Part shown: piece by piece, positions 1 to 64,000 of the stretch
How positions within the stretch are numbered: position 1 is the stretch's first letter
Layout: each line of letters begins with the position of its first letter
Assembly: GCA_964496475.1 (NCBI GenBank)
Contig: CAZBZS010000009.1
Location: 64 to 64,063, forward strand
DNA from: an uncultured Chloroflexota bacterium
GTDB taxonomy: Bacteria; Chloroflexota; UBA11872; VXNJ01
Length of the DNA: 64,000 bases
Direction of reading: 5' to 3'
Position numbers and translations under genes: made by a program
The notes under the pieces: model-generated
The model's input: the letters and a program-made list of their open reading frames with translations, nothing else
What the model was told of the DNA's origin: nothing
The model's database searches: none

Positions 1-1
1 C

Positions 2-556
2 TCAAACTTGCACATGAACTTCCCCGGCACCATTAGCCTCTCCGCCAACACTGTCATGCATATCTTCGAGGACGTTGTTGACTCCCTCGCTTCCCACGGA
101 TTCAACCACTTTCTCATCGTCAATGCCCACGGCGGCAATCGTGACATCGCCAAGCTTGTCGCGACCGAAGTCGGCTCCCGCGACGGCGTCGCCTTCATGG
201 GAGCCGTGGATGTGTGGGACCTCATCGACCCAGAAATCCTTGAGCGCCACACCGCCGCCGGTACCGGCCGCGCCGGCCATGCCTGCGAAGACGAAACCTC
301 CACCGCCCTCTACCTCTGCCCTGAAATCGTCCGCTCCGACTCCATCGCCGAAGGTCAGATCGACGACACCGCCTGGGATTTTCGAACCGCCCTCGATTCC
401 CACGGAGTCCGCACCCCCACCAACATGCACGACCTCACCGCCAACGACACCCTCGGAGACCCCACCCTCGACACCGCCAAAATCGGCCGCGAACGCATCG
501 AATCCGCCTATACTGGCCTGGCCGGGCTGATCGACACCATCACGTCTTCCACCTGA
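2..556 (+). CDS. creatininase / creatinine amidohydrolase family protein, 5'-truncated by window edge
   Basis: The frame is open from position 2. The translation carries the family-typical core with an NAHGGN motif. The N-terminal part lies outside the window. Confidence 0.7.
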   Translation, partial: SNLHMNFPGTISLSANTVMHIFEDVVDSLASHGFNHFLIVNAHGGNRDIAKLVATEVGSRDGVAFMGAVDVWDLIDPEILERHTAAGTGRAGHACEDETSTALYLCPEIVRSDSIAEGQIDDTAWDFRTALDSHGVRTPTNMHDLTANDTLGDPTLDTAKIGRERIESAYTGLAGLIDTITSST

Positions 557-601
557 CCGCCTCCGACCGGCGAATCTAGCCACCCCGCCGCCCTCCGTCG
601 A

Positions 602-922
602 TCAGGACACCGCCCGCTCTTCCACGCTGTGCCACTCACAGGCCTCGCACCACTGAATAGACATCGAACCATCCGTCGACTCAAACTCGCGCGTTTGCCC
701 CACCGGGTCTGCCTCGCACTCATGCTCGATATCCGCTACCACGTCCACCGATCCGTGAACGTGCTTCCCCACCAGCTCAGAAAAGTGCGCCGGCAACAAC
801 CTTGCCGCAAGATCACACTCGTCCAACATTGGCACGTTCTCCTGTCCCAACAGCCGCGGTTTCCACCCCACTCTCGCACCTGAATTGGAATTCAAACTAT
901 CGACTTTTGTAACCCGCCTCAC
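602..922 (-). CDS. hypothetical small protein with Cys-containing C-terminus (…WCEACEWH)
   Basis: This 106-aa ORF has ordinary acidic composition, whereas the overlapping + strand ORF is R/H-rich and looks spurious. No family was recognised, and the true start may be the internal Met (MLDECDL…). Confidence 0.35.
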   Translation of the reverse strand: MRRVTKVDSLNSNSGARVGWKPRLLGQENVPMLDECDLAARLLPAHFSELVGKHVHGSVDVVADIEHECEADPVGQTREFESTDGSMSIQWCEACEWHSVEERAVS

Positions 923-998
923 ATTCGCCTCACTCCCTCATACCGCGCGGAAATACCCCCGCCCCCCCACCTTCTCCCGTGCTACGCTGACTTCACCC

Positions 999-1084
999 GC
1001 CGGGGTGGCGGAATTGGCAGACGCATTGGACTTAAAATCCAAAGGGCATCGCCCGTGAGGGTTCGAGTCCCTCCCCCGGCACCA
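999..1084 (+). tRNA. tRNA-Leu (anticodon TAA)
   Basis: Sequence is GCCGGGGTGGCGGAATTGGCAGACGC…TTGGA-CTTAAAA-TCCAA…long variable arm…GGGTTCGAGTCCCTCCCCCGGCACCA. A 7-bp acceptor stem GCCGGGG/CCCCGGC is present. The anticodon loop is CTTAAAA, giving anticodon UAA. The long extra arm is typical of Leu, and the 3' CCA is encoded. Confidence 0.9.
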
Positions 1085-1424
1085 CAAGTCATCGTCACGC
1101 CGCCTCTAGCCCTGTGAGCGTGCGGCATTCGGGTTGTCGACCGCGATAGATGTAGCAGCGCGTGTAGCAACCAGTTGTCGAAACTGGCTGTAATCGCCCT
1201 ACGAGGCGCGCCCGTCGCGCTCCAAATCCGTCGAATTGGGGCGCAACACCACGTTCAGGTTGTCAGCCGCTTCCCGCGTCGCTGATGGCACTGCCGTGGG
1301 GTATTTTCTCATGGTCCTATCGACGCATTCGTGACCCAGCAATCCCGCTCGCATAGTGAGAACCGGGTTGGAATCGCTCACAAGGTCGGTCCTATGATGA
1401 GCGCCGATCGGAAAGGGTGAGACG

Positions 1425-4001
1425 TTGCGGTGGAGGACCGCCGGAACACGGAGGATTGGGTGCGAGCGGGAGATCGAGGGTGACGGGACACTGGCAGGAC
1501 CGAATCCGGCCGTCCGGTTTAAGGCGGCGTCGCTGATGCGGGCCGCACGCGGGCGGGCGGTGGCTTTCCATCTGCTGATGATGGCGCTGTTCGGCGCGGC
1601 GACGGTCGTGTCGCTGCGGCCGTTGCTGGTGAATGCGGCGGACGGGGTGGCGATTAAACCAGCAGGCGATCAGCTGTGGCAGGTCTCGTTGCTGGAAGGT
1701 CAGCTTCGCGCTCTGCTGAAGGAGCCAAGCACATTCTTTCAAGGCTATTTCTACTACGGGATGGGCGACGCCCTATACGGCTCCGATTTGTTGCTGGCGC
1801 TACTCCTGATCTTCGCGCCGTTGCGGCTGGCGCTGGGGAACGCCGACCTAGCTTTCAACCTCACGTGGCACATCGCCTTCTGGCTGAACGCCGTCCTGAT
1901 GTACGTCGCGGTGCTGGCGCTGACCCGCAATCGGTGGGCGGCGCTGTTGGCGGGGGCGGTGTTCGGATTCGGGTCGATTCAGATCAACTATGCACAGTCG
2001 CATTTTCAGTATGCCGGCTCGTGGTGGATTCCGCTGGCTCTGCTCTTCAGCGTGCGATTCGAGCGGACGAAGAGCTGGAAGGATTTCACCGCCGCCGTGT
2101 TGTGCGTGTGGCTCCAATTCGTGACCGTGCCGATGCTCGCGTACATTGCGGGATTCGTGGTGCTGACGTTTGCTGTGATTCCCGGGCTCTGGTGGTCGGC
2201 GCGGAACCGGAACTGGCGAGTTCCCCTGCGCATGCTCGTCGCGACGACGGTGGTGACGGCAGCGTTCTTGCCGGTGGTAATCGGCTACTTTGAATTTTCC
2301 GGCGACTGGAACGCCCAGCGGGATATCACCGAGGTCCAGAGTGGATCGCTGCAATTGCAGGATTACCTCTCGCCGTCTTCCCGGCTGTACTGGTACGAGG
2401 GGATGCAGGAGCGCTTTCCGGTGCCGACAGGGGAGCGTCGGGCTTTCCCGGGATTAGTGCCGCTGGCGGTAGGGCTGCTGGGCTTGGTTCTGGGTGGAAT
2501 GGCGCTGGTGCGGAGGGAGCGATTCGGTTGGTACGCGGTCGGGGCGCTGACGCTGGTGATCGGGTCGGTGGCGCTCACGCTTGGACCGGCCTGGAAGGTG
2601 AACGAGACGGTGACGGATATCGAGTTGCCGTACCTGTTCTTGTTCGAGAATTTCTCCATGTTCAGGGCGGTGCGGGTGGTTGCCAGATTCGCCGTGCTGG
2701 GGAACGTGGCGCTGGCGTTGCTGGCGGGGATCGCGGTGGCGATGGTGGGGCGGCGCTTTCCCTGCCGTCCACGGATGGCCGGGCTGCTGGGGGTCGGACT
2801 TGCGGCGGCGGTGCTGGTGGAGTCGTTCACCGCTCCGCTGAACGTGAACCCGGCGCCGGAGGACGTGGACCTGGAAAGGCTACTGGCCAGCGCCCGGCCG
2901 GGTCCGACGCTGTTCGTGCCCGTGAGCGGCGCCGAGGAGGTGCGCAGGCTCTGGTTCGTGACCAAGGCGGAGAGCGGTCCGCTGGTGAACGGCTACTCCG
3001 GTTTCATCTGGCCGCAGTACTGGTACTTCCGTGATGCCGCGGCGGGGGTGACAGTGGCAAACGTCTCTGGACTGGCCCGGGGTCTCGCGGCGTACGGGGT
3101 GCGAAACGTGGTCCTAGAGCGACCGAAGCTGGTTCCGGAACAGATCGCCGCATGGGAAACGTTGGGGGCGGACCCGGCGGTGGAAGCGGTGACGCAGGAG
3201 GGAGCGTGGACGCATATGCGACTGGCCCCGGCGAGCGGACCGGCGGAGCAGGCGTGGAGCGAGTTGGAGGCGGTGATGTTGCTGAAGGCGGCGCCGGCGG
3301 ACGCCGGCTTGCTGACCTGGTTGACGTTGTCGAACAATCGTGCGGAGCCGTGGATGCCGCGGAATGGGTCGCACGTTCGGCGCACGCTGGTGAAGTGGAG
3401 AAACGGAGACGGGAGTTTGGTACTGGAGTTCGAGACCGATTTGCTGCCACCGCCGTTCCTGGTCGGGGAGAATTCGCACAGTCTGATTGTGCATCTGTTC
3501 ACACCGGCGGAAACGGGTCGTTATGAGGTGACGATGGAGGCCGACGGGGAGACAATTGTGCACCAGGTGGTGGACGTGGGAGACTCGCCGCCGGCGTCAT
3601 TCGATGGAACGGTGGTGGGGCTCGCGGCCAGGTTGACCAGGATGTCGGCACGATCGTTCGAGGGCAGGCCGGGAGAGAAATTCGTATTGCAGGTGGACGC
3701 GCTGAACACCGGGTCGATGGCCTGGGAAGGGGTGGCGAACATCAGGCTGGGATGGCGCTGGTACCGGGTGCTGCCCGACGGCGATGAGATCGAGATGCCG
3801 CAATACGAGGGGAGAATCCCGCTGGTGGGTCACCTGACCGGCGAAGTCTGGCCAGGGAACGGCTACTCGTTCCGGGGACTGGTGACGACGCCGCCGGAGC
3901 CGGGGACGTTCAAGCTGCGGGTGTCGATGGTGGCTGAGATGGTGGGATGGCTCGATGCGCCGCCAGTGGTGGTGGAGGTGGTGCTGAAACGGGAGGAGTA
4001 A
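1425..4001 (+). CDS. large polytopic membrane protein (N-terminal ~12 TM, C-terminal ~400-aa beta-rich soluble domain), putative GT-C-type or YfhO-like extracytoplasmic glycosyltransferase; paralog A
   Basis: 858-aa ORF with many hydrophobic helices. A long collinear similarity to the 4396..6951 protein includes FFxGxxxxGxGDALYxSDLL and AVxxFGxIQINYA. Alignment with the paralog suggests the start is the ATG at 1536. Confidence 0.75.
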   Translation: MRWRTAGTRRIGCEREIEGDGTLAGPNPAVRFKAASLMRAARGRAVAFHLLMMALFGAATVVSLRPLLVNAADGVAIKPAGDQLWQVSLLEGQLRALLKEPSTFFQGYFYYGMGDALYGSDLLLALLLIFAPLRLALGNADLAFNLTWHIAFWLNAVLMYVAVLALTRNRWAALLAGAVFGFGSIQINYAQSHFQYAGSWWIPLALLFSVRFERTKSWKDFTAAVLCVWLQFVTVPMLAYIAGFVVLTFAVIPGLWWSARNRNWRVPLRMLVATTVVTAAFLPVVIGYFEFSGDWNAQRDITEVQSGSLQLQDYLSPSSRLYWYEGMQERFPVPTGERRAFPGLVPLAVGLLGLVLGGMALVRRERFGWYAVGALTLVIGSVALTLGPAWKVNETVTDIELPYLFLFENFSMFRAVRVVARFAVLGNVALALLAGIAVAMVGRRFPCRPRMAGLLGVGLAAAVLVESFTAPLNVNPAPEDVDLERLLASARPGPTLFVPVSGAEEVRRLWFVTKAESGPLVNGYSGFIWPQYWYFRDAAAGVTVANVSGLARGLAAYGVRNVVLERPKLVPEQIAAWETLGADPAVEAVTQEGAWTHMRLAPASGPAEQAWSELEAVMLLKAAPADAGLLTWLTLSNNRAEPWMPRNGSHVRRTLVKWRNGDGSLVLEFETDLLPPPFLVGENSHSLIVHLFTPAETGRYEVTMEADGETIVHQVVDVGDSPPASFDGTVVGLAARLTRMSARSFEGRPGEKFVLQVDALNTGSMAWEGVANIRLGWRWYRVLPDGDEIEMPQYEGRIPLVGHLTGEVWPGNGYSFRGLVTTPPEPGTFKLRVSMVAEMVGWLDAPPVVVEVVLKREE

Positions 4002-4395
4002 GGGATCTGTCGGGTCGGCTTCGGTATGCCCCTCAATGCCGGTCGACAATCGAACCACCCTGGGCAAGTTTCCGTGACTCGCACCACCCGGTACGTTGCC
4101 CGGGGGCGGTCCTCCAGCGTCCTCTAGGGCACCGGGTTGAGTACCCGGGAACCAAGCAAGATCAACTCCAAAGCCGCGGGAAGGCCGGCCGTTCGGATGA
4201 CTTCGAGAACTGCCTGACAGTGCGCCATCAAGACAGGGAGTGGGGGCGGCCGAAGTCTGACCGCGCGATGACGAAGGGTCCTGGCCATGTGACCCGAACG
4301 CGAAGTATGGACCAATGCTCGCTCCGGCCTCGGCGCGGGCGCGTACATAGCCGCTCGCCGTAGGGGGCGCGGGAGGTTTATGGCCGATACCGTGG

Positions 4396-6951
4396 CTATG
4401 GACCGGCGCGAGTCTCGTTTGGGCCAAGGACAGTGACCGGAATCTCAATGAGCTCCCCGGGAAACCAGGCGACAAGCTCGGCCAGCATCCCGACTCTCAT
4501 GACGTAATCTCCGGGCATTCCGGGGACCGATACAGTCCCGGAAAACGGATGGCCCGACCCCACCTCCACTACGCCGAAGACATGATTCAGTAGGGGGAGC
4601 CGGCCTTCCGGCACGGGACCCGGCTGGAAGGTTCCGTCCGACTGCCGCTCAAACCACTGCCAGCCCAGGCGGATGTTCGCGTCGCCGATCCAATCCACCA
4701 AGCCTGTGTTCACGGCGTCGATATGGAGCGGAATCTGTTCGCCAGGACTCGCTTCGATGTTGGCCGGCGTGCGGAGTATCAGTCTGGCGCCCAGTCCCTC
4801 GGCAGATCTCCTGAAAGGCTCCCGGATTGCATGGCCCACCTTCACTGTCCGTTCCAGAATTTTCTCGCCATCCACGGAGATCATGAGTTCGTACTCACCG
4901 GCGTCGGCAGGCGAGGCGAGTTGAATTGGAATCCCTTGCAGCTGGCCCGGTTCGAGAAACGGCGGTGGCGACCAGCCGCCGGTTGAACGGGCGACGACCG
5001 CGTTCCGTGAGTCGATCCACTTCACGTTCAAGGTGCGGGCGTGGGATCCTCCGGGAGGGATCCAGGGTTTCTCGTCCCTAGTGGCCAATACCAACGCGCC
5101 GACGATTTCGTGACCGGGTTCCACCGAGTCGACCAGAAGCCGGACGTCGAGGTCGGCCCAGCCAAATTCCGCGGGCGGAGTAAGTTCCCGCAGCGTAACC
5201 ACCACGTAGTCGCCTGCCTCACGATGAGTGTCAACCGTCGCACTGCCAGTGAAGGCGTCCCACATTGCAACATCCTCCGAAGGGATCGATGGGGTTCGGA
5301 GTACAACGTGACGGATTCCATACGCTTGCAGGGCGACCGCCAGATCGGCGGCATCGCGGACCGATCGACCCACGGTGGTTCTCTGGAATTGCTCGGTCTT
5401 GGCCCAGATGTAACCCGAATAACCGTTTACCAGTGGACCGACACCCGTCTGGGCGGCCAGCCACATGCGCTCGATTTCAGCCTCGGCGCCGTATCGCCAG
5501 TCAACGTCCTTACGCAGAACCGGTATGAACAAGGCTGGCCCGGGCCCGGCCTCACGCAGAGCCTCGGTAAGCAGCGGACGCTCTGTCATGCGATGAACAG
5601 GCAATTGCGTGGGGACGGCCTCCCCGAGTACCAGGATCGTGGCTAGAAGTCCCGCGACCGGCACCGGAAAGCGCGCCGACCAGCGGTGCCCAGCGGCCCA
5701 GGCCACCGCCGTCGCCGTCAGCAGGGCCAGACCAACGTGGACGAGAAGGGAGAACCGAGCGACAACGCGAATGGCGCGGAACATTGAGACATTCTCGAAC
5801 AGGATCGAGTAAGGCAGTCTTACGGATGTCACCGTGTCATCCCATTTCCAGTGGGTGCCAAGCGAGAAGATCAATCCGAGGATTAACAGCCCGGCGGCTG
5901 TTAGGGCCAGCGTGCTATGCCGCCCCCCGGCCACCCCGCCGCCACGGAGGCCGACGAAGAGACCGACGGCGCCAAGTCCCGCCGGAACGAATCCGGGGAA
6001 GACCGTACGTTCAAAGTAGGGCATTGGAAATGCCGCGGCCAATTTCCCGTACCAGCGTAGGCGGGATGTCGGCGAAAAGTAGTCCTGCAACTCAACCGAC
6101 CAGAACTGCACATCGCCCACGGTTCGCTGGGCCTGCCAGAGAGCCGCATAGTGCTGGTAGCCAAGAACCAGTGGCATGAAAAGTAGTGAAACCAAGCTTG
6201 CGACGATGCCGAGGACCACCAGCGCCCGCCAATTCCGACGCCACATGATGCGGGTAACCACCGCGGGACCGGCGAATACCAGTACCGCCAGACCGGCCAT
6301 GATGCCGAGGTGGACGCCGGTGGCGAATTGAATCCCGGTCAGCAAGAGGGCCAGTCCGATATCCCACGGACTCAAGGTCCGGGAGAATCGGACCGCGAAG
6401 ACGATCGCTAGCGGTAGCCACCAGGCGGCCAGAAATTGCAGGTGAAAGGCGTAGTTGATCTGAATGGCGCCGAAGGCGTACACCGCGCCGGCGGCGAGGG
6501 CGCCGGCACGCGAGCGAGTCAGAACGGACCCGGCCCAGTACATGCTCAACGCGTTCAGGACAAACGCTAGGAGATAGGCGAGGTTGAAGGCCAGAAGTGC
6601 ATGCCCAGTTGCCCATCGCAGCGGTGCGAAGAGGGCGAGTAAGCCGAGCAGGAGATCGGAAGAATAGAGGGCGTCCCCCGAGCCAAAAAAGATATTGCCG
6701 GAGAAGAATTGGCCCGGGCGCGACAGGAGTGACGATGTCTCGAACTCGAGCAGGCTCAGTTGATAAAGCTGATCGTGAAACGGCTCGTACGGAAGGTGAT
6801 CGGCAAGCCCGGTGGCAAGTGGATAGGTGAACAGGACCGCCGCTGTGGAAAAGATGCTGAATACCGCCGTCCCCCAACGCCAACCGGGGAACGTTCGAGA
6901 GAATACGCGGCCGGCTCCTAGCACCGTTCTTTCAGCTGCCTTCAATTCCAT
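4396..6951 (-). CDS. large polytopic membrane protein, putative GT-C-type or YfhO-like glycosyltransferase; paralog B (convergent with paralog A)
   Basis: 851-aa ORF that is a paralog of 1425..4001, with the same TM block and a C-terminal beta-rich domain ending …LAELVAWFPGELIEIPV. It is convergent with paralog A. Confidence 0.75.
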   Translation of the reverse strand: MELKAAERTVLGAGRVFSRTFPGWRWGTAVFSIFSTAAVLFTYPLATGLADHLPYEPFHDQLYQLSLLEFETSSLLSRPGQFFSGNIFFGSGDALYSSDLLLGLLALFAPLRWATGHALLAFNLAYLLAFVLNALSMYWAGSVLTRSRAGALAAGAVYAFGAIQINYAFHLQFLAAWWLPLAIVFAVRFSRTLSPWDIGLALLLTGIQFATGVHLGIMAGLAVLVFAGPAVVTRIMWRRNWRALVVLGIVASLVSLLFMPLVLGYQHYAALWQAQRTVGDVQFWSVELQDYFSPTSRLRWYGKLAAAFPMPYFERTVFPGFVPAGLGAVGLFVGLRGGGVAGGRHSTLALTAAGLLILGLIFSLGTHWKWDDTVTSVRLPYSILFENVSMFRAIRVVARFSLLVHVGLALLTATAVAWAAGHRWSARFPVPVAGLLATILVLGEAVPTQLPVHRMTERPLLTEALREAGPGPALFIPVLRKDVDWRYGAEAEIERMWLAAQTGVGPLVNGYSGYIWAKTEQFQRTTVGRSVRDAADLAVALQAYGIRHVVLRTPSIPSEDVAMWDAFTGSATVDTHREAGDYVVVTLRELTPPAEFGWADLDVRLLVDSVEPGHEIVGALVLATRDEKPWIPPGGSHARTLNVKWIDSRNAVVARSTGGWSPPPFLEPGQLQGIPIQLASPADAGEYELMISVDGEKILERTVKVGHAIREPFRRSAEGLGARLILRTPANIEASPGEQIPLHIDAVNTGLVDWIGDANIRLGWQWFERQSDGTFQPGPVPEGRLPLLNHVFGVVEVGSGHPFSGTVSVPGMPGDYVMRVGMLAELVAWFPGELIEIPVTVLGPNETRAGP

Positions 6952-7321
6952 CCGTGCCGATCGGTCTGGCTCCGGGTCCCGGAGAATTCTGACGGAAAGC
7001 GAGTGAGATTCGAGGCCGAACCGGCACGGCGGCCGTCTCCCTCACCTTCTGGAAACCACGGGCGCCCGGCAGCCCGCATGCCTCGGATTCCGCGAGAGCC
7101 GACAACGACACAGATGATAGGCGGAAATCGAGGCTCCCCGCTCCAGGGATCGCCCGAAGGCGCGTCGAAACGGTGACCAAGCCGGCCCCGGCCCAGGTTC
7201 GCGAGAACTGGTGCCGGTTGGGTGACCCGGATTCCCGGACGGGCACGGTCGAGATCACGCTAGTATCTCACCCGTCCACGCGTGGGAACCACTCACCGTT
7301 TTATTTCTGGCTGGACCTAGC

Positions 7322-8467
7322 ATGCGAATCGCACTCATCTATGACGCCGTCTATCCCTACGTAAAAGGTGGGGCCGAGCGGCGCTACCTCGAAATCGCCC
7401 GCCGGCTGTCAACCCGGCATGAGGTCACCCTAGTAAGTTTTGGCTGGTGGAAGGACACTCCCCCGGCCGACGCCGGCCCAAATCTCAGGTACCTTTCAGT
7501 GGGCACGCCACGGACGCTATACGGGAAGGATGGCACGCGCGCGGCGAGCGAGGCCGTGCTGTTCGGCGCCGCCGTCGTGCCGACCCTCCTGCGGGAACGC
7601 TTCGACATCGTCGATTGCTGTTCATTCCCGTACTTCTCCGTCCTCTCAGCCCGTATGGTAACCGCCGGACGCCAGCTCCCCTTCGTCGTGACCTGGCACG
7701 AGCACTGGGGGCCGTACTGGCGCGAGTACTGGGGCTGGAAGGGCGCGCTCGGCCGCCTGGTAGAGCAGGCCGCCGTGATAGCCTCACCGTTATCCATTTC
7801 GGTTTCGGAATTCACGCGAAAGCGGCTCCTCGCCGGTATGTTCGGACGGTCTCCCCAGAGCGTCGTGACCATCCCCAACGGCATCGATTTCGATGTGATT
7901 GCCGCTACTAGAAAAGGTTCTGATCCAGTTGACCTTGTCTACGTTGGGCGCCTCATGCGGCACAAGCGCGTGGAATTGCTAATCGAGGCAATCGGGTTAC
8001 TGCGAGATCAAGGCCGCCATGTCCGTTGCCGTCTCGTCGGTGACGGGCCCGAGCGCGAACGGCTGATCGACCTGACCAACCGCCTCGGTGTGTCCCCGCT
8101 GATCGAATTCACCGGCTTCGTACCCGAATTGCAGGTCTACGAAATAATGAAATCCGCCCGCGCTCTCGTGCTCACGTCCGAGAGAGAGGGCTTTGGCAAC
8201 GTCGTGCTAGAAGCCAATTGTTGCGGTATCCCTGCTATCGTCGCCCGCGGACCCGAGAGCGCGAGTCCCGAACTAGTGAGTGAAAACGTCACCGGCCAGA
8301 CCTGCATCTTGTCGGCCGTGGCGGTCGCCGATTCCATAGCCGACGTCCTTGATGCCTCCGGCCGTTTTCGGAAGGATGATTGCATCGCCCACGCCCAGAG
8401 GTTTGAATGGACGAAGGTGAGCGACCGTGTCCTTGACGTATACGAGTCCGTTCTTGCCCAACGCTGA
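7322..8467 (+). CDS. glycosyltransferase family 4 (GT-B, retaining)
   Basis: The N-terminus is MRIALIYDAVYPYVKGGAERRY and the C-terminal domain carries EGFGNVVLEANCCGIPAIV, the GT4 E-x7-E region. Confidence 0.85.
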   Translation: MRIALIYDAVYPYVKGGAERRYLEIARRLSTRHEVTLVSFGWWKDTPPADAGPNLRYLSVGTPRTLYGKDGTRAASEAVLFGAAVVPTLLRERFDIVDCCSFPYFSVLSARMVTAGRQLPFVVTWHEHWGPYWREYWGWKGALGRLVEQAAVIASPLSISVSEFTRKRLLAGMFGRSPQSVVTIPNGIDFDVIAATRKGSDPVDLVYVGRLMRHKRVELLIEAIGLLRDQGRHVRCRLVGDGPERERLIDLTNRLGVSPLIEFTGFVPELQVYEIMKSARALVLTSEREGFGNVVLEANCCGIPAIVARGPESASPELVSENVTGQTCILSAVAVADSIADVLDASGRFRKDDCIAHAQRFEWTKVSDRVLDVYESVLAQR

Positions 8468-8520
8468 TCCGCGCCGGCCCCTGGCACCGCTCATCCCGGC
8501 CCCCGATTCGGAGTCTCCTT

Positions 8521-9309
8521 TTGTTCACCGGTGAGCGACTGGATCCCCGGTTGGCCACCGGCACGCAGATCTACCATCTGCACCGCTCCCGGTACCGCTT
8601 TGCGGCCGGGCTCGCTACATCAAAGCGGGTGCTGGACGTTGCCTGCGGGACAGGTTACGGGTCCGCCGAAATGGCGTCCTCCGCGCGGAGTCTCACCGCG
8701 GTTGACCTGTCGCCGGCGGCTCTACGCGACGCCGCGGCGACCTACAACTCAGCGAGGGCAAACTTCGCCGCCATGAACGCCCTCGATCTTGCCCTCACCA
8801 CCGCGTCATTCAATCTTGTGGTGGCCTTCGAGATGATCGAGCACATGGCCGATCCGGACCGCTGCTTGCAAGAGATTCATAGAGTGCTCGAGCCGGGCGG
8901 AACACTCATCATTTCGGCCCCGAATCGCGCCGTGCACAGTCCCGACCGCCAGAGCCCTTTGCACCGCTGGCACTACTTTGAACCGACCGTCGACGAATTC
9001 CGTCGGCTTCTGACCGAAGGTGGATTCACCGTCGACCGACTGCTCGGGCAGCACGCAAACAGCCGAATCGGCACCACGCTGGCGGAATCGAAACGCAACT
9101 CGCTCGTCGTGGCAGCCGTGCGGATCGGCCAGTTCACGCTGCCAAAGCTACCGCCGTTCTTGCAGCGATTGACCCTGCGCACAATCCGGAGCCGGCGGTT
9201 TCTGTGGCGACTGCTACCCTCATACCAGCCGGCGGACGAACGCGACGTCTTCTTCAGCCTCGATTCGCCCGAACTCGCTATGAATCTGGTAGCCGTATGC
9301 TCGCGATGA
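8521..9309 (+). CDS. class I SAM-dependent methyltransferase
   Basis: Carries the VLDVACGTGYGS motif I and an acidic motif II. A TTG start follows a GGAG ribosome binding site. Confidence 0.8.
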   Translation: MFTGERLDPRLATGTQIYHLHRSRYRFAAGLATSKRVLDVACGTGYGSAEMASSARSLTAVDLSPAALRDAAATYNSARANFAAMNALDLALTTASFNLVVAFEMIEHMADPDRCLQEIHRVLEPGGTLIISAPNRAVHSPDRQSPLHRWHYFEPTVDEFRRLLTEGGFTVDRLLGQHANSRIGTTLAESKRNSLVVAAVRIGQFTLPKLPPFLQRLTLRTIRSRRFLWRLLPSYQPADERDVFFSLDSPELAMNLVAVCSR

Positions 9310-9361
9310 GGGTGACGATCTTGCTCAGTTACTCTCCGATAAGCACGCCAAGGATTTCGCG

Positions 9362-10486
9362 GTGACATCCGGTCCGCTGATCTCCGTCGTGTTGCCATGC
9401 CTGGACGAGGCGGAGACTGTCGGGCCGACCGTGCTGCGGGCCCTCGAGGGAATCCGGCGCACCGGCCGGAGCGGTGAGGTTGTGGTAGTGGACAACGGTT
9501 CGGTCGATCGGTCAGCCGAAATGGCCACCACCAATGGCGCTCGCGTCGTTGCCGAGTCGAGGCCCGGGTACGGAGCCGCACTGCTGCGCGGATTTGCCGA
9601 AGCGCACGGCGAGATACTGGTGATGGCCGACGCCGATGACACCTATGAATTGGACAACTTACCCGCCCTGATTGACCGCCTCGACGACGGCGCCGATCTG
9701 GCGATCGCCAATAGATACTCCGACATGCCGCACGACGCAATGCCATGGCTCCATCGGAACATTGGGACCCCGACGATAAACTGGCTTCTGCGGCGCGCAT
9801 ACGGCGTTCAAGTCGGCGATAGCCAGAGCGGTTACCGGGCGTTCACCCGCGACTGTCTTCAACGCCTGGATCTGCGGTCCTCCGGGATGGAGCTCGCCTC
9901 CGAAATGCTGGCCAAAGCCGCCATCAAGGGCATGCGGGTCGACGAGGTCCCGTCGACCTATCTGGTGCGCAGAGGCGAAAGCAAACTCCGCACCTTCCGC
10001 GACGGGTGGCGGCATCTGCGTTTGATCCTCACGCTTACCCCAACCATCCTCTACATCGTCCCCGGAGTGATTCTGTCGCTGCTGGGGGTGGTGACTTTCG
10101 CCCTGGCGTTTTCGGTTTCAAGCGGCCTCGATGTCGGCGGACTGACTTGGCAGCCCGTCTTCGCGGGTCCCATCTTCGTGATCGTCGGATTTAACGCCAC
10201 CGCTATGGGAATTGCCGTGCGCGGGCTACATATCCGGCGGGGTCTGCGGCAGACCTCCGGGATCGATCGGTGGAGCAGATTCTTGGGGTTAGAGACCGTC
10301 TTGGTTGGGGCCGCGCTGGCTATTCTCGCCGGAATCGCCATCGACATCTTCATCTTTACCCGTTGGGTCGGCGACGCCGCGCCCCTTCTCGCCGGCCCCC
10401 AGTTGGCCGCTACGGCACAAACCTTGATTGTGGTGGGCACGAACGCCGGGCTCGTCGGCTTTCTGACCGCTTCGTTCAAAACCTAG
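9362..10486 (+). CDS. GT2 polyprenol-phosphate sugar synthase (DPM1/GtrB/CsbB-like) with C-terminal 4-TM anchor
   Basis: N-terminal ISVVLPCLDEAETV…VVVVDNGSVDRS with a DAD motif marks a GT-A fold. The C-terminal ~140 aa are hydrophobic, as in GtrB-like enzymes. Confidence 0.8.
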   Translation: MTSGPLISVVLPCLDEAETVGPTVLRALEGIRRTGRSGEVVVVDNGSVDRSAEMATTNGARVVAESRPGYGAALLRGFAEAHGEILVMADADDTYELDNLPALIDRLDDGADLAIANRYSDMPHDAMPWLHRNIGTPTINWLLRRAYGVQVGDSQSGYRAFTRDCLQRLDLRSSGMELASEMLAKAAIKGMRVDEVPSTYLVRRGESKLRTFRDGWRHLRLILTLTPTILYIVPGVILSLLGVVTFALAFSVSSGLDVGGLTWQPVFAGPIFVIVGFNATAMGIAVRGLHIRRGLRQTSGIDRWSRFLGLETVLVGAALAILAGIAIDIFIFTRWVGDAAPLLAGPQLAATAQTLIVVGTNAGLVGFLTASFKT

Positions 10487-10519
10487 CGAGGCTTCCTCCG
10501 TTGGGATCGCTCCAGCCAA

Positions 10520-12751
10520 GTGCATAAGCCCGGCCGACCGACCGGAACTGCCCGGCGCCCGGGTCCCGGGCGCCCGATAATAGTCCTAGCAACCGTCGCC
10601 AACCTGCTGCTGGCGGCCCTCGTGGCGATGGTTCTCGTCGGCGGCCCGATTATATCCTTCAACATCACCAAGACCGCCAGTCTCGCTGGTTTGCTCCTGC
10701 CAGCGTCATACCTGCTGCTAGCGAAGGTTGCCCCCGGCGACCGGTGGCCACTACTGCAGCGACTGACCGTTACGAGCCTGCCCTTCCTTGCCGTGGTCGT
10801 CGCCGCCTACTGGAGTGAGCGGCTCAGCCACCAACTGGTGGCAACCGGTGATTGGGGCTGGCTGGTTCTGACCGCGTATGCCGCGATCCAGGTCGGCTTG
10901 ATCGCCCTGTCCGCCGGCATCCCCCGTGTTACCGAGGCCGCGCTCGGCGGCCTCTCCGGTATCGGCGGCGCTGTCATCATCCACGTTGCCGCCTTTCCGT
11001 CCCCGCTCCCTCCCTTCTGGGCTCTGGTCGGGTTGGTTGCCGGCGCCACTCTCGCCGTTTTCATGACCCGGCTGCCCCCGCGGCCCACCCGCCGGACCCA
11101 GTACTCGATTCCCTACCGTGTTCTGCCTCTCTCGCTCGCCTGGATCGGCGCGTCTGTAGTCGCATTTCCCGGATCCCCGCGGCACGAGCTTGCCTCGTCC
11201 GCCAGCGTTCAGGTTCTGGCCGTAGTGCTCACCCTGTCCGCCACCGGGGTTGTCGGACTGCTGTGGCATTCCGAGCGTCGCGGCATAGATGGATTGTTCG
11301 CCGCGACGGTGATCCCCCTCAAAGCGATTGGCCCGGTTGTGGTCACCGCAAGTTTGCTTGCCCTGGGTGCACTGCAGGCTGCATCGTATTCGGCCGTGAC
11401 CGCCGATGATCTCGGACGTTACTGGTCCGTGGCCGATAGCTTGCGGTTCTTCGGCACCTACCCAGTGTGGGACGTTGGGTTATTCGCCTGGATGGATCTC
11501 CCAATCTTGCCGCTGCTCATGGCTGCTTCGTTCCAGCTGCTCGGTCACAGTTACGCCTCGGCCCTCGCCCCAATAGCAGTAGCAAACCTCTTCTTGCCGC
11601 TGCTGATTTATGGCGCTTCACTGGCTTGGGGTGCCGGTCAGCGCGTGGCCTTCGCCGTTGCCGTGTTGGTGGTCGTAGCTCCGCCAATCCAGATTTATAG
11701 TCTTGGGTCGGCTGAGCCGGACGCAGTCTTCATCACGATGCTGGCCGGCTCGATGTGGTTGTTGGGAACTGGCATCCGGTCTCCACGCCGCATTCACTGG
11801 GGTCTGGCACTGAGTCTGGCTATCGGAGCATTGGTGCTGAGCCGCCCCGAGGGCATGCTGTACGGCGCCAGTGTCGCCGGCGTAGTTATTCTTGTGGACC
11901 GACGTCGGTGGTCGTTGTCGGTTCTGGCGGTCGCCTTCATCCTTGTGGCTCCCTTTGTACTGCTCAGCCTAGACCAGGTCGGACGGCCGTGGCCCACGAA
12001 TCGACAGGAGCTCGCCGTATCCAACCTAGCCAGTAACCTAAGCCTCGTGGCGGAGGTCACGTGGGAGAAACTTGCCCGGGTCGTTCTTCTCAATGACATC
12101 CGCTTTCCGATACTGGTCGGAGCGGCTCTTGCCGCGTTCGCTGTCGGTGCAGTAGTTCACATCCGCCGGTGCCGGTGGGTAGCACTTCTTCCGATCGCAG
12201 TCGGCGTAAACGTGATGGTCTCCCTCAGTGTGCCGGCTGACACTGTTCGGACAGATGAATTGGACGAATTCGTCCGTCATTTCGCCTACCCGATACCTGT
12301 GTTCGCCGTTTTTGTGGCAACCGGGTTGACGGAAGTCGGGCGGTTGCTTTCCACTATCTCTCGGGGGAATAGGCTATTACCCTTCGTCGGTCCTGCGTTT
12401 GCTGCGTGGCTTGTCGCCGGCAGCCTTTACCTCCTGGCAACACCGGAGGAATTCCATCATGGAGCTCGCAGCGGAAGCCTCCTCACGGCAGACATCTACG
12501 TGAACGCTCCGGAACTCTGGGGCCATAACTTGGAGCTACCGTGTCCGCCGTGTAGAGGCGAAGCCTGGAATTTTGAGGCGTTCAGGCACGGGTTGTTCGA
12601 CAACTATCGTCCCTTCGATGTTCACTCAGGATCCGACGGTGCTGCATATCAGACCCTATCTGGGGTCGCTGTGGCACTCGGATTCCTTGCTCTCCTGTCG
12701 TCTCAGTTCCGGTCGCTGCCATCACGCCGACCAACCACCGGCAACAGGTGA
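10520..12751 (+). CDS. GT-C glycosyltransferase of ArnT/PMT_2 type with ~290-aa N-terminal membrane extension
   Basis: 743 aa with more than 15 TM segments. The first-loop acidic motif …TADDLGRYWSVADSL matches ArnT DExRYAExxRxM but sits near residue 290 instead of about 40. The gene immediately follows the GT2 gene. Confidence 0.65.
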   Translation: MHKPGRPTGTARRPGPGRPIIVLATVANLLLAALVAMVLVGGPIISFNITKTASLAGLLLPASYLLLAKVAPGDRWPLLQRLTVTSLPFLAVVVAAYWSERLSHQLVATGDWGWLVLTAYAAIQVGLIALSAGIPRVTEAALGGLSGIGGAVIIHVAAFPSPLPPFWALVGLVAGATLAVFMTRLPPRPTRRTQYSIPYRVLPLSLAWIGASVVAFPGSPRHELASSASVQVLAVVLTLSATGVVGLLWHSERRGIDGLFAATVIPLKAIGPVVVTASLLALGALQAASYSAVTADDLGRYWSVADSLRFFGTYPVWDVGLFAWMDLPILPLLMAASFQLLGHSYASALAPIAVANLFLPLLIYGASLAWGAGQRVAFAVAVLVVVAPPIQIYSLGSAEPDAVFITMLAGSMWLLGTGIRSPRRIHWGLALSLAIGALVLSRPEGMLYGASVAGVVILVDRRRWSLSVLAVAFILVAPFVLLSLDQVGRPWPTNRQELAVSNLASNLSLVAEVTWEKLARVVLLNDIRFPILVGAALAAFAVGAVVHIRRCRWVALLPIAVGVNVMVSLSVPADTVRTDELDEFVRHFAYPIPVFAVFVATGLTEVGRLLSTISRGNRLLPFVGPAFAAWLVAGSLYLLATPEEFHHGARSGSLLTADIYVNAPELWGHNLELPCPPCRGEAWNFEAFRHGLFDNYRPFDVHSGSDGAAYQTLSGVAVALGFLALLSSQFRSLPSRRPTTGNR

Positions 12752-13018
12752 GAGCGGGTCGGTCGACGGTGAACGAACCGCGCCGACCGTCGGTTTCGGA
12801 TTGAATTGACAGGTCGAACGCTGGCTTGACGAGCCCGATCGGGAGTTAGTATCGCAGCCTCATCAACGGACACTGGTATCGACGGATCCGGAGCGGCGGC
12901 TCCCAATCTGCTCAGAACGTGCGGGCGCATAGTCTTTCCTGAGCGGAGCGGGGTCCCAACAGTCGTCGGAAACACGAAGTCGTTGACCTTCCAACGGGAC
13001 CCCGCCATCAGATGCGCT

Positions 13019-13204
13019 TCACGCACGTGGACACACTGGTTTTGCACGACCTCGAGGGCAACTGCTGGCGCCGGCATCACACGTCTGCTCTTTGGGGGTC
13101 TGTAGCCAGGGTTGGTCTGCAATGCCGAGGGCGTCGCCGCGTTGTTGATCGGTGGTGATGAACAGAATGTTCGGATAGTCGTTAGGTATGGTGTTCTGGC
13201 GCAC
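13019..13204 (-). pseudogene. sulfatase N-terminal remnant (truncated, frame lost after ~45 aa)
   Basis: The translation …PNILFITTDQQRGDALG… is a sulfatase N-terminal strand and metal-site motif. The ORF collapses after 61 aa and no downstream continuation exists in any frame. Confidence 0.55.
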
Positions 13205-13299
13205 AATCGGTAGGCGCTATTCTTACTTGATCGTACAGATCTAGCGAGTTCTGAATGTTCGCGATCGACTTTCCTCTTCATCGATCTCACTAACCGATA

Positions 13300-14664
13300 G
13301 TGCCACCCAACTTCCTTTTTCTCATTGCCGATGACCATCGGCACAATGCGATTGGTTCGTTGGGAACGCCTGCAGTTGCGACGCCAAATCTTGACGCGCT
13401 GGCAGCTGCGGGTACAGCGTTGACCCATACATACATCATGGGTTCGACCTCGGCGGCTGTTTGCATGCCGAGTCGGGCCATGCTGCTGACCGGACGAAGT
13501 CTGTTTCGGGTTTTCGGACCCAATCCGGGTAACGTTTCGCCATACCCGATGGATCCAGAGATACGAACGTTTCCGGAGCTTCTGCGAATGGCGGGTTATC
13601 GAACATACGGCGTGGGCAAGTGGCATAACGAACCTGGGCTGTATGCACGGAGTTTTGACGATGGCGGGAGCATTTTCTTCGGTGGTATGTCCGAGCACGC
13701 GGCGGTTCCGGTTCACACCTTCCATCCGCGAGGCATGTATCCGTTGGATGCAGCGACTCCCGGACGTGTTTTCTCATCCGAGCTGTTTGTAGATAGCGCG
13801 GCCGAGTTGCTCCGTACACATCCTGCCGAACGTCCATTTTGTATGTATGTGGCGTTTACGGCTCCCCATGATCCGCGCACGCCTCCACCGGAATTTGTGC
13901 GCAAGTATCCAGTGTCAGACATTGAGTTACCGCCCAATTTTGTCCCCACGCATCCGTTTGACAACGGGGAGTTGGGTGGACGTGATGAGCAGCTGGCGGC
14001 CCATCCTCGTGATCCTGACGAGGTGCGTCGTCATATTGCTGCCTATTACGGAATGGTCAGTCATCTCGATGCACAGATTGGCCGTTTGCTCGACGAGCTC
14101 GAGGCGACCGGTTACGCGAATGACACCATCGTCGTTTATACGGCCGACCATGGGTTGGCTCTTGGACAACACGGCTTGCTCGGGAAGCAGAATCTGTATG
14201 ACCACAGTCTGCGGGTTCCGCTCATCATCCGTGGCCCGGATGTGCCCCGGGACGAACGACGCGATGGCCTCTGCTATCTGATGGATGTGTTTCCGACAAT
14301 CCTTGACCTGGCCGGGCTGGAGCTGCCTGAGGAGTGCGAAGGCTTGAGCCTCTTACCGATGATCCAGGGGGCAGATCTGGATGTCCGCGAGTCCATCTTT
14401 GCGGCGTTCCAGAGGGATCAGGAACTCGGGGTTGAAGATTCCTTTCAGCGGGCCGTTCGCCAGGGCGACTGGAAGCTGATTGATACCCGGGCGGCAGGAG
14501 AGCAGCACAATCAGCTCTTCAATCTTGGGTCGGATCCGTGGGAGATGCGGAATCTGACAACTCAGGCAGATCAGGCTGAGCGGCTGGACGAGATGCGCAG
14601 ACTGATGATGCACTGGCGTGCTGTTGTTGGAGACACGCTGTCGGACGAATGGACGGTCCGATAG
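13300..14664 (+). CDS. sulfatase (formylglycine-dependent, C-x-P-x-R type), no signal peptide
   Basis: A GTG start is followed by PNFLFLIADDHRHN and then CMPSRAMLLTGR, the CxPxR formylglycine motif. An in-frame stop 2 codons upstream excludes any leader peptide. Confidence 0.85.
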   Translation: MPPNFLFLIADDHRHNAIGSLGTPAVATPNLDALAAAGTALTHTYIMGSTSAAVCMPSRAMLLTGRSLFRVFGPNPGNVSPYPMDPEIRTFPELLRMAGYRTYGVGKWHNEPGLYARSFDDGGSIFFGGMSEHAAVPVHTFHPRGMYPLDAATPGRVFSSELFVDSAAELLRTHPAERPFCMYVAFTAPHDPRTPPPEFVRKYPVSDIELPPNFVPTHPFDNGELGGRDEQLAAHPRDPDEVRRHIAAYYGMVSHLDAQIGRLLDELEATGYANDTIVVYTADHGLALGQHGLLGKQNLYDHSLRVPLIIRGPDVPRDERRDGLCYLMDVFPTILDLAGLELPEECEGLSLLPMIQGADLDVRESIFAAFQRDQELGVEDSFQRAVRQGDWKLIDTRAAGEQHNQLFNLGSDPWEMRNLTTQADQAERLDEMRRLMMHWRAVVGDTLSDEWTVR

Positions 14665-14875
14665 CGTGGTTCGCTTCCGGTGTCGCTCACCCGGCCAACG
14701 GGTTTCGTGTTGGGAGGCCGACAGCAGGTCCCGCCTCCCGGTCCTGCCACCCTACAATCCACTAGTCCTCCAGACCGGAGAAGAGACGGAGATAAGCCCG
14801 CATGGAACGAACGGCGATTTTGAGTACTGGTGCCCTTGCTACAGCAAGCTAGTAGCTGACTTAGAGGAGACCAGC

Positions 14876-14953
14876 GATGAGGTCTGAAATGTCCGATCGA
14901 TTCATGGGGGCGATCGTGGGCTTGGCGGTGGGGGATGCCGTCGCTAGCGTCTA
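14876..14953 (+). pseudogene. ADP-ribosylglycohydrolase N-terminal remnant (25 codons)
   Basis: The ORF MRSEMSDRFMGAIVGLAVGDAVASV* matches the DraG/ARH N-terminal motif R-x-GALLG-A-GDALG. A GGAGGAG ribosome binding site lies upstream, but no continuation exists in any frame. Confidence 0.3.
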
Positions 14954-15041
14954 AGTCCGCTAGAATCCCGCGGCTGGGCCCGACTGGCCACGACACCCTT
15001 TCCACGACAGCCCCTTAGCCCAAACGGACGGAGTCTGCTTT

Positions 15042-15854
15042 TTGCCTGAATCCGGCGTCCCCCGCGACGAACAATCCATCCCGGCGAGTCCTTTCGCGCG
15101 TCTGAATCACTTTCTGGCAGTTGCCTACCAGGTCCTGTCCACAAATCCGCGCCTGCTGCTCTTTCTGGGCCTGAACGCGGCGGTCAACATTGTCATCCTG
15201 TGGGCCTTCCTGGGCACTGTGGTGGACGACCCTGGCGGCGAACCGACCGCCGGCGACCCCGGGCTTCTGCTCGATTTCATCCGCTCGGCGGCACAGAATC
15301 TCCCTCTCCACTTCTTTCAGTTCGCACTTTTGGTCGCCGCCCTCGCGGCGGTTCGGGGTGAGACCATGACCGCCGGGGACGCCTTCCGCGTAGCCCGCGC
15401 GCGCATCGTGCCTGTCGTTATTCTTGCCCTCCTCACCACCACATTCGGCCTAGCCACGCAGCTCGTGACCGAATCTTTGGTCGAACGTGAAGCCGGTATC
15501 GTCAGCCTTCCCATTGTCCTGGCCTGGTTCAGCTGGTTCGCCATCGACCTCCTAGCCCTGTCCCTGGTGGCCGACACGAGCGGCAGCATGATGGCCTACC
15601 TGGCGGGCGCCGGCCGGCTGGCCCGGCGAGTCTGGGGTGACGTTCTCATCCTGGTCTTCGTTTTCATGCTCACGACCAGCTTCCTGGCCCCGCTTCTGAT
15701 TGGCGGCGTCGCGTCCGGCGCCGTGGGCGCGGAACCCTCCAGGCAGGCGGTGCTGGTCATCGCATCTATATCGACCATCGTCCACAACATCATTTTGTCT
15801 TTTATCTACATTTACGGCGCCCGGCTGTACATCTACGCGGTCACGGCTCGCTAG
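15042..15854 (+). CDS. hypothetical polytopic membrane protein
   Basis: TTG start with a GGACGGAG ribosome binding site. About 7 hydrophobic helices are present and no known motif was recognised. Confidence 0.55.
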   Translation: MPESGVPRDEQSIPASPFARLNHFLAVAYQVLSTNPRLLLFLGLNAAVNIVILWAFLGTVVDDPGGEPTAGDPGLLLDFIRSAAQNLPLHFFQFALLVAALAAVRGETMTAGDAFRVARARIVPVVILALLTTTFGLATQLVTESLVEREAGIVSLPIVLAWFSWFAIDLLALSLVADTSGSMMAYLAGAGRLARRVWGDVLILVFVFMLTTSFLAPLLIGGVASGAVGAEPSRQAVLVIASISTIVHNIILSFIYIYGARLYIYAVTAR

Positions 15855-15934
15855 CTGCCTGACTCCAGGCACCACCTCGCGCTTGGATTAGAATTGAAAC
15901 AAGCGTCTAGTAGTCGACTGGAACGGAGAAAATC

Positions 15935-16789
15935 GTGTTCGCAACTATTGGCCGGACCTGGGACATCATGAAGATCTGCTGGGGGGTGTTGCAAAAAGAC
16001 CGTGAGCTGCTGGTCTTTCCGCTGGTCTCCGGCGTGGCCATGCTGGTCCTGGCGGCGATCACGTTCGCGGCGACGTCCTCCAGCGGCGCGCTGCAGCGGA
16101 TCGAGGGCGCGGCGGGCAGCCAGTCGGCCAGCGCCCTGCAGGCAGGAGACATCGCCCTCCTGGCTACCATCTACTTCGTGGGCGCGTTCATCGTCATCTA
16201 CTTCAATTCGGCTCTGATAGGGGCGGCGATGATCCGAATTCGGGGCGGCGATCCCTCGGTGTGGGATGGCTTCGCGATAGCCAATTCACGTCTGCCGCAG
16301 ATCATCGGCTGGGCGATAATTTCCGCTTCGGTGGGCCTCATCCTTCGGATACTGCGCAACCAGGCCAGGAACAATATCGTAGGCCAGATCGCCCTGGCCA
16401 TCGCCGGCGGCGTCTGGGCTTACATGACGTTCATGGTCGTGCCGATTCTGATTATTGAGGGTGTGGGTCCGATCAAGGCGATCAAGCGTTCCGGAAGCCT
16501 ATTCAAGCGCACCTGGGGCGAACAAGTCGTCTCCAATTTCGGCTTCGGAATTATCAGCTTCCTGGCCATCGTGGTGGCGGCGATACCGGCGGTGTTGGTA
16601 GGTATGGTCTCGCCGGTGGCCGGAATCGTGCTGGGTGTGATGACCGTCGGAACAGCCGTGGTCACCGTCGCCGCCCTCGAGGGCATCTTCAAAGCGGCCC
16701 TCTACGAATACGTGGCCGAGGATGTGGTGGCGGAGGACTTCTCCTCCGACCTGCTGGGCGGGGCCTTCGTCCCGAAGGGCAGCCACTAG
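15935..16789 (+). CDS. uncharacterised polytopic membrane protein, tandem paralog 1
   Basis: A GTG start follows a GGAG ribosome binding site. Motifs IRIRGGDP, ANSRLPQIIGWAI and RTWGEQ are shared with the next gene. Confidence 0.7.
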   Translation: MFATIGRTWDIMKICWGVLQKDRELLVFPLVSGVAMLVLAAITFAATSSSGALQRIEGAAGSQSASALQAGDIALLATIYFVGAFIVIYFNSALIGAAMIRIRGGDPSVWDGFAIANSRLPQIIGWAIISASVGLILRILRNQARNNIVGQIALAIAGGVWAYMTFMVVPILIIEGVGPIKAIKRSGSLFKRTWGEQVVSNFGFGIISFLAIVVAAIPAVLVGMVSPVAGIVLGVMTVGTAVVTVAALEGIFKAALYEYVAEDVVAEDFSSDLLGGAFVPKGSH

Positions 16790-16904
16790 GCTCCGTCAGA
16801 GCTACATCCCGGCGGTAGAAGTCCGGCCGTCCGCCGACCCGCCGACCCGCCGACGTATAGAGTCCAGTCGCGTCACCTCTCCGCCCGCGACATCGGAGAC
16901 CCAA

Positions 16905-17750
16905 TTGTTCTCGACCTTCGGCCGGAATTGGGTACTAGTACGAATCGACTGGAGCGTGCTACGGAAAAACCGCAAGCTGCTGGATTTCCCGCCGGTTTCC
17001 GGCATGGCGATGATCACCCTCGCCGCCGTGACCCTAGCCGCGGCCTCTGCCAGTGGCGGTCTCGAACGTCTTGAGGCGGTCCGACGCAACGAGACCTCCG
17101 CCTCCCTGCAGGCCGTCGACATCTTGATCGTCGTAACGCTTTACTTCGCCACGTTCCTCGCTGCCATCTATTTCAACGCAGCCCTCGTCGGCGCCGCCAT
17201 GATCCGTATCCGCGGCGGCGACCCCGGCTTCTGGGACGGATTCGCCATCGCCAGCGACCGTCTGCCCCAAATCATCGGCTGGGCGATCGCCACCGCCACC
17301 CTTGGCCTTTTCTTGCTCCACCTTTACTCCCGCAACACATTGCCCGTGATCGCGGTCGCCATCGCCGGAGGTGTGTGGGACTACATGAACTTTATGGTCA
17401 TCCCCGTCTTGATCGTGGATAACGTCGGCCCGTTCGAGGCCATCAAGTGTTCAGTCCGCCTCTTCAGATGCACCTGGGGTGAGCAGATCCTTTCAATCAT
17501 TGGGGTTGGCTTCTTGAGGCCCGTGGACGTTCTAGCCGCCGCGGTACCGGCGGTGATCGTCGGCCTGCTGGTAGATCCGGTCGCCGGCATCGCACTGGGA
17601 CTCGTCAGCGTCTCCTCCACTGTCCTCACCATCATTGCGCTGGAAAGTATCTTCAGAGCCGCTGTGTACGAGTACGCCACCGGAGGATTCGTGACAGAAG
17701 AGTTGGCCTCTGACTTTCTCCATGGCGCCTTCGTCCCTGAGGCCCGCTAA
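16905..17750 (+). CDS. uncharacterised polytopic membrane protein, tandem paralog 2
   Basis: The track ORF starts at 16722, but alignment with paralog 1 and a GGAG ribosome binding site place the start at TTG 16905. Motifs IRIRGGDP, SDRLPQIIGWAI and CTWGEQ are shared with paralog 1. Confidence 0.65.
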   Translation: MFSTFGRNWVLVRIDWSVLRKNRKLLDFPPVSGMAMITLAAVTLAAASASGGLERLEAVRRNETSASLQAVDILIVVTLYFATFLAAIYFNAALVGAAMIRIRGGDPGFWDGFAIASDRLPQIIGWAIATATLGLFLLHLYSRNTLPVIAVAIAGGVWDYMNFMVIPVLIVDNVGPFEAIKCSVRLFRCTWGEQILSIIGVGFLRPVDVLAAAVPAVIVGLLVDPVAGIALGLVSVSSTVLTIIALESIFRAAVYEYATGGFVTEELASDFLHGAFVPEAR

Positions 17751-18181
17751 CGAGGGTCGGCATCGAGTAGCCGGCAGTAGAAGACCTCGGGATCGCCGGG
17801 ATCCAGGTTATCCACGGTGCCGCTTTCGAGATAGCCGAGAGACTCGAACAGCCGATGCGCCGGTGCGTTGGATCGGTTGGTCGAAGTGAACAGCCGGTCC
17901 GACGGGCACCAATCTTCCGCAGACTGCATCAGCGCCGTGGCGACCCCCCGCCGGCGATGGGCGGGGTCGATGGCCAGCATCCATACGAAACCGCGATCGA
18001 AGAATCTGACGGCGGCGATCGCGTACCCGACGGCCAGCCCGTCCTCGTAGGCCACAAAGACAGTGCTGCCGCGCAGCTCGTTCGGGGAAAAATCCCACCT
18101 CCGCAGAGCGTGCAGCACGCTGATCGCGGCCGGATCGCCAATCAACTCGGCGGCCGGAAACGTCGCGATGTCAATCGTCAA
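17747..18181 (-). CDS. GNAT family N-acetyltransferase (tandem copy 2)
   Basis: Carries the acetyl-CoA motif RRRGVATALM. Its stop overlaps the convergent membrane-protein gene stop (TAA/TAG overlap). Confidence 0.8.
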   Translation of the reverse strand: MTIDIATFPAAELIGDPAAISVLHALRRWDFSPNELRGSTVFVAYEDGLAVGYAIAAVRFFDRGFVWMLAIDPAHRRRGVATALMQSAEDWCPSDRLFTSTNRSNAPAHRLFESLGYLESGTVDNLDPGDPEVFYCRLLDADPR

Positions 18182-18627
18182 TTAGCATCGCCCGGTTCGT
18201 CCGAATCGTCCATCTCCTTGCTATAGAAGAGCTCCGGGCCGTTGTCGTCCATCTTTTCCAGCTGTCCGCTCCGCTCGTAGCCCAGGCTCTCGAACAGCCG
18301 CTGCGAGGCGACGTTGGAACTGAGCGTGGAGGTGAACAGCCTGGGCGGTGAAGCCAGCTTTTCCGCATGCCGCATCAACGCCGTGGCGACGCCCTGTCGC
18401 CGGTAGTCAGACTCAACCCAAAGCAGCCAGACAAATCCCCTACCCCAGAGATGATTATCGGCAATTACGCTCCCAGCAAATTTCCCGTCGATCAAGGCGA
18501 TATGCATGTCCCCCAGCGGCAGGACCTGCTGGATGAATGCCCGATGTCGGGGCGTCTCTTCCCGAATGTAGCGTCGCAGCGCCGGCAGCGCATCGAGATC
18601 CCGTTCGCGGACCGTCTTGATTTCCAC
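18178..18627 (-). CDS. GNAT family N-acetyltransferase (tandem copy 1)
   Basis: Carries YRRQGVATALM and is about 40 % identical to the neighbouring GNAT. An ATGA overlap with the downstream gene suggests translational coupling. Confidence 0.8.
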   Translation of the reverse strand: MEIKTVRERDLDALPALRRYIREETPRHRAFIQQVLPLGDMHIALIDGKFAGSVIADNHLWGRGFVWLLWVESDYRRQGVATALMRHAEKLASPPRLFTSTLSSNVASQRLFESLGYERSGQLEKMDDNGPELFYSKEMDDSDEPGDAN

Positions 18628-19301
18628 TAGGGCTCTCCTCCGAACGGACTCGCCAGAAAACGGTACCGCAAGAAGGCGTGATCCCCTATGACGCGGCTCC
18701 CGATTAGGCTCATCTCGGGAAGGTCGGTGATGGGGAAAGGCGCGGCGCCTTCGACCGCCGTACGCGGTCGCGCTTCGCCGTAAATGCGCGGGGAAACAGA
18801 AAGTAGCAATTCATCCGCCAGACCCTGCCCGATCAGGGCATGATTCAGCGTCGGCCCGCCTTCGCAAACGATTCGCCGCACCTTCCGTTCATTCCCCAGA
18901 TATCTGTACACAGAGCCCAAGTCGACGATCTCGCTGCCTACGCGCACGATCTCGGCGACATTCGCGAGGTCCGGTGCGATTTGCGCTGCCCGCGGGGCGA
19001 ACACCAGCACCCGAAACGGATACTTGCTGGACTTGAATATGGCCCCGTTGGGATCGACCCGGCCGGAGTTGGTGACTATACCCACGAGCGGGGGAACGTC
19101 CCGTCCGCGATCGCGGCGGGCGGCCACGATCACCGGGTTCATAAGGTTCCGGTCCAAGTTTATCCCCACGGTCTTCGCCCCACGCAACACGGCGTCGAAG
19201 TGGATCCGCAGTCGCCGGTAGGTTCGCTGATCTTGCAGTCCCCCGACTCGCGGGTAAGTCGAGGCAGGAGGCGAAATGGACCCGTCGGCCGTCATTACCA
19301 T
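18627..19301 (-). CDS. RibD C-terminal domain / dihydrofolate reductase-like family protein
   Basis: Matches the RibD_C family (…VCEGGPTLNHALIGQGLADELLLSVSPRI). The track ORF extends to 19394, but the family-typical N-terminus MVMTADGSIS suggests the start at 19301. Confidence 0.7.
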   Translation of the reverse strand: MVMTADGSISPPASTYPRVGGLQDQRTYRRLRIHFDAVLRGAKTVGINLDRNLMNPVIVAARRDRGRDVPPLVGIVTNSGRVDPNGAIFKSSKYPFRVLVFAPRAAQIAPDLANVAEIVRVGSEIVDLGSVYRYLGNERKVRRIVCEGGPTLNHALIGQGLADELLLSVSPRIYGEARPRTAVEGAAPFPITDLPEMSLIGSRVIGDHAFLRYRFLASPFGGEP

Positions 19302-19542
19302 GGTTATCGCCGCAAACGGCCGGTCGTCGCCGCCGGCCGGGAATTCGACTTCGTCGTAGACCCCGGGACCGGTGAAGAAATTGTTACCGGCCAAACGCCG
19401 CTCCTTACTGTGAGCGGGCGCGGCCCGCCCGGCGAATTCCGGGTCATGCTACCCCACCGGATCGCATTCGTTGCGCTGGAATCTGGTAGCCGTCTTATCC
19501 TTGGCGTGATCACGTCTTACAACCGACTGGACGCCTCGACTC

Positions 19543-21576
19543 ATGCCAAATCGCCTGGCGGCCGAAACCAGCCCCTACCTGCTGCAACACGCCGATAATC
19601 CGGTGGACTGGTACGCGTGGCATCCCGATGCGTTTGAGCGGGCGCGCGCAGAAGATAAGCCCATCTTTCTGAGCGTGGGCTACTCCGCCTGCCACTGGTG
19701 TCATGTGATGGCTCACGAGTCCTTTGAGGACCCGGAGATCGCCGACCTGCTTAACGAGCGGTTTATCTCGATCAAGGTCGATAGGGAGGAACGGCCGGAC
19801 GTGGACGGAATTTACATGCAGTCGGTGGTGGCGCTCACGGGGCAAGGGGGATGGCCGCTGACGGTTTTTCTGACGCCGGATGGGGTGCCGTTCTGGGGCG
19901 GCACGTACTTCCCGCCAGCGCCTCGCCAGGGCTTCCCGGCGTTTCGACAGGTGCTTGAATCCATCGCCGGCACCTACGAGTCGGAGCGGGACGAAATAAC
20001 GGAAGCGGCCGACCGCATGACGGAAGTGCTGAGGCAGGCGGACGATCCCGAGGCCGCCGGTGACCCGAGTCACTTTCTGCTAAACACCGCGCGGCAGCGC
20101 CTTATTACTTCCTTTGATACGCAGAACGGCGGCTGGGGCGGAGCGCCCAAATTCCCGCAGCCGATGGTGCTCGATTTCCTGCTTCGCTACCACCATCGCA
20201 CCGCCGACGAGGCGGCGCTGGCGGCGGTCGAGCAGAGTCTCCAGCACATGGCTGATGGCGGCATCCACGACCAGCTCGGCGGGGGATTTCACCGCTATGC
20301 GACCGACGATTCCTGGCTGGTGCCGCACTTCGAAAAGATGCTCTACGACAATGCGCAGCTTGCGCGGATTTATCTGAAGGCCTGGCAGGTCACCGGGAAC
20401 GACGCCCACCGCCGCACGGTTGAGTCCACGCTCGACTACGTGGCCCGGGAAATGACACACCCGGACGGTGGATTTTTCAGCTCGCAGGACGCTGATACGG
20501 AAGGTGAAGAGGGGCTGACCTACGTCTGGTCGGCGGAGGAGATCGCCGGGGCGCTTGGCGACGGCGCGGAGCATTTCGCGGCCGCGTACGGGGTTACGAC
20601 CGACGGTAACTTCGAGGGCAGCAACATTCTGAACCGACCGCTTTCGATGGAGGAGGCCGCTGCCCGGGCAGGATTGCCGGTTGAAGAATCTGAAACCCGA
20701 CTCGCCGCCGGCCGCAGACGCCTTCTGGAACTGCGGGAGTGCCGGACTCAGCCCGGTCGGGACGACAAGATCATCACGGCCTGGAACGGGCTGATGCTGG
20801 CGGCGTTCGCGGACGCCGGTCGCTTTCTTGGCCGCGGGGACTACCTGGATATCGCCAAACGCAACGCCGATTTTCTGCTGGCTGAAATGGTCACATCGGA
20901 GCGCCGGGTTCTCCGCACCTGGAAGGACGGGCGCGCGCATCTTAACGGCTACGCGGAGGACTATGCGCACCTGGCGGAAGGTCTGCTCTCAGCTTACGAG
21001 GCCACGTTCGTCGATCTCTACTTCGTGGCGGCGCGGGAGTTGATCGACCAGCTCCTGGTGCATTTCGCTGACCCTGAGGGAGGCTTCTATGAAACCAGTG
21101 ACGATCACGAAACGTTGATCACCCGCCCGCACGGCGACCAGGACAATGCGGTCCCCGGAGGAGGCTCGATCGCGAGCACGGTTCTGTTTCGGCTGGCGTC
21201 GATAACGGGAGAGTCGCGTTACGACGAGGCCGCGCTGTCGGCGGTTTCGCGGCTGGTAAACCAGATCCAGCGCTATCCGACCGGCTACGCCCAGTGGCTG
21301 GTGGCGCTTGAATTCCGCTTCGGTGAGACGCGGGAGATCGCGATCGTCGGCGACCCGGAGCACCCGGCGCGAGCGGCCTTGCTGCGGGTGGTGAACTCGG
21401 GCTTTCGTCCGACGCAGGTCCTGGCAGCAGGGCCGGCGGCAGACATCACTCCGGTACCGCTATTGCGCGGTCGGACCGCGGTGGACGGCCTGCCCACGGC
21501 CTATGTCTGTCGCAATTTCGTGTGCGATCTGCCGGTGACCGACCCCCAGCAACTCACCGCCCAGCTCGAATCCTGA
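19543..21576 (+). CDS. thioredoxin-domain protein, YyaL/DUF255 family (N-terminal Trx-like plus six-hairpin domain)
   Basis: The N-terminus [18 protein letters not shown]…[11 protein letters not shown] is the DUF255 hallmark. Confidence 0.85.
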
Positions 21577-21583
21577 GGCGCGC

Positions 21584-22312
21584 CTACAGCCCCACGGTGG
21601 CCAGCAGACGGCGGCGCTCGCCGGTATTGAGTTCGCGCGCCTGGCCGGCGGTCAGCTCACCTAGATCGATACCGCCGAGACGAACCCGACGCAGCTGTAG
21701 CACCTTCAGCCCGCAGGCTGAAAGCATGCGCCGGATTTGTCGTTTCTTGCCTTCCCGCAGCACAACGCGCAGCTCGGTCGAAGATCCTCCTTCGTTGAGC
21801 ACCTCCACGGTCGCGGGGGCGGTCATTCCATCTTCCAGCTCGATTCCGCCATTGAGCCGGGCGAGGGCGGCCTCATCGGGTTTGGTCGACACGGTCACCC
21901 GGTACTCGCGCTCGTGCTGGAACCGCGGGTGCATCAGGCGGTGGGCGAGTTCGCCGTGGTTGGTCATCAGGATCAAGCCGTCGGAATCAAGGTCGAGGCG
22001 ACCGACCGGGTAGAGCCTGGCCTTGCGCCAGCGCGCGGGCAGGAGATCCACGACGGCTCGACGCCCGCGGTGGTCATGGGCGGTGGAGAGCACGCCACGG
22101 GGCTTGTTTAAGATCACGTAGGTGTGGGTCTGGGGAAGCTGCACGGTGCGGCCATCAAGCGCGACGACGGCGTGCTCGGGATCGACTTTCACGCCCATCT
22201 CTTTCATCAACTTACCGTCGACGGTGACGCGTCCTTCGGTCATCGCCTGTTCCATACCCCGGCGGGAACCGGCGCCCGCTCGGGCGAGGAAAACCTGCAA
22301 TCTCAGTTCCAT
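21584..22312 (-). CDS. rRNA pseudouridine synthase (RsuA/RluB family)
   Basis: An S4 domain is followed by HTYVILNKPRGVLST…GRLDLDSDGLILMTN, which carries the catalytic Asp. Confidence 0.85.
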   Translation of the reverse strand: MELRLQVFLARAGAGSRRGMEQAMTEGRVTVDGKLMKEMGVKVDPEHAVVALDGRTVQLPQTHTYVILNKPRGVLSTAHDHRGRRAVVDLLPARWRKARLYPVGRLDLDSDGLILMTNHGELAHRLMHPRFQHEREYRVTVSTKPDEAALARLNGGIELEDGMTAPATVEVLNEGGSSTELRVVLREGKKRQIRRMLSACGLKVLQLRRVRLGGIDLGELTAGQARELNTGERRRLLATVGL

Positions 22313-22315
22313 CGG

Positions 22316-25036
22316 CTAGGCGCGCGCCGCCTGAATTGAAGCCGCGTCGGGGGTCGCCGCTCCGCGTATCGCCTCGACTCGACAGGCGCAGATCTTGTAT
22401 TCGGGAATTCGTGAGATCGGGTCCAGGGAGTCGATCGTGAGCAGGTTCGCCGCGGCCTCGGCGAAGTGCCAGCTCATGTACACGGTGCCGGGACTTACGC
22501 GCTTGGTGATCCAGGCTCGGCAGGTCACGTCTCCCCGGCGGGTGCTGACTTGAATCTGTCCACCGCGCTCGATGCCAAGCGACTCGGCGTCGACCGGCGA
22601 GACCTCGACCAGCGCCTCGGGATAAATTTCGTCCAGCGCGCCTTTCGATCGGGTCATTCTGCCGGCATGCCAGTGGTAAAGCACCCGGCCGGTGTTAAAG
22701 ATGAGGGGGTAATCGGCGTCCGGTACCTCGGTGGCATCGCGGAAATCGACCGGGTGCATCCGACCCTTCCCGCTCGCTGTGGGGAATCGCTCTCCCCACA
22801 GCCATTGGGTGCCGGGATGATCCGGCGTGGGGCAGGGCCAGCGGAGGCCGCCTTCCCGATCAAGCCGGGCATGGCTCATGCCGGCGAGATCGGGCGTTAG
22901 GCGGGCCAGTTCGTCAAAAATCGCCTCGGATGTGTCGGGGCCCATGGCATAGCCCATTCTCGCGGCCAAGTCGGTGACAATCTCAAAATCCGCCCGGGCC
23001 TGCCCGGGCGGTTCGAGGATCGGTCTCACCCGCTGTACGCGCCGGTCGGTGTTGGTGTAGGTCCCGTCTTTCTCGGCCCAGGAGGTAGCTGGCAGCACTA
23101 CGTCGGCCACAGCGGCAGTCTCGGTCATGAAAATGTCCTGCACGACCAGGAATTCGAGCCGGTCGAAGAGGTCCCGAGTGTGAGCTAGGTTCGGGTCTGA
23201 CATCAGCGGATTTTCGCCCATCACGTAGAGCGCGCGCAGGTCGCCGGATTCGACGGCGAGGGTCATTTCGGTGCTGGTCAACCCTGCCGCCGGCGGCAGG
23301 GCCAATCCCCAGGCATCTTCAAATAGGGACCGGGCTTCGGGGTCGTCGATCGGCCGGTAGCCGCTGAAGAAGTTGGGCAGCGCGCCCACGTCGCTGGCGC
23401 CCTGGACATTGTTTTGCCCGCGCAGGGGATTCAACCCGGTTCCGCGGCGACCTACGTTGCCAGTGGCCAGGGCGAGGTTTATCAGGGCAAGGCAGGTCTC
23501 AGTGCCGTGAGTGTGCTCGGTGAGCCCGAGCCCCCAGTAAAAGCCGGTTTTCTGGGCGTCCCCGATCAGGCGAGCAGCCGTTTCGATGGTGGCCGCCGGC
23601 ACTCCGGTGATGGATTCGGCATACTCCGGGGGATGACGTTCGGCAGCGGCACGGACTTCCTCGAAACCCTCCACGCGAGCGGAGATGAAGTCCCAGTCCA
23701 CGGCGTTGTCTCGAATGAGGCAGTGCAGCAGGGCGTTGTACAGAGGCACGTCGGTCCCGGTGCGGGGTTGCAGGTGCAGGTCGGCGAATTTGGTCAGTTC
23801 GATCTTTCGCGGATCCGAGACAATGAGCTGTGCCCCGGCGCGAACGGCGGCCTTGATTTTGAGTGCGGTAATGGGGTGGGTCTCGGTGGTGTTGGAACCG
23901 GTCACCCAGATCAGGTCGTTCTCGGCGATCTCGTCGAGGGAGTTCGTGAAGGCCCCGGCGCCGATGGACATGCCGAGGGCCGCGACGGATGAGGAGTGGC
24001 AAAGGCGGGCGCAGTTGTCGATGTTGTTGGTGCCCACGACGGCGCGGGCGAATTTCTGTAGCTGGTAGTTGTCTTCGTTCAGGCACTTGGACGAAGTAAA
24101 GACACCGACGGAGTCGGGGCCGCTGGCATCGACGGTCTCCCGCAGGCGAAGCGCAACCAGGTCCAGGGCGTGGTCCCAAGTAACCTCGCGCCAGCCGTCC
24201 CCATCCTTAACCAAGGGCGTCGTGAGCCGGTCGGAGGAGTGAACATACTCGAATCCGTAGCGGCCTTTGACGCAAAGCCAGCCCTGGTTAACCGGGCCGT
24301 CGGGATCGGAGGTGACATGGGTAATGGTGTCGCCGTGAGTGTGGACTTCCAAGCCGCAACCGACCCCACAGAACGGACAGGTAGTGGAGACGACCATTTC
24401 CGGCTGATCTCGTTTGTCAGTCGCCAATTCCCAGAGACGGCGCGGCTCCAGGGCTCCGGTGGGGCAAACCTGGACGCAATTGCCGCAGAATACGCAGGTG
24501 GACTCGGGCATTCCAACGTTGCTGAGAGTGCCGATGGCGGAGGCGTCGCCGCGGCCGACGGGCTGGATAGCGAAGGTGTGCTGGACGCTTTCGCCGCAGA
24601 CATCGGTGCATCGCCAGCAGAGGACGCAGCGGTCGTAGTCGCGCACGTAGAAGGGGTTATCCAAGATTGGATTCCGGGTAGGTTCGGATTCGACCGGTGG
24701 ATCCACGTCGTATTCCAGCATGAGATTTAGGATCGCGGGCGCGGCGCTGAGGTCCAGGGAACTCAAGTCGCGCAGGACTCCGCGCCGAGCGGCGCGAACA
24801 GCGGGAGCCCGCGTTTGAATCTCCCAGCCATCTTCGACTACGGCGCGGCAGGCCGGCAGCAGGGCCCCGTCGCCGTCGCCCCGTTGCACAGTGCACAGCC
24901 GGCAGTTGCCGGATCCGTCTAGGCCGGCGGAATAACACAGGGTGGGAATCTCGATTCCGGCAGCTCGGGCGGCGGTAAGAACGGTCGTGCCGGCGGGAGT
25001 CGACACCGATTGACCATCAATTTTCAGCGTAACCAT
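22316..25036 (-). CDS. formate dehydrogenase alpha subunit (Mo-bisPGD, N-terminal 2Fe-2S and 4Fe-4S modules), Cys-type
   Basis: 906 aa. The N-terminus MVTLKIDG…CRLC is ferredoxin-like and is followed by CxxCxxC clusters and a molybdopterin oxidoreductase body. There is no in-frame TGA, so no selenocysteine. Confidence 0.85.
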   Translation of the reverse strand: MVTLKIDGQSVSTPAGTTVLTAARAAGIEIPTLCYSAGLDGSGNCRLCTVQRGDGDGALLPACRAVVEDGWEIQTRAPAVRAARRGVLRDLSSLDLSAAPAILNLMLEYDVDPPVESEPTRNPILDNPFYVRDYDRCVLCWRCTDVCGESVQHTFAIQPVGRGDASAIGTLSNVGMPESTCVFCGNCVQVCPTGALEPRRLWELATDKRDQPEMVVSTTCPFCGVGCGLEVHTHGDTITHVTSDPDGPVNQGWLCVKGRYGFEYVHSSDRLTTPLVKDGDGWREVTWDHALDLVALRLRETVDASGPDSVGVFTSSKCLNEDNYQLQKFARAVVGTNNIDNCARLCHSSSVAALGMSIGAGAFTNSLDEIAENDLIWVTGSNTTETHPITALKIKAAVRAGAQLIVSDPRKIELTKFADLHLQPRTGTDVPLYNALLHCLIRDNAVDWDFISARVEGFEEVRAAAERHPPEYAESITGVPAATIETAARLIGDAQKTGFYWGLGLTEHTHGTETCLALINLALATGNVGRRGTGLNPLRGQNNVQGASDVGALPNFFSGYRPIDDPEARSLFEDAWGLALPPAAGLTSTEMTLAVESGDLRALYVMGENPLMSDPNLAHTRDLFDRLEFLVVQDIFMTETAAVADVVLPATSWAEKDGTYTNTDRRVQRVRPILEPPGQARADFEIVTDLAARMGYAMGPDTSEAIFDELARLTPDLAGMSHARLDREGGLRWPCPTPDHPGTQWLWGERFPTASGKGRMHPVDFRDATEVPDADYPLIFNTGRVLYHWHAGRMTRSKGALDEIYPEALVEVSPVDAESLGIERGGQIQVSTRRGDVTCRAWITKRVSPGTVYMSWHFAEAAANLLTIDSLDPISRIPEYKICACRVEAIRGAATPDAASIQAARA

Positions 25037-25159
25037 CTGCCAGCCCGATCTTCGCGACGCCTCCGTCCAGTATCGTCATGGGAACCATATCCTGTCTCTC
25101 CGATGCCGTGAAGGCGGGCGGCGCTTACGCGAGCGGCGGCGAACCGCCATACTTGGGAG

Positions 25160-25861
25160 ATGAAGATTCTCGCGGTGGCGGACCAGGAATGTCGCGCGCT
25201 CGGAGAGCATTTCGACTCGGAGCGCTGGCACGATATCGAGCTGGTACTGGCCTGTGGCGATTTGAAGCAAGGCTACCTGGGCTACTTGGCCGACCGCTTC
25301 AACACCCGGGTCCTTTACGTGCGGGGAAATCACGATCGAAGGTTTGGGGACGATCCGCCGATGGGTTGTGAAGATATTCACGGGCGCGTGGTGGAGCATC
25401 GTGGAGTGCGCATCCTAGGGATGGAAGGCTCGATCTGGTACAACGGCAACGGCGTCCAGTACCGGGAGCGTCAGGTGGCCATCAAGGCATTTCGGCAACG
25501 CTTGAAGCTGTGGCGTGCCGGGGGCGTCGATGTCGTAATCTCCCACTCGCCACCACGTTTTTGCGCGGACGTATTCACAGTGTGCGATCAGCCGGTGGGC
25601 GATCACGCGCTCTGTCCGTTTCGCGAGCGTCCGGGGTCTGAATGGGATAACTGCCCGGAGGCCGCCGACCGCGCGCACTGGGGTTTTGACGCTTTTCGGA
25701 AAATGATTACCCGGTACGAGCCGGCGTACTGGATTCACGGCCATACGCACGCGGGGTACGGGATGACGGATCGTTGGAAGCAGATGGGCAAGACGGCTGT
25801 GGGTGACGCATATGAGTATCTCGAATTTGAGATTCCGGCCCCGGCAGAAACGACCGGGTAG
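25160..25861 (+). CDS. metallophosphoesterase (calcineurin-like)
   Basis: Carries ILAVAD…GD…GNHD metal-binding motifs. Confidence 0.75.
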   Translation: MKILAVADQECRALGEHFDSERWHDIELVLACGDLKQGYLGYLADRFNTRVLYVRGNHDRRFGDDPPMGCEDIHGRVVEHRGVRILGMEGSIWYNGNGVQYRERQVAIKAFRQRLKLWRAGGVDVVISHSPPRFCADVFTVCDQPVGDHALCPFRERPGSEWDNCPEAADRAHWGFDAFRKMITRYEPAYWIHGHTHAGYGMTDRWKQMGKTAVGDAYEYLEFEIPAPAETTG

Positions 25862-25866
25862 TCGAG

Positions 25867-26850
25867 TTGGTGGGTCAGTCCACAGACGGCGAACTCGCGT
25901 TTCTGACGATCGAGGAGGCGGCGCCGCGGCTCGCCTCGGGCGAACTGTCGCCGGTGGAGCTGACGAAGGCGGTGCTCGAGCGGATCTGCAGGGCGGAGGT
26001 ACCGGCGGCGACGTATATCGATATCCTGACGGAGCCAGCGCTGGTGGAGGCGGCGCGCGCTGAGGCTGAAATCGCGGGCGGAAATTATCGCGGCTTTTTG
26101 CACGACATCCCGATGAGAGTCAAGGCGGTATTCGCGGTATCCGGGCTGGTCAATCACGCAGGCTCGCGGGCCTGGTCGCCATAAGCCGCGACCAAGGACG
26201 CGGAGGTCGTGCGGCGGTTGCGGAGGGCGGGGGCGGTATTAGTGGGCACCCATCATCTGTATGAGTTCGCCATGTGTGGCGCGGCGGCCAATCCGCATTT
26301 CGGATCGTTGCTAAATCCGTGGGACAAGGACCGTGCCCCCGGAGGGTCCAGCAGCGGCTCGGCGGTGGCGGACAACCTCTGCGGACGGCTCACCCGGATC
26401 AAATCGGCCAGCTTCTTTTTAGAACGACTCAATGTGCCCGATGTCGAATCGAAATTGGGCAAATTGCTACGGAAGCGGTTTGCCGAAGGGGTCTCGGTGG
26501 ACGCCTCCGATCTGCACGAGATTATGGTGATGCGGGCCGGGATGCGCCGGGTGGTGGAAGTGGCGTTTTAAAATATCAATCTAATGCTGAGCCCGACGAC
26601 CCGCAGGACGGCGGGGCCGATGCCGCTGGCTCATCCGGCTGATGGTGGCGGGGCCACTTTCACCCGGATGTTCGCATTCACTGGCTAACGGTGCCTGACG
26701 GTACCGGTGGGCTTCGACCGGGATGGGATGCCGATTGGGATCACGCTCACGGGCCGAAACTTCGGGGAGACCCTGCTGCCCAGGGCGGAGCACGCCTTTC
26801 AGATGGCGACGGCGGCCAGCGGTCGCACTTTGAAACCGCCGCTATTGTAG
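25867..26850 (+). pseudogene. amidase-signature family pseudogene (premature TAA, internal ~400-bp deletion, frameshift)
   Basis: Three fragments align collinearly with the intact downstream amidase. They are 25867..26184, then after an in-frame TAA 26209..26571 with GGSSSGSA, and a C-terminal piece …GFDRDGMPIGITLTGRNF… at 26689..26850 in another frame. Confidence 0.7.
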
Positions 26851-26917
26851 GGGGCGGCGGCCGTCTCCAATATGCTAATTTCCCACGGGGATTTGGGAAG
26901 CGATTCAGGGAGATCCA

Positions 26918-28318
26918 GTGAACGATCAAGATCTCTGCTATCTGGAAGTCGGGGCGATGGCGGAGGGCATCAAGTCCGGCGAACTCTCGCCGGTCGATCT
27001 GACTGATGCTCATATTCACAGAATCGAGGCGGCGGGTCCGTTTGCCATCGCCTACCTGGAGGTATACGCGGAGGAAGCGCGCGCACGGGCTCGTGCCGCT
27101 GCCGGCGAGATTACTCGGGGTGATTACCTGGGGCCTCTACACGGAATCCCTGTGGCATTGAAAGACCTGTGCGACGTGAAGGGGCGTCGGACCACGGCGG
27201 GTTCGCTGGTGCTGGACGACGCTCCCAAGACCGAAGACTCGGAGGTCGCCCGCCGCCTGCGCGCTGCCGGGGCGATACTGCTGGGTAAGACCAACCTGCA
27301 CGAGTTCGCCATGGGCGGTTCGAGCGTCAATCCGCACTACGGGACTCCGCCCAATCCGTGGGACCCGACGCGCGTCCCGGGTGGTTCCAGCGGCGGATCG
27401 GGGGTCGCCGTAGCCCGGGGAATGGCCGCGGCAGCGCTAGGCTCCGACACGGGCGGTTCGATCCGCATACCGTCGTCGCACTGCGGCATCACGGGCATCA
27501 AGCCCACGTTCGGGCTGGTATCCCGGCGAGGTGTCTGGCCGCTTTCCATGTCTCTGGACCACGTGGGGCCATTGGCCCGCAGCGCGATGGACTGCGCCCT
27601 CCTCTTGAACGTCCTGGCTGGGTACGACACGGGCGATCCTTATTCGGTGGACCGGCTACCGGAGGACTTCACCGACGGCATCCGAGCTGGCATTCGCGGA
27701 CGTCGCATCGGCGTTCCCACCGATTTCTTTTTCGATGACCTGGAGCCGGATGTCGAGCGGCTGGTCCGAGTCGCAATCGAGGAACTTCGCGGTCTCGGTG
27801 CAACGATTGTGGACGTGGAAATGCCCTGGGCCGAGGGCCCGTTGGGTGACGATAGACGCTTTGTCCCGGTTGAGGGCTCCTGGGTCCATCGCCAGCGCAT
27901 GGACGATCCCAAAATCGCCGCCCGGATCAGCGAGGACGTTCTGAAGCGGCTGCGACATGGCGACGGTGTGGACGCGAGCCTCTATCACGAATGGATGAAC
28001 CGCCGGGCGGAAATCGTCCGCCTAGGAGAGGAGCTGCTACAGTCCGTCGATCTCATCGCCACTCCCACGGCCACTCGCACGGCGGGCATCATCGCCGAGA
28101 TCGACCCCCTGAGCTATCGCAGTGTCCTCGCACTGACCAGCGTTTTCGACATCACCCAGCAGCCGTCGATCTCGGTACCCTGCGGGTTCGACGCCGCTGG
28201 CTTGCCGGTGGGGCTGATGCTGAGCGGAGGCCGCTGGAACGACGCTTTCGTGCTGCGTGCCGCCCATGCATACCAGCAGGCCACAGACTGGCACGAGCGC
28301 AGGCCGCCCGACTTCTAG
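26918..28318 (+). CDS. amidase (amidase-signature family, Ser-cisSer-Lys)
   Basis: Carries GPLHGIPVALKD and GGSSGGSGVAVA, followed by …GSDTGGSIRIPSS. Confidence 0.85.
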   Translation: MNDQDLCYLEVGAMAEGIKSGELSPVDLTDAHIHRIEAAGPFAIAYLEVYAEEARARARAAAGEITRGDYLGPLHGIPVALKDLCDVKGRRTTAGSLVLDDAPKTEDSEVARRLRAAGAILLGKTNLHEFAMGGSSVNPHYGTPPNPWDPTRVPGGSSGGSGVAVARGMAAAALGSDTGGSIRIPSSHCGITGIKPTFGLVSRRGVWPLSMSLDHVGPLARSAMDCALLLNVLAGYDTGDPYSVDRLPEDFTDGIRAGIRGRRIGVPTDFFFDDLEPDVERLVRVAIEELRGLGATIVDVEMPWAEGPLGDDRRFVPVEGSWVHRQRMDDPKIAARISEDVLKRLRHGDGVDASLYHEWMNRRAEIVRLGEELLQSVDLIATPTATRTAGIIAEIDPLSYRSVLALTSVFDITQQPSISVPCGFDAAGLPVGLMLSGGRWNDAFVLRAAHAYQQATDWHERRPPDF

Positions 28319-28331
28319 CCGGCTTGGATCG

Positions 28332-29591
28332 CTAGTCGGTCCCGTCAGCCCTGCGATTTTCCACTGAGGTGGACTCTTGCAGGATCGCGGCGATATCCAG
28401 TCTCGCCAGCACCAGGAGGACAACCGGCACGACCATCAGCCCGGCGGCCATGAAAGCGGCGGGCAGAGACATAGCGGCGGCAACGGCTCCGAGAGTGATG
28501 GGACCGATAGCGCCACCACCGCCGCTGAAGGTGGCCAGGGTTCCGTAGGCGGTGGCGCGTCGATCGGGTGAAGCCGAGAGCCCGACCAAGGTTTGCACGG
28601 CCGGGCCGATGAGTCCGAAAAAGACGCCCTGGGCCATGCGGGCGCCGGTGAGCACGACAACGTTGGGCGCCAGACCCTGCGGGACGAACATCACCCCAAA
28701 ACCGACGACCGCACCCACCAGAACGTGCCGGAAGCCGAAGCGATCAACCAGCCACGAGGTGCCGACTATACCGACTACGGCGGTGGCGCTGAACAGACCC
28801 TGAATGAGTCCGGCGGTGGCGGCGGCCGACTCGGTGCCGCCCAAGTCCTGGACTTGCAGGGTCATGATGGGGATCGATCCTTGGCCGGCCATCCACAGGA
28901 TTGCCTGAAGCACGGCCAAGACCAGGGTGGGCCCGGCGATGAGGGTGGCGGTGTTCTGGAAGACAGAGGGTCTGCGGCTGCCGCTGATAGGGCGTTCAAA
29001 GCGCTCCACCGCGAAAACCAGAACCAATAGGCCGGCGACCAGGCTGATGGCCCCACCGATAGCGAAGGTGAGCCGCATCCCGATGAGACCGACCAGGAGG
29101 CCGCCGAGCACCGGACCGCCACTCATGCCAATGACCAAGGCGGCCTGCATGTAGCTGATGGAGCGCGTCAGGTGCCGTCGGGGAACAGTGGTGGAGACGA
29201 GGGCCATGGCGGCGGTTCCCGGGGCGGCGGCCAGGCCCCTGAATATCACGACCACCATCAGAAGTAGGGGATCGCGCACCAGGGCGGCGGCGGCGATGCC
29301 AAGGCCGCTGACGACCATCGCCCGGACGACCATTGGCTTGCGCCCGACACGGTCAGCGAGTATCCCCCAGAGCGGCGCGGAAAGCGCGAAGGCGAGGCCC
29401 TGGGCAGAACCTATCGCCCCGGCCCAAATCCGCACGCCGGCCGGATCGGTCACCCCGATTTCCTGCAGGTAAAGAGGTAGGAGGGGATACAGGAAACCGA
29501 TACCGATGAAGGTGATGAAGACAGCGAAGGTGAGGACAATGGCGCTTCGGCGCCAGTGACGAGGAGAGGGCGCGTTCGGCGGTGAGGTCAA
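28332..29591 (-). CDS. MFS transporter
   Basis: 12 TM segments and the motif GILADRVGRKP (MFS motif A). Confidence 0.8.
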   Translation of the reverse strand: MTSPPNAPSPRHWRRSAIVLTFAVFITFIGIGFLYPLLPLYLQEIGVTDPAGVRIWAGAIGSAQGLAFALSAPLWGILADRVGRKPMVVRAMVVSGLGIAAAALVRDPLLLMVVVIFRGLAAAPGTAAMALVSTTVPRRHLTRSISYMQAALVIGMSGGPVLGGLLVGLIGMRLTFAIGGAISLVAGLLVLVFAVERFERPISGSRRPSVFQNTATLIAGPTLVLAVLQAILWMAGQGSIPIMTLQVQDLGGTESAAATAGLIQGLFSATAVVGIVGTSWLVDRFGFRHVLVGAVVGFGVMFVPQGLAPNVVVLTGARMAQGVFFGLIGPAVQTLVGLSASPDRRATAYGTLATFSGGGGAIGPITLGAVAAAMSLPAAFMAAGLMVVPVVLLVLARLDIAAILQESTSVENRRADGTD

Positions 29592-29774
29592 CCGGCCCGT
29601 CTTTCGAGATGCCCCTTCGAATCTTGAGGACCTTGTCTGTTTTGATTATGCGGTACGCGGCGAGGCGTTGGCGGCGACGGCGTCGGGGACGAGTTGGAGT
29701 GACCGGTTCGGAGCGGGCCGAGCCCGCGCGGGAGCCTGAATCGATACAGGGCTATATCTGGAACGGCCGTCGAT

Positions 29775-29891
29775 CTAGGCCGAATCGTCCTCGAAGGTCC
29801 CCATTCGAGGCTTTACAACCTTGTTGAAGACCATGGCCACGATACTTAGAATGATAGCCATTCGTATGAGTTTACCGATGAGTTTGAACAC
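29775..29891 (-). CDS. small hydrophobic protein (38 aa, single TM)
   Basis: Translation V(M)FKLIGKLIRMAIILSIVAMVFNKVVKPRMGTFEDDSA. A GTG start lies 5 nt after a perfect GGGAGG. It sits in a local AT-rich pocket between the MerR-like gene and the MFS gene and is below the ORF-track size cutoff. Confidence 0.35.
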   Translation of the reverse strand: MFKLIGKLIRMAIILSIVAMVFNKVVKPRMGTFEDDSA

Positions 29892-29987
29892 TTCAGCCTC
29901 CCTTGGCATCGGTTCTGTTGCGTTGCCGGCGGGCACGTTTCGCCGGTGCTGCCCGCCAGCATGTCAGACGGGATCCACATTTTAGGG

Positions 29988-30677
29988 CTAATTGCGGGCG
30001 CCGCCATCCGTTCCATAATCGGGGCGCCGATTGGTGATGGGCCGGAGGGTGGCTTCGAGAAATGACTCGACCATGGCCGCCATGTACAGATCGAACATAT
30101 CGGTGACCCGTTCGAAGAGCCCCTGGCGAGAACTGGTATCACCAATTTCGTTGATGTGGGCTATGAGCGGACGTCTGAAGAGATTGAAGGCGGTGAAGAG
30201 TTCCTTGAGTGACATGCCCAGGGCGGCGGCCTGGGCGCCATACTCGGCGCCCTGCGATTCGAGGGAGCGTATCAACTCGTCACTCCCACTGCCTTCCTGA
30301 AGATAGGACTCGATGAGGCGGAGGGTCTCCCGGCCACGTTCCCGATAGCGATCGCGATCGGAGTCGTGCAGGAGGGCGAACCAGGGCTGCTTGCGGGCCT
30401 CGGAAACGGCTTCGCGACGGTCAGGGTCGGTGAGCTTGGCCAGGCCGGGCGGGCCGGAGTCTTCCTCTTCCCGGAGGCTGTGATCGGTGAACTCCAGGAG
30501 GGCGCCCACACGGTATCGGCGATGCCCCCCGGGGGTGACGAAGGCGGTCAGCCGGCCCTGGCCGGTCCAGCGACGGACGGTTGCCGGCCGCACGCCGAGG
30601 AGCCGACCGGCCTCACCGATCCCCACCCAGCGATCACGGGCATCTCCGGTTTTCAAATCTTTGCGCGACTGTGCCAT
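29988..30677 (-). CDS. MerR/excisionase-type HTH transcriptional regulator with C-terminal domain of unknown function
   Basis: The HTH segment is IGEAGRLLGVRPATVRRWTGQGRL. The track ORF extends to 30800, but the ATG at 30677 has a GGAG ribosome binding site and begins right before the HTH. Confidence 0.65.
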   Translation of the reverse strand: MAQSRKDLKTGDARDRWVGIGEAGRLLGVRPATVRRWTGQGRLTAFVTPGGHRRYRVGALLEFTDHSLREEEDSGPPGLAKLTDPDRREAVSEARKQPWFALLHDSDRDRYRERGRETLRLIESYLQEGSGSDELIRSLESQGAEYGAQAAALGMSLKELFTAFNLFRRPLIAHINEIGDTSSRQGLFERVTDMFDLYMAAMVESFLEATLRPITNRRPDYGTDGGARN

Positions 30678-30788
30678 TTTCAGGCTCCGATTTACCGTGT
30701 TTACCCGGCCCGAGCCATCAGTATCAGTTTGCCACCCATCACGCACCCGGACAACGTGGTTACGACCGTACGAAATACGGGACGTCAT

Positions 30789-30820
30789 TAGTAAGCACAA
30801 TTGTCATCTTTGTTACTTAC
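30789..30820. promoter_or_regulatory. near-palindromic inverted repeat, candidate operator upstream of MerR-like gene
   Basis: Sequence is TAGTAAGCACAA-ttgtcatc-TTTGTTACTTAC, two 11-12 bp arms matching 10/12. It is AT-rich in a GC-rich genome and lies about 110 nt upstream of the regulator start. Confidence 0.3.
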
Positions 30821-31284
30821 TTTTGCGTGCAAGCCGATCATTCTCTCGGTACTGGCTGGGGAGTACCCGGGAACGATCGGGCAGGCTCGGACTGCCGGTC
30901 ACGCCGACGGATGACGGCTCACATGCCTGGAATCAAACCGAACCAAATGAGAAAACTTGAAGCGGGACTGCGCGCAATCAGTTTCACTCTGCACCAGGCT
31001 CGCGCCTTGCTGATGCTAAGGCTGAAATTGGGCGAACGTCTCGCGCCGGCCTACATTCCTCGAACGGATCGTGCAGTACGCGGTCGGGTAGACAGCGAAT
31101 ACCGTTACTAGATTCGCGCCGCGGGGGAGGGTCCGCGGATATCATTACGCGGGGTCCGGTATCGGCGGGTAGTCGCGCAACCGTCTCGCAAGCGCTAGAG
31201 GGCGTATGCAGGTGCGGCGCGTGGGCTGGACGAGGGCCTCAAACCGATCCTGACATTCTGCATTCCGGGAAGAGCTTACCATCG

Positions 31285-32703
31285 ATGGCGCATTACGATC
31301 TGGCGGTGATCGGGGCGGGCTCGACCGGCTACCACGCCGCACGGGTGGCAAGCGCCCAGGGCAAATCGGTTGCGCTGATCGAAGGCGGGGAGCGGTTTGG
31401 GGGGCTGTGCATTTTACGCGGCTGTATGCCGACCAAGACGATGCTCCGATCTGGGGAAATAGCTCAGCTGGTTCGGGAAAGCTCGGAGATGGGCATCGAA
31501 ACGTCGGAGCCTCGCATCAACTGGCAGCGCATCGTGGAACGGACCACCGAGCTAGTTGAGGAATTCGCCGACTACCGGGAAGAGTCGGCGAATAACCTCA
31601 AGGGCGTGGAAATTATCCGCGACTGGGCGACTTTCGACTCGCCGGAATCAGTCCGGTTGAGCGGAGGCAGCCTGACCGCGGACCGCTTTGTGATATCGAC
31701 GGGATCGGCCCCACGGACCCCAAAATCCGACCCGTCCGGAAACGTCCCGGGGCTGGAAGAGACTGGGTATCTAACGAGTGACGATGTATTGGGAATAACC
31801 GAGTTGCCCGAGTCCATGCTGATCTTTGGTGGCGGGGCGGTGGCGATGGAATTTGCTCAGCTCTTTTGCAGGCTGGGAGTACGGGTGACGGTGATTCAAC
31901 GAAGCCCACTGGTGCTGAGCAAGATTGACACCGACATAGCGGCTGGGCTCATGCGCTACCTGGCGCGAGAGGGCGTCAACTTCGTGACCGATACCTGGGT
32001 TGACAAAGTTGAAATAAGGGACGGAATGAAAACCTGCACGGTGCAGACGGAGACGGGGACGGAGACGTACTCCGCCAACGAGATCCTGCTGGCAGTAGGG
32101 CGGCGACCGGCAGTAACAGGGCTGAACTGCGAGATCGCCGGAGTGGATTGCGACGATGGCTGGGTCGTAGTGGACGACCAGCTGCGCACTTCAAATCCGA
32201 ACGTCTTCGCCGGGGGCGACGTGGTTGGCGGACGGGCCATCGGATCCCACCAGCTGGTCCATGTGGCGGTCCGGCAGGGAGAAATAATCGGGCACAACGC
32301 CTTCAACAGTGACCAAGAGCAATTTGACCGCCATCTGGTGCCGGAGGCCGTCTTCACCGATCCGGCGATTGGCATAGTCGGCATGACCGGCGATCAGGTG
32401 GCGGAATCAGACCGACCCTGTCTCACGGCTATCGAGTCGTTCGAAGAACAGGGCAAAGCACTGACGATGGGCCAAGCGAAAGGTCTGGTGAAGATGATCG
32501 CGGACGCCAGGAGCGGGGAAATACTTGGGGTGCATATCCTGGGGCCCGAGGGTGCGGACTTGATTCACGAGGCGATTGTGTTGATGCATTTCCGTGCGAC
32601 GGTGCATGATGTGGCGGCGATCCCACACCTGCATCCCACGCTGGCGGAAATCATTGTGGAGCCGGCGGAGGCCATCATCGATCAGATGAATGGGGCGGCC
32701 TGA
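31285..32703 (+). CDS. FAD-dependent pyridine nucleotide-disulfide oxidoreductase (dihydrolipoyl dehydrogenase / mercuric reductase-like)
   Basis: The FAD-binding segment is YDLAVIGAGSTG, followed by the redox-active disulfide GGLCILRGCMPTK and a C-terminal dimerisation domain. Confidence 0.8.
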   Translation: MAHYDLAVIGAGSTGYHAARVASAQGKSVALIEGGERFGGLCILRGCMPTKTMLRSGEIAQLVRESSEMGIETSEPRINWQRIVERTTELVEEFADYREESANNLKGVEIIRDWATFDSPESVRLSGGSLTADRFVISTGSAPRTPKSDPSGNVPGLEETGYLTSDDVLGITELPESMLIFGGGAVAMEFAQLFCRLGVRVTVIQRSPLVLSKIDTDIAAGLMRYLAREGVNFVTDTWVDKVEIRDGMKTCTVQTETGTETYSANEILLAVGRRPAVTGLNCEIAGVDCDDGWVVVDDQLRTSNPNVFAGGDVVGGRAIGSHQLVHVAVRQGEIIGHNAFNSDQEQFDRHLVPEAVFTDPAIGIVGMTGDQVAESDRPCLTAIESFEEQGKALTMGQAKGLVKMIADARSGEILGVHILGPEGADLIHEAIVLMHFRATVHDVAAIPHLHPTLAEIIVEPAEAIIDQMNGAA

Positions 32704-32800
32704 CCGCAACGACATCGGCGCGCCTGCGGCGGCGTCCAATCCCTGACCAAGCTAAAATTAGGCGCCATCATGCCCCGCCAGCGGCGGTAATAACCGGCAA

Positions 32801-33757
32801 TTGTCGGGCCGCAAGCCCGGGCAGGAGCGAGGGATGCCTGAGTCGAAACCCGCCGATGGCCCAAACGCTCCGCCGAAGCGGGTCCGGCGGGACCTTCGGG
32901 AACGGATGGAGACGGCGATCATCTCCGAGTTCGAGTTGGTGGGGGGATACGCGCTGGGGATATTCCGGCTCGCGCGGCCCGACGGCGAACCTTTCTTCGA
33001 ATTCAAGGCTGGCCAGTACGCGCAGCTAGCGTTGTGGGACCAGCCGGAAGCCGATGTCCGCCCGCGGCAATACTCGATCGCTTCGTCGCCATACGATCGT
33101 GACCATCTGGAATTCTATATCCTGCTGGTGGAGGAGGGTGGGGCACTGGAGGATTCCGATGCGGGCGTATTTTCTGGAGCGCTCTGGGGGCATCGGGTAG
33201 GCGACGAAATGTTGTATATGCCAAGGCCGGCGGGGCACTTCGTGCTGGACCGTACGACCGGCCCGAACGTAGTCGCGGTGGCGACGGGTACGGGGTTGGC
33301 GCCGTTCGTTTCGATGGCGCGCCAGATGGAAACAGATGTTCAAAATGGAAAGAAGGTCGAACGGGGCCTGACCCTGGTTCACGGCGTCTCATACGTCAGC
33401 GATCTCGGGTATCGAGAATTCTTTGAGCGGCTCGGTTCCGATCCGCAGATCGACTTCACTTACATTCCCACGATCAGCAGGCCGCGTTGGAATCCGACCT
33501 GGAGCGGGGATCTCAGTTCGGGTCGGGCCAACGACATGATCCGGCTGGCGATGGGAGAGCCCGGGAGCGGTGCGGTGACGCCAGAGGCGCCCGAGGAGCT
33601 ACTGTCGATCCTTCGTGACAAACTGAATCCGGCGGACGCGGCCGTCTACGTTTGCGGGCACCCGGGAATGATTAACGATTGCAGCAAAGTGTTGGGCGCT
33701 CACGGCTTCAGAACCGAAGGCCGGGACTCGCAGGTCATCACCGAAGACTATTGGTAG
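32801..33757 (+). CDS. ferredoxin-NADP+ reductase-like oxidoreductase (FAD/NAD(P)-binding)
   Basis: RQYSIASSP (RxYS FAD motif), followed by a GTG-x-P NAD(P) motif. Confidence 0.75.
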   Translation: MSGRKPGQERGMPESKPADGPNAPPKRVRRDLRERMETAIISEFELVGGYALGIFRLARPDGEPFFEFKAGQYAQLALWDQPEADVRPRQYSIASSPYDRDHLEFYILLVEEGGALEDSDAGVFSGALWGHRVGDEMLYMPRPAGHFVLDRTTGPNVVAVATGTGLAPFVSMARQMETDVQNGKKVERGLTLVHGVSYVSDLGYREFFERLGSDPQIDFTYIPTISRPRWNPTWSGDLSSGRANDMIRLAMGEPGSGAVTPEAPEELLSILRDKLNPADAAVYVCGHPGMINDCSKVLGAHGFRTEGRDSQVITEDYW

Positions 33758-33823
33758 GATCAGCGCGACGGGCAGCATATCTTCGAAACCCGTTAATCGA
33801 CACACTAAACAGGAGAGCATCGC

Positions 33824-34507
33824 GTGTCTGAAAAGCTGAGTCCCGAACAACTTGAAGAGCTGCGCCGGGTGGACAGCCCGACGATCGCAAATGCCATAGA
33901 GACGTTTGAGGTGCGGGACAATTTTGACGGTTACTGCGGACCTGAGATCGAATGTATGTTTCCAGAAATGGATCCGGTGATTGGCTACGCGGTGACGGTC
34001 ACGATCGAGAACGTACCGCCGGGCGGGGACAACAATCGCGCTCGTCGTCTGGATTTCTTCCAGGCGCTGGAGGACAGTCCCAAGCCGGTAATCTGCGTTT
34101 TCAAGGACGTGTCCAAGAATCCGCGGCGGGCGTCCCAGTGGGGCGAGATGATGACGACGGCGGTGAAGTCGCTGGGAGCGGTCGGGGTGGTCACCGACGG
34201 GGTGATCCGCGACATCAACGAGATTCGTAAGATCGGCGGATTGCAGTACTTCGCCCAGGGAATTTGCGTTTCCCATGGTTCTCTGCGGGCGGTGGATGTC
34301 AACGTCCCGGTGGAGATTTCCGGTTGCAAGATTGAGCCTGGCGACCTGCTCCACGGCGACCTGAACGGCGTGCTCAAAATCCCTCATGAGATCGCTGATC
34401 GGGTGATTGAGGGCGTTCGCAAAGTGCGGGAGAGCGAGGGCGGGACGCTTAAGCGGCTGAAGCCGCAGATGACAGTTGCGGAACTTAAGGAAGCGTTCAA
34501 CTACTAG
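33824..34507 (+). CDS. RraA family protein (RNase E inhibitor / 4-hydroxy-4-methyl-2-oxoglutarate aldolase-like)
   Basis: Conserved RraA-type core …VVTDGVIRDINEIRKIGGLQYFAQG…. Confidence 0.75.
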   Translation: MSEKLSPEQLEELRRVDSPTIANAIETFEVRDNFDGYCGPEIECMFPEMDPVIGYAVTVTIENVPPGGDNNRARRLDFFQALEDSPKPVICVFKDVSKNPRRASQWGEMMTTAVKSLGAVGVVTDGVIRDINEIRKIGGLQYFAQGICVSHGSLRAVDVNVPVEISGCKIEPGDLLHGDLNGVLKIPHEIADRVIEGVRKVRESEGGTLKRLKPQMTVAELKEAFNY

Positions 34508-34554
34508 CCGGTCCTGCCGGCGAAGTTGGTGAAGCCGTCCGTGGCGAGGCCGCT

Positions 34555-35327
34555 TTGAGATTCCAGCTCAGCCGGGTGCGTGCGGGCCTGGCCGAGCCAT
34601 CCCGCTGGGATCTTCACTACGTGGAGCGCACGGGCTCGACGAATGACGACGCCAGGGCTGCGGCCAGTGAGGGCGCGGTGATGGAGCGGTGTTCCTGGCC
34701 GGATTTCAGACGGCCGGGCGCGGTGCCAGGGGACGGAGCTGGCAATCGCCGCCCGGGGGTTCGCTACTGATGTCGGTGGTGCTGCGCCCAGAGAAGGGGA
34801 CGCCGGTGACGCTGCTGACCAACCTGGGCGTACTGGCGCTGACGGAAGGTCTTAGGATCGCTACCGGACTCAACACTCAGATCAAATGGCCGAACGATGC
34901 GGTGATCCGTGACCTCAAAGTGGGTGGCATCCTAGTGGAGCTGGTAGCAGATGCGGTGATCGTGGGGATCGGCGCGAATTTGAATTTCCCGGCGACAGGA
35001 ATCCTAGAACCTGACTACCCGGCCACGACGGTGCAGGACGAACTTGGCCGGGCGTGCGATCGGGAGGCGGTAACCGTCGCAGTGCTGGACTCGCTGGGCG
35101 AGCTCTATGACGAACTACGGGCGGAGCCCGACGCATTGGACGATCGCTGGCGGGAACTTTCATCTGTCGTCAGCCGGCAGGTGATAGTGGAAACTGAATC
35201 GGAGACGCTGGCCGGGTTGGTAACCGGTTTTAGCGACGACGGCCGTCTGTTGTTACGAGAGGCCGACGGATCGGAGAGAGCGATTCTCGCCGGTCGAGTC
35301 CGGTTGCCCAGGCTAGGGGCAGATTAA
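34555..35327 (+). pseudogene. birA: biotin-[acetyl-CoA-carboxylase] ligase (group I BirA) interrupted by a +1 frameshift near 34689
   Basis: Frame A reads …HYVERTGSTNDDARAAASEGAVMER then stops at 34770. Frame B reads VFLAGFQTAGRGARGRSWQSPPGGSL… and continues to 35327. Joined, they give the canonical …EGAVMERVFLAGFQTAGRGRRGRxW… biotin-binding core. Confidence 0.65.
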
Positions 35328-35926
35328 CCGCCTGGAACTAAGTCCGACGGGCCCATCACGACACCAAGAACGCGGGCGTTGGCGGCACTCATCACGCCGG
35401 ACACTTCGGCGGCGAGGGAGCGATCGGTACTGCCGTGAGTTGCCACGAGCACGGTGCCGTCACAAAGTGGGGCGAGCGTGAGGGCGGAAGGAGAATCGGA
35501 GACGGGTCCGGCCAGAACGACGACCCAGGCACCCGATTCTCTCGCCTGAATAAGATAGTCGCCGGCGGCGGTAGAGGCGCTGAGATCGTCGGCGTCATCG
35601 GCGGCGGATCCGCCCACCACCAGCCCCAAACCCTCAACACCGCCAACTCCGCTGTGCGTGCTGGGTGAGGCGCCCGCGCGGAGCGCCTCGGCCAGACCCG
35701 GTTCGGCGGGGACGTCGAAGTGCTCGTGAAGACCGCCGCCGGTACCGGGTAGTTCGACAAGGACGGTCTCCCGCCCGGCGGCCGCCAGAGACTTCGCCAG
35801 CCCGATGGCGACGCTCACGCCGTCATCCTTCGCCGTGAAAGGCGCAACCAGGATGATGCGGGTGCGATTGGCGCCCAGTCGCCCGAAAATGCTAGCCCGC
35901 AGCGCCGGCGCGCCTTGCCCGTTCAT
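35324..35926 (-). CDS. BY-kinase/ParA-like P-loop domain protein with degenerate Walker motifs (probable pseudo-kinase)
   Basis: Domain architecture resembles the CpsD/Wzc C-terminal kinase. Walker A is replaced by APFTAKDDGVS, Walker A' and B are not conserved, and there is no Tyr-rich tail. The start at 35926 overlaps the upstream stop as ATGA. Confidence 0.55.
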   Translation of the reverse strand: MNGQGAPALRASIFGRLGANRTRIILVAPFTAKDDGVSVAIGLAKSLAAAGRETVLVELPGTGGGLHEHFDVPAEPGLAEALRAGASPSTHSGVGGVEGLGLVVGGSAADDADDLSASTAAGDYLIQARESGAWVVVLAGPVSDSPSALTLAPLCDGTVLVATHGSTDRSLAAEVSGVMSAANARVLGVVMGPSDLVPGG

Positions 35927-36540
35927 CCGCTCTGACCTCCGGCCGGCTCCTGGAGCCATTGGTAAGCAAGCCCGAGCGCGAGTCCGGCAAGCAGCCCGAG
36001 GATGAGGCCGGCCGGCAGGGCCAGCTCTAGGCGGGGAGTGATGGGCCTTTCCGGAATCCGAGCCGGCGCGATCTGGACGATTTCCAGATGGCCGCCGTCA
36101 AGATCGTCCATAGCGGCGGCAACGGCCACGCGGGCCAGCCCGTCGGCCACGGCCGCGGCCCGCCTGGCGTTCTCATCTTCGAACTCGATAATCAGGCGCA
36201 TTTCTTTCGGTAGGGCCCGAGCGCGGGTGCGATCGGCTATGGCCAGCGGTTCCAACCCACCGGCTTCCGCTTCGGTGAGGCGAGCGGCGAAAGTCTCAGA
36301 CTCGATCCAGGCGGCGGTATTGCCAGCCAGGCGATCGGCGGCTTCGGCCACGCCGAGATCGGCTTCAGTGGACCGCAAGGACACGCTGGTGACCGACCTG
36401 AATAGCGGCTCCTGCCACAACGAAACAACCAACGCGGCGACGAGGCCGGCCAACCCGGCCATTACCGATAGGAAGATCACGAACCGGTAATCCCGGCGTA
36501 GAACTTGTGCCCGCGTCAGCGTCGAAGTCGCACCTGCCAT
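35923..36540 (-). CDS. polysaccharide co-polymerase (Wzz/chain-length determinant)-like protein, 2 TM
   Basis: An N-terminal TM is followed by a periplasmic region and a C-terminal TM PAGLILGLLAGLALGLAY. It lies in an EPS gene context. Confidence 0.6.
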   Translation of the reverse strand: MAGATSTLTRAQVLRRDYRFVIFLSVMAGLAGLVAALVVSLWQEPLFRSVTSVSLRSTEADLGVAEAADRLAGNTAAWIESETFAARLTEAEAGGLEPLAIADRTRARALPKEMRLIIEFEDENARRAAAVADGLARVAVAAAMDDLDGGHLEIVQIAPARIPERPITPRLELALPAGLILGLLAGLALGLAYQWLQEPAGGQSG

Positions 36541-37256
36541 CAGTCAAACCGGGCCAGCACGGGCAAGTCCAAGATGTCCTCTACGTCTTCGGCATACAAC
36601 CGCCGCCGGCCAACGTCCCAGACCACTACCAACACGGCGGCGATCACGATCGCCGCGATTTCCCGGATGGCCACATCGAGAACAAGATCGCTGCTGCTGC
36701 CCGGAACGGGAGCCAGGTCGATCAGGGACAGGCTCGCGACCTCGTAGATAGTTGGATAGAGGACAGCGATCTCTTCGGCGAGCACATCAGCGGCGGCCTG
36801 AGCGAGGGCGACGGATCGCACGGCGTCAGGTGTGGTCATTCTCAGTTCGAGTCCGCGATGGGTGCGATCCGTGGCGAGGGCGGCGGCGACTTCTCCGGAA
36901 GTCATTTCGGAATCGTTGTCGCGTGAAAAGCGCGCCGCGACGAGGTCGGCGAATGCGGTTCCCCGCACGATGCGGCCCAGATCGTCGACGATGAAATCGC
37001 TGGCAGTGGCGCGACTGACTTCAACGTCGTACTGACCGTCGCCGGCCATGCGGGCGGCGACGAGAACTTCCACGCGGGCCGGTTGGGTTTCCGGCCGGGC
37101 GGCGTCGGCGATCAGCGAACCGATCAAGGTGGCGACGGCCACGAGAGCCAGAAATGCCCAGCCACGGCGGAAGACGTTGCCCAAGCGCTCAGCCGGCATC
37201 GGGGGCCGCCCGGCGAGCGATCCCGGCCAAATGTTCGGCGCGGGCCATTTCCACAA
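36540..37256 (-). CDS. polysaccharide co-polymerase (Wzz)-like protein, ending with BY-kinase linker-like motif
   Basis: A TM is followed by a periplasmic region and a second TM. The C-terminus YAEDVEDILDLPVLARF resembles the start of the Wzc kinase domain. The likely start is the Met at about 37199. Confidence 0.55.
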   Translation of the reverse strand: MWKWPAPNIWPGSLAGRPPMPAERLGNVFRRGWAFLALVAVATLIGSLIADAARPETQPARVEVLVAARMAGDGQYDVEVSRATASDFIVDDLGRIVRGTAFADLVAARFSRDNDSEMTSGEVAAALATDRTHRGLELRMTTPDAVRSVALAQAAADVLAEEIAVLYPTIYEVASLSLIDLAPVPGSSSDLVLDVAIREIAAIVIAAVLVVVWDVGRRRLYAEDVEDILDLPVLARFD

Positions 37257-38316
37257 AATGCTTCATTTCTCTCACAAATACCGTCTCGTCAAACCGCTGC
37301 GCATTCTGGATCATCCGATTGGCAGCATACCGGGAATCGTCGAAATCCTTCAGCAGTCGGGTCAAGGATTCGACGGTGGGCTCGGTGAAGAACTCGCCGG
37401 TTTCCCCGGAGATCACGGTGTCGAGAGCGCCGCCGCCGGCGAAGGCGATGACCGGCCGCCCGGCGGCCTGGGCCTCAACGGGAGTGATGCCGAAATCCTC
37501 TTCGCCCGGAAAGATCAACGCCCGGCAGCGGGAGAAGTGACGCCGGACGACATCATCGTCCTGCCGGCCAAGGAATTCCACGGTCGGCCCGGCCAGGGCC
37601 TCCAAGGCCTGGAGATCGCGCCCGGCGCCGATTACCTTCAGCCGTAGGCCCAGTTCCGTGCAAGCGCGCACGGCCAGATCGATGCGCTTGTAGGGCACCA
37701 GCCGCGAGACCACCAAGAAATAGTCTTCGACGGCGCTTGCCGGGGTGAATGCGGAGGTGGCGACGGGGGGGTAGATAACCTCCGACTCCCTTCGGTAAAA
37801 GCGCCTGATCCTGTTGGCCACCGCCCGCGAGATGGCGACGAAGAGATCCACGCGCCGGGACGTTCGCCGGTCCCACGCCCGCATGAGAGCGAGCAATGGT
37901 CGCATCGCGCTGCGAAGGGCCGGGGGCACATCCTCACGGGCGAGATATTCGTTGGGGCTCCAGACGAAGCGGGTAGGTGTCAGGCAGTAGCAGATGTGCA
38001 AGGTTTCGGGCGGTGTTCGCACGGACTTACAGAATGCGCTGGCGTTGCTGATGACCACGTCATAACCGTCAAGGCGGATGGCGTTGAACGCCAGTGGATA
38101 GACGGGCAGGTACCAGCGATGGTGGCGAATGACTCCGGGCAGGCCCTGTATGAAATTCGTTCTGATGTCCAGCTCGCCGAATCTAGCGTCGACCAACCCG
38201 GAGCCGTAGATCGACGTGTGGACAGGTGCGTCGGGATACATCGCCGAGAGTTGGAGGAGAACGTTTTCCGCGCCGCCCATCTGGTTGAGCCAGTCGTGCA
38301 CGAGGCCGATTTTCAT
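37189..38316 (-). CDS. glycosyltransferase family 4
   Basis: Begins MKIGLVHDWLNQMGGAENVLLQL, so the probable start is at 38316 although the ORF extends to 38364. The C-terminus is GT4-like and ends PVEAQAAGRPVIAF. Confidence 0.8.
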   Translation of the reverse strand: MKIGLVHDWLNQMGGAENVLLQLSAMYPDAPVHTSIYGSGLVDARFGELDIRTNFIQGLPGVIRHHRWYLPVYPLAFNAIRLDGYDVVISNASAFCKSVRTPPETLHICYCLTPTRFVWSPNEYLAREDVPPALRSAMRPLLALMRAWDRRTSRRVDLFVAISRAVANRIRRFYRRESEVIYPPVATSAFTPASAVEDYFLVVSRLVPYKRIDLAVRACTELGLRLKVIGAGRDLQALEALAGPTVEFLGRQDDDVVRRHFSRCRALIFPGEEDFGITPVEAQAAGRPVIAFAGGGALDTVISGETGEFFTEPTVESLTRLLKDFDDSRYAANRMIQNAQRFDETVFVREMKHFVEMARAEHLAGIARRAAPDAG

Positions 38317-38369
38317 CGAGCTAGCTGTACTTCCCACGAGCATTGTTGACAGGTGAGATCCCACTCTCC

Positions 38370-39600
38370 CGGGTTTGTGGTTGTAAAAACACTCCAGCCC
38401 GGAAGGGGACTCTCATGGAACATGCTAATACGCGACCGACCAGCCACAGCCACCGTCTGTCTCTTTTAACGGCGGACGCGAGTTACGGAACAGGCGTCAG
38501 CAGTTACGGAAATGAATTTCATAACTGCTGTAACACCAACGTTACCCACTAGCCACTAGAACGTTTTTTCCGGATTTCCGGTGGGGCTCGGGCAAGTCGG
38601 CTTTATAGGTTTGGGAGGGGGTGTACAGAAGAGTGAAGGTTGTGGGTTTTGTCCACAAGCGGCTGGAGGCTGGATTTGCTGAGGTCTGCTGGCCGGTCCG
38701 TCCCTGTGAATTGCGCTTGAAAGAGTGGCTTCTGTGGTGGAGGCGTATGGCGGCCGTCGGGTTGGCCGCTCACAGGTTTGGGTCCACTATCTTGTGGTGG
38801 GCTTGTGGAGGTTCGGGTGGCGTGGAAATTAGAGGTCCACAGGGAAGGATTCGCTGAAAACAGGATTGGGTCGTTTTTGTGGATGGCTTATGGAGAAGGG
38901 TATTTCATAGTGTATTGGTTATTTGTTGAGTGCCTTTTCAGTCTGTTGTTTTCCACGCCGTGGGCGCATCGCACCCAGCCAGATATTGGAATATGAGATT
39001 TATTTCCTATCAAGGATATTATTTTTCGGATTCGGATATCCATAGAAATTTCGTGTATTTCCAGGAAATTATAATGAGAGGGAGAGGAGAAATGAGCGGT
39101 TGGTGGGAGCAAAATGTAGGGTTGGGAATGGGAGGGGACGGGATTCCTTCAAAAAAGGACAGGGGATTGGGCGGGCGATGAGAAGCCGGCGGAAAAAGGC
39201 GGACTGGAGGTATGCGCTGGATGTTTGGAGCAGTGATTGAGAAGGGGTATGGAAACTCATCGGTCTGGGAGCGCGGGGCGTCGGGCCCGGAGATTCGGGC
39301 AGCTGACAACCGCTGGCGCGGGGAGATACAGACTCAATAATCAGGTTGACGGTAGGGGCGATCCGGGTCTTTTCTTGTGCCCCCATGCTCTTAGGTCGAT
39401 GGTCGGCCTGGCCGTTCTCCGCCACTGCGACAAGCTCGGACGCGATCGGGCAGGTGAAGCGAATCAGCTTCCGCTGCTGGCGGTGCTTCCCTGCCGGTTC
39501 AAGTCCTGCGATCTACGCAGACCCCACACCACCCTCGACGGCTCCCCGCCAACGATCGTTCTTGTAAAACAAGGTTGGTAGGAACTACAGCCAGCGTGCG
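38370..39600. other. 1.25-kb AT-rich, cytosine-depleted non-coding island inside the EPS locus
   Basis: No credible ORF is present. Plus-strand composition is G+T then G+A rich with very few C for about 700 nt. Repeated TTGTGG(T)GG motifs and G-quadruplex-type runs such as GGGTTGGGAATGGGAGGGGACGGG (39119..39142) occur. Confidence 0.6.
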
Positions 39601-39618
39601 GCGCGGTAGCGGCTCCAG

Positions 39619-41124
39619 CTAGTACGCGCCGTCGCCACGAATCACGGCGGGGATGGTGCGCAGAATGATCTTGATATCGAGCCCCAAGGACCAGTGCCCG
39701 ACGTAGTAGGTGTCGAGCATGACCATCTCCTCGAAGGAGAGGGTGCTACGTCCGCTGACCTGCCAGAGCCCGGTGAGACCGGGCAGGACGCGCAGGCGGG
39801 TGTGCGCCCAGTCGTCGTACTGGGCGACCTCGTCAGGGACCTGGGCCCGCGGCCCGACCATACTCATATGCCCCATAATCACGTTGATGAACTGGGGCAC
39901 TTCGTCGAGGCTGGTGCGGCGCAGCAACCGTCCCACCTGGGTCCGGCGGGGGTCGTCCTTTCGCTTGAACAACGGCTCGGAGGAGGAGCCGGGATACAGA
40001 TCCTCCATCATCTTTTCCGCCCCGAGCACCATGGAGCGGAACTTGTGGAGCCGGAACTGACGCCCGTTGCGGCCGACGCGCACCTGCTGGAAAAGGATGG
40101 GTCCGCGGCTATCGAGTTTTATGGCGATGATGACCAGCAGCAGAAGCGGCGACAGCAGAGTCAAAAGGAGAGAGGCCATAACGGTGTCGAGCGCCCGTTT
40201 CTGCACATAGTTGAAACCGGAGATTTCGTTGGTGCTGAGAGTAAAGAGCGGGATGCCGCCGATTTCCTCCGTGTGCAGCCGCCCGGCCTGCACATCGGCC
40301 AAGTCGGGCACGATGGTGCACCGAATTCCGTTGGACCGGCAGGCGGCTACGGCGTCGCTGACGGCCAGGGCGGAAGAGGGCGGTAAGGCGACGACGGCCC
40401 GATCGGCGCCGTTTTCCCGTAGGGCGGCAGCGACACCGTCGGGCCCGGCCAATCGCCGGAACCTGCCGAAGTCTTCGTTATCATCCATCTCGTGATCCAC
40501 GAAACCAACGAGCAGCAAACCTGAAGCGGGGGCCGCCGCCAACTGCTGCATCAACATCTTGGCCATGTTGCCGCGCCCGACCACCACGACACGCTCCACA
40601 TCCCGTCCACGCTTGAACCGGGCGATGCGCAGCGAGCGCAGGGCATATCGCCAGAAGGCGATCAGCCCAAAGCCGGCTAGGAGGAGATATCCAAACATCA
40701 GGCGGGAGAAAAACGCAGGCCGAAAAAGAAAGAACACGATGATTACGGCGGCGGTCGCGAGCAGGGCGGCCATAGCCAGTTTCGGCACTTCGTCCAGCCA
40801 GCGGATGGACCGGCGGCTCGCGTAGGAGCCGTAGAAATGGAGCGCAAGAAGCATGACCGCGACAAAAGTCACTCCGACCGGCCAATATTCGTCCAGCGGA
40901 GTGAACTGAAATTCGGTCAGGTCCGGTCCGAGGCGGAGCTCATACCGGAGCCAGTGCGCCAGAAAAAAGGCTCCGGTAATCGCGACAATATCGCCCAGCA
41001 AGGTCACGAGTTGCCAGCGGACGCGACCGCCGGCCCGCCCTTGCGGCGAATCCGGAGCCGGGCCGGCAGCGGGCGATGCCGTCTTCAAGAAGGTTCCGAA
41101 GCCAGCTGGTAGGCGTCGCGGCAT
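39619..41124 (-). CDS. polyprenyl glycosylphosphotransferase (WbaP/CpsE-type initiating sugar transferase)
   Basis: An N-terminal TM block is followed by the C-terminal motif …PLFKRKDDPRRTQVGRLLRRTSLDEVPQFINVIMGHMSMVGPR. Confidence 0.85.
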   Translation of the reverse strand: MPRRLPAGFGTFLKTASPAAGPAPDSPQGRAGGRVRWQLVTLLGDIVAITGAFFLAHWLRYELRLGPDLTEFQFTPLDEYWPVGVTFVAVMLLALHFYGSYASRRSIRWLDEVPKLAMAALLATAAVIIVFFLFRPAFFSRLMFGYLLLAGFGLIAFWRYALRSLRIARFKRGRDVERVVVVGRGNMAKMLMQQLAAAPASGLLLVGFVDHEMDDNEDFGRFRRLAGPDGVAAALRENGADRAVVALPPSSALAVSDAVAACRSNGIRCTIVPDLADVQAGRLHTEEIGGIPLFTLSTNEISGFNYVQKRALDTVMASLLLTLLSPLLLLVIIAIKLDSRGPILFQQVRVGRNGRQFRLHKFRSMVLGAEKMMEDLYPGSSSEPLFKRKDDPRRTQVGRLLRRTSLDEVPQFINVIMGHMSMVGPRAQVPDEVAQYDDWAHTRLRVLPGLTGLWQVSGRSTLSFEEMVMLDTYYVGHWSLGLDIKIILRTIPAVIRGDGAY

Positions 41125-42221
41125 TTATCAGCCGCCACATCCCAGGAAAATCGGGTGGCGCGCAAGAGCCCGGCATCGCGCAAAGAGTCGCATTGCTCGC
41201 CGGACCCGGTAAGTTCTATCAAGACGGAGGCGAGCTCGTCCGGATCGCCGGGGGTGGTCAGGAGGCCGGCGTGGCCAACCACCTCTGGCAAAGACGAAGA
41301 CGTGGTGGTGACGACGGGAGTACCGCAGGCCATCGCTTCGAGTACCGGCAAACCAAACCCCTCGTAGGCGGAGGGATATACGAAAACCTGTGCGGAATTG
41401 TACCAAAGGGGTTGTTCTTCACGGGGTACGTAGCCGGCGAAATGGATGACTCCGGCGAGACCCTCGGCCTCGATGGCGGCTTCGATGGCGGAGTATCCCC
41501 AGCCCCTGCCGCCAGCCAGCACCAGCTCGCCCAGGTAACCGGAGCGCCGCAGGTTGCCGAAGGCCCGCACCAGGACGTCTACGTTCTTGCGCGGTTCAAG
41601 GGTGCCCAGGTAGAGCAGGTAATGGCCTGGAAGACCTTTCTTGCCACGGAATTCCTCGACCAGCTCGCGATCGAGCGGACGCATGTCGGGGTCGGCGGCG
41701 GCGTAAACGACGCGTATTTTGGACGGATCCACGTGGAAATGCTCGACAATGTCACGACGGGTCGCTCGGGAGTCGGCGAGGATCACGCGAGCGCGGCGAG
41801 CGGAGAGACGGCTCATGGCGTTCAGGTATAGCCGTCGGCGCCAGGGATGCGCGGACGGCTGGACGACGTAGGACAGATCGTGAATGGTGAGCACGTGTCG
41901 CCCGGGCGCGAGGATGGGGGAGACGTTGAGGAAGGAGTGGGTTACGTCGAGACCGTCTCGCGCCGCCCACCACGGCATGGCTGTCTGTTCCCAGAGCACC
42001 CGCACGGCGGTTTGGGATGTGGGGAGGACCGATCGCCGAACTTGCATCCCGGCGGGCACGGGGAAAGGCAATTCACGCACGGAGTCGTTGACGTACAACA
42101 CAAACTGCAAGTCAGAATCACCGGTGAGCCGCTCGACGATGGCCGTCGTATAACGACTGACACCGGCGTTGCGAAACCCGGCGCCTGTGTACAAGACCTG
42201 GGCGTTGAGGCCTATGCGCAC
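41085..42221 (-). CDS. glycosyltransferase family 4
   Basis: Begins MRIGLNAQVL… and carries EGFGLPVLEAMACGTPVV. Confidence 0.8.
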   Translation of the reverse strand: MRIGLNAQVLYTGAGFRNAGVSRYTTAIVERLTGDSDLQFVLYVNDSVRELPFPVPAGMQVRRSVLPTSQTAVRVLWEQTAMPWWAARDGLDVTHSFLNVSPILAPGRHVLTIHDLSYVVQPSAHPWRRRLYLNAMSRLSARRARVILADSRATRRDIVEHFHVDPSKIRVVYAAADPDMRPLDRELVEEFRGKKGLPGHYLLYLGTLEPRKNVDVLVRAFGNLRRSGYLGELVLAGGRGWGYSAIEAAIEAEGLAGVIHFAGYVPREEQPLWYNSAQVFVYPSAYEGFGLPVLEAMACGTPVVTTTSSSLPEVVGHAGLLTTPGDPDELASVLIELTGSGEQCDSLRDAGLLRATRFSWDVAADKCRDAYQLASEPS

Positions 42222-42283
42222 CGCTCGGCTGCTCCGATTCCTTTCAGCTGTACCCGGCGAGGATATTCAACGCCCGGTGGGGC

Positions 42284-42320
42284 GGAAAGAGAACGGAGCC
42301 GGGGCGATTGCCCCGGCTCC
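42284..42320 (-). terminator. intrinsic terminator downstream of ABC ATPase gene
   Basis: A perfect 11-bp stem GGAGCCGGGGC-gatt-GCCCCGGCTCC is followed on the minus strand by GTTCTCTTTCC. Confidence 0.5.
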
Positions 42321-42345
42321 GTTAAAGTCCGGCTCCTGGTGGGAA

Positions 42346-43470
42346 CTAGCCCTCCCCGCGTCCCAGAGTTTCCTGCGTTACCGGGTCGAACAGGTGCACG
42401 TGGTTCATGTCGAACACGAGCTTGAAGTCTTCACCGACAACCGCGGTTGTGCGTGGGTCGACCCGGGCGATGTACGAGGTGTCGTCCCCAGAGAGCAGGT
42501 AGAGGTAGACCTCGCTGCCCAACGGCTCTGAGACCTCCACCCTGGCGTCGACGATCTGATCGATCGTCGCACGGCCGGGCGCGAAGGTCGGGTCAAAAAT
42601 GTCCTCGGGTCGAAGACCGAAGATCAGGTCTTCACCGATGCGTCCGGCGAAGCCGGCGCGCTTATCGGGCGGAACGCTCAGGCTGACCGAGCCGCCAAAC
42701 ACCTCGATGGTCATGTCGTCAGCAGTGCCGGTCAACTTGGCGTCGTAGAAGTTCATCGCCGGGCTTCCGATGAAGCCGGCCACAAACATGTTCGACGGAT
42801 TGTCGTAGACCATCTGCGGGGCACCGATTTGCTGGAGCACGCCATCACGCAGGACGGCGATGCGCGATCCCATCGTCATGGCCTCAGTCTGGTCGTGAGT
42901 GACGTAGATCACGGTGGTCTGGAGTCGTTCGTGAAGCCGGATCAGCTCGGCGCGCGTCTGTACGCGGAGCTTGGCGTCTAGGTTGGAAAGCGGCTCGTCC
43001 ATGAGGAAGCACTTGGGCTCGCGCACGATCGCCCGACCGAGGGCTACCCGCTGGCGCTGGCCGCCCGAGAGCTGCTTGGGCTTGCGGTCGAGGAGCTCGC
43101 CGATGGCCAGAAGCTCGGCGGCTTCCTGGACGCGCCGTTCGATTTCCTTTTTTGGCGTCTTGCGGAGGCGAAGGCCGAAGGCAAGATTGTCATAGACACT
43201 CATGTGCGGGTAGAGCGCGTAGCTCTGGAACACCATGGCGATGTCCCGGTCTTTAGGAGCGACATCGTTCACCAGCCGGTCGCCGATGTAGATGTTGCCC
43301 TCACTCAATTCTTCGAGCCCGGCGATTAGCCGCAATGTGGTGGACTTCCCGCAGCCGGACGGTCCGACCAGCACCAGAAATTCCTGGTCCTGGACTTCGA
43401 TGTTCAGGTTGTTTACAGCCACAACCTCACCAAATCGCTTGGTGACACCCTGCAAAGTAACGCTCGCCAT
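42346..43470 (-). CDS. sugar ABC transporter ATP-binding protein (MalK/MsiK/UgpC type), no permease adjacent
   Basis: Walker A GPSGCGKST, the LSGGQRQR signature and a C-terminal TOBE domain. Confidence 0.85.
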   Translation of the reverse strand: MASVTLQGVTKRFGEVVAVNNLNIEVQDQEFLVLVGPSGCGKSTTLRLIAGLEELSEGNIYIGDRLVNDVAPKDRDIAMVFQSYALYPHMSVYDNLAFGLRLRKTPKKEIERRVQEAAELLAIGELLDRKPKQLSGGQRQRVALGRAIVREPKCFLMDEPLSNLDAKLRVQTRAELIRLHERLQTTVIYVTHDQTEAMTMGSRIAVLRDGVLQQIGAPQMVYDNPSNMFVAGFIGSPAMNFYDAKLTGTADDMTIEVFGGSVSLSVPPDKRAGFAGRIGEDLIFGLRPEDIFDPTFAPGRATIDQIVDARVEVSEPLGSEVYLYLLSGDDTSYIARVDPRTTAVVGEDFKLVFDMNHVHLFDPVTQETLGRGEG

Positions 43471-43687
43471 ATGGCGCAGCCCCTTTCGGCGCCCGGCGGG
43501 AGCCGCGACACCTTAGCCGCTCCGCTCGCCATCCTTTGCGAGCACAACAGGTCGGTAAAACCAGAACTATTCGGCAAAAACCGTGTCCTACCGCCGCAAA
43601 GCCCCGAGAATCGGGCCTTCGCTTCCCCTCGGTTATTCCCTTAACCTTCCAGGGGCGATACGAGTGGCACCCTATCATTCGTAGGGT

Positions 43688-44236
43688 ATGGGGTCAAAGG
43701 CCACCGGCCTGAAATCGCTCCGCGAAACACACTTTCCAACGAGGCTGATGCGTTCCGGTATACCGTCTCCCCCGCCGATCGACCATTTCTGGGTCGTCCC
43801 CGGCCGACTAGCCGGCGGCGGGCATCCGGCACGGGCCGGCCCGAAGTCGGACGTACTGCACGCCATGGAGCGGCTGGGCTATGACGCGATCCTCACCCTC
43901 ACCGAGGACGCTCTTGACGCGGAAGCCCTTGATGAATTCGGTTTTCGCTATATGCATCTTCCCATCGTAAACATGGAGGCCCCGTCCCTCGCCGAGGGCG
44001 AGCGCGCGGTCGAATTCTTACGGCGATGCGTCGACGACGATCTCCAAGTGTACGTCCACTGCTACGCGGGGTACGGCCGCACGGGCGCGATCCTGGCCGC
44101 GTATCTGGTTGCCACCGGCGTGGGACCTTTCGCGGCGATCGAGCGCGTGCGCACCGTCCGCCCCGGCGCCATTGAGAGCGTGGCACAGGAGCGATTCGTG
44201 CTCGAATTTTCTCGTCGGGTCCAGGAAGGCGAATGA
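43688..44236 (+). CDS. dual-specificity / tyrosine protein phosphatase (CX5R)
   Basis: VHCYAGYGRTG P-loop. Confidence 0.75.
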   Translation: MGSKATGLKSLRETHFPTRLMRSGIPSPPPIDHFWVVPGRLAGGGHPARAGPKSDVLHAMERLGYDAILTLTEDALDAEALDEFGFRYMHLPIVNMEAPSLAEGERAVEFLRRCVDDDLQVYVHCYAGYGRTGAILAAYLVATGVGPFAAIERVRTVRPGAIESVAQERFVLEFSRRVQEGE

Positions 44237-45315
44237 GCTGTCCCGACTTAGCCGGGGCGGCCCGCCTCCTGGATGAGGCGGTCGCCGGGGGCGTCATACC
44301 GGGGGCGGTCGCCCTGGTTGATATTGGCGGTAAAGCCATGCTGGACCACGCGACCGGCGACGCCCAGACCGTGCCGGTGGTCCGACCGGTACGATCCGAC
44401 ACCATTTACGACCTGGCCTCGCTCACTAAGGCCGTCGTCACGGCGACGGCGATCATGATCCTGGTCGACCGGGGCGCACTGCACCTGCGCCAGCGGGTGG
44501 TCGAAGTCCTTCCGGAGTTCGCCGCCCACAGTAAGGACGACGTTCATATCCTCCACCTGCTCACGCACACATCCGGTCTCCCAGCCCGGAACCGGGTCTC
44601 GCGAACCGCCAGCGACGCCGCGGAGACGGTCCGCCTGGCGCTCGGGATGTACAAAATGTATCCAACCGGCAGCCGCGAGCTTTATACCGACCTGGGATTC
44701 CTGGCTCTGGGGGAAATCGTCAGCCGAACGGCAAGCGCGCCGCTGGACGAATTCGCCATGAACGAAATCTTTGGCCCGCTTGGCATGATCGACACGGGTT
44801 ACAACCCCAACGCCGACCGCCGCGGCCGCTGCGCCGCCACGGAGGACGCGCCCCACCGGGGCGGGGTGATCGTGGGCGAAGTCCACGACGACAAAGCCCA
44901 GCTGATGAACGGCGTCGCGGGACATGCTGGAATTTTTGGTACCGCCGCCGATCTGGTCCGTTTTGGCCGCATGCTGCTAAACGGCGGGGCGCTCGACGGA
45001 GCCCGCATTCTCTCGCCAGCCGCCGTGGCGGCGTTGAGCCGTAATCAGACCCCTCACCTCCCTACCGACCGCGGCCTAGCCTGGGCGCTGAGCCCGGGGC
45101 CGGGCTTCGCCTTCGACGACCTTACCGGGCCGGCGGCTTTCGCGCATACGGGCTTCACGGGCACGTCGATTTATGTAGATCCCGATGAAGATCTGGTTGC
45201 GGTTTTGCTGACCAATCGCGTGCATCCGTCACGTGACAACCGGGCATATTTCGGCCTCCGCTCCCGGTTCCATAACGTCCTCTACGCCCACGTAAGGCAG
45301 GTTGCCAATGAATGA
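44233..45315 (+). CDS. serine hydrolase, beta-lactamase/PBP-related (class C-like)
   Basis: SLTK (SxxK) motif, with an ATGA overlap with the upstream gene. Confidence 0.75.
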   Translation: MSCPDLAGAARLLDEAVAGGVIPGAVALVDIGGKAMLDHATGDAQTVPVVRPVRSDTIYDLASLTKAVVTATAIMILVDRGALHLRQRVVEVLPEFAAHSKDDVHILHLLTHTSGLPARNRVSRTASDAAETVRLALGMYKMYPTGSRELYTDLGFLALGEIVSRTASAPLDEFAMNEIFGPLGMIDTGYNPNADRRGRCAATEDAPHRGGVIVGEVHDDKAQLMNGVAGHAGIFGTAADLVRFGRMLLNGGALDGARILSPAAVAALSRNQTPHLPTDRGLAWALSPGPGFAFDDLTGPAAFAHTGFTGTSIYVDPDEDLVAVLLTNRVHPSRDNRAYFGLRSRFHNVLYAHVRQVANE

Positions 45316-46105
45316 TCTGGCAGAGCCAGCCGACGGCGATCCGGTAGCTAAGAAAAAGCTGCCGGAGGCAGCCTTGTCGGGCAGCAAATCGCCGCGGGTC
45401 ATCTTTTTCGACGCTTACGGAACGATCTTCACCGGCGGCAATTCAGACGACCCCACTACCGACCTTCGCCGGGGCTTGGCCGCCGCCGGCGTGGAGGCGG
45501 AGCACGATGTCCTGGCCGCCGCGCTCAAGCAGGAAATGATCCACTATCGCCATCGCCAGCGCGGCGTGCGCACCCGGGAGGGGCTGGAAGAGCTGCGCCG
45601 CGAGTGCGGCCAGATCATCATCGACGGCATCGGTGGGAGCGAAGTCTGCCCCCTGAGCGACGCCGAGGTCGCCGACATCCTCATTGCCACGTTTCCCAGC
45701 CGCGTCTTCCCCGAGCTACCAGAGGCGGTCGCCCGCGCCCGCGCCGCCGGTTGCCGGGTCGGGGTGCTCAGCAATTTCAGCTATCTGTTGCCGATGATTC
45801 TGGACGACCTTGAGATCGGCGAGCTATTCGACTTCGTCGTCCATTCGGCCGGGGTGGGTTTTGAAAAACCGCACCCGCACATCTTCCACGCCGCCCTCCA
45901 GGAAGCTGACGTCGCCCCCCACCAGGCGGCTCTGATCGGGGATACCTACGGGGAAGACGTGGCCGGGGCGACGGCGGCCGGGATGATCGCCGTGTTTCTG
46001 GATCGTGCGGGCGACTCCACCCTGAAACATGGGCTAGTCGCCGGCAACCTGCTCGATGCCGTTGAGTTGGCTCTGAACGCCACCTCTCCGAGATTCGCAG
46101 CGTGA
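45302..46105 (+). CDS. HAD superfamily hydrolase (subfamily IA)
   Basis: FFDAYGTIF (DxYGT) motif I. Confidence 0.7.
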   Translation: MPMNDLAEPADGDPVAKKKLPEAALSGSKSPRVIFFDAYGTIFTGGNSDDPTTDLRRGLAAAGVEAEHDVLAAALKQEMIHYRHRQRGVRTREGLEELRRECGQIIIDGIGGSEVCPLSDAEVADILIATFPSRVFPELPEAVARARAAGCRVGVLSNFSYLLPMILDDLEIGELFDFVVHSAGVGFEKPHPHIFHAALQEADVAPHQAALIGDTYGEDVAGATAAGMIAVFLDRAGDSTLKHGLVAGNLLDAVELALNATSPRFAA

Positions 46106-46109
46106 AAAC

Positions 46110-46574
46110 TTAGATCGAGCGCAGGAGCGTCGCCATCTCCAGACCGACCTGAGCAGCCTGGTACCCCCGGTTGGTTTCGTCCGGTTGCGTTCGCACTTCC
46201 GCCTGCTGCTCGTCCCCCAGGGTCATCACCCCGAAGATCACGGGCACGCCGGCCTCCATGCCGGCGTTCATGATGCCTCGCGCGGACTCCCCAGCGACAT
46301 AGTCGAAATGCGGGGTGTCGCTGCGGATGACCGCTCCCAGGCAGATCACGGCGGCGTACTTGCCGCTGCCGGCGCAGCGGCGAGCGACCAGCGGAATTTC
46401 GAACGCTCCCGGCACCCGTATGACATCGACGCCATCGTCCGCCACATCGCCCTCAGCCAGCGCCTGCCGCGCCCCTTCGAGCAACCGCTCGGTGTAAGTC
46501 TCGTTGAATCGCGAGACGACCACCGCGAATGTGAGGCCCCGGCCGTCCAGGGCGCCCTTGAATTCCGGCGACAT
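46110..46574 (-). CDS. ribH: 6,7-dimethyl-8-ribityllumazine synthase
   Basis: Full-length match to the lumazine synthase core (…VPGAFEIP…). Confidence 0.9.
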   Translation of the reverse strand: MSPEFKGALDGRGLTFAVVVSRFNETYTERLLEGARQALAEGDVADDGVDVIRVPGAFEIPLVARRCAGSGKYAAVICLGAVIRSDTPHFDYVAGESARGIMNAGMEAGVPVIFGVMTLGDEQQAEVRTQPDETNRGYQAAQVGLEMATLLRSI

Positions 46575-46601
46575 CAGCCGCTCAAGCCTTCGCCAAGCTG
46601 C

Positions 46602-47810
46602 TCAACGGAACACGTGCCCCATCTTCTTTTCCTTGGTCTCCAGGTAGTCGGCGTTGTGTTCGCCCGGCGGGATCACCAGCGGTATCCGCTCCACGATCTC
46701 CAGCCCGTAGCCGGCAATCTCGATCCGCTTCCGGGGATTATTTGTGAGAAGACGGATTCGCGAGAGACCAAGCTCGGTCAGGATTTGCGCCCCGATGCCA
46801 TAGTCGCGTTCGTCCGGCCGAAAGCCCAGCTTCAGGTTGGCCTCCACGGTGTCGAGCCCGCCGTCCTGCAGGGCGTAGGCCCGGAGCTTATTGGCAAGGC
46901 CGATTCCGCGACCCTCTTGACGCATGTAGAGCACCACCCCCCGACCTTTATCCGCCACCATTCGCAGGGCCGCCTGTAACTGCGGGCCGCAATCGCAACG
47001 CAAGGAGCCAAAGACGTCGCCGGTGAGGCATTCATCGTGTACGCGCACGAGCGGCGGTTCGCCGGAGATATCGCCTTTGACGACGGCCATGTGATCCTCG
47101 CCGGTGGTGAGGTCGCGAAACGCATAGGCGCGGAACTCACCGTAGGCGGTGGGCAGGGTTGTTTCGGCCACCCGCCGTACCAATTTTTCGCTGCGCCGGC
47201 GGAACTCGATGAGATTGGCCAATCTGATGACGGCCAAGCTCTCCTGATCAGCCACGGCGAAGACCTCGTCCAGGGATGGATCCTCACTCTCAGCATTTAC
47301 CATGTGGCTCAGCACGGCGACGGGCGGCATACCGGCCTGATGAGCCAGGTCTACGGCCGCCTCGGCGAAGCCGGCCCGCCTCAAGACGCCTCCCTCGGTC
47401 GCGCGGATAGGCCGCACCATGCCCGGCTTTGAAAAGTCGGCGGCGCCGTAGTTTGGATCGGCCAGGGCTCGTATCGTCGTCGATTGACCGTGGGGTGAGC
47501 CGGGATGAGCCTCTTCGCGAAGATCGACGGTTTCGGTGAAAAAAGGACGCCGCAGACTGGTTTCCGTGCCGGTTCGACTGACGAGGTTGATGCCCAGTTT
47601 GTCCAGCCGGGCGTGATCCATGGCGACCAGCAGCGGGGATTCGCTCCGGCGCGTGAGCCAACTCACGTAGGGTCCGGTTACCAGGCTGGCGGGCGCGCAA
47701 TAGCGGCACTCAAGTCCAGGCGTCCCGCTCACGATCAGGACGGTCTCGTTGGCGGCGAATCGACGAATCGCGTCTTCAATCGACGTGAAACGGGTTTCGT
47801 CCGGGATCAT
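46602..47810 (-). CDS. ribBA: bifunctional 3,4-dihydroxy-2-butanone-4-phosphate synthase / GTP cyclohydrolase II
   Basis: N-terminal DHBP synthase domain and C-terminal GTP cyclohydrolase II domain (…CDCG…). Confidence 0.9.
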   Translation of the reverse strand: MIPDETRFTSIEDAIRRFAANETVLIVSGTPGLECRYCAPASLVTGPYVSWLTRRSESPLLVAMDHARLDKLGINLVSRTGTETSLRRPFFTETVDLREEAHPGSPHGQSTTIRALADPNYGAADFSKPGMVRPIRATEGGVLRRAGFAEAAVDLAHQAGMPPVAVLSHMVNAESEDPSLDEVFAVADQESLAVIRLANLIEFRRRSEKLVRRVAETTLPTAYGEFRAYAFRDLTTGEDHMAVVKGDISGEPPLVRVHDECLTGDVFGSLRCDCGPQLQAALRMVADKGRGVVLYMRQEGRGIGLANKLRAYALQDGGLDTVEANLKLGFRPDERDYGIGAQILTELGLSRIRLLTNNPRKRIEIAGYGLEIVERIPLVIPPGEHNADYLETKEKKMGHVFR

Positions 47811-48418
47811 CGGTTTCCCACCGTTTCCGACTGAGCAGCCAGCATCTTCTCCGCATACTTGGCCAGCAGGTCCACCTCCACGTTTACCCGGTTGCCGACG
47901 ACGGCCGTTCCCATCACGATGTGCTCTATCGTGTAACGGATCAGCGCAACCCCGAACCGGGTACCTTCGCAGAAGGTCACGGTCAGGCTGGCCCCATCGA
48001 GCGCCACGAATCCTTTTTCCACGATGTAACGCACCACCTCCGGCGTCGTCTCCAGATCGAAGAGCAGCGATTCCCCGTCCTGCGCTATCGCGGTGATGGT
48101 CGCGGTCCCGTCCACATGCCCCTGCACGATATGCCCATCCAGGCGGCCGTCAGCCGCCAGCGGCCGCTCCAGGTTCACCCGGTCGCCGGGTTCCAGCCGG
48201 CCGAGGTTCGTGCGGCGCAGGGTCTCCGGCATCGCCTCGAAGGTAAATTCACCATCGCCGGCTGCGACCGCGGTAACGCAGACGCCGTTTACGGCCATGC
48301 TGCGGCTCGTCTCCATGTCGGCCGCGACCTGATTGCCGCCGATCGCGAACGATTGCAGGCCTTCTCGTCGCTCCACCGACACGACCGTGCCGAGTTCCTC
48401 GATGATGCCAGTAAACAT
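47807..48418 (-). CDS. ribE: riboflavin synthase alpha subunit
   Basis: MFTGIIEELGTV… with the duplicated lumazine-binding repeat. Confidence 0.9.
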   Translation of the reverse strand: MFTGIIEELGTVVSVERREGLQSFAIGGNQVAADMETSRSMAVNGVCVTAVAAGDGEFTFEAMPETLRRTNLGRLEPGDRVNLERPLAADGRLDGHIVQGHVDGTATITAIAQDGESLLFDLETTPEVVRYIVEKGFVALDGASLTVTFCEGTRFGVALIRYTIEHIVMGTAVVGNRVNVEVDLLAKYAEKMLAAQSETVGNR

Positions 48419-48421
48419 CGC

Positions 48422-49564
48422 TCAGTCCCATCTAGACGGATTTTGTTCGGCGGGGGCATAGGTGTTCACGATCCCGGAGATCTGAACGTCCTCCCCGCTG
48501 GCCTGAAAGGATACGGCACCGGAACCGGTCGCTCGCCGAAATTCGGCCGCTTCCGCGCCAGTTACAGGCACGGCGACACCGTCTCCGATGGCGAAGGGCG
48601 CGACGAAGACCTCGACCCGGTCCGCCAGCCCGGTCGCGAAGAACGCCTTCAGCACATCTCCGCCTCCCTCGACCAGGAGATTCAGCGTACCGCGCCGGCC
48701 CAGTTCGTCCAGCAGCGCCGCCAGCTGAGCCTTCGATGTCTCCGATGCCTTCAGCATCAGCAAGACCTCGGTTCCGGCCGCCCGCAAAGCCGCCGCCCGG
48801 TCCTCTGGCGCTTCGGGAGCGGAGACAATAAGGGTTTTCCCGGGCACTTCGGTCCCGAGCATCCTTGCGTTCAGCGGCGTTCGCAGCCGCCGGTCCAATA
48901 CCACCCGCAGCGGCTGCTTCCCGATATAGCCGTCCAGCCGGCAGGTCAACAGAGGGTCATCCGCCAGTACCGTCCCGCTCCCCACGAGGACCGCGTCGGC
49001 CCGCCTTCGCATTTCGTGCACTCGCAGGCGCGATTCCGCGCCGGAGATTTGAAGCGGCTTGCCTCCGGGGCCAGCGATCTTACCGTCCTTCGACATCGCC
49101 CACTTCACGGTGACGTAGGGGCGTTTATGTTCCGCCCATTTGAAAAACCCCTGGTAGATTTCCGCCGCCGCCGGTCCGCCTATCCCGACATCGACCTCGA
49201 TCCCAGCCGCGCGGAGACGTTCCACCCCACCGGCCGCCACCGGGTTGGGCTCGCGCGCCGCCACAAGCACTCGCCCGATGCCGGCGGCGACGATGGCCTC
49301 GGTGCAGGGCGGCGTAGCGCCATGGTGATCGCAGGGCTCCAAAGTGACGTACAGGTCGGCGCCCCGGGCCGCTTCACCGGCGGCCGCTAGGGCCCGGCGC
49401 TCGGCGTGAAATCCCGGAGGGGACGCCGTCGCGGCCTCGCCCACGACCAGCCCGTTTCGCAACACCACCGCCCCGACCGCCGGCAGTGGGCTTATCTGGC
49501 CAAGTTGTGATACGGCCAACTCCAGCGCCGATTCCATCGCCGGGTCCACCGGTTTCTTCGCCAT
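48422..49564 (-). CDS. ribD: bifunctional diaminohydroxyphosphoribosylaminopyrimidine deaminase / 5-amino-6-(5-phosphoribosylamino)uracil reductase
   Basis: Deaminase H-x-E and PCxxC motifs (HAERRAL, TLEPCDHHGATPPC) plus a C-terminal reductase domain. Confidence 0.9.
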   Translation of the reverse strand: MAKKPVDPAMESALELAVSQLGQISPLPAVGAVVLRNGLVVGEAATASPPGFHAERRALAAAGEAARGADLYVTLEPCDHHGATPPCTEAIVAAGIGRVLVAAREPNPVAAGGVERLRAAGIEVDVGIGGPAAAEIYQGFFKWAEHKRPYVTVKWAMSKDGKIAGPGGKPLQISGAESRLRVHEMRRRADAVLVGSGTVLADDPLLTCRLDGYIGKQPLRVVLDRRLRTPLNARMLGTEVPGKTLIVSAPEAPEDRAAALRAAGTEVLLMLKASETSKAQLAALLDELGRRGTLNLLVEGGGDVLKAFFATGLADRVEVFVAPFAIGDGVAVPVTGAEAAEFRRATGSGAVSFQASGEDVQISGIVNTYAPAEQNPSRWD

Positions 49565-49817
49565 AGCGAACTCAGTCCGAGCCTAGACCCGCGCCGCCAG
49601 GAACTCGTAGCCGGGCCGCACGCAGTCGCCGCAAGGTGTTCTCGAAATCCGGCACGGTCTGCAAATGTTCGTTCGCCGAGTACAACTGCACCGCGATCGC
49701 CGGTCGATCCTTCGCCATCCTGATCTCCGTTCGAATATCCCGCGCAACTCAATCCGACCCTCAGGCTACTGGATGCCGTGCCGTCGTTCGTCTGGATTCG
49801 GATAGCATTCGCCTCCC
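49565..49817 (-). ncRNA. rib operon leader; weak candidate for a divergent FMN riboswitch
   Basis: This is the 253-nt 5' leader of ribD on the minus strand. The minus-strand sequence contains GGUCGGAUUGAGUU and CAGGAUGGCGAAGGAUC, which resemble the conserved GGUGGAUUCAGUU and CUGGAUGGGAGAAGGAU 3'-half motifs of the FMN (RFN) element. The 5' GGGUGAAAUUCCC core was not found. Confidence 0.25.
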
Positions 49818-50429
49818 ATGAAGGTCCTAGGCATCACCGGCAACATCGCCGCCGGCAAATCCCTCGCCGCCTCGATGCTCGCTGAGCGCGGCGCCCATGT
49901 CATCGATGCCGACGCGGTGGTGCATAAGCTTTACCATCGTGGCACACGCGTTTTCGAGGCAGTCACCGCCCGCTTCGGCGAGTCGGTCGCCGGCGCTGAG
50001 GCCATCGACCGCGCGGAACTGGCCTCGATTGTGTTCGCTGACCGCGAAGCGATGCTTGAGCTAGAAAGCATCGTCCATCCGGCGGTCGGGGAGGCGATTC
50101 GGGAGCGGCTCGAAACCCGGCCTCCGGCTACGCCTGCAGTCATCGAAGCCATCCGCCTGGTCGAGGGGGTCAGCGCCGATTTGATCGACGAGCTCTGGAT
50201 CGTCACCGCGCTACGGGACGAGCAGATCTCCCGGTTGGCCGAACAGCGGGGGCTCGATCGCGCCGGCGCCGAGAAGCGCCTGGACGCCCAGAGCGATCCC
50301 GCCGCGAAGGAGCGGGCCTTCAAGGAGCGTCGCCCGGGGGTCCCGGTCCGCTACCTGGCCAACCCGGGCTCCGTGGAAGAGTTACGGGCTGGCGTCGAAC
50401 TTGCGTGGGAAGCATTCCTCGGGACCTAG
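49818..50429 (+). CDS. coaE: dephospho-CoA kinase
   Basis: MKVLGITGNIAAGKS P-loop, full length. Confidence 0.9.
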   Translation: MKVLGITGNIAAGKSLAASMLAERGAHVIDADAVVHKLYHRGTRVFEAVTARFGESVAGAEAIDRAELASIVFADREAMLELESIVHPAVGEAIRERLETRPPATPAVIEAIRLVEGVSADLIDELWIVTALRDEQISRLAEQRGLDRAGAEKRLDAQSDPAAKERAFKERRPGVPVRYLANPGSVEELRAGVELAWEAFLGT

Positions 50430-50510
50430 CTGCATAAGGCAGCTTTGTTTCTGATTGGTTGATGCGCTGTCATTCGGCAGCACTGTTTGGGACATCAGCC
50501 TCGCGGGGGC

Positions 50511-51977
50511 CTAGCCAGTCAACTGATCCCATACTCGTTCCACGGCGGCCGAGTCTGTGCCCACCACCAGGTAGATGTCGTCACCATCGCGAAATAGCCG
50601 GGCGGCGCGAAAGTCCTTCTCCCAGGTGACCAGGTCGCCCGCCGCGAGCGTGCGCCCTGGCTCGGCCTGGAATGGGTCCAGCCAGTTTTCCTGCAGGAAG
50701 AACGTGGCGTTGTCCCAGAACAGATCGGCGGCCGGCGGGTCCCAGCGCATCTTCAAGATCAGCAAGTTGTCCATGCCGTTCTCGTAGATCACGTACTCGT
50801 CCCCGCCCCATCCATCGGCCAGCAGATTTCCGGGCACGAATCCGCCGAAAAGGAGATCGAGGAAGAAGGCGCCCATCACGTTGCGCCGCTGTTCCCGCCA
50901 GCCCAACATCGCCGACTCGCTAAGATCCGGTACCTCTACGTCCTGCGGCAGCTCGCCAGTCAGGTACTTGTCCGGATAGAGGATTTGTTCCGTCGAGACC
51001 GGCAGATCGGCGTAGGCGGCATCGACCCGCTCCCAGCCGCCGACCTGGATCAGGCGCTCGACGAAGGCCTGCCCGGCGGTATACGAGAAACCTAACAGAT
51101 CCTCCAGAAACATTCGCGCCCGGCTCGGGACCGAGCTCGGAGTCCGGGCCGGCGTCATCTGGAACTCGGTCAATTCCTCCTGGGTCACCACCTGGAGAAA
51201 CGCGACCACGCCGGCCACGGTCGCGTCGCCTTCGACGAGCGCGGTGAAGGCCTTGGACGCGTCCACGTTGTGGTTACCGATGGCCTCGTCGATGGCTCCG
51301 AGGTCAAAGACGGCGTCCTGCAGCGCATGGACGTATTCGTGGGTCAAAACATATTTCAGCATCCCGAGGCCGGCATCGCCCTCGCCGATTACGAACATCG
51401 TCTTTTCATCCTGGTTGTAGAGCCCCAGCACGTCCTCGCCGAGCAATTCGAGCTGAACTTCCAGGATGTCCTCGCCCGGCGCCAGAATCCCCAGAAGGCT
51501 CCACTCGATGTTGTCCATCGCCTGTTCCTCTGGCGGGTAATCCTCCAGGATGACCTCAAGCAGGTAGGCGGCGAGCTCTTCGCGATTTAGCAGGCCGGGC
51601 TCGATGTCCACCGCCGGCAGGCTGCGAATCGCCGACACCACCGGCGCGGCCTCCGCCAGCACAGCCGTCGCCGACGATCCATTCTGATTCGGTTCCGCTG
51701 GGGGTTCGGTACTTCGCGGAGTGGAGACCGCTGTCGTGGCCGTCGCGGTCGCAACCGGGACCGGTTCCGCTGGTTCTGTCGGCGCTGCCTCAAGCAGGTC
51801 TTCCCGGGCCGTTTGCGCCGTTGGCGCAAACTCCAGAGGGACCACTGTCGCGACTGGTGCTGAATCCTCGGTAGTCCGGGATCCAGCGCAGCCGGCGAGC
51901 AAGACTGCCACGGCCGCCACCAGCGCCATCATCAGCAGCGACGGTAGCCGTCTCCGACCGATTGCAAACAAGGACAA
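50511..51977 (-). CDS. secreted lipoprotein with HExxH motif (putative zinc metallopeptidase-like), Pro/Thr/Ala-rich linker
   Basis: Signal peptide plus lipobox LLAGC, followed by a low-complexity linker and then LTHEYVHALQD. Confidence 0.6.
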   Translation of the reverse strand: MSLFAIGRRRLPSLLMMALVAAVAVLLAGCAGSRTTEDSAPVATVVPLEFAPTAQTAREDLLEAAPTEPAEPVPVATATATTAVSTPRSTEPPAEPNQNGSSATAVLAEAAPVVSAIRSLPAVDIEPGLLNREELAAYLLEVILEDYPPEEQAMDNIEWSLLGILAPGEDILEVQLELLGEDVLGLYNQDEKTMFVIGEGDAGLGMLKYVLTHEYVHALQDAVFDLGAIDEAIGNHNVDASKAFTALVEGDATVAGVVAFLQVVTQEELTEFQMTPARTPSSVPSRARMFLEDLLGFSYTAGQAFVERLIQVGGWERVDAAYADLPVSTEQILYPDKYLTGELPQDVEVPDLSESAMLGWREQRRNVMGAFFLDLLFGGFVPGNLLADGWGGDEYVIYENGMDNLLILKMRWDPPAADLFWDNATFFLQENWLDPFQAEPGRTLAAGDLVTWEKDFRAARLFRDGDDIYLVVGTDSAAVERVWDQLTG

Positions 51978-52070
51978 AGAATGGCTACCTTGTGGCGAAC
52001 TTCAGCCGCAAGCTTAGCTGACGCTTCGGCGGTCGTTTGTAGCCAATCCAACCATCCCCGGGAGCCGTCG

Positions 52071-53189
52071 ATGAAGATTCAGGCGCTCAACGTCCACCAT
52101 CTCACCTGCGAACTCGAGCACACCGCCTGGAACTCGGTTACGGCCCATCCCACCCGGCCGGCGCTGGTGGTCGAAGTCGTCACTGTCGACGGAGTCTCGG
52201 GTTGGGGCTCGGCCGCTGGCGGCGCTCGCGGGGGTGAAAACCGGCTGGCAGCCGCCACCGAACTGCTGCCTGGAAAAGATCTGCGCGACTGGGGCATTCT
52301 GCTGGCCGGTCTCACGCCGGTCCACGGACGCGGCCGCAACGTGGTAGCCGCCATCGAGACCGCTCTGCTCGATGCCCTTGGCCGATCTCTGGACATTTCC
52401 GTGGCTGGAATGTTGGGCCTCCAGCGCCGCCGGGTACCCGCCTACGCCTCCGGCGGCTATTACTACGATCACCTGCCCGACCGCCGCGATCTATTACGGC
52501 TGGAAGTCGCCGATGCCCGCGCGCGCGGCTTCCGCTACTACAAGATGAAGATCGGGCGGGTCGCCCCGGAGCAGGATCTCGAAGACGTGGTCGCCGTGCT
52601 TGAGGCCGCCGGGGACGCGATGCGCGTCGCCGTCGATCCCAACTGCGCGTACTCGTATCCGGTGGCCCTGGAAGTCGGCCGCGCCCTCGACGACCTCGGC
52701 GTGCTCTGGTACGAGGAGCCCCTGCCGAAGCGCCAACTGGATGCCTATCGCGAACTGCGCGGGAAGCTGGAGGTCCCGATCGCTGGCGGGGAAGGCTACG
52801 CCGATCTGGGCGAGTTCCAGCAGGCACTGGCGGCCCGGGCCATGGACATGGTGCAGCCCGACCTCAGCGGGGCCGGCGGATTCCACGCCTGCCTGGATGT
52901 GGCGGCGGTGGCCGCAGCGCACGGCGCCGCCTGCTTTCCGCACTGCTGGGCCGACTCGCTGCACATCATGGCCAGCGCCCACCTGCTCGCCGCGATGCCC
53001 GAGAGCCCGGGTATCGAGTTCGGCGCCCCACCGTTGCTGGAGTACGACGTGACCGAAAATCCGATTCGGATAGAGTTGCTAGGCGGAGAGCCGCCGGTCG
53101 ATGCCGACGGCTGTGTGGCCATCCCTGACGCGCCCGGGCTAGGCGTTGAGGTGAACCGCGAGGCGCTGATGAAGTTCGCCATCGCCTGA
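52071..53189 (+). CDS. enolase-superfamily enzyme (mandelate racemase / muconate lactonising enzyme family)
   Basis: KxK (YYKMKIG) and metal-ligand Asp/Glu motifs (VDPN…, LWYEEP). The start at ATG 52071 has a GGGAG ribosome binding site, and the track ORF extends upstream. Confidence 0.8.
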   Translation: MKIQALNVHHLTCELEHTAWNSVTAHPTRPALVVEVVTVDGVSGWGSAAGGARGGENRLAAATELLPGKDLRDWGILLAGLTPVHGRGRNVVAAIETALLDALGRSLDISVAGMLGLQRRRVPAYASGGYYYDHLPDRRDLLRLEVADARARGFRYYKMKIGRVAPEQDLEDVVAVLEAAGDAMRVAVDPNCAYSYPVALEVGRALDDLGVLWYEEPLPKRQLDAYRELRGKLEVPIAGGEGYADLGEFQQALAARAMDMVQPDLSGAGGFHACLDVAAVAAAHGAACFPHCWADSLHIMASAHLLAAMPESPGIEFGAPPLLEYDVTENPIRIELLGGEPPVDADGCVAIPDAPGLGVEVNREALMKFAIA

Positions 53190-53255
53190 ACGAAGGCCGG
53201 GTATCTGCTAACTCTCCCTTTCACGGCACCGGCGCGAGGGCACAGGGGATTCAGG

Positions 53256-54221
53256 CTGAAAGTCACCGAAGTCACGACCCACGTCATCAACTCCACCTAG
53301 CGCAACCTGGTGTTCGTCCGTGTCCACACCGACGCCGGCGTTATCGGCACCGGCGAGTGCACCCCGGCCTACGCCACCGGCGCGATGGGCACGGAAGCGG
53401 CGGCCCGCGAGATCGCCGCTTACCACCTGGTGGGCCGCGACCCGATGGACATCGAGGCGTTTTACGACCGCGCCTACCGCGATAGCTTCTGGGGTCGCAA
53501 TCTAGGCGTACTCTTCATGGGCGGGCTCAGCGGTCTGGAGCAGGCCTGCTGAGACATCATGGGCAAGGTGCTGGACGTTCCGGTCTGGCGGCTGCTTGGC
53601 GGCAAGTGCCGGGACAAAATCCGCCTGTACTCCAACGGCTGGTACATGGAGGCCCGCGCGAGCGGGGAGTTGCAGGGCTACGTTGACGCCGCTAAGAGGG
53701 TCGTTGACGACGGCTTCACCGCCATGAAGTTTGACCCCTTCATGGGTAACCCGACGCTCAACGACGCCATTCTGCCGAAGCACATCGACGCCTTCCGCGA
53801 CGGCCCCATCGTCGAGCGCGTGGCCGTCGTCCGCGAGGCGGTCGGACCGGACATCGACATCATCGTGGAAGTCCACGGCTGGTTCGACGTGGGCATCTGC
53901 GGCAGCATCGCTGAGATTCACAAGATCGCCGCCCATGCCGAGACCTATCACATCGGGATAGCCCCCCATAACTGCAACGGCCCGGTGGCCACGGCGGCCA
54001 GCGTTCACGCCGACTTCGCGACCTCCAACTTCGTCATCCAGGAGTGGTTCCCTTACGAGCTGCCCGAGCACTACGGCCTGGTGGATCATCCCTTCGTGCC
54101 GACCCACAAAGGCGGTTACCTGGACCTCCCGGAGCGACCCGGCCTGGGGGTCGAACTCACCGAGCTCGCGCTGTCCAAAAACACCTACAAAGCCCTCCGG
54201 GAGGCGCCCTCTTCCCAGTAG
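53256..54221 (+). pseudogene. enolase-superfamily dehydratase (galactonate/mannonate dehydratase-like) pseudogene: CTG at start position, in-frame TAG and TGA at conserved Trp sites
   Basis: A single frame reads LKVTEVTTHVINST*RNLVFVRVHTDAG…GLSGLEQAC*DIMGKVLDVPVWRLLGG… The TGA sits where homologs have the invariant W of ALWDI-GK, and the TAG sits at a probable W. An AGGGGA ribosome binding site precedes a CTG where M is expected. Confidence 0.6.
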
Positions 54222-54249
54222 TGCAAGAATAGGGGCCCATCCTTCTCAA

Positions 54250-55098
54250 ATGGCGGTAGCGGCTATGGCCCTGACGATCACTGAATTTCGCGCCCGGAAG
54301 GGCTCGGACGAAAAACTGGCGTTGCTAACCGCCTACGACGCTGCTGCTGCGCGGGCCGTCGAGGCGTCGGGAATCGACGCGATCCTGATCGGGGACAGCG
54401 TCGGCACCAACGTGCTGGGCTACGATTCGGTGGCCCAGGTGACGGTGCGGGACATCGTACATCACGCCCGGGCGGTGTCGCGGGGCGCCACCGATACCCT
54501 GCTGATCGCCGACCTGCCGTTCCTCAGCTACCAGGAATCCGACCGCCAGGCCCTGCGCAACACCCGGCGCTTGATCCAGCGCGGCCGGGTCCACGCGGTG
54601 AAGCTGGAAGGAGGTCGTGCCGTGGCGGACCGGGTTCACGCCATCTCCATGGCCGGAGTGCCGGTGATGGGCCACCTAGGGCTAACCCCGCAATCCGTGC
54701 ATCAACTAGGCGGCTTTCACGCGCAGGCTCGAGATTACGATTCGGCCCGGGGACTGCGGGGCGGCGCGCTGGGTCTGGAAAAAGCTGGGGCCTTCGCGGT
54801 CGTCCTAGAAACCATACCTCACGAACTGGCCAGGCTGGTGACGGAGCGACTCTCGATTCCGACAATCGGCATCGGGGCCGGGCCGGACTGCGACGGGGAA
54901 ATCCAGGTGCTGCACGACGTTGCCGGGTGGAATCCCGATTTCCTGCCGCGCCACTCGCGGCGCTTCGGAGACTCGGCGAAGGCCACGACCTACATCGTGG
55001 AGCAGTACATCGAAGCCATCCGCAACCGCAAGTTTCCGTCGACGAAGAACAGCTTCCAGATTGGGAAGAATGTGATGAAGCAGCTGGAGGAAGAGTAG
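54250..55098 (+). CDS. panB: 3-methyl-2-oxobutanoate hydroxymethyltransferase
   Basis: LTAYD…ILIGDSVGTNVLGYDS…ADLPFLSY core. Confidence 0.85.
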   Translation: MAVAAMALTITEFRARKGSDEKLALLTAYDAAAARAVEASGIDAILIGDSVGTNVLGYDSVAQVTVRDIVHHARAVSRGATDTLLIADLPFLSYQESDRQALRNTRRLIQRGRVHAVKLEGGRAVADRVHAISMAGVPVMGHLGLTPQSVHQLGGFHAQARDYDSARGLRGGALGLEKAGAFAVVLETIPHELARLVTERLSIPTIGIGAGPDCDGEIQVLHDVAGWNPDFLPRHSRRFGDSAKATTYIVEQYIEAIRNRKFPSTKNSFQIGKNVMKQLEEE

Positions 55099-55125
55099 GG
55101 AGGGGACTCCACCCGTTCTGGCGTG

Positions 55126-55170
55126 GACCGGGGCCGGTCTTGCGGCCCGCGAACTCTAGTATTTTTTTTG
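55126..55170 (+). terminator. candidate intrinsic terminator after panB
   Basis: A GGGCCG-gtcttg-CGGCCC hairpin is followed 12 nt later by a T8 tract. Confidence 0.4.
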
Positions 55171-55222
55171 TCACCCCATTTATGATGCCGTGGCCAACGT
55201 TCATCGCTGGGGGTAGCGAATC

Positions 55223-55852
55223 GTGACTGAAGACACCGCGGCCTCAGCGCCCAAATCCGACTATCCGGCCACGCTCTGGGCCGAGAAACCGGAGGCGCCA
55301 TCACGCTTGATGGCCGTGCTGCTGATCCTGTTGATCAAATTCATCCTGGCGGTGCCGCACGTGACCGTCTTGACGTTCTACTGGTTGGTGGCGCTCATCG
55401 TGGCTTGGATTGGCTACTGGGCCGTGCTGCTCACCGGCAACCTTCCGCCAGGATTCCACAGCTTCGTGCTCGGGTACCTGCGCTGGAACTGGCGGGTGAA
55501 CGCCTGGCTCTACGGCATTGCGGATGAGTACCCGCCTTTCGCCGCTGAGGCCGACTACCCGGCCGACGCCCGCTGTGCACTGCCGGAAGCGGGTAATCGA
55601 CTCCTAGCGGCGGCTCGCATCCTGAGCCCGATCATCGTGATTCTATTTATCCCCCACCTGATCGCGCTCTCGGTGATGGCGATCGTCGCGACGCTCGTGT
55701 TTCTTATCACCCCGTGGGCGGTGATTTTCACTGGTGGCTTCCCGCAGTTCGCTTTTGATATCCTTGTCGGCGTGGCCCGCTGGCAGCACCGGGTTGCCTG
55801 CTTCCAACTCGGCCTGGTCGAACAGTACCCACCCTTCAGCATGTCTGAATAG
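55223..55852 (+). CDS. DUF4389-type membrane protein (two internal repeats)
   Basis: Two repeats of PHxxxL…W…LxTGxxP…RWxxRVxAxxxGLxxxYPPF. Confidence 0.6.
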   Translation: MTEDTAASAPKSDYPATLWAEKPEAPSRLMAVLLILLIKFILAVPHVTVLTFYWLVALIVAWIGYWAVLLTGNLPPGFHSFVLGYLRWNWRVNAWLYGIADEYPPFAAEADYPADARCALPEAGNRLLAAARILSPIIVILFIPHLIALSVMAIVATLVFLITPWAVIFTGGFPQFAFDILVGVARWQHRVACFQLGLVEQYPPFSMSE

Positions 55853-55936
55853 CTCCGTCTCCGTAAGATGGCAAGAGCCCCGGGGAAGCGAGCTTCCCCG
55901 GGCCCCTTAACTTCCAGGTTTTGAACGGTCTCCGCG

Positions 55937-56683
55937 TTACCCGAGTGTCAGGCCGCCGTCCATGATAAGGGTCTGACCGGTCACCACTTCGGATTCGATC
56001 AGGAACACGGCCGCGTGGGCGATCGACTCGGGCGAGCAGGCCTTCTTGATCAGTGTCTTTTCGATGTAGCCACTTACGAAATCGTCCTTTCCCTCCACCC
56101 AGCGGGTCAGGATCACGCCGGGCGCCAAGGCGTTCACCCGCACTTCCGGCGCGAACGCTCGCGCCAGCGACTGGGTCAGGGTGATCAGCGCTCCTTTCGA
56201 GGCGGCGTAGGCGATGGAACTTCCCGATCCGGTGACTCCCGCCACCGAGGAGATATTTACTATCGCCGCCCCGTCCGATTTCTTCAGGTGTGGCATCGCC
56301 GCCGCCGCCACGTAGAAGGGCGCCTTCAGGTTTACCTGCAGGATCTCGTCCCACTTGTCCGAGGTCATGCCGTCTAGGTCGGTATGGGCCACGAAGTGGG
56401 TAATGCCGGCGTTATTTACCAGCACGTCCAGTCGGCCCAATTCGGCCACCGTGTGCTTGACGAGCGCCGCGCTCGCTTCCCGGTCGCCGACGTTTGCCTG
56501 GTAAATCGTCGTCGGGACGCCCAGCGCCTTCACCCTGGCCAGCGTGTCTTCGGCCTCGGCGCGGGAACGCGAGTAGTTGATACAGACGCCCGCGCCGCGT
56601 TCAGCCAGAGCCAGCGCGATGGCCGCGCCAGCGCCGGTGGCGGAGCCGGTAATCAGGCCGACACGTCCTTCCAAGTCAATCAT
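55937..56683 (-). CDS. SDR family oxidoreductase (FabG-like)
   Basis: TGSATGAG Rossmann motif, NNAG, and the YAASK catalytic dyad. Confidence 0.85.
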   Translation of the reverse strand: MIDLEGRVGLITGSATGAGAAIALALAERGAGVCINYSRSRAEAEDTLARVKALGVPTTIYQANVGDREASAALVKHTVAELGRLDVLVNNAGITHFVAHTDLDGMTSDKWDEILQVNLKAPFYVAAAAMPHLKKSDGAAIVNISSVAGVTGSGSSIAYAASKGALITLTQSLARAFAPEVRVNALAPGVILTRWVEGKDDFVSGYIEKTLIKKACSPESIAHAAVFLIESEVVTGQTLIMDGGLTLG

Positions 56684-56867
56684 CGCGTTCTCCCCGGCGG
56701 TGTTGTCCGGGCGGCTCGCGCCCCATCAAACAGGACCACCGACCGCCCTTAATTGCTGGACCGTTCAGTCAGGTTATAGACTAGTGCGCGCGATAACACG
56801 GGAAAAACCGGTCCAGGGACCGAAGCAATCTAGATTGGACGGGTGGCCGTCCGCAGGAGGTGGGCTG

Positions 56868-58760
56868 ATGTCTAACGGTTTCATGGGCAAGATCCTGAAC
56901 GTGGATCTGAGCGCGGGCGCTCTGTCGGACGAGGTGATCGCGGACGATATTCTTCGCGATTACGTCGGGGGCTACGGCCTGGCCGCGCGCCTTCTGTACG
57001 AGCGTATGCCGGCCGGGGTGGACGCGATGGGTCCTGAGAATTTGCTTGCGTTCTTCACCGGCCCGCTGACCGGCAGCCCGAGCATCGAGGGCAACCGCTT
57101 CGTGGTGTGCTGCAAGTCGCCGCTGACGGGCGGCTGGGGTGACGCCAATTGTGGCGGCACGTTCGGTCCGGCCATGAAGGGCGCCGGCTACGACGGCATA
57201 ATTTTCTCCGGCGTCTCCGAGAAGCCGGTCTACCTGCTGCTAGATGACGGCGAGCCGAGCCTGCACGAAGCCGGCGATCTCTGGGGACAGGACTCCAACG
57301 AAGCCGAGGAGGCGTTGCAGAAGGAGTACGGCGGCGACGGGCGTATCAGCAAGGCCCAGGTGGCCGTGATAGGTCAGGCGGGGGAAAATCTTTCTTTCAT
57401 CGCCAGCATCATGAACGACTACGGACGGGCGGCCGGGCGCTCCGGGGTCGGCGCGGTGATGGGGTCGAAGAGGATCAAGGCGATCGTCGCCCGCGGCAAC
57501 CAGAAACTCCCGATGGCCGATAGTGCGGCTGCGGCGGAAACCCGTCGCCGCTACCTGCCCACTGGAAAAGAACTTTCCGCCGAAGGTAAGGGCGCACACG
57601 ACAGTTTCGTTGACTACGGCACGATCGGCATCACCGGAGAGTCGTCCTATTCGGGCGACTCTCCCATCAAGAACTGGGGCGGTCAGAGCAACGTTGACTT
57701 CAAAGAAGGCCGGGACGCCTTTGAGAAGGACATGCTCATCGACGACTACCAGGACCGCAAATACGGTTGCTGGCGTTGCACCATGGCGTGCGGCGGCCAC
57801 ATGAGCGTCAAAGAGGGGCAGTTCGCCGGCACCAAGCACCACAAGGTCGAGTACGAGACGGCGGCGGCTTTCGGGACGATGAACCTGATGTCGTCGTTCC
57901 CGCACCTGGTCAAGATCAACGAGATGTGCAATCGCTACGGATTCGACACGATCTCCGCCGGCGTTACCACCGCGTTCGCGGTGGAGTGCTTTGAAAACGG
58001 GATTCTCACCACCGAAGACACGGACGGGCTGACGCTTGCCTGGGGTGAAGGCGATGCTCTACTGACGTTGCTGGAAATGATGGCGTACCGCAGGGGCATC
58101 GGCGACATCCTGGCCGACGGGGTGAAGGTCGCGGCGGAGAAAATTGGCAAGGGCTCCGAACAGTACGCGATGCACATCGGCGGCGAAGAAGTGCCGATGC
58201 ATGACCCCAAGTTCGAGCCCGGCCTGGCGCCGACGTACAAGCTGGATGCCACCCCCGCCCGCCACACCCAGGGCGGCGAGTTGGTGCCCCCGCCGGACGT
58301 CGACCCGCCCGAAGGCTACGATAAGTACCAGTACGATTCCCAGGCCGACTGGCACAAGTACCTGGTGGACGCGGTGCATGTGGTCAATTCGGCCGGGGTG
58401 GGCCTGTTCGCCTGGGCCTCGTACCCGCACACGTTCATCCCCGACTTCATGGAGGCCATCTGCGGACACACCGGCTCGACGGAGGAGATGCTAAAAGCGG
58501 GTGAGCGGATAGCCCAGATACGGCACGCGTTTAACTTGCGTGAAGGCATCAATCCGGTGGAAATCGAAATACCCGGTCGCATAATCGGCGACCCGGCTCA
58601 GACCGATGGCAACCTGAGGGGCGTTACGGTCGATATCGACATGCAGACGGAGAAATTCTGCGAGGCGATGGGCTGGGACGAGAAGAGCGCCGTGCCCAGC
58701 CGTGACCGACTGGAGAGCGTCGGCGGGCTGCAGCCGGTGATCGCGACGATTTACGGATAG
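56868..58760 (+). CDS. aldehyde:ferredoxin oxidoreductase family (tungsten/molybdopterin, AOR)
   Basis: MSNGFMGKILNVDLS… AOR N-terminus with Cys ligands for the [4Fe-4S] cluster. The ATG at 56868 has a GGAGG ribosome binding site, and the track ORF extension from 56577 overlaps the SDR gene. Confidence 0.8.
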   Translation: MSNGFMGKILNVDLSAGALSDEVIADDILRDYVGGYGLAARLLYERMPAGVDAMGPENLLAFFTGPLTGSPSIEGNRFVVCCKSPLTGGWGDANCGGTFGPAMKGAGYDGIIFSGVSEKPVYLLLDDGEPSLHEAGDLWGQDSNEAEEALQKEYGGDGRISKAQVAVIGQAGENLSFIASIMNDYGRAAGRSGVGAVMGSKRIKAIVARGNQKLPMADSAAAAETRRRYLPTGKELSAEGKGAHDSFVDYGTIGITGESSYSGDSPIKNWGGQSNVDFKEGRDAFEKDMLIDDYQDRKYGCWRCTMACGGHMSVKEGQFAGTKHHKVEYETAAAFGTMNLMSSFPHLVKINEMCNRYGFDTISAGVTTAFAVECFENGILTTEDTDGLTLAWGEGDALLTLLEMMAYRRGIGDILADGVKVAAEKIGKGSEQYAMHIGGEEVPMHDPKFEPGLAPTYKLDATPARHTQGGELVPPPDVDPPEGYDKYQYDSQADWHKYLVDAVHVVNSAGVGLFAWASYPHTFIPDFMEAICGHTGSTEEMLKAGERIAQIRHAFNLREGINPVEIEIPGRIIGDPAQTDGNLRGVTVDIDMQTEKFCEAMGWDEKSAVPSRDRLESVGGLQPVIATIYG

Positions 58761-58817
58761 GTCGCGCAGGGACTTTCGCCGGGCGTTGACCGCCCGAGGA
58801 AACTGCTGACACGCAAA

Positions 58818-58856
58818 AGAGCGGCGGGCCAGACGGCCCGCCGCTCTGTATTTGCT
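58818..58856. terminator. bidirectional intrinsic terminator between convergent AOR and moeB
   Basis: A perfect 13-bp stem AGAGCGGCGGGCC-agac-GGCCCGCCGCTCT is flanked by CAAAAG on the plus side and GTATTTG downstream, giving T-rich tails on both strands. Confidence 0.6.
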
Positions 58857-58903
58857 GGTAACCGAGTATCAACCTGTAAGGCGAGAATCCGCGAAGCGGC
58901 CGG

Positions 58904-59734
58904 CTATACCGCCGGGACCCCCGCTTCTTCTTTGCGCGGCGCCGGCACTCCGCAAAACTGCTCGTAGTCGATCAGTTCGGTGACGGTGGGATTGTCGCCG
59001 CAGACGGGGCAGTCGGGCTTGCGCGCCCGCTTGTAAATGATGAACTCCATCTCCAGGGCGTCCCAAGTCAAGAGTCGGTTGTGCAGGGTTTCGCCGATGC
59101 CAATGATCATCTTCACGACTTCGGTAGCCTGCAGGACTCCGATCACTCCGGGAACGACCCCAAGCACTCCAGCCTCGGCGCAGTTCGGCGCCAGCTCCGG
59201 GGGTGGCGGGGAGGGGTACATGCAGCGGTAGCAACCCTTGCCGGGCATGAAAATGGTCACCATCCCGTCGAACTTCAAGACGCTACCGTCCACCATTGGC
59301 TTTTTGAGCATGACGCAGGCGTCGTTGACCAGATAACGAGTGGGGAAGTTGTCACAACCGTTCACGACGATGTCGTATTCGGCGATTATCTCCAACGCGT
59401 TCGCCGAGCTGATTACGTCGTCGTAGGCAACGACATTGACGTCCGGATTCAGCGCCTCCAGCGTCCGTCTGGCCGACTCCACCTTCGACATGCCGACCCG
59501 GTCGACGTTGTGCAAGATTTGCCGCTGCAGGTTGCTCTCGTCGACCACGTCGTGGTCGACGATGCCGATGGTGCCGACACCGGCGGCGGCGAGGTAGTAG
59601 GCCGACGGCGAGCCCAGCCCACCGGCGCCGATCATCAGCACGCTGGCGTCCAGCAATTTAAGCTGGCCGTCGGCCCCGACTTCGGGCATGAGCATGTGGC
59701 GGCTATAGCGCCGTACCTGGTCTGGCATAAACAT
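58904..59734 (-). CDS. moeB: MoeB/ThiF-family adenylyltransferase (sulfur-carrier protein activating E1-like)
   Basis: RYSRHMLMPEVG…GAGGLGSP nucleotide motif and the CxxC…CxxC zinc site. Confidence 0.8.
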   Translation of the reverse strand: MFMPDQVRRYSRHMLMPEVGADGQLKLLDASVLMIGAGGLGSPSAYYLAAAGVGTIGIVDHDVVDESNLQRQILHNVDRVGMSKVESARRTLEALNPDVNVVAYDDVISSANALEIIAEYDIVVNGCDNFPTRYLVNDACVMLKKPMVDGSVLKFDGMVTIFMPGKGCYRCMYPSPPPPELAPNCAEAGVLGVVPGVIGVLQATEVVKMIIGIGETLHNRLLTWDALEMEFIIYKRARKPDCPVCGDNPTVTELIDYEQFCGVPAPRKEEAGVPAV

Positions 59735-59793
59735 GTGGGGTCCAGATTCCTTCCTCTACCGGCTTGGAGCGATTGTTTGCTCGGATTATCTGC

Positions 59794-60150
59794 CTACTCG
59801 GCGGATTCGGCCAGCGATCCCTTAAACGGCAGGCCATCTCCGATCCAGCCGGTCATTCCGCCGGCCAGGTTGTAGATCTTGTCCCGACCGACGGCCACGG
59901 CCATCTGGGAAGCGACTCCGCTCATACGACCAACGTTGCAGATGAACAGGATATCCCCGGTGGGGAGTTTGCCCTCCGGGTCCATCAAAATGTCGTTCAA
60001 GGGGATGAGCGAAGCGCCGGTGAGAGTGGCCTCCCCGAATTTCTCGTCATCCCTTACGTCGATAATCGAAACGTCCGGATCTTTCATAAGTTCCAGCGCC
60101 TGCTCGTTGCTCACTGCCTCGTAGCCGAAATGTTCGGGACCGGTAGTCAT
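59794..60150 (-). CDS. rhodanese-domain sulfurtransferase (single domain)
   Basis: Active-site loop CNVGRMS. The gene lies immediately upstream of moeB on the same strand. Confidence 0.75.
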   Translation of the reverse strand: MTTGPEHFGYEAVSNEQALELMKDPDVSIIDVRDDEKFGEATLTGASLIPLNDILMDPEGKLPTGDILFICNVGRMSGVASQMAVAVGRDKIYNLAGGMTGWIGDGLPFKGSLAESAE

Positions 60151-60293
60151 GTGGAAAACTCCATCACACTCGGGGTAACCTCAGGCTCGACCCTCGCCTC
60201 TTCGCCAAGGCGAGAGTGAAAATCTAGTAATCCAATCATACCGCTAATAATCGGTGAGGACGATCACATCCACACGGTGAAGGGACAGGCTAA

Positions 60294-62480
60294 GTGACAA
60301 AACCGTTCGGACGCGAGAATATCGGCTGGGCCAGCATCGAGCCGCGCGATCCGGTCGTGGCGGGAACGTTCGGTACCTGGAAGATACGATACGTCGCGGG
60401 CGAATTCGGATTGGATGACAGCGGCCATCTCAGAATCACCGAGCGGCAGGTCGGCGACTGGGAACGACCGCAGTTCGACCGACCGAAGGAGTCCGGCTAC
60501 GCGACGGCCCGCACGAATTCCAGGGCCACGCTTGAAATGGCCTGGTTCGAGACTCTGAATACCCGACCGTTTCGCAAGACGCTGGTAGTCACGGTGTCGG
60601 GTGGCGGGCTGCATCCGGGACAATGGATCGAGGTGACTTACGGTGACACCAGTGGCGGGGGGGCGGGTCGCCGGGCGCAGACATTTCGCGAACCGCAGTC
60701 TGAATTCCACGTTCTTGCCGACCCGTTCGGCGCGAACCGTTTTTTCCCGGTGGCCGATCAACCCTGGGTCCCGGTGCTGGGTGACGACGCTGCTGAATTT
60801 GAGGTCACGTCACCGGCTAGCGCGGTCACCGGCCGGCCGCATCGGCTGTCTATCCGCGCCCGCGACCAGTGGGGCAACACCGACGAGCGATACGCCGGCG
60901 AAGTTAGCCTGTTGGCCAATTTGCAGGTCGACGGCCTGCCCGAGACCGCCTCGTTCCGCTCATCCGACCGCGGGGTCATCGAGATCGACGAGCTGATTCC
61001 GCGGGAGGCCGGCGATCTGGTGTTCACGGCCACGTGCAAGGTGCCGACCGCGGTTAGCAATTCCAATCCGGTTCGCTGTACGGACGAGCCGGAGCGATGG
61101 GATCTTTACTGGGGAGATTTCCACGGGCAGAGCCGGGAGTCGGTGGGCACGATCTCGGCCCGCGATTACATCCTGTACGCCCGGAACGATGCGGGGGTGG
61201 ATTTTGTCGGCCACCAAGCGAACGATTTCCAGATCACCAACGAGTTCTGGGCCGAATTGCAGGGCCTGATGAAAGAGTTCCACGATCCGGGGCGCTTCGT
61301 CACGTTTCTCGGTTACGAATGGTCGGGCATCACCCCGGTCGGTGGAGACCGTAACGTTCACTTCCTGGGCGACACCGGTGAAATTCGCCGGTCCAGCCAC
61401 GCCCTGCTGGACGATTTGAGCGACGCCGATTCTGACGCCTGCCCGGTCACGGAACTTTTCGCCGCTCTAAAGGGTCGCGACGATGTGCTGCTGGTTCCGC
61501 ATGTGGGGGGCCGGCACGCAAACCTGAAATATCACGACCCCGAGCTTGAGCCGGTTATCGAGATCCACTCCTCGCACGGCACGTTCGAATGGCTGGGACG
61601 GGAGGCGGTGGAGCGCGGATATCGGGTGGGCTTCATCTGCGGAAGCGATGTCCACACCGGCCGCCCCGGGGCGTGCCGGCCGAGCGTGAAGATGGGTGAA
61701 GACGCGCTGGGGGTTCGCGGTGGCCTGGCGGCGATTTATGCCACGGACCTGAGCCGGGAGGCCATCTTCAGGGCGCTGCAAGCGCGCCGCTGCTACGGCA
61801 CCACCGGGGCCCGTATCCGCGTCTGGGTGGAAAGCGCCGGCCGGCCCATGGGAAGCGATCTGACCTCGGACGGCGAGCTCCGCTTCACCGGCGGAATCCG
61901 TGGCACGGCCCCAATTCAGTCGGTGGAGCTGCTGCGCTCGTGGGAGGTGTTGCAGTCGCTTCATCCCCGCCGCGGGAACCCGGCGGCACGTCGTTTGAGA
62001 ATCACCTGGTCGGGCGCCGAGGGGCGTGGAAGGCGCCGTTCGACCGTATGGAGCGGCTCGCTGCGCGTCGAGGGAGCGGCGATCACCGGCAGCGAGCCGG
62101 TCGGCTTCGACCACCTGGGCGAAGGTCTTTGGGACACGAGCGAACACGAAGTGCACTGGCTATCCCGCACCGAGGGAGATCACGACGGCGTTGAAATCGA
62201 ACTCGATGGCACTGACGGGGTGTCGCTGGAATTTCGGAGCGAACCGGCCACGCTCCAAATCGATGTGAATGAGATCGGCGCGGACGGCTGGCGTTATGAC
62301 GCCGGCGGTGAAGACCGGGGGGTGAGCATCAGTTGGGTCGATCCGACCGAGGACGACACCGCGGTGGACTTTGACTTCACGGTCCCCGCGGCCGAAGTCA
62401 GCCCGGGGGCCTATTTTCTGCGGGTCATGCAGAAGGACTGCGAATTGGCCTGGACAAGCCCCTACTACGTCGACGTGTAG
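60294..62480 (+). CDS. large hypothetical protein, DUF3604-like (putative PHP-fold metal-dependent hydrolase)
   Basis: 728 aa with LYWGDFHGQS, a PHP-like metal motif, and no TM segments. The family call is tentative. Confidence 0.4.
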   Translation: MTKPFGRENIGWASIEPRDPVVAGTFGTWKIRYVAGEFGLDDSGHLRITERQVGDWERPQFDRPKESGYATARTNSRATLEMAWFETLNTRPFRKTLVVTVSGGGLHPGQWIEVTYGDTSGGGAGRRAQTFREPQSEFHVLADPFGANRFFPVADQPWVPVLGDDAAEFEVTSPASAVTGRPHRLSIRARDQWGNTDERYAGEVSLLANLQVDGLPETASFRSSDRGVIEIDELIPREAGDLVFTATCKVPTAVSNSNPVRCTDEPERWDLYWGDFHGQSRESVGTISARDYILYARNDAGVDFVGHQANDFQITNEFWAELQGLMKEFHDPGRFVTFLGYEWSGITPVGGDRNVHFLGDTGEIRRSSHALLDDLSDADSDACPVTELFAALKGRDDVLLVPHVGGRHANLKYHDPELEPVIEIHSSHGTFEWLGREAVERGYRVGFICGSDVHTGRPGACRPSVKMGEDALGVRGGLAAIYATDLSREAIFRALQARRCYGTTGARIRVWVESAGRPMGSDLTSDGELRFTGGIRGTAPIQSVELLRSWEVLQSLHPRRGNPAARRLRITWSGAEGRGRRRSTVWSGSLRVEGAAITGSEPVGFDHLGEGLWDTSEHEVHWLSRTEGDHDGVEIELDGTDGVSLEFRSEPATLQIDVNEIGADGWRYDAGGEDRGVSISWVDPTEDDTAVDFDFTVPAAEVSPGAYFLRVMQKDCELAWTSPYYVDV

Positions 62481-62510
62481 GAACGCGCCGCCGATGGGTC
62501 GCGACCCGAT

Positions 62511-63254
62511 CTACCGATCACTTCGGCGCACCAGCCAGTCGATCCCGGTGCCGAACAGCAGGACGAACACGTAAAACCACGCCATTCCCGGAGTGACCAC
62601 CAGGGACGCGGCGATCATCACTAGGCACCCGATTTGACCAGCCCGCACGACTCCGTCGGAATCGGCCAATTGCTCCCTTAACGACTGGGGCCGTTCGGCG
62701 AGAAGGACCACCGCACGCTGGGATCCATCGGCGATTCGCGGACCCATGAAACTCCGCACCAGCCATAGCAACTTCTCAATCTTCGGGGCATCATCCACCA
62801 CGGTCCCGATGGCCAGCGGCGCGGCCCCTTTGACAACTAGGTGAACCGTCCACAAGGTCTCTCCGCCGAATTGCCGGTAGCGATGGCGGCTTACGACCGG
62901 AACGGCCTCGATTTCGGCGAACGAGTAGTCCTCGCTGAAGTAAGTCATCAGGCCGAGAAAGCGACGACGGTGAACCGTAACGCGCCGAAAATCACGCTCG
63001 ACGGTTACCTTCACACTCGTCTGCCAGAGCACCCAACACAGCCACGCAACCAGCACCACAAGCATGAGATATCCGACCATCCCCACCCTCGACACCTGCG
63101 CGGTCCCGAACGCCAGTAGGGCCATGGCCACCAGGAACTGGACGCGATGACCCTGCATTCCTCTTAGCAGGAATAGTCTTGAAGGTGTCTCGACCCAAAA
63201 ACTCAAACGCTCACGCTGCCTTCGGACGGCCGCCGGGCGGTCCGGTTCCTCCAT
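62511..63254 (-). CDS. hypothetical membrane protein
   Basis: 3-4 hydrophobic helices, no family recognised. Confidence 0.45.
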   Translation of the reverse strand: MEEPDRPAAVRRQRERLSFWVETPSRLFLLRGMQGHRVQFLVAMALLAFGTAQVSRVGMVGYLMLVVLVAWLCWVLWQTSVKVTVERDFRRVTVHRRRFLGLMTYFSEDYSFAEIEAVPVVSRHRYRQFGGETLWTVHLVVKGAAPLAIGTVVDDAPKIEKLLWLVRSFMGPRIADGSQRAVVLLAERPQSLREQLADSDGVVRAGQIGCLVMIAASLVVTPGMAWFYVFVLLFGTGIDWLVRRSDR

Positions 63255-63393
63255 CGATGCCCTGCGCCCGGACCATCACGACGGACCGAGGCGAGGCTCC
63301 AAACGTCACCTTAATCCCGCTACATCCATCAGCGCCAGAAATGGTGTCAGAATATGCAGGTGGAAAGAGGATTTTTCTGAGCGGAGCAAAGTT

Positions 63394-64000
63394 ATGGGCC
63401 TGGGTAAGGACACCAGCATTACGTGGCTCGGGCATTCCACTTTCCAGATTGATACGCCCGGTGGCAAGTCTCTGCTGATCGATCCGTTCCTTGAGAAGAA
63501 TCCACGCTGCCCGGAGGATCTCCGACGGCCGACCGGCATAGACGCGATTTTCTTGACGCATGGCCACTTCGACCACGTGGCGGATGCGCCGGCCGTGGCA
63601 ATCGCCAACTCGGCGCCGGTGGTCTGCATGTTTGATCTTGCCAGCTGGCTGGAAAGTCGGAGGGTGAAAGAGATCGTAGGCTTCAACCTCGGGGGGACGG
63701 TTGAGGTGGCCGGCGTGAAGGCGTCGATGGTGGAAGCGCGGCACTCTTCGTCATTGCCGGGGGAGGACGGAATCGTGTACGGAGGGCTGGCGATCGGTTA
63801 CGTACTGGAACTCGAGAACGGATTCAAGATTTACGTGGCCGGAGATACCGGCCTCTTCATGGAAATGGCGATGATCGGTGAACTTTACGAGCCCGAGCTG
63901 GGCATCCTGCCGATTGGCGGTCACTTCACCATGAACGGTGCTCATGCCGTCCGGGCCTGCCGGCTCCTGGGGCTCAAGCACGTCATCCCCTGCCATTTCG
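63394..64000 (+). CDS. MBL-fold metal-dependent hydrolase (UPF0173-like), 3'-truncated by window edge
   Basis: ATG with a GGAG ribosome binding site. Carries the HGHFDH motif. The frame is open to the window end. Confidence 0.7.
   Translation, partial: MGLGKDTSITWLGHSTFQIDTPGGKSLLIDPFLEKNPRCPEDLRRPTGIDAIFLTHGHFDHVADAPAVAIANSAPVVCMFDLASWLESRRVKEIVGFNLGGTVEVAGVKASMVEARHSSSLPGEDGIVYGGLAIGYVLELENGFKIYVAGDTGLFMEMAMIGELYEPELGILPIGGHFTMNGAHAVRACRLLGLKHVIPCHF

Follow-up and report, generated by a model that had tools for sequence, protein, structure and literature searches.

The analysed window, 64,000 nt (64 kb) of DNA from an uncultured Chloroflexota bacterium, contains a six-gene locus in which two genes for large membrane proteins, A and B, are arranged tail-to-tail with a spacer of 394 nt between them (Table 1). 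The preliminary description of this stretch reported convergent paralogs of about 855 aa, and the gene models agree with it. On the other side of B, a divergent intergenic region separates it from four genes encoding a GT4-type glycosyltransferase, a methyltransferase, a membrane-anchored GT2, and a third GT-C-like enzyme. The tRNA-Leu gene that had been placed upstream of the pair was also found, 340 nt from the start of A, and is treated here as a neighbour of A only.

Table 1. Features of the six-gene locus and related elements of the window (positions within the window; residue ranges refer to the encoded proteins)
Feature	Position	Strand	Description
tRNA-Leu(TAA)	999..1084	+	ARAGORN; Rfam tRNA, 63.8 bits
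Putative promoter -10 box of gene A	1393-1398	+	TATGAT; in region 1393..1424
Putative Shine-Dalgarno of gene A	1410-1421	+	GGAAAGGGTGAG; in region 1393..1424
Gene A	1425..4001	+	858 aa from TTG; clade A, DUF6311-type
A, predicted domains		+	Membrane GT-C, residues ~1-470; alpha/beta, ~471-608; Ig-like, ~609-725 and ~726-858
A-B spacer	4002..4395		Between convergent genes
Gene B	4396..6951	-	851 aa from ATG; clade B
B, predicted membrane GT-C domain	5608-6951	-	Residues 1-448
B, predicted alpha/beta domain	5167-5607	-	Residues 449-595
B, predicted Ig-like domain 1	4816-5166	-	Residues 596-712
B, predicted Ig-like domain 2	4399-4815	-	Residues 713-851
Divergent intergenic region B/GT4	6952..7321		87% identical to relative
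GT4 (GT-B fold), cytoplasmic glycosyltransferase	7322..8467	+	Pfam Glycos_transf_1 (E 1e-29), Glyco_transf_4
Class I SAM-dependent methyltransferase	8521..9309	+	Pfam Methyltransf_11 (E 3e-24); conserved in cluster
Membrane-anchored GT2, polyprenyl-phosphate-sugar-synthase-like	9362..10486	+	Pfam Glycos_transf_2
Third GT-C enzyme, GT39/PMT_2-like	10520..12751	+	743 aa (longest ORF); 707 aa in public call
Bac_transf initiating phosphoglycosyltransferase	39619-41124		In the same window

A and B are true paralogues. BLASTP aligned them with 41% identity and 57% positives over 817 residues (E 9e-177, far above chance), and the alignment runs collinearly from TM1 to the C-terminus. As had been proposed, the soluble tail shares in the similarity as well as the membrane block. 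The motifs GDALYxSDLL and IQINYA, singled out earlier, lie within conserved stretches of the membrane domain. Relatives bear out the start codons assigned to both genes. For B, the ATG is retained in three lineages. The TTG of A is preceded by what appears to be a -10 box plus a Shine-Dalgarno sequence, an element that the window shares with L008, L005, and L002, four lineages in all, ahead of their A-type genes. One public gene call starts A at an ATG at position 1536, giving a protein of 821 aa; this codon reads ATA in the closest syntenic relative.

The preliminary description also held that the pair arose by inverted duplication and that the block could have been acquired horizontally by integration at the tRNA gene. 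The first of these proposals fails on the age of the paralogy. Clade C (53% identity) and clade D (44-45%) proteins from other genomes are nearer to A than B is (40%), and B is nearer to P0004 (50%) and P0005 (47%) than to A; the two belong to different deep clades and so are not the products of a local inverted duplication. A recent event of this kind is also rejected on synonymous divergence, which is saturated (dS 1.8, dN 0.60), and the only inverted similarity left in the DNA is short and motif-level (70-80%). The dN/dS check recommended earlier was run for A against B, and its ratio is not meaningful because of the saturated dS; comparisons with orthologues were used instead, and they revealed purifying selection on both A (dN/dS 0.21) and B (0.18). 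The adjacency of paralogues recurs in four different arrangements. In other lineages, the B-type gene and a clade-D paralogue form a tandem pair (L006/L013), and the A-type gene is found beside UvrD and a clade-C paralogue (L002-L005). Judged from these sequence comparisons, A and B are anciently diverged paralogues.

The proposed acquisition by way of the tRNA was examined on several lines. The 3' end of the tRNA was searched for as fragments of 14-30 nt with 0-3 mismatches on both strands, and no repeat of at least 18 nt (up to 3 mismatches) was found in the 64 kb. No integrase or transposase was detected on either side of the block, and no flanking mobile-element repeats were seen around positions 900-7400, apart from the inverted similarity derived from the paralogues themselves. 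A relative at dS ~0.5 (the L008 lineage) has the same six-gene layout adjoining a tRNA-Leu gene, with the whole block present rather than patchily distributed, and the flanks consist of housekeeping genes, among them RelA, RecJ, CoaBC, and the rib operon. In composition, the block as a whole does not stand out: its GC content (0.60-0.67 vs 0.56-0.66 in the flanks) is typical of the window, B and the four cluster genes show nothing unusual in their codon usage, and A alone deviates in its synonymous codons (KL 0.155; G3 0.57 vs C3 0.25). The atypical codons of A, together with the position of the convergent pair next to a tRNA gene, could be read in favour of integration, as could two further features: DNA homology to the syntenic relative begins just 66 nt after the tRNA, which in that genome is a different isoacceptor (tRNA-Leu(CAG) at the equivalent position), and A-type genes occur in variable genomic contexts among relatives. 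Given the G3-rich codons, the variable context, and the homology break 3' of the tRNA, a past rearrangement of A is likely. Set against the deep separation of the two clades, the shared layout, and the lack of att-like repeats in the window, a recent inverted duplication on a tRNA-borne block is scarcely credible, and this reading may be regarded as already largely refuted. The locus is better described as a conserved gene cluster, probably for cell-envelope glycosylation, than as an acquired island.

The non-coding parts of the locus differ in conservation. In the A-B spacer, positions 4002-4182 (181 nt) are missing from the syntenic relative and were rejected as a repeated element, since no second copy occurs in the window or in any of the loci compared, and positions 4183-4395 are 70% identical, about the neutral level; neither terminator-like sites nor Rfam matches were found in this spacer. 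The region between B and the GT4 gene is better conserved than third codon positions (66-83%) and presumably holds divergent promoters and leaders. A hidden gene was rejected for both 1240-1535 and 6952-7321 (no codon periodicity, p > 0.27), and so was a structured RNA (folding z of -0.5 to -1.0; no Rfam match at E <= 1). The conserved part of the spacer proximal to A is explained by the putative -10 box and Shine-Dalgarno sequence and the start codon.

A and B belong to an unnamed family of 12,487 clusters at 50% identity, and neither protein reaches the curated threshold of any model in Pfam or NCBIfam. Eight of 26 family members match PTPS_related (PF10131) weakly over TM2-TM7, with scores of 10.8-24 bits against a cut-off of 26.4 bits; the pair itself scores 13 and 10.8 bits. 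PTPS_related is a member of the Pfam GT-C clan CL0111 (PMC7801869). Distant relatives, linked to the family with an hhalign probability of 100% (E 4e-60), match YfhO, DUF2079, DUF6044, and DUF6541 weakly (sub-threshold for YfhO), and the YfhO profile (PF09586) has no match in A, B, or the 26 close members. A second likeness concerns PF19830 (DUF6311), for which precomputed matches exist for A, its orthologues, and A/C-clade proteins but none for B or the B clade; the Pfam copy scanned here returned no PF19830 even for P0042. The family appears to have been filed as DUF6311 in an older Pfam release and to be remotely related to PTPS_related and YfhO. Among the literature searched, no paper mentions DUF6311, and therefore the name gives no functional information. 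Sequence comparison with solved structures yielded no significant match (best, TMEM260, E 0.24).

Structural modelling was more informative. The AlphaFold2 model of B has a pLDDT of 84.6 at full length and 89.9 for residues 1-600 (pTM 0.90), and the top 30 Foldseek PDB matches of the latter are all GT-C proteins (29 at probability 1.00 and one at 0.99), including DPY19, STT3, AftD, AftA, PglB, AglB, ArnT, EmbA/B/C, Pmt4, and ALG12. The first match outside GT-C is an MFS transporter at rank 31 with probability 0.23, which no other fold exceeds. The highest query TM-score was obtained for AftD (0.52), with PglB at 0.46; the GT-C scores are moderate (0.38-0.52; 0.31-0.52 across the top 30) and the rmsd is high, which is normal between GT-C families that are so distantly related. 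The full-length model of B also matches AftD, DPY19, and STT3. According to these models, A and B are GT-C-fold membrane proteins. Model helices and hydropathy indicate about 11 TM helices, within the GT-C range of roughly 8-13, and the density of Lys and Arg (0.18 in the proposed inside loops vs 0.07 in the outside loops) suggests that the N-terminus is inside and the C-terminus outside.

A candidate active site emerges from the conserved residues. Across 43 sequences, which reach down to 22% identity, D60, R276, R395, and R399 (B numbering) never vary, and the position of D99 holds Asp or Glu in all but one. The two paralogues both retain D60, D99, H170, R188, Q208, R276, E314, R395, R399, E444, and the NGYSG motif. 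The invariant Asp (D60 in B, codon 6772-6774; D82 in A, codon 1668-1670) lies 13 residues after TM1, in a modified acidic motif, GDQ with a single Asp, rather than a classical DxD. On the predicted topology it would be located in the first extracytoplasmic loop and, by position, would be the counterpart of the catalytic Asp in GT-C enzymes of solved structure. The tail, described earlier as beta-rich and as fitting a carbohydrate-binding or Ig-like function, is indeed beta-rich and Ig-like: it comprises an alpha/beta domain, which directly follows the last TM helix and carries the invariant NGYSG motif, and two Ig-like beta-sandwiches. An NBR1-type Ig domain is matched by 17 of 26 family members, Foldseek relates the tail to tandem beta-sandwich proteins, and hhalign finds a weak relationship between the two sandwiches (73%).

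The remaining genes of the locus supply the pathway context. The GT2 combines a GT2 domain with a C-terminal TM region (PF26629 GT2_TM_C in its orthologues) and resembles AglJ, DPM, PpgS, and ArnC types; its best NCBIfam matches, all below equivalog cut-offs, are AglJ (E 9e-45), dolichyl-P-hexose transferase (1e-30), and PpgS (4e-22). The GT39-like gene is conserved beside the GT2, and its homologues carry PF13231 and PF09913, some being called 'glycosyltransferase family 39 protein' by NCBI. The GT4 is linked to B-clade genes in four lineages, and the GT2, GT39-like, GT4, and methyltransferase genes together are linked to them in the window, L008-10, L006/L013, and L012. Most family members, those of clade D, are singletons that lack a linked GT2, so that the link to a sugar donor comes from the B clade only. 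A crude scan of the 64 kb (ORFs of 80-220 aa, three or more hydrophobic segments) revealed no GtrA- or Wzx-type flippase, which may be encoded elsewhere in the genome; the locus itself has no small multi-TM ORF, and the only such candidate in the window (55223-55852) was rejected as DUF4389.

Taken together, the fold, the invariant residues, and the conserved gene linkage lead us to regard A and B as GT-C glycosyltransferase paralogues that transfer lipid-phosphate-linked sugars onto an envelope glycan or protein outside the membrane, an assignment to which we give a probability of about 0.75. In the proposed scheme, the GT4 and the methyltransferase would carry out cytoplasmic steps, and the membrane-anchored GT2 would load a sugar onto polyprenyl phosphate. 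The loaded carrier would then be flipped across the membrane, and A, B, and the GT39-like enzyme would pass the sugars on to an acceptor outside, which may be an envelope glycan, a lipoglycan, or a surface protein. The GT2 of the conserved locus is the presumed source of the lipid-phosphate-linked donor. Within A and B, the invariant Asp of the first extracytoplasmic loop may act as the catalytic base, the three invariant Arg residues of later, outward-facing loops may bind the lipid phosphate, and the two Ig-like sandwiches may hold the acceptor. The two paralogues probably differ in the residue or linkage that they add or in the acceptor on which they act.

Some of the same observations could also be accommodated by an oligosaccharyltransferase-like activity, in which A and/or B would transfer a pre-assembled glycan en bloc from a polyprenyl-diphosphate carrier to a surface (S-layer-type) protein, instead of single sugars from polyprenyl-monophosphate donors, the lipid-linked oligosaccharide being built by the GT4 and the methyltransferase. 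The best structural matches include STT3, PglB, and AglB, the locus encodes the GT4 and methyltransferase, and an initiating phosphoglycosyltransferase of the Bac_transf type is present in the same window. Moreover, the NGYSG motif belongs to the alpha/beta domain that directly follows the last TM helix, which we take to be the position of the acceptor-binding WWDYG motif in oligosaccharyltransferases. However, A and B have no sequence match to the STT3 family and contain neither WWDYG nor a second DxD, the GT2 directly beside the GT-C genes is of the polyprenyl-monophosphate-sugar-synthase type, and the best TM-score belongs to AftD, an enzyme with a monophosphate donor and a polysaccharide substrate. 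We therefore consider en bloc transfer rather improbable. Still less probable, and in our estimate very unlikely, is that one or both paralogues are non-catalytic, serving as an acceptor-binding or scaffold partner of another GT-C enzyme (e.g., in a heteromeric complex) or in a different membrane function. The presence of three GT-C-like genes in one locus and the large Ig-like tails of A and B are compatible with such a role, and a split of acceptor recognition and catalysis between proteins has been the subject of speculation (PMC8035078). Against it, both proteins keep every invariant polar residue of the family and are under similar purifying selection (dN/dS ~0.2). Degenerate pseudo-enzymes usually lack such invariant residues.

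A wider version of the glycosyltransferase assignment can be put forward only tentatively, and we regard it as doubtful as a whole: the family would be a distinct GT-C family outside CAZy that builds a Chloroflexota-specific envelope lipoglycan or surface-protein glycan, with adjacent cross-clade paralogues forming Emb-like heteromers (A+B here, B+D and A+C elsewhere) and with the alpha/beta-NGYSG and tandem Ig-like domains making up a new acceptor module.

Marine and sponge-associated Chloroflexota are represented, to our knowledge, by metagenome-assembled genomes alone, and little is understood of their cell envelope. The glycosyltransferase assignment of A and B overturns nothing established. 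Adjacent paralogues and carbohydrate-binding tails are both familiar among the GT-C enzymes of Actinomycetota and Firmicutes. Through this assignment, an unnamed family of ~12,500 clusters gains a fold predicted with confidence, a candidate active site, and a setting in a pathway that comprises a GT4, a methyltransferase, a polyprenyl-P-sugar-synthase-like GT2, and three GT-C enzymes. This offers a usable start for annotating envelope glycosylation across Chloroflexota.

Among known systems, STT3/PglB/AglB and DPY19 gave the lowest Foldseek E-values with B (1.6e-6 to 2e-4). In these enzymes the catalytic Asp lies in the first external loop, and the last TM helix is followed by a soluble domain. 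The A/B family differs from them in the absence of a sequence match and of the WWDYG, DK, and MI motifs, as well as in the architecture of the tail. The systems composed of a GT-A enzyme, a flippase, and a GT-C enzyme, whose general logic, including the carbohydrate-binding tails of large GT-C enzymes, has been described (PMC8035078), are similar in that a membrane-anchored GT-A/GT2 makes a C55-P-sugar and the GT-C enzyme transfers the sugar outside, onto an envelope polymer. The locus encodes a GT2 of this type, and distant relatives of the family show weak YfhO matches; in contrast to these systems, A and B match no YfhO model, no GtrA/GtcA gene was found in the window, and the locus combines a GT4 and a methyltransferase with as many as three GT-C genes. 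The acceptors known in the GT-A/flippase/GT-C systems are teichoic acids, and we know of none in Chloroflexota.

The mycobacterial EmbC/EmbA/EmbB and AftD enzymes (GT-C, CAZy GT53-type) are likewise large GT-C membrane enzymes matched at Foldseek probability 1.00, with no detectable sequence similarity to the A/B family. AftD carries extracellular carbohydrate-binding domains (PMC8035078), whereas the A/B family combines ~11 TM helices with a tail of an alpha/beta domain and two NBR1-like Ig domains instead of CBM-type domains. The hosts differ as well, being Chloroflexota for A/B and Actinomycetota for Emb/AftD. The Emb proteins use a polyprenyl-monophosphate sugar donor, EmbA and EmbB form a heterodimer, and the three paralogues, encoded side by side, possess comparable C-terminal beta-sandwich domains. 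A and B resemble this array in their adjacent paralogous GT-C genes and predicted beta-sandwich tails.

Genes A and B, a convergent pair whose stop codons lie 394 nt apart (Table), very probably encode membrane proteins with the GT-C fold, and the reading in which both act as GT-C transferases using a lipid-linked sugar outside the membrane is given a probability of roughly 0.75. No Pfam or NCBIfam model was matched above its threshold by either product. The AlphaFold2 model of full-length B (26 family members) is confident (pLDDT 84.6, pTM 0.78), and that of residues 1-600 (43 sequences; B numbering is used unless A is named) is better (pLDDT 89.9, pTM 0.90). When the latter was compared with the PDB by Foldseek, the first 30 matches were all GT-C glycosyltransferases (29 at probability 1.00, one at 0.99), among them DPY19, yeast and human STT3, AftD (TMq 0.52, rmsd 7.4), AftA, PglB (TMq 0.46), AglB, ArnT, EmbA/B/C, Pmt4, and ALG12; the first different fold, an MFS transporter, appeared at rank 31 with probability 0.23. 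AftD, DPY19, and STT3 were also matched by the full-length model. PTPS_related, a member of the Pfam GT-C clan CL0111 (PMC7801869), is weakly matched by 8 of the 26 family members. Profile-profile comparison links residues 25-561 to shorter relatives without the Ig tail (probability 100%, E 4e-60), a few of which weakly match YfhO, DUF2079, DUF6044, or DUF6541.

Table. Features of the A/B locus, the rest of the window, and related loci (window positions unless a locus or residues are named)
Feature	Position	Strand	Description
Creatininase-family tandem pair	L040 (flank) 7391-9021; 8-556		directly upstream of tRNA-Leu; window starts inside second gene
tRNA-Leu(TAA)	999-1084		
tRNA-Leu(CAG)	L008/L010 55-141		same place in syntenic relative
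Non-coding stretch	1240-1390		upstream of A
Gene A	1425-4001	+	ORF, 858 aa, TTG start
Segment missing from syntenic relative	4002-4182		181 nt, right after stop of A
Gene B	4396-6951	-	ORF, 851 aa, ATG start
B tail, alpha/beta domain	residues 449-595		
B tail, Ig-like sandwiches	residues 596-712, 713-851		
Non-coding stretch	6952-7321		B-GT4 gap
GT4 glycosyltransferase	7322-8467		
Methyltransferase	8521-9309		class I SAM
GT2	9362-10486		C-terminal membrane region; best similarities AglJ, dolichyl-phosphate-hexose, PpgS, ArnC type polyprenyl-phosphate-sugar synthases
GT39-like membrane protein	10520-12751		743 aa; homologues carry PMT_2 (PF13231), sometimes named GT39
Sulfatase	13300-14664		
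Three tandem paralogous DUF6159 genes	15042-17750		270, 284, 342 aa; downstream of sulfatase
Three unannotated ORFs	35324-37256		ahead of second glycan-assembly cluster
Second glycan-assembly cluster	37189-42221		whole region
GT4	37189-38364		second cluster
Bac_transf initiating phosphoglycosyltransferase	39619-41124		second cluster; CoA_binding_3 domain
GT4	41085-42221		second cluster
Split clade-C paralogue	L005 3477-5929		beside UvrD; ORFs of 417 and 403 aa
Regions compared for G3/C3	8-556, 1536-4001; L002 4275-7780, 10001-12490		

Only six columns are invariant in 43 sequences, down to 22% identity (D60, P180, R276, R395, R399, and P477), and the near-invariant ones include D99, H170, R188, Q208, E314, E444, and the NGYSG motif at 509-513. 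All of these positions are retained in both A and B, and codon comparisons with orthologues indicate purifying selection on each (dN/dS ~0.2); that one or both proteins are non-catalytic is very unlikely. A model with 11 transmembrane helices, the N-terminus inside and the C-terminus outside, agrees with helix positions, hydropathy, and the positive-inside rule (K+R density 0.18 in the proposed inside loops versus 0.07 in the outside loops), and would place D60, R276, R395/R399, and the entire tail outside the membrane. The two Ig-like sandwiches of the tail have a PGxYxLRV-type motif in common (hhalign 73%), an NBR1-type Ig domain is matched by 17 of the 26 family members, and the tail of the full-length model matches tandem beta-sandwich proteins in Foldseek (RbmA, VPS26, factor XIII barrels, and complement MG domains).

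As the preliminary description had proposed, A and B are true paralogues, similar in the soluble tail as well as in the membrane block: BLASTP aligns 817 collinear residues at 41% identity and 57% positives (E 9e-177). Comparison with relatives supports the assigned start codons of both genes. The ATG of B is kept in three lineages, and the TTG of A is preceded by a TATGAT/TATCAT box and the Shine-Dalgarno sequence GGAAAGGG, both of which precede A-type genes in four lineages; the public gene call P0040 (821 aa) starts A at an alternative ATG at 1536, where the nearest syntenic relative has ATA.

Profile search of the family yielded 12,487 clusters (50% identity) at E ≤ 1e-3 and 1,047 at E ≤ 1e-30, and the 27 loci recovered from species-representative genomes are all in MAGs of Chloroflexota, many of which have a marine or sponge-associated origin. 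By pairwise identities and a neighbour-joining tree without bootstrap support, A and B fall in separate deep clades, A clustering with the family proteins P0041-45 as sister to clade C and B with P0002-4; the single copy of most genomes belongs to the large clade D. A is 53% identical to clade C, 44-45% to clade D, and 40% to B, and dS between A and B is saturated (1.8). The layout of the window (A, convergent B, GT4, methyltransferase, GT2, GT39-like, with tRNA-Leu upstream) recurs in the relatives' loci L008-L010 (A 79%, B 83% identical), and predates divergence from the L008 lineage (dS ~0.5). In L006/L013 the four-gene cluster accompanies a B-type gene, and a clade-D paralogue comes next in tandem. 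The A-type gene of L002-L005 (84%) adjoins both a clade-C paralogue and UvrD and lacks the cluster in its vicinity; L001, L007, and most GTDB loci have clade-D singletons amid housekeeping genes. The separate clades, with A closer to clades C and D than to B, the saturated dS, and the varying arrangements point to juxtaposition of two old paralogues rather than the inverted duplication in place that had been suggested. In L005 the clade-C paralogue is broken into two ORFs; a frameshift, pseudogene formation, or faulty assembly could account for this.

The proximity of tRNA-Leu had also prompted the idea of an acquired island, which did not hold: no att-like repeat was found, neither side of the block has an integrase, no repeats flank it, the upstream flank carries RelA/SpoT, RecJ, CoaBC, pantothenate kinase, and creatininase genes, GC content is ordinary, and B and the cluster genes have typical codon usage. 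A is strongly G3-rich (G3 0.57, C3 0.25), unlike nearly all other genes of the window; the same bias in its L008 and L002 orthologues, together with its variable context, suggests relocation of A inside these genomes; the bias is not evidence of foreign origin. Either an island or an inverted duplication is extremely unlikely. Asymmetry of G and C at third codon positions is extreme and varies from gene to gene (creatininase gene of the window, C3 0.69 and G3 0.10; clade-C paralogue of L002, C3 0.68, versus its A orthologue, G3 0.61), possibly a trace of the strand or replication context that the genes once had and of rearrangement since.

The tRNA-Leu genes of the window and the syntenic relative are 64% identical, and DNA homology resumes 66 nt past the end of each; either the isoacceptor was replaced in situ or a tandem pair lost different members. 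The two non-coding stretches, compared between two lineages, are 87-92% identical to L008 versus 66-83% at third codon positions, show no coding periodicity, unusually stable fold, or Rfam match, and are probably regulatory. No second copy of the segment following A was found within the window or among all fetched loci.

A four-gene cluster, from GT4 to the GT39-like gene, stands divergent from B. Its GT2 and GT39-like products, taken with A and B, suggest a locus with a single synthase for the lipid-sugar donor and three transferases of GT-C type, a content also like the way actinobacterial lipoglycans get assembled. GT2 would load a sugar onto polyprenyl phosphate at the inner face of the membrane; the sugar would be flipped (a crude scan of the window found no flippase gene), and A, B, and the GT39-like enzyme would each pass a sugar to an extracytoplasmic acceptor. 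D60 (D82 in A) is the candidate catalytic base, the invariant arginines would bind the lipid phosphate, and the NGYSG alpha/beta domain and Ig-like domains could hold the acceptor in position. GT4 and the methyltransferase would work on the cytoplasmic side, e.g., in primer building or modification. The main rival, en-bloc transfer onto protein as by oligosaccharyltransferases, is rather improbable. A lipid-linked acceptor for the GT-C enzymes might be supplied by the second glycan-assembly cluster.

A and B are members of a known superfamily, but of a family without a characterised member; a literature search for DUF6311, its older Pfam name, found no paper. The finding is real and aids annotation of Chloroflexota envelope biogenesis, and will not surprise a specialist. 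In Emb proteins, too, the tails are of a comparable kind, and the paralogous genes lie side by side. The architecture of A and B, a GT-C domain followed by an alpha/beta domain and two NBR1-like Ig domains, resembles, with variations, that of AftD, which has extracellular carbohydrate-binding domains (PMC8035078).

Follow-up and report, generated by a model that had tools for sequence, protein, structure and literature searches.

Enzymes of the GT-C class typically have 11-16 transmembrane (TM) helices (PMC12331936). In those with the GT-C_A fold the catalytic aspartate sits at the tip of the first juxtamembrane helix (JM1), in the first outward loop, and in AftB, a mycobacterial arabinofuranosyltransferase, it belongs to a DD motif (PMC12041299). 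AftB begins with the conserved module, has 11 TM helices and bears a periplasmic cap domain. ArnT (GT83) and the PMT_2 enzymes open their first outward loop, directly after a TM helix, with an acidic pair in a DE-x-RY motif, and an ArnC/DPMS-like polyprenyl-phosphate-sugar synthase is encoded alongside. The modules that define the protein O-mannosyltransferases of GT39 are PF02366 and PF16192 (PMC12331936); eukaryotic PMTs also have a MIR domain on the lumenal side. Three-component extracytoplasmic glycosylation systems combine a GtrB synthase, a flippase of the GtrA/SMR or MATE type and a GT-C enzyme, and normally contain the flippase (PMC11127046). In a literature search we found no paper on GT-C enzymes that carry additional TM helices at the N-terminus. 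Here we describe a Chloroflexota protein with a predicted GT-C_A fold which, as compared to the typical 11-16, has about 20 TM helices, eight of them extra and N-terminal.

The window, a stretch of 64,000 nucleotides from an uncultured Chloroflexota bacterium, carries four genes on one strand in an operon-like arrangement, with gaps of 53, 52 and 33 nt.
7322-8467, + strand: GT4 glycosyltransferase (ORF list, Pfam)
8521-9309, + strand: class I SAM methyltransferase (ORF list, Pfam)
9362-10486, + strand: GT2 glycosyltransferase of 374 aa whose catalytic domain is followed by a C-terminal multi-TM region, upstream of the GT-C gene (Pfam Glycos_transf_2)
10520-12751, + strand: GT-C gene with GTG start, encoding a 743-aa protein predicted as a glycosyltransferase of GT-C_A fold with about 20 TM helices (ORF, homologs, AF2 model, Foldseek)

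The best PDB match of the GT2 is the DPMS of P. furiosus (5mlz, E 1.8e-19), followed by ArnC; its NCBIfam matches (AglJ, Dol-P-hexose transferase, PpgS, ArnC) are all under cut-off. It is a putative polyprenyl-phosphate-sugar synthase and the presumed donor supplier. The GT2 adjoins the GT-C gene in the closest orthologs and lies immediately upstream of it in seven other loci (L001, L005, L006, L009, L026, L030, L032), one of which, L001, repeats the whole order GT4, methyltransferase, GT2, GT-C. The GT-C enzyme has a putative synthase encoded alongside, as ArnT and the PMT_2 enzymes have, and from this adjacent, syntenic, DPMS/ArnC-like GT2 we infer that it uses a lipid-phosphate-linked sugar donor. 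The adjacent, syntenic pair also matches the logic of the three-component systems (PMC11127046). The locus differs from them in its GT2, a DPMS-type enzyme whose C-terminal region has several TM helices, in the orphan N-terminal domain (N-domain) of its GT-C enzyme, and in the flippase: a hydropathy scan of the surroundings of the operon in the window detected no small multi-TM ORF, GtrA-like or otherwise, and, over about 6 kb in each of seven related GT2/GT-C loci, none apart from the GT2 itself. The preliminary description had suggested that a gene fusion, for example with a flippase-like module, could account for a missing separate GtrA. The absence was confirmed for the operon and the seven loci, but a flippase may be encoded at a distance, and the absence is no proof of lipid flipping by the N-domain. 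Promoter, terminator, Rfam and tRNA scans around the GT-C gene gave nothing relevant.

The protein encoded by the GT-C gene is divided as follows.
10520-10570, + strand: cytoplasmic head, residues 1-17 (MHKPGRPTGTARRPGPG), Arg/Pro-rich, mean column conservation 0.12
10571-11113, + strand: N-domain TM1-6, residues 18-198, Gly/Ala-rich, the less conserved part (AF2 helices, alignment)
11114-11293, + strand: N-domain TM7-8, residues 199-258, equal to the catalytic core in conservation (alignment)
11168-11200, + strand: extracytoplasmic loop PGSPRHELASS, residues 217-227 (translation, conservation, positive-inside topology)
11294-12748, + strand: GT-C core, residues 259-743 (alignment, AF2, topology; PMT_2/DUF2142 matches of homologs at about 301-480)
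11294-11386, + strand: helix 259-289, predicted to act as TM1 of the GT-C conserved module (AF2 helix; invariant L279, G283, Q286, A287, S289)
11399-11443, + strand: TADDLGRYWSVADSL, residues 294-308, with the putative catalytic Asp pair D296/D297 at nt 11405-11410 (translation)

The reading frame with a motif displaced far from its start, as first described, is confirmed: 743 aa, motif at residues 294-308. Several family members are called as short genes of 468-572 aa, and the database call for the window protein itself (P0001) starts at M37, inside TM1; such calls would fit a real start near the motif or an N-terminal region that is a separate gene. The P0001 call is probably too short, and seven extra helices remain even with the M37 start; an exact look-up of P0001 gave no record. 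The frame, however, is continuous, its translation is conserved from residue ~18 onwards across 43 homologs, and residues 18-258 align in frame across about 30 genome loci. The N-terminal extension is coding and no start-codon artefact. We examined five of the short calls and two interrupted loci. Contig ends truncate P0048 and P0075, the start codons of P0042 and P0099 are mis-called and P0105 has an upstream frameshift; the interruptions in L007 and L014 are single nonsense substitutions (TGG -> TAG and GGA -> TGA). L029 is frameshifted. Every short or split case examined is thus an artefact, and no ortholog encodes the N-terminal region separately. As judged by these alignments, an annotation artefact is already refuted, and we give it practically no weight.

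Over 100 clusters make up the family, nearly all of them with a Chloroflexota label and derived from MAGs, and it is present in multiple copies in marine and sponge-associated Chloroflexota. The homologs collected (52 and 106) measure about 650-780 aa. The N-domain is found in every intact member; many paralogs are without an adjacent GT2, yet they keep it. A profile of the GT-C part alone, searched for relatives devoid of the N-domain, gave 106 matches, all within the family at E<=1e-111, and nothing from there to 1e-3.

Assignment to the GT-C_A superfamily is supported by the predicted structure. With the full-length AF2 model (pLDDT 82.6, pTM 0.80) as query, the best 31 Foldseek matches in the PDB are all GT-C enzymes; ArnT of C. 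metallidurans (5f15/5ezm) comes first, at a modest E of 5.7e-5, and AftB, STT3, AglB, PglB, Pmt1/2/4, ALG12 and EmbB are included. TM-scores are modest as well (0.3-0.44), and the alignments span 415-500 columns, in keeping with a C-terminal part of 485 residues. AftB (9dlh/9dlf) has the lowest rmsd among alignments of more than 400 columns, 5.6-5.8 A over 415-432 columns (TMt 0.43-0.44, identity 14-17%). In sequence, the window protein has no Pfam match at E<=1 and no usable NCBIfam match, and neither phmmer nor hmmsearch with a 43-sequence profile found a GT-C match in the PDB at E<=10. It shows no detectable sequence homology to ArnT and so is no ArnT sensu stricto, and it stays below every Pfam threshold, that of PMT_2 (CAZy GT39-GT83-like) included. 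Among the 43 homologs, PMT_2 is matched by nine at E<=0.1 and DUF2142 by seven. Measured against the PMT_2 (PF13231) gathering threshold of 26.1 bits, two of the matching homologs scanned individually lie above it (28.3, 30.1) and two below it (24.8, 25.3). Because the window protein lacks a Pfam match, the label ArnT/PMT-like rests on the fold search and these weak PMT_2 matches in homologs. PMT (PF02366) and PMT_4TMC (PF16192) are matched neither by the window protein nor by any of the 43 homologs, and there is no large outward domain between TM helices, which sets the protein apart from the protein O-mannosyltransferases of GT39.

In the model the GT-C core consists of 12 TM helices, a first outward loop (EL1) with two juxtamembrane helices, and a small outward domain (641-705) before the last TM; ArnT and PMT_2 enzymes differ in that here only this small domain precedes the final helix. 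The loops assigned to the inside hold 16 K/R and 2 D/E in 69 aa, those assigned to the outside 15 K/R and 28 D/E in 233 aa, and by the positive-inside rule the DD motif and all conserved loops therefore lie outside. Outward conserved motifs of the core are SAEPD (397-401), RPEG (442-445), GRPWP (488-492) and NDxRF (525-529).

D296/D297 stand at the N-terminal tip of a first juxtamembrane helix (295-311), directly after TM helix 259-289, and are invariant in 43 sequences. This is the place of the acidic pair in ArnT and PMT_2 enzymes and of the DD motif at the JM1 tip of AftB (PMC12041299), and by this analogy we regard them as the putative catalytic Asp pair. Within TADDLGRYWSVADSL, conservation of 98% or more is confined to T294, D296, D297, L298 and A305, and of these only T294 falls short of invariance. 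The DDxxRY reading proposed at first stands for the acidic pair alone: R300 varies across the family and residue 301 may be F or Y, so the family motif is not DDxxRY but T-x-DDL-xx-(F/Y)W, as compared to DE-x-RY in ArnT and PMT_2 enzymes. The conserved module (TM1-7 with JM1 and JM2) apparently occupies helices 259-486. In solved GT-C_A enzymes it is N-terminal; here 258 residues and eight TM helices come first, so that the Asp loop is indeed displaced, by about 258 residues.

Could the N-terminal helices simply be those of a standard GT-C enzyme, with the real catalytic loop elsewhere? Neither Pfam nor the PDB gives a direct sequence match to the window protein, and the Foldseek output does not give the identity of aligned residues, which leaves some room for this. 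However, no invariant acidic pair other than D296/D297 comes after a TM helix on the outward side. JM helices at 295-311 and 329-341 before the next TM correspond to GT-C_A architecture, and among eight homologs scanned individually the PMT_2 and DUF2142 matches map just after the DD motif, those to PMT_2 beginning about 5-10 residues past it. Moreover, the N-domain modelled alone has no GT-C match in the PDB (best E 0.9), whereas the top matches of the full model are GT-C only. Such a mis-assignment is very improbable. Of the two findings that the preliminary description had named as refuting it, this one and a mis-predicted start, neither was obtained.

Hydropathy and AF2 secondary structure place eight TM helices before residue 258 (18-41, 51-69, 72-98, 112-132, 135-158, 165-184, 199-215, 228-253), in agreement with the approximately eight first predicted, and helix 259-289 is a ninth which leads into the motif. 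The Arg/Pro-rich head that had been noted is present in the window protein, but it is shared with an 82%-identical homolog (P0002) only and is otherwise not conserved in the family. Modelled alone, the N-domain forms a confident independent helical bundle (pTM 0.79). Mean pairwise identity is 35% in TM1-6, 51% in TM7-8 and 47-54% in the core; TM1-6 evolve about 1.3 times as fast as the core. TM1-6 are rich in small residues (G143 and G175 invariant, G147 and G171 near-invariant). P203, A211, R221, H222, L224, S227 and Q231 are invariant in the TM7-8 region, and its loop 217-227 (family consensus PAAPRHELATS, pattern PxxPRHELxxS) is the only strongly conserved loop of the N-domain: R221, H222, L224 and S227 are invariant in 43 sequences and E223 is 98% conserved. 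The conserved positions of the N-domain (in TM1-6 most of them) lie in the outer-leaflet half and are Gly, Ala, Pro and outer-face residues; in the 43-sequence alignment we found no conserved charged residue deep inside any of its helices.

A search of 1.84 billion representative proteins with a profile built from residues 1-258 detected no relative of the N-domain outside its own family, neither stand-alone nor differently fused. Candidates for stand-alone N-domains (P0059, P0060, P0062, P0063, P0065) have tails of frameshift-type junk, and P0069 is a low-complexity false positive. An origin by internal duplication of GT-C helices was rejected (hhalign of N against C, probability 0.1%), as was a duplication within the N-domain (N1 against N2, 8.5%, not significant). 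The N and C parts co-diverge on the evidence of their distance matrices (Mantel r 0.90; 0/999 permutations as high), and the cytoplasmic linker between TM8 and helix 259-289 is 5 residues long. The proposal that a flippase-like or acceptor-binding module had been joined to the transferase is unsupported by these data, since there is no split ortholog, outside relative or transporter match, TM7-8 resemble the core in conservation, and both parts co-diverge.

A built-in flippase would move the GT2-made polyprenyl-phosphate-sugar to the outer leaflet for the fused GT-C enzyme, in place of GtrA, SMR or MATE proteins. The confident bundle and the missing flippase gene in the operon and the seven loci, where a three-component system would normally have one (PMC11127046), speak in its favour. 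In context the N-domain does resemble the proposed flippases of the GtrA type (PF04138), as a polytopic module with a GtrB-like and GT-C pair. GtrA proteins measure about 120 aa with 4 TM helices, whereas the N-domain has 258 aa and 8 TM and shows no Pfam or profile similarity to them; neither the window protein nor the 43 homologs match GtrA or transporter families of Pfam, and the exhaustive profile search revealed no relation to flippases either. Its model matches no fold in the PDB, whether MOP, DMT, SMR, MFS or other (best E 0.9, TMq <= 0.26), so that the comparison with MOP and DMT flippase folds suggested at first gave no similarity. A polar conduit would need deep conserved charges, which its helices lack, and many paralogs have no neighbouring GT2. 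Furthermore, the GT2 has a C-terminal TM domain of its own, and flippase genes are often located elsewhere or unassigned. Nothing shows the eight-helix N-domain to be a fused lipid flippase, and we consider this distinctly unlikely.

The N-domain may instead be a docking or assembly module, for oligomerisation or for contact with the TM domain of the GT2 or envelope machinery, that does not touch substrate. The small-residue-rich TM1-6, typical of helix-helix packing, their faster evolution and the TM-bearing GT2 next door in the closest orthologs are consistent with this. However, the invariant polar R221-H222-E223...S227-Q231 face outward on the catalytic side and are more than a docking surface needs, and paralogs without an adjacent GT2 keep the domain. 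We rate a pure docking role as unlikely.

We consider the N-domain integral to the family because it is present in every intact member, its profile finds only its own family, it co-diverges with the core (r = 0.90), TM7-8 are conserved like the core, the linker has 5 residues and the whole chain is modelled with pTM 0.80. Our preferred reading, to which we give a probability of about 0.6, is that of a GT-C_A enzyme with a GT2-supplied donor and an integral N-domain that extends its outer-leaflet site. The adjacent DPMS/ArnC-like GT2 would make a polyprenyl-phosphate-sugar on the cytoplasmic face; the GT-C enzyme would take the sugar from it and act extracytoplasmically on a cell-surface acceptor, with the invariant pair D296/D297 that heads the first juxtamembrane helix serving in transfer. 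The eight-helix N-domain would be no recently fused transporter; it would be ancestral, obligatory for the enzyme and evolving along with it. TM7-8 and the PxxPRHELxxS loop most likely pack on the core, which would bring the RHE loop near D296/D297 and enlarge the site at which the acceptor or the lipid-phosphate donor binds in the outer leaflet, and TM1-6 would form a more variable scaffold.

The described GT-C pattern, with an N-terminal catalytic module and 11-16 TM helices, is broken by this family. The envelope glycobiology of the marine and sponge-associated Chloroflexota that carry it is essentially uncharted, and Pfam and NCBIfam models miss the window protein. If the N-domain is a flippase, the finding would matter for an old question, namely the route by which polyprenyl-phosphate monosaccharides pass through membranes. 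It is quite doubtful that the N-domain is a polyprenyl-phosphate-sugar translocase or donor-channelling device of a new fold, permanently fused to the GT-C enzyme; if true, a two-gene unit of DPMS-like GT2 and GT-C would do work that normally needs three components, and the domain would for the first time make a flippase for lipid-linked monosaccharides beyond the GtrA, SMR and MATE types accessible by sequence. TM7-8 and the RHE loop are constrained like an active site despite belonging to an orphan domain, and the family offers a clean case in which to ask what influence accessory TM domains have on the choice of donor or acceptor by GT-C enzymes.

The GT-C gene lies on the plus strand behind genes encoding a GT4, a SAM methyltransferase and a GT2, with successive gaps of 53, 52 and 33 nt, the last separating the GT2 stop codon from the GTG at position 10520.

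Genes of the operon and its surroundings in the window
1425-4001 (+) and 4396-6951 (-): paralog pair just upstream of the operon, divergently transcribed
7322-8467 (+): GT4
8521-9309 (+): SAM methyltransferase
9362-10486 (+): GT2, with a GT-A domain and, C-terminal to it, a multi-TM region
10520-12751 (+): GT-C, GTG start, product of 743 aa
13300-14664 (+): sulfatase, downstream of GT-C
15042-15854 and 15935-16789 (+): adjacent pair of DUF6159-family polytopic membrane proteins downstream of the sulfatase (E 3e-8 and 2e-43)
39619-43470 (-): consecutive ABC ATPase (MalK-like), GT4 and Bac_transf

The database call of the GT-C gene, P0001 (P numbers denote family proteins), has 707 aa and starts at M37, in the middle of predicted TM1 (window position 10628 as compared to 10520). 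Since P0002 keeps the residues preceding M37 and TM1 can be aligned throughout the family, the GTG is predicted to be the better start. The preliminary description had considered a mis-predicted start, with the real one near the motif. This does not hold, as residues ~18-258 align in a single frame across 43 proteins and about 30 genome loci, and the N-terminal extension persists with either start, GTG or M37; the chance of an annotation artefact is practically nil. P0042 and P0099 are likewise called too short, and systematic under-calling of starts hides the N-domain (residues 1-258) in databases. The Arg/Pro-rich head described previously was found in residues 1-17, which are common to the 82%-identical P0002 only and otherwise unconserved.

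Hydropathy and AlphaFold2 secondary structure both place eight TM helices ahead of residue 258 (18-41, 51-69, 72-98, 112-132, 135-158, 165-184, 199-215 and 228-253), confirming the about eight extra helices of the preliminary description, and a ninth helix (259-289) runs straight into the motif TADDLGRYWSVADSL (residues 294-308, nt 11399-11443). The DD of the DDxxRY proposed there is present and displaced behind eight TM helices, but the RY part is not fixed across the family. Within the motif, T294, D296, D297, L298 and A305 are the only residues with at least 98% conservation, all invariant except T294. With R300 variable and either F or Y at position 301, the family motif reads T-x-D-D-L-x-x-(F/Y)-W-x-x-A-(D/E) rather than DDxxRY. 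A topology of 20 TM helices with the N-terminus inside agrees strongly with the positive-inside rule (inside loops: 69 residues, 16 K/R, 2 D/E; outside loops: 233 residues, 15 K/R, 28 D/E). It puts DD, SAEPD (397-401), RPEG (442-445), GRPWP (488-492), NDxRF (525-529) and a small domain (641-705) outside.

Pfam gives no match to the window protein at E<=1 and NCBIfam nothing beyond noise, and single-sequence and profile searches of the PDB found no GT-C. A full-length model built from the 43-sequence alignment A1 was confident (pLDDT 82.6, pTM 0.80), and its best 31 Foldseek matches in the PDB are all GT-C enzymes, including ArnT (5f15/5ezm, E 5.7e-5 and 7.3e-5), AftB (9dlh/9dlf, rmsd 5.6-5.8 A over 415-432 columns, TMt 0.43-0.44), STT3, AglB, PglB, Pmt1/2/4, ALG12 and EmbB. 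The alignments cover 415-500 columns, which agrees, by length alone, with the 485 residues past position 258. The model thus predicts a GT-C_A-fold enzyme. Its earlier naming as ArnT/PMT-like is borne out for the fold but not as demonstrable membership of ArnT/GT83, PMT/GT39 or Pfam PMT_2, given no PDB sequence or Pfam match.

Several independent results locate the GT-C module after residue 258. PMT_2 matches 9 and DUF2142 7 of the 43 homologs, both weakly; in homologs scanned individually, the PMT_2 matches of full-length P0025 and P0036 (716-723 aa) run from about 301-308, a few residues past the DD motif, to about 441-460, and DUF2142 (P0009, P0011, P0013) covers about residues 348-512. The N-domain modelled alone gave no GT-C match in a PDB fold search. 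It does not resemble ordinary GT-C helices, which would have meant a mis-assigned motif, and such a mis-assignment is highly improbable. Between helix 259-289 and the next TM, the model has two short helices (295-311 and 329-341) which appear to match the JM1/JM2 arrangement of GT-C_A enzymes. In these, the catalytically essential Asp lies at the JM1 tip and is part of a DD motif in AftB (PMC12041299); the invariant D296/D297 occupy precisely this place on helix 295-311, at its tip.

The N-domain occurs throughout the family. A first search gave 52 homologs, mostly of about 650-770 aa, and a GT-C-only profile 106 family proteins, all at E<=1e-111. All loci (30/30) belong to MAGs of Chloroflexota, which often carry 2-3 paralogs each, in some cases in tandem (pairs in loci L010 and L011); one protein, P0048, is labelled Actinobacteria. 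Five short gene calls were checked as candidate members lacking the N-domain and all are artefacts: P0048 and P0075 run into contig ends, the starts of P0042 and P0099 were mis-called (their frame is open and homologous further upstream), and P0105 is frameshifted. Nor does any ortholog split off the N-terminal region, the interrupted loci being artefacts as well. L029 is frameshifted, and paralogs in L007 (TGG to TAG, nt 6499-6501, conserved Trp) and L014 (GGA to TGA, nt 6409-6411, conserved Gly) each carry a single nonsense change within the N-domain in an otherwise intact frame. Sequencing errors could explain these stops, as could young pseudogenes; nothing points to recoding.

An N-domain profile (A2, residues 1-258), run with HMMER over 1.84 billion representative proteins, matched 18 proteins at E<=1e-3, among which no relative outside the family was established: 16 are family members or fragments (five, on inspection, end in frameshift-type junk tails), P0069 was rejected as a low-complexity repeat, and P0070 (2191 aa) matched weakly (E 2e-4). 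An internal duplication was rejected too (hhalign N vs C, probability 0.1%). Distance matrices of N (18-198) and C (259-743) correlate with r = 0.90, a value reached in 0 of 999 permutations, and N diverges about 1.3 times faster; the N-domain has co-evolved with the core (residues 259-743). It is heterogeneous, mean pairwise identity being 35% in TM1-6 and 51% in TM7-8, the latter as conserved as the core (47-54%). The outward-facing TM7-TM8 loop, P217-x-x-P220-R221-H222-E223-L224-x-x-S227, then Q231, is invariant or nearly so and is the sole strongly conserved loop of the N-domain. Elsewhere in the domain, Gly, Ala and Pro make up most of the conserved positions, which lie in the outer-leaflet half of the helices; S99 and H104 (77% each) lie on outer loop 99-111. 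The tether to the core is tight: five residues link TM8 to GT-C TM1, and the whole-chain pTM suggests that N-domain and core form one rigid body. That the N-domain serves docking or oligomerisation is rather unlikely.

Among solved proteins, the GT2 is closest to dolichol-phosphate mannose synthase of Pyrococcus furiosus (5mlz, E 1.8e-19) and then to ArnC, and in NCBIfam it matches, below threshold, AglJ, Dol-P-hexose transferase, PpgS and ArnC; it is therefore a putative polyprenyl-phosphate-sugar synthase, sugar unspecified. A GT2 directly precedes the GT-C in seven loci (L001, L005, L006, L009, L026, L030, L032), with the identical order GT4-MT-GT2-GT-C in L001. A GT4 follows a family member also in L003, L027 and L028, and paralogs in L033 and L034 lie upstream of GT4-Bac_transf-GT4 polysaccharide clusters. 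There, in the same neighbourhood as window 39619-43470, the paralog sits between the ABC gene and GT4; the window genome has none in this slot, as it measures only about 125 nt. In L035, a 953-aa protein (nt 1690-4551) with a weak DUF2298 match follows a family member and is apparently a further polytopic membrane protein of large size.

The divergent pair upstream of the operon (41% identity over about 815 aa) encodes products of about 810-850 aa; in each, the N-terminal half is polytopic and the C-terminal half, of roughly 370 aa, soluble. Pfam gave nothing at 1e-5, the only match of both being a weak one (E 0.03-0.16) to PTPS_related PF10131, a family of the Pfam GT-C clan. The pair may represent two additional glycosyltransferases that use lipid donors and draw on the same GT2. 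Family members often have sulfatase genes next to them, with one to three in L005, L014, L017, L018, L025 and L030; the association may be recurrent, or the sulfatase density of these genomes may simply be very high. The roughly 550 nt that separate the end of the GT-C gene from the sulfatase start (12752-13299) lie in the lowest-GC stretch of this window part (GC of 12001-14000, 0.575) and were without match in Rfam and tRNA scans.

A separate GtrA had been noted as missing, and indeed small multi-TM ORFs, GtrA-like or otherwise, were found neither near the window operon nor, in the seven GT2/GT-C loci, over a distance of about 6 kb. A flippase built into the N-domain, as proposed initially, is compatible with this missing gene. 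The proposal gained no positive evidence. That the N-domain is without conserved intramembrane polar residues, with no conserved charged residue deep in its helices in the alignment, speaks against it, and we regard a built-in flippase as distinctly unlikely.

We favour, with a probability of about 0.6, a GT2-supplied outer-face GT-C with an obligatory N-domain. GT2 would load a sugar onto polyprenyl phosphate at the cytoplasmic face, the product would be translocated, and the GT-C would transfer the sugar via D296/D297 at the outer face to a glycan, lipid or protein of the cell surface. Three-component systems follow the same logic (PMC11127046). The N-domain would be an ancestral, obligatory part of the enzyme, in which TM7-8 and the R221-H222-E223 loop most likely help to form the outer-leaflet site for the donor phosphate or the acceptor and TM1-6 would be a peripheral scaffold.

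In its predicted catalysis, the enzyme would work like ArnT-, AftB- or Gtr-type GT-Cs. Known GT-Cs are described with 11-16 TM helices (PMC12331936) and the conserved module at the N-terminus (PMC12041299), whereas here there are about 20 and the module begins at residue 259. Unlike known enzymes, the window protein is not captured by Pfam/NCBIfam families and carries an added N-domain that is an orphan in sequence and fold; a limited literature search found no paper on such an N-terminal TM extension. While no surprise in category, the family is of interest to specialists on GT-C enzymes and for the envelope biology of Chloroflexota.

Follow-up and report, generated by a model that had tools for sequence, protein, structure and literature searches.

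A lineage-specific non-coding insertion with a rut-like RNA composition lies inside a polysaccharide operon of a marine Chloroflexota bacterium and may uncouple its two halves

Introduction

The closest described systems are the rut regions at which Rho polarity arises, among them lambda tR1 and the leaders of rho, mgtA and corA. The island analyzed here resembles them in being a long ribosome-free stretch with an unbroken C>G bubble that greatly exceeds the thresholds established empirically in the literature, in being rich in YC dimers and in CA and CT with scant secondary structure, and in having no convincing intrinsic terminator nearby. It differs from them in size (∼2 × 450 nt vs. the 70–80 nt of a typical rut), in having been acquired by insertion inside an operon, and in not being conserved in the sister lineage. 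The likeness is known from sequence alone, and Rho and termination are predicted. In vitro, all tested templates with a bubble >78 bp or >700 %·bp terminated with Rho, and the words CAC, ACA, CA and CT are among the positive descriptors (Nadiras et al. 2018, PMC6144790). Outside Cyanobacteriota, Mycoplasmatota and Streptococcaceae, Rho is broadly conserved (PMC12360218), and we infer its presence in the host from this general distribution; the rho gene was found neither in the window (the whole 64-kb stretch of DNA analyzed) nor in the related loci searched.

Antitermination leaders form a second group (JUMPstart/ops-RfaH of Enterobacteria, EAR of Bacillales, UpxY and LoaP). As with the island, they are non-coding, belong to polysaccharide operons and mark a processivity-sensitive point. 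The eps-associated RNA (EAR) of Bacillales, which is intergenic within its operon as the island is, sits between epsB and epsC. In contrast to these leaders, the island matched no Rfam family and no ops-like or structured element was found in it; the leaders prevent termination, whereas the island more probably causes it. No NusG paralog was detected in the neighbourhood or in the searched sequence.

Results

A long non-coding gap separates two genes of a polysaccharide operon

The host is a marine Chloroflexota bacterium, and the locus is a polysaccharide-synthesis (EPS) operon. A gene for a priming sugar transferase (ST) and one for a GT4 glycosyltransferase flank the island (Table 1); downstream of GT4, gene order and translations indicate two Wzz-like proteins and then a P-loop-like protein. 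A reading made from the sequence alone (the sequence-only reading) had placed a long non-coding gap at 38370–39600. The gap is present between ST and GT4, and its true extent is wider, from the ST stop to the GT4 ATG. The reading had further counted it as the sole long non-coding stretch of the window. No longer one exists there, but ∼550 nt at 12752–13300 are likewise uncalled. The position of both flanking genes on the minus strand had gone unremarked. Since both are on that strand, the operon RNA of the island is the C-rich, G-poor one.

Table 1. Coordinates of the island, its parts and its flanking genes in the window.
Feature	Position	Strand	Remarks
Priming sugar transferase (ST), upstream flank	39619..41124	-	Bac_transf + CoA_binding_3; Pfam PF02397, E = 4e-64
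Non-coding spacer, ST stop to GT4 ATG	38317..39618	-	1302 nt; lineage-specific insertion or expansion
Module A, ∼125-nt hairpin-forming block just downstream of ST	39472..39596	-	
Module A hairpin arms	39581-39595; 39477-39492		GCTGGCTGTAGTTCC; GGGAAGCACCGCCAGC
C>G bubble 1	38968..39425	-	C+T-rich, G-poor on sense strand
Single canonical G4 motif	39119..39142	+	GGGTTGGGAATGGGAGGGGACGGG; operon's template strand; regex G3+N1-7 x4
AT-rich core	38961..39075	.	GC ∼40%, short palindromes; composition and reading of the sequence
C>G bubble 2	38535..39005	-	C+A-rich on sense strand; CCACAA / CC(A)CCACAA repeats
Module C, GT4-proximal	38317..38560	-	balanced composition; hairpin 38498-38530
Edge inverted repeat, right arm	38320..38347	+	core GCTGTACTTCC 38324-38334; 4-20 nt upstream of GT4 ATG
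GT4 glycosyltransferase, downstream flank	37189..38316	-	Pfam PF00534 + PF13439

The island has the most C-poor plus strand of the window

On the plus strand of the island, G strongly outnumbers C. Across the 64 kb, 83 windows of 78 nt reach G/C ≥ 4, and every one of them falls in the island; of the 320 that reach G/C ≥ 3, the island holds 280. The minimum C fraction per 300 nt is 11.3% in the island vs. 20.7% elsewhere in the window. The description "almost devoid of C" was overstated, as C makes up 16% over 780 nt (31% in the window). "AT-rich" holds for a core of ∼110–200 nt at ∼40% GC, but not for the island as a whole (55% GC vs. 63%). The succession of G+T-rich and then G+A-rich sequence on the plus strand was reproduced (38561–38960, 37% G and 31% T; 39071–39340, 43% G and 27% A). 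So was the repetition of TTGTGG, with four copies in 38561–38960 vs. 0.66 in local dinucleotide shuffles (P ∼0.002); the TTGTGG(T)GG elements are the bubble 2 repeats of Table 1 read on the plus strand. The other intergenic regions of the window are unskewed. Only the 76 nt before tRNA-Leu resemble the island, and C-rich leaders as a genome-wide habit were rejected on this ground.

G-quadruplex motifs, in the plural, had been reported as well. A single canonical motif was found, and GGGAGGGGG by itself is not a G4 motif. With 7 motifs per 64 kb, ∼0.14 would be expected in 1.3 kb, so that one motif is no significant enrichment. On the sense strand the motif comes after a unit made up of a T-run and GAAGGAATCCCG. 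The related locus L004 has two canonical motifs, including the homolog of this one (CCCGCTCCCTCCCATTCCC), and islands of the type found in locus L084 have none. The motif and the TTGTGG repeats mirror, on the complementary strand, the C-rich, CA-rich composition. A device in which a G4 on the template (plus) strand blocks or modulates RNA polymerase between the operon halves would be consistent with a canonical motif whose homolog is kept in L004; it is very unlikely, given a lone, unenriched motif that is missing from L084-type islands and is an expected by-product of 36–43% G. Promoter-proximal bacterial G4 motifs are similar in that one canonical G3+ motif is on the template strand and is retained in one relative, and dissimilar in that the motif here is single, unenriched and explained by base composition.

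The island has no detectable coding content and no known RNA family

No gene is called in the island in the public assembly. Its six frames gave no Pfam match at E ≤ 1, and two six-frame searches against 5.8 billion protein clusters returned no protein homolog in any frame; neither resource revealed similarity to a transposase. The gene-like GC1/GC2/GC3 codon-position pattern was absent from all island ORFs. A conserved small ORF in module A was discarded, as a 1-nt indel separates the window from L084 and the codon signal is absent.

The sequence-only reading had argued from the extreme strand asymmetry against a decayed gene. This argument does not stand, because real genes of the window reach a skew of −0.42 (1–1000) and +0.36 (1425–4001) per 300 nt. 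Individual genes match the island in skew, and GC skew by itself is therefore of little guidance in this genome. A gene remnant, for example of a lost plus-strand membrane protein of the Wzx/Wzy type whose G+T-rich coding strand explains the skew, would draw on these skewed genes and on the similar G+T-rich composition of membrane-protein genes. We nevertheless hold it to be very improbable: a pseudogene should leave residual protein-family similarity, and none was found in Pfam or in the 5.8 billion protein clusters; the codon-position GC signal is missing; and relatives have no gene at the ST/GT4 junction.

An Rfam cmscan of 37800–40200 (E ≤ 10) gave no match in the gap and one noise match, RT-15, in the ST coding sequence. 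ARAGORN found no tRNA or tmRNA in the island, and tandem repeats were absent from it. A tRNA-like reading of GGTTCAAGTCC (∼39487–39497, module A) failed, as ARAGORN was negative and the T-arm is lost in L084. A replication origin or DnaA-box cluster was dismissed too: one perfect TTGTCCACA (38649–38657) is present, the island holds no other box with ≤1 mismatch, and the whole-window total of DnaA boxes is at chance level.

The island is an insertion confined to the nearest lineages

In ∼30 Chloroflexota loci, the ST–GT4 spacing is 2–90 nt. Relatives at 82% identity with identical synteny have a 60-nt spacer, in which GCTGG and TAGCTCG are all that matches the window's edges; in relatives of 82% identity or less, the island is absent and a spacer of 27–60 nt is kept. 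An expanded gap is found only in three lineages at ≥89% identity (1302, at least 836, and 538–541 nt), and these gaps have in common only mosaic modules and a short edge inverted repeat. Although the GT4 genes of L004 and L084 are 94% identical, their islands have only ∼19 nt in common. The L004 island contains an internal duplication of ∼250 nt. The alignable parts of the islands evolve about neutrally (69–80% identity vs. 70–78% at four-fold sites).

We conclude with high confidence that the island is a lineage-specific, non-coding insertion, and we read it as one of fast turnover. Of the proposed "scar of foreign low-GC DNA", the insertion stands, given its absence at ≤82% identity and its varying length and content in the three closest lineages, and the donor was not found: there was no DNA similarity in plasmids or phages, and the module A pattern was absent from viral contigs. 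Absence or lack of conservation in close relatives had been named in advance as grounds for giving up a conserved functional element; the island is absent or unconserved in close relatives, and by that criterion such an element is refuted. A former ∼60-nt ST–GT4 spacer would have been expanded by non-coding insertion, recently and in one lineage, and would since have changed by duplication, deletion and replacement, not by point mutation.

The edges of the island form a 28-nt imperfect inverted repeat with an 11-nt core, in which the left arm (39568–39595) is complementary to the right arm. Its local alignment score is 26 vs. 16.7 ± 2.1 in shuffles (z ∼4.4; reached by 1 of 300 shuffles). L084 has the pair too, there as a perfect 10-mer, TGTACTTCCC. 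Short inverted repeats at both edges (core CTGTAsTTCC) suggest that the insert arrived as a small mobile or palindromic element or around one. The island is like MITEs and small palindromic insertion elements in these putative short terminal repeats, with homology to L084 starting exactly at the left arm, in its insertion into a once-short spacer and in the MITE size of the 125-nt hairpin-like module A. Unlike MITEs or IS elements, it shows no target-site duplication at its edges when compared with the ancestral-type junction, no second copy of any of its parts occurs in the 64-kb window, the part of this genome that was searched, or in related loci totalling 1.5 Mb, and its interior differs between lineages.

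Inverted repeats at both edges, in a polysaccharide locus, could also delimit an invertible or switchable promoter segment that serves phase variation of the downstream half-operon, and contigs of several assemblies do end inside the island (in bubble 2, at 38840 and 38639, in two independent assemblies of the same sample). These breaks, however, lie away from the edge repeats, all homologous modules are co-oriented in the three haplotypes, no recombinase is present among the neighbouring genes, and the islands of L084, L174 and L175 are 99.6% stable among themselves. We regard such a segment, or an antisense G-rich transcript, as highly improbable.

The mosaic parts of the island and their folding

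Along transcription (minus strand), the island can be read as a mosaic that starts with 125 nt able to form a hairpin, continues with 450 nt rich in C+T and poor in G, an AT-rich palindromic core with TATAAT, and 470 nt rich in C+A and poor in G, and closes with 250 nt of balanced composition abutting the GT4 start. Module A is 80% identical to L084 4066–4183, vs. 70–72% at four-fold sites of the flanking genes. Its folding z is −2.8 on the sense and −4.2 on the plus strand, and its closing helix is kept in the window and in L084, with one U-A to C-G double change; because only two sequences (n = 2) are compared, this structural evidence is weak. Module C aligns to L004 519–836 (BLAST 69% over 319 nt including gaps; 80% identity in aligned columns) and is missing from L084-type islands. 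The AT-rich core holds the palindromes GGATATCC (39034–39041), GAAATTTC (39045–39052) and ATTTCC-N-GGAAAT (39057–69), and a palindromic ATTATAAT (39068–39075) that gives a perfect TATAAT on both strands; its folding z is −1.8 and −2.4. We take the core to be a candidate internal promoter/operator.

One explanation in the sequence-only reading was a C-rich structured non-coding RNA on the minus strand. The 244 nt of module C do fold better than shuffles (z −3 to −4.9), and the module A hairpin is kept, in the two sequences compared, with its one compensatory change. The coding flanks, however, show similar z-scores, and the 780-nt C-rich part is G-poor and almost structure-free, with z of −1.4 to −1.7 in its blocks, no better than in the coding flanks. 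L004 is predicted to fold differently from the window, and its alignment shows the main hairpin (38498–38530) to be broken. Conservation does not extend past the nearest lineages, the C-rich part is not alignable, and Rfam gave no match. A long structured RNA from the minus strand is thus extremely unlikely.

The sense RNA of the island has the composition of a Rho loading region

Bubble 1 covers an area of 8223 %·bp over 381 window positions, with a maximum %C−%G of 43.6, the highest in the 64 kb, and bubble 2 covers 8049 %·bp over 394 positions. The C-rich sense blocks have C/G ratios of 2–7.75 and MFE values of −0.9 to −8 kcal/mol per 78 nt, and the comparison with rut regions gave −0.9 to −10 vs. 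−20 to −45 in the flanks; bubble 1 accounts for the C/G of 7.75 and the MFE of −0.9 kcal/mol. Starts of (YC N9-13)x6 chains occupy 4.1% of island positions vs. 2.2% strand-wide, and hence are about twice as dense, and the words CAC, ACA, CA and CT are enriched. The island therefore has the features expected of a rut: both bubbles exceed ∼78 nt of C>G on the non-template strand (thresholds of PMC6144790), YC dimers are regularly spaced in RNA with little structure, and homology and codon-position composition indicate that the RNA is untranslated, although small ORFs may still be translated.

The specificity of this signal is limited. Equally large C>G bubbles occur antisense to the gene at 1425–4001 and inside the gene at 1–556, so that bubbles are common and unspecific. 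Among the other islands, sense C>G reaches 11,200 %·bp in L004 and is weak in the L084 type (1271 %·bp). The L084-type island lacks the C-rich blocks, which indicates that the property is not required in the clade.

A terminator scan of the ST–GT4 interval found nothing convincing, only one weak 5-bp stem (38396–38411) at chance level. A sigma-70 consensus scan gave one promoter-like site on the plus strand (38993–39022), also at chance level, and the TATAAT of the AT-rich core is a −10 box by itself, since nothing acceptable as a −35 accompanies it.

Discussion

These data suggest that (i) the long, unstructured, C>G and YC-rich RNA of the island is what Rho needs for loading, so that termination or attenuation of read-through is expected there; and (ii) with a cytosine-rich, unfolded RNA copy suited to Rho, the island probably uncouples the two halves of the operon. 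The sequence-only reading had listed a regulatory promoter/attenuator island among its options; judged from composition, this is the functional consequence that we favour. Its parts are graded separately. Rho loading and polarity at the island are a tentative prediction, and the putative internal promoter is possible but on the unlikely side. The best composite explanation, to which we give a little less than an even chance, is a non-coding insertion with a rut-like sense RNA and a possible internal promoter.

Under this composite explanation, 1.3 kb of untranslated RNA would now separate genes that were once tightly coupled, and its two long, unstructured, C>G, YC-rich stretches would offer Rho a rut-like loading substrate. 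Read-through from the upstream half would be expected to end there or to be strongly attenuated. For their expression, GT4 and the Wzz-like genes of the downstream half would then need either antitermination or an internal promoter, located in the AT-rich core or in the GT4-proximal block.

A neutral scar is the main competing explanation: the functionless, decaying remains of one or more small mobile or palindromic elements with local duplications, in which slippage or unequal recombination amplified C-rich low-complexity units and thereby produced the skew, and the downstream genes are expressed by read-through. In its favour are the restriction to one lineage, the variation of length and content among the closest relatives, the near-neutral rate of the alignable parts, the edge repeats, the ∼250-nt duplication and repeated T-run/GAATCCCG unit of L004, and the L084-type relatives that live without the C-rich blocks. 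It is at odds with a sense C>G bias that is kept in two lineages despite sequence that can no longer be aligned, and 1.3 kb of naked C-rich RNA would be expected to be polar regardless of origin if Rho is present. We consider a neutral scar unlikely, though by no means far-fetched. Because a polar effect is expected whatever the origin, it differs from the composite explanation mainly on whether that effect is selected.

A more speculative extension, which we consider improbable, is that the C-rich blocks are built from an undescribed repeat unit (a T-run, then GAARRAATCCCGYYCC, then ∼90 nt of C-tracts), which is present once in this island and three times in that of L004, and that they were co-opted as an acquired "rut cassette". 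Such a cassette would act as a Rho-dependent insulator or conditional attenuator and turn the polysaccharide operon into two separately controlled halves. To our knowledge, no operon-internal control element of this kind is known in Chloroflexota.

Should the proposed mechanism fail, what is left is an ordinary scar between genes. In both cases, three exotic readings fall away: the large structured RNA, the device based on a G4 and the element resembling an origin. If the mechanism is true, one non-coding insertion made two transcription units of a closely coupled pair of genes by exposing a long Rho-loading RNA, which would be a simple evolutionary route to new surface-polysaccharide regulation in an uncultured marine lineage.

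A recent insertion separates the sugar transferase and glycosyltransferase genes

The window derives from a marine Chloroflexota metagenome-assembled genome (MAG), its closest relatives are Chloroflexota MAGs, and the same sequence is carried by ENA scaffold HARO18-2_SAMN05992386 scaffold_212. In the public ENA assembly of the same sample this region is split between scaffold_435, which ends at ∼22462, and scaffold_212, which reaches over at least 27189-48316. Since the window joins the two, its own assembly is the more contiguous one. Along transcription, the polysaccharide operon reads ABC ATPase, a GT4-family glycosyltransferase, the priming sugar transferase (ST), the gap, a second GT4-family gene (hereafter GT4), two Wzz-like proteins and one P-loop-like protein (Table). 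The last three (35324-37199, minus strand) have no Pfam match, and the trio is kept in relatives of 82% identity. By eye, two of its proteins (219 and 205 aa), with hydrophobic segments at both ends, look Wzz/PCP-like, and the third (200 aa) resembles a degenerate P-loop/BY-kinase-like protein. Elsewhere in the window, DUF6159 occurs in three tandem paralogous genes (15042-17750), and ∼550 nt without a called gene (12752-13300) lie between a 707-aa protein and a sulfatase whose N-terminus is apparently near 13310, ahead of the start in the public gene call.

Table. Coordinates of the flanking genes and of the island, the latter's parts in sense direction
Feature	Position	Strand	Remarks
ST, priming sugar transferase	39619..41124	minus	PF02397 (E=4e-64) and PF13727
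GT4 glycosyltransferase	37189..38316	minus	ATG at 38316
Gap between ST and GT4 (island)	38317-39618		1302 nt
1. Module A hairpin	39596-39472		
2. C+T-rich C>G bubble	39425-38968		
3. AT-rich core	39075-38961		palindromes GGATATCC, GAAATTTC, ATTTCC-N-GGAAAT, ATTATAAT
4. C+A-rich C>G bubble	39005-38535		CCACAA repeats
5. Module C	38560-38317		

No gene is called in the gap in the public annotation. Its six-frame translations gave no Pfam match at E<=1 and no relative among 5.8 billion protein clusters, and 0 of 13 ORFs (>=40 aa) have a gene-like GC1/GC2/GC3 pattern (about 0.66/0.47/0.77 in the genes of this genome). With no signal of these three kinds, a gene remnant is without support. Rfam (E<=10), ARAGORN and TRF found nothing in the gap, and DNA searches of plasmids, phages and viral contigs gave no match to the island.

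Loci encoding GT4 relatives were collected from genomes and metagenomes, and ST and GT4 were located in each. In ∼30 Chloroflexota loci with ST immediately ahead of GT4, the spacer is 2-90 nt (27 nt in L005 and L006, at 77% identity, and 40 nt in L007, at 63%). A protein search recovered intermediates at 82% identity (contigs L167-L173), in which synteny between the PTP phosphatase and the dihydrolipoamide-dehydrogenase-type (Pyr_redox_2) gene is exactly that of the window and the spacer is 60 nt. An expanded gap was found only in the three closest lineages, namely the window, locus L004 (90% identity; >=836 nt, as the contig stops within the gap) and the L084/L174/L175 type (89% identity; 538-541 nt), so that the island postdates the divergence from the relatives at 82%. 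A recent non-coding insertion thus separates two otherwise tightly adjacent genes. The sequence-only reading had named absence or lack of conservation in close relatives as its refuting observation; this is what the loci show, and a conserved functional RNA is thereby refuted.

Composition of the island and of its sense RNA

The plus strand of the island is strongly G>C (C 16%, G 36.5% over 38561-39340). Of the 78-nt windows in the 64 kb, every one with G/C>=4 (83 in all) falls inside it, as do 280 of 320 at G/C>=3, and the minimum C per 300 nt is 11.3% in the island vs. 20.7% outside. The strand had been described from the sequence as rich in G+T, then G+A, which the composition confirms. The observation is real, yet it was overstated: at 16% C the strand is depleted, not "almost devoid of C"; the island is 55% GC (window, 63%), with ∼40% only in a core of about 110-200 nt, rather than AT-rich; and the G-quadruplex (G4) motif is not enriched, because one canonical motif (39119-39142) lies in the island vs. 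seven in the whole window. A G4 device would rest on that single motif, which is expected from base composition. TTGTGG is modestly enriched (4 copies vs. 0.66 expected from local dinucleotide shuffles).

The asymmetry had also been taken to exclude a decayed gene. That argument fails, since bona fide genes of the window reach coding-strand GC skews of about -0.42 (the gene that stops at 556) and as high as +0.36 (858-aa gene, 1425-4001). Genes in regions 1-1000 and 1425-4001 are very strongly and oppositely skewed, so that skew is gene-specific in this genome. The other intergenic regions are unskewed, save the 76 nt directly upstream of tRNA-Leu(TAA) (999-1084). Apart from the island, this leader (923-998; 51% C and 13% G on the tRNA sense strand), with a C-run motif at 956-978, is the sole non-coding part of the window with a strong C>G bias.

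Because the operon lies on the minus strand, the island transcript would be C-rich and G-poor. The sense C/G ratio reaches 7.75, and the MFE per 78 nt is as weak as -0.9 kcal/mol vs. -20 to -45 in the coding flanks. The sense RNA of the island is long, untranslated, C-rich, G-poor and predicted to be unstructured. A C-rich structured RNA on the minus strand, one of the possibilities listed by the sequence-only reading, is not supported: there is no Rfam match at E<=10, the C-rich part is predicted to be unstructured, its blocks fold with z of -1.4 to -1.7, no better than the coding flanks (-2.4 to -4.0), and L004 does not preserve the hairpin of module C.

At 38649-38657, inside the palindrome TTGTGG-N7-CCACAA, lies TTGTCCACA, a DnaA box of the high-GC type and the only perfect match in the 64 kb. 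No DnaA-box cluster surrounds it, and an origin-like element was rejected. Short-read contigs of independent assemblies stop inside the island (38542-38840; L002, L003, L166, L175, L004). Same-sample MEGAHIT contigs break off at 38840 and resume at 38639, a contig from Logan begins at 38542, and L175 and L004, from other samples, likewise end inside their own islands. These breaks may reflect a drop in coverage, variation among strains, or sequence-specific errors where the island is palindromic and GT/G-rich.

Turnover between lineages and edges of the island

Module A, a 119-125-nt block beside ST, is common to the window and L084 (80% identical, where the flanking genes reach 70-72% at four-fold degenerate sites). 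Module C, the GT4-proximal ∼270-320 nt, is common to the window and L004 (69% by BLAST over 319 nt including gaps, 80% over aligned columns; 77.5% at four-fold sites), as are short C-rich pieces including the G4 motif. Between L004 and L084, GT4 is 94% identical and the islands overlap over only ∼19 nt, directly before the ATG. The L004 island contains a ∼250-nt internal tandem duplication (7-408 vs. 258-705, 74-90% identity), and a unit of T-run, GAARRAATCCCGYYCC and C-tracts is present in three copies there and in one in the window. Within the L084 type the island is 99.6% identical and so matches the genes in stability. Change thus takes place between lineages, by insertion, deletion and duplication, and the island shows no hypervariability within a lineage. 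The main rival is a purely neutral scar, consistent with alignable parts that evolve near the neutral rate and with a sister lineage that lacks the C-rich blocks. An invertible switch is very unlikely: all shared modules have one orientation, and no recombinase was found among the neighbouring genes.

In L084 (4366-4450, minus strand), and likewise in L174 and L175, the island bears a short antisense reading frame, without start codon, that ends in ...DPDDLPF and a stop; this end may resemble the acidic C-terminal tip of SSB proteins.

On the sense strand the island opens with GCTGGCTGTAGTTCCTACCAACCTTGTT (39595 to 39568) and closes with the complement of a similar sequence, which lies on the plus strand at 38320-38347 and precedes the GT4 ATG by 4-20 nt. 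This inverted repeat aligns with a score of 26 vs. 16.7±2.1 in shuffles (equalled by 1 of 300). The same edge pair is present in L084, there as a perfect 10-mer. A second partner of the left repeat is GGGAAGCACCGCCAGC, ∼100 nt downstream; their pairing closes module A into a predicted hairpin, which L084 retains with one double change, from U-A to C-G (two sequences compared). The edge repeats, and a window-L084 homology that begins exactly at the left one, liken the island to a small palindromic or mobile element; it differs in that no second copy was found in the 64 kb or in 1.5 Mb of fetched loci, and no transposase by similarity search of the island. Relative to the ancestral-type 60-nt junction, only GCTGG (left) and TAGCTCG (right) are retained, and no target-site duplication was seen.

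The evidence best supports a non-coding, lineage-specific insertion, which possibly originated as a small element and which acquired or retained a composition like that of a Rho-utilisation (rut) site.

Rut-like character and a proposed effect on the operon

By the published definition (78-nt windows with %C>=%G), the two sense-strand C>G bubbles measure 8223 and 8049 %·bp in area, and their maximum %C-%G, 43.6, is the window's highest. Every tested template with a bubble >78 bp or >700 %·bp terminated Rho-dependently in vitro, with %C, %CA, %CT, %YC, %ACA and %CAC as positive descriptors (Nadiras et al., PMC6144790), and RhoTermPredict uses C/G>1 across 78 nt (PMC6407284). The L004 island has a still larger sense-strand bubble (11,200 %·bp), and the L084-type islands have modest ones only. 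C>G bubbles occur widely and are not specific; others as large lie antisense to or inside genes of the window. According to PMC12360218, conservation of Rho is broad except in three groups; a rho gene was not found in the window or the fetched loci. Scans of the gap found no convincing intrinsic terminator, and promoter predictions were at chance level.

Its composition suggests that the island RNA would be a preferred loading substrate of Rho. Since C-rich unstructured RNA is what Rho prefers, read-through from ST would be expected to be terminated or attenuated. The GT4/Wzz half of the operon would then need its own promoter or antitermination; candidate promoter sites are the AT-rich core with its palindromes, where ATTATAAT gives a perfect TATAAT on both strands, or module C.

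Follow-up and report, generated by a model that had tools for sequence, protein, structure and literature searches.

A probable recent unitary pseudogene of an enolase-superfamily dehydratase-like gene in a marine Chloroflexota lineage

Is an enolase-superfamily reading frame that is broken by stop codons a dead gene of the organism, an error of the assembly, a fragment that has kept some role, or a gene read with an altered code? The locus that raises this question lies on a stretch of 64,000 nucleotides, analysed as a whole and referred to here as the window. At 53256..54221 of the forward strand (+), a single frame of 321 codons, closed by a TAG, runs uninterrupted apart from exactly two internal stops, and bears the remnant of an enolase-superfamily (MR_MLE) dehydratase-like gene whose intact form is 384-391 aa long. 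Open reading frame listing of the region returned only an 80-aa ORF (53310..53552, +) and a 220-aa ORF (53559..54221, +; protein P0009), and the public scaffold gene calls give the same two, each as a separate gene. A preliminary description, made from the bare sequence, had taken the locus for a dehydratase gene inactivated by the two stops and by a CTG at the start position. With a probability of roughly 0.9, we regard the locus as a genuine, recent and ordinary unitary pseudogene in a marine Chloroflexota lineage.

In order to place the remnant in a family, the frame was translated with its stops read as tryptophan. The N-terminal Pfam domain MR_MLE_N (PF02746) was matched at residues 16-115 with an E-value of 1.5e-15 (57.8 bits; cut-off 22), and the C-terminal domain MR_MLE_C (PF13378) was matched in two stretches with an E-value of 1e-29; these matches, together with lesions at conserved sites, bear out the description of the locus as an inactivated enolase-superfamily dehydratase gene. 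The complete barrel of MR_MLE_C is absent from the remnant, whose best stretch covers positions 126-217 of the 219 in the model, whereas the full domain is present in P0001, the nearest intact ortholog. Among solved structures, the remnant matched the 'putative dehydratases' 2poz, 2ox4, 2o56 and 2gl5 with E-values of 1e-48 to 1e-51 (2poz, 2.7e-51). These uncharacterised structures (2gl5 being listed together with 4e6m) belong to the mandelate racemase / acid-sugar dehydratase branch of the superfamily, both domains of which are recognisable in the remnant, and the intact orthologs carry E-x-H, YEEP, GER, QPD and PH motifs spaced as in DgoD.

The preliminary description had suggested alignment to the DgoD/ManD family, a name which proved too specific. 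P0001 scored 287.6 bits against the model of DgoD, D-galactonate dehydratase, NF010624 (cut-off 311), 188.5 against that of ManD, D-mannonate dehydratase, NF043051 (cut-off 550) and 178.9 against NF011654, a DgoD-family subfamily (cut-off 430); the intact orthologs also fell below the NCBIfam cut-offs of the other named dehydratases, and the best solved relatives are the structural-genomics 'putative dehydratases' listed above. Many homologs nonetheless carry the JGI annotation 'galactonate dehydratase', and the likeness to DgoD is real: identity is about 35%, and each catalytic residue and metal ligand has its counterpart in the intact ortholog. When P0001 was aligned with E. coli DgoD, taken from NC_000913.3, its residues E205/H207, E231, E257, D280, H307 and E332 fell on DgoD D183/H185, E209, E235, D258, H285 and E310 with identical spacing. 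We take DgoD residues 183, 209 and 235 to be the metal ligands, and His185 and His285 the acid/base residues. The first ligand is an aspartate in DgoD, in contrast to the glutamate of the intact ortholog. The dgo operon, moreover, includes dgoK, dgoA and dgoT, none of which lies near the window gene; its neighbours are instead a second enolase-family gene and panB. The sequence comparisons thus place the intact orthologs among the acid-sugar dehydratases of the enolase superfamily, with a family name at the level of the substrate remaining unsupported.

Four disabling lesions are present in the window copy: a changed start codon, two tryptophan codons turned into stops, and a deletion of 207 bp. 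The preliminary description had listed the first three; its list was correct as far as it went, but it missed the deletion. All four keep the reading frame, and the locus could therefore be read as one frame in the first place. Both stops had been attributed to G-to-A changes of TGG, and this was confirmed, as the DNA of the syntenic ortholog on contig L003 has TGG at both sites (and GTG at the start) in a nucleotide alignment, and parsimony over five orthologs places both changes on the window lineage. The first is a TAG at codon 15 (Trp15; 53298..53300, +), produced by G>A at 53299, and the second is a TGA at codon 99 (Trp99; +), produced by G>A at 53552; each is private to the window lineage. 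The TGA had been assigned to 53551-53553, one base too high, and occupies 53550..53552. Its assignment to the tryptophan of the ALWDI-GK motif, more exactly A(L/C)WDI-GK, holds: this residue is kept in 14 of 15 aligned homologs and in E. coli DgoD. Tryptophan stands at both stop sites in all ten of the closest orthologs, every ortholog compared at the nucleotide level has TGG there, and Trp15 and Trp99 are invariant in 13 of 13 intact orthologs.

At the start position, the window has CTG (53256..53258, +), a probable start-codon loss; no in-frame ATG, GTG or TTG occurs between the upstream stop (53187-53189) and 53256. A Shine-Dalgarno-like AGGGGA lies six nucleotides 5' of this position (53244..53249, +), and its equivalent on L003 is GGGGGA. 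The CTG and its preceding ribosome binding site are thus as first described, with an amendment to the ancestral state, since the nearest orthologs (L003 and L006) begin with GTG and an ATG is found in the more distant ones (L007-L011). Because the two nearest orthologs begin with GTG, the change would most simply be read as GTG>CTG. The alignments of 16 and of 13 sequences give Met, Trp and Trp in the orthologs at the three sites of point lesions. Among the four lesions we give the CTG the least weight, since translation can start, if inefficiently, from such a codon; it may even have served as a weak working start before the gene was inactivated.

The most destructive lesion is the deletion. 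In the nucleotide alignment with L003, 207 bp (69 codons) are missing in frame between 53885 and 53886 of the window, and the L003 segment which is absent starts and finishes with GACGTG; the window keeps a single copy of this 6-bp direct repeat at the junction (53886..53891, +). The deleted segment corresponds to residues of about 213-281 of P0001 and includes YEEP (E231), SGER (E257) and QPD. The same gap of 69 residues appears in the alignment to a solved structure, in which residues 1-210 of the remnant match 3-210 of 2poz and residues 211-303 match 280-372. Within the deletion fall 44 of the 231 columns that are invariant among the 13 intact orthologs, as do the second and third metal-ligand glutamates (E231 and E257 of P0001); all three ligands are present in the orthologs, whereas the remnant keeps only E205, in EVHGW. 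The acid/base histidine equivalents are both kept (the H of EVHGW and the H of APHNC). The loss would take out roughly barrel strands 4-6. The window copy differs from its branch of the superfamily in having no canonical start, two premature stops, and 69 residues fewer, two metal ligands among them. It is predicted to be incapable of yielding a functional dehydratase, and its fragments are probably devoid of function; even a product of read-through would be expected neither to bind the catalytic metal nor to close the barrel.

The search for an intact counterpart in relatives, which the preliminary description had recommended, was successful. A protein search gave 1298 matches at E <= 1e-20, nearly all of 380-395 aa, and intact homologs matched the stop-as-tryptophan translation with an E-value of 8e-195. 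The nearest ortholog in a 16-sequence alignment is P0001 (384 aa), with 91% identity over the columns that both occupy, followed by sequences at 84-87%; a collection of 5.8 billion proteins yielded no intact protein above 91% identity. P0001 is encoded on L003, a contig of 318 kb, and on two shorter contigs (L004 and L005), where it is flanked by the same enolase-family paralog and the same panB. Gene order on L003 equals that of the window over about 20 kb, the common order being rib genes, coaE, DUF8575, the 372-aa enolase-family gene, the pseudogene or its ortholog, panB, DUF4389, SDR, AFOR, ThiF, rhodanese and DUF3604. A scan of GTDB species representatives yielded six further intact orthologs (L006-L011), 75-97% identical to P0001, from metagenome-assembled genomes labelled Chloroflexota in five cases and Rhodospirillaceae in one; at L006, L007, L008 and L011, both flanking genes, the paralog and panB, were recognised as well. 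The intact orthologs are 384-391 aa long. The window gene is probably the single orthologous copy of a conserved gene and hence a unitary pseudogene.

The length of the window frame agrees with this relationship: 384 - 69 + 6 = 321 codons. The six additional C-terminal codons are an extension common to L007, L008 and L011. The L003 and L006 orthologs stop six or seven codons earlier, at a TAG where the window has GAG. Given these earlier stops and the use of GTG or ATG starts, both ends of the gene appear somewhat fluid even among functional copies of the ortholog group.

We considered whether the stops and the deletion could be sequencing errors or a chimeric consensus of strains, the gene being intact in the real organism or organisms. 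The sequence is metagenome-derived and comes from one sample, and the comparison was made at the level of assemblies. Three were compared: the window, ENA HARO18-2_SAMN05992386 scaffold_212 (112,787 bp; L001), and a contig of the independent Logan assembly of SRR5007147 (L002). They appear to come from a single sample and probably from the same reads, SAMN05992386 and SRR5007147 presumably belonging together. The assemblies disagree at 54758-54774, at 58401 and at an N-gap near 45321, which points to strain variation or local misassembly on the scaffold; strict clonality is thus not given, and lesions of different strains might conceivably have been joined in one consensus. Over 53190-54260, however, the three are identical base for base, all four lesions included. 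Four independent lesions, combined with nine missense changes at positions that are invariant in 13 orthologs, are unlike random error, the density of private substitutions is close to that of neighbouring genes, and the loss of a segment flanked by direct repeats is typical of biological change. Among assembled sequences, none carried an intact allele more than 91% identical. Three look-ups define how widely the allele was seen: an exact-protein look-up of the 220-aa fragment returned only three contigs, all apparently of the same sample; the exact 30-mer across the deletion junction had no match in JGI metagenome contigs; and a pattern spanning the TGA/TGG site, in which the variable base was entered as R, retrieved only L006 from those contigs, and so no second sample with this or an intermediate allele. 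An artefact is, in our judgement, very improbable.

A related reading would keep the lesions and change their meaning: the four could be independent loss-of-function alleles, favoured by positive selection for loss of the dehydratase, which the assembly has merged. If these were segregating alleles, they would represent adaptive gene loss of a dehydratase in a marine Chloroflexota population; the prospect that either this reading or retention of the 220-aa fragment as a truncated protein is correct is slim.

How long the gene has been dead was addressed through its substitutions. The pairwise dN/dS between the pseudogene and its L003 ortholog is 0.079 (dS 0.51; Nei-Gojobori), and 13 neighbouring genes range from 0.06 to 0.22; the GC3 of the two fragments is 0.86-0.87, matching the highest genes of the window. 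Because dN/dS lies within the range of the neighbours and GC3 is still high, we infer that inactivation was recent and that purifying selection probably acted on the gene throughout most of the divergence. Changes private to the window branch comprise 17 synonymous, 15 missense and 2 nonsense substitutions, as against 20, 5 and 0 on the sister stem and 54, 30 and 0 in five pooled neighbour genes. Expressed as non-synonymous to synonymous changes, the ratios are 17:17, 5:20 and 30:54, respectively, and the difference between window branch and neighbours is not significant (Fisher p = 0.21). The proportions expected under neutrality with the observed mutation spectrum are 34% synonymous, 63% missense and 2.8% nonsense. 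The mix on the window branch lies between constraint and neutrality and may reflect some relaxation; we estimate, roughly, that the branch was neutral for between a quarter and two-fifths of its length. Of the 15 missense changes, nine fall at columns invariant in the 13 intact orthologs: V38A, E76D, P83L, A126S, P173L, A191V, L210F, G286S and E350V.

Two nonsense changes among 34 substitutions are unremarkable, since about one would be expected if all were neutral and one may itself be the inactivating event. GC>AT transitions account for 19 of the 34 private changes. Mutation in bacteria is usually biased from GC to AT, and the conversion of TGG to TAG or TGA is therefore the commonest route to a stop. 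As both stops arose by G>A, deaminase-type hypermutation was considered and rejected: a share of 19/34 looks ordinary, and the density of private substitutions in the pseudogene is similar to that in neighbouring genes.

The history that we favour for this pseudogene is a simple one. One of the four lesions would have come first and led to the death of the gene; the 207 bp were presumably lost by slippage or recombination between the two GACGTG direct repeats. The remaining lesions, and some nine missense changes at sites that are invariant elsewhere, would then have built up in the absence of selection, and the publicly called ORFs of 80 and 220 aa would be residual fragments of the dead gene. 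In all of this, the locus resembles the unitary pseudogenes of bacteria, which are known to carry nonsense transitions and short-repeat deletions. The likeness extends to the intact syntenic orthologs and the lesions at conserved positions, to the GC>AT-biased spectrum (19/34), to the deletion at a 6-bp repeat, and to the splitting of the remnant by gene finders; we see no essential difference in the window copy.

It could still be asked whether the 220-aa ORF, or a transcribed remnant, has kept a role or gained a new one, either as a truncated subunit or as a spacer with expression signals for panB. The ORF begins with a genuine ATG, has a GC3 of 0.87 and is called as a gene publicly. As the preliminary description had reported, panB lies downstream (ketopantoate hydroxymethyltransferase, 277 aa as called; 54265..55098, +), only 43 bp 3' of the pseudogene, and no terminator-like hairpin was found between the two, which makes transcription through the remnant plausible; on this arrangement, the remnant is possibly co-transcribed with panB. 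Scans of 51900-55300 gave no promoter-like sites, and terminator-like matches there were at chance level. Against a role for the fragment, its ATG is the ancestral internal methionine of DIMGK, also a methionine in the closest orthologs such as P0001, and not a new start. The fragment lacks the entire capping domain and two of the three metal ligands, and it carries P173L, A191V, L210F, G286S and E350V at invariant positions; its high GC3 is to be expected from recent inactivation alone. Retention of such a role appears highly unlikely.

Recoding of TAG, TGA or both (for example as tryptophan), with translation of the gene in full, is scarcely credible: although both stops sit exactly at tryptophan codons and reassignment of TGA to tryptophan exists in some bacterial lineages, we know of no code that reads both TAG and TGA as tryptophan, neighbouring genes are called at the same lengths as their L003 orthologs (372, 277, 209, 248 and 630 aa), the product of read-through would still be without two metal ligands owing to the deletion, and the usage of stop codons in the window led us to reject it, as 55 likely genes end in TAG (27), TGA (19) or TAA (9). 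The preliminary description had reached the same view from two examples, both of which are correct: TGA closes the gene at 7322-8467, and TAG closes coaE (49818-50429).

The upstream enolase-family gene (52071..53189, +) is intact, as had been stated; it encodes 372 aa with a full MR_MLE_C domain and is syntenic in the relatives. It is only 26% identical to P0001 and its best NCBIfam matches differ, so that by sequence it is a distant member of the superfamily and not a redundant one, and would not serve as a back-up copy. Only two enolase-family genes, this one and the pseudogene, occur in the 64-kb window.

As for the host, the relatives are Chloroflexota MAGs and the run SRR5007147 is listed as a marine metagenome (PMC7414124), and the organism is therefore an uncultured marine Chloroflexota. 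It is plausible that the genome belongs to SAR202, groups I and II of which have large enolase-family expansions, with D-galactonate dehydratase as the commonest enolase annotation (PMC6946804). The marine sample, the Chloroflexota relatives and the homologs annotated as D-galactonate dehydratase resemble that setting, in contrast to the mere two enolase-family genes of this 64-kb window; the word 'pseudogene' does not occur in the main text of that study (PMC6946804).

The pseudogene raises no new biological question; its interest lies in annotation and as an example. Two listed proteins, of 80 aa and of 220 aa (the latter deposited as P0009), are pieces of one dead gene, and a census of enolase-superfamily paralogs in marine Chloroflexota would wrongly include the window copy as functional. 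It also offers a clean, small case of a pseudogene at an early stage of decay, in which nonsense changes of the GC>AT type at tryptophan codons and a deletion at a 6-bp repeat have appeared while codon bias is still intact.

Several further observations concern the assemblies and the remainder of the window. Within panB, the window and the ENA scaffold (L001) differ at six positions in 17 bp (54758-54774), with LRGGALGLEKAG in the window against LLEDALALEKAG in the ENA scaffold; of these, the first four are shared by the Logan contig (L002), which stops at 54765. The cluster reflects strain variation, or else it arose as a local error when the window version was assembled or polished. Along about 43560-45330 of the window, the ENA scaffold is shifted by 50 bp relative to the window on the upstream side of its ten N (at about 45321-45330), and at 58401 the window has G and the ENA scaffold T. 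From the shift with its N run and the difference at 58401, we take the window to represent a third version of this scaffold. Searches for Rfam families and tRNAs across the entire window detected only a tRNA-Leu at 999-1084, and nothing in or near the pseudogene locus.

The DUF8575 protein (50511-51977, -) is 473 aa on the ENA scaffold and 488 aa as the longest ORF of the window, versus 384 aa in L003 (7224-8378); the surplus resembles an N-terminal low-complexity region rich in Ala, Thr and Pro behind a lipoprotein-like signal. The longest ORF of the aldehyde:ferredoxin oxidoreductase (56577-58760, +) is 727 aa from a TTG and overlaps the divergent SDR gene (55937-56683, -) by 107 bp; its true start is probably near 56868, and public calls give 630 aa. 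About 1.25 kb at 38365-39618 is without a convincing ORF or an Rfam match and lower in GC (0.573 for 38001-40000), and is flanked by genes for 391 aa (37189-38364, -) and 501 aa (39619-41124, -), whose translations resemble those of a glycosyltransferase and a sugar transferase. GC also falls to 0.575 at 12000-14700, where the one ORF of 12752-13299 is antisense, 340 aa long and implausible in its composition. A 454-aa ORF (13300-14664, +), presumably sulfatase-like by its translation, was missed by the GC3 filter for likely genes, and its composition is possibly atypical.
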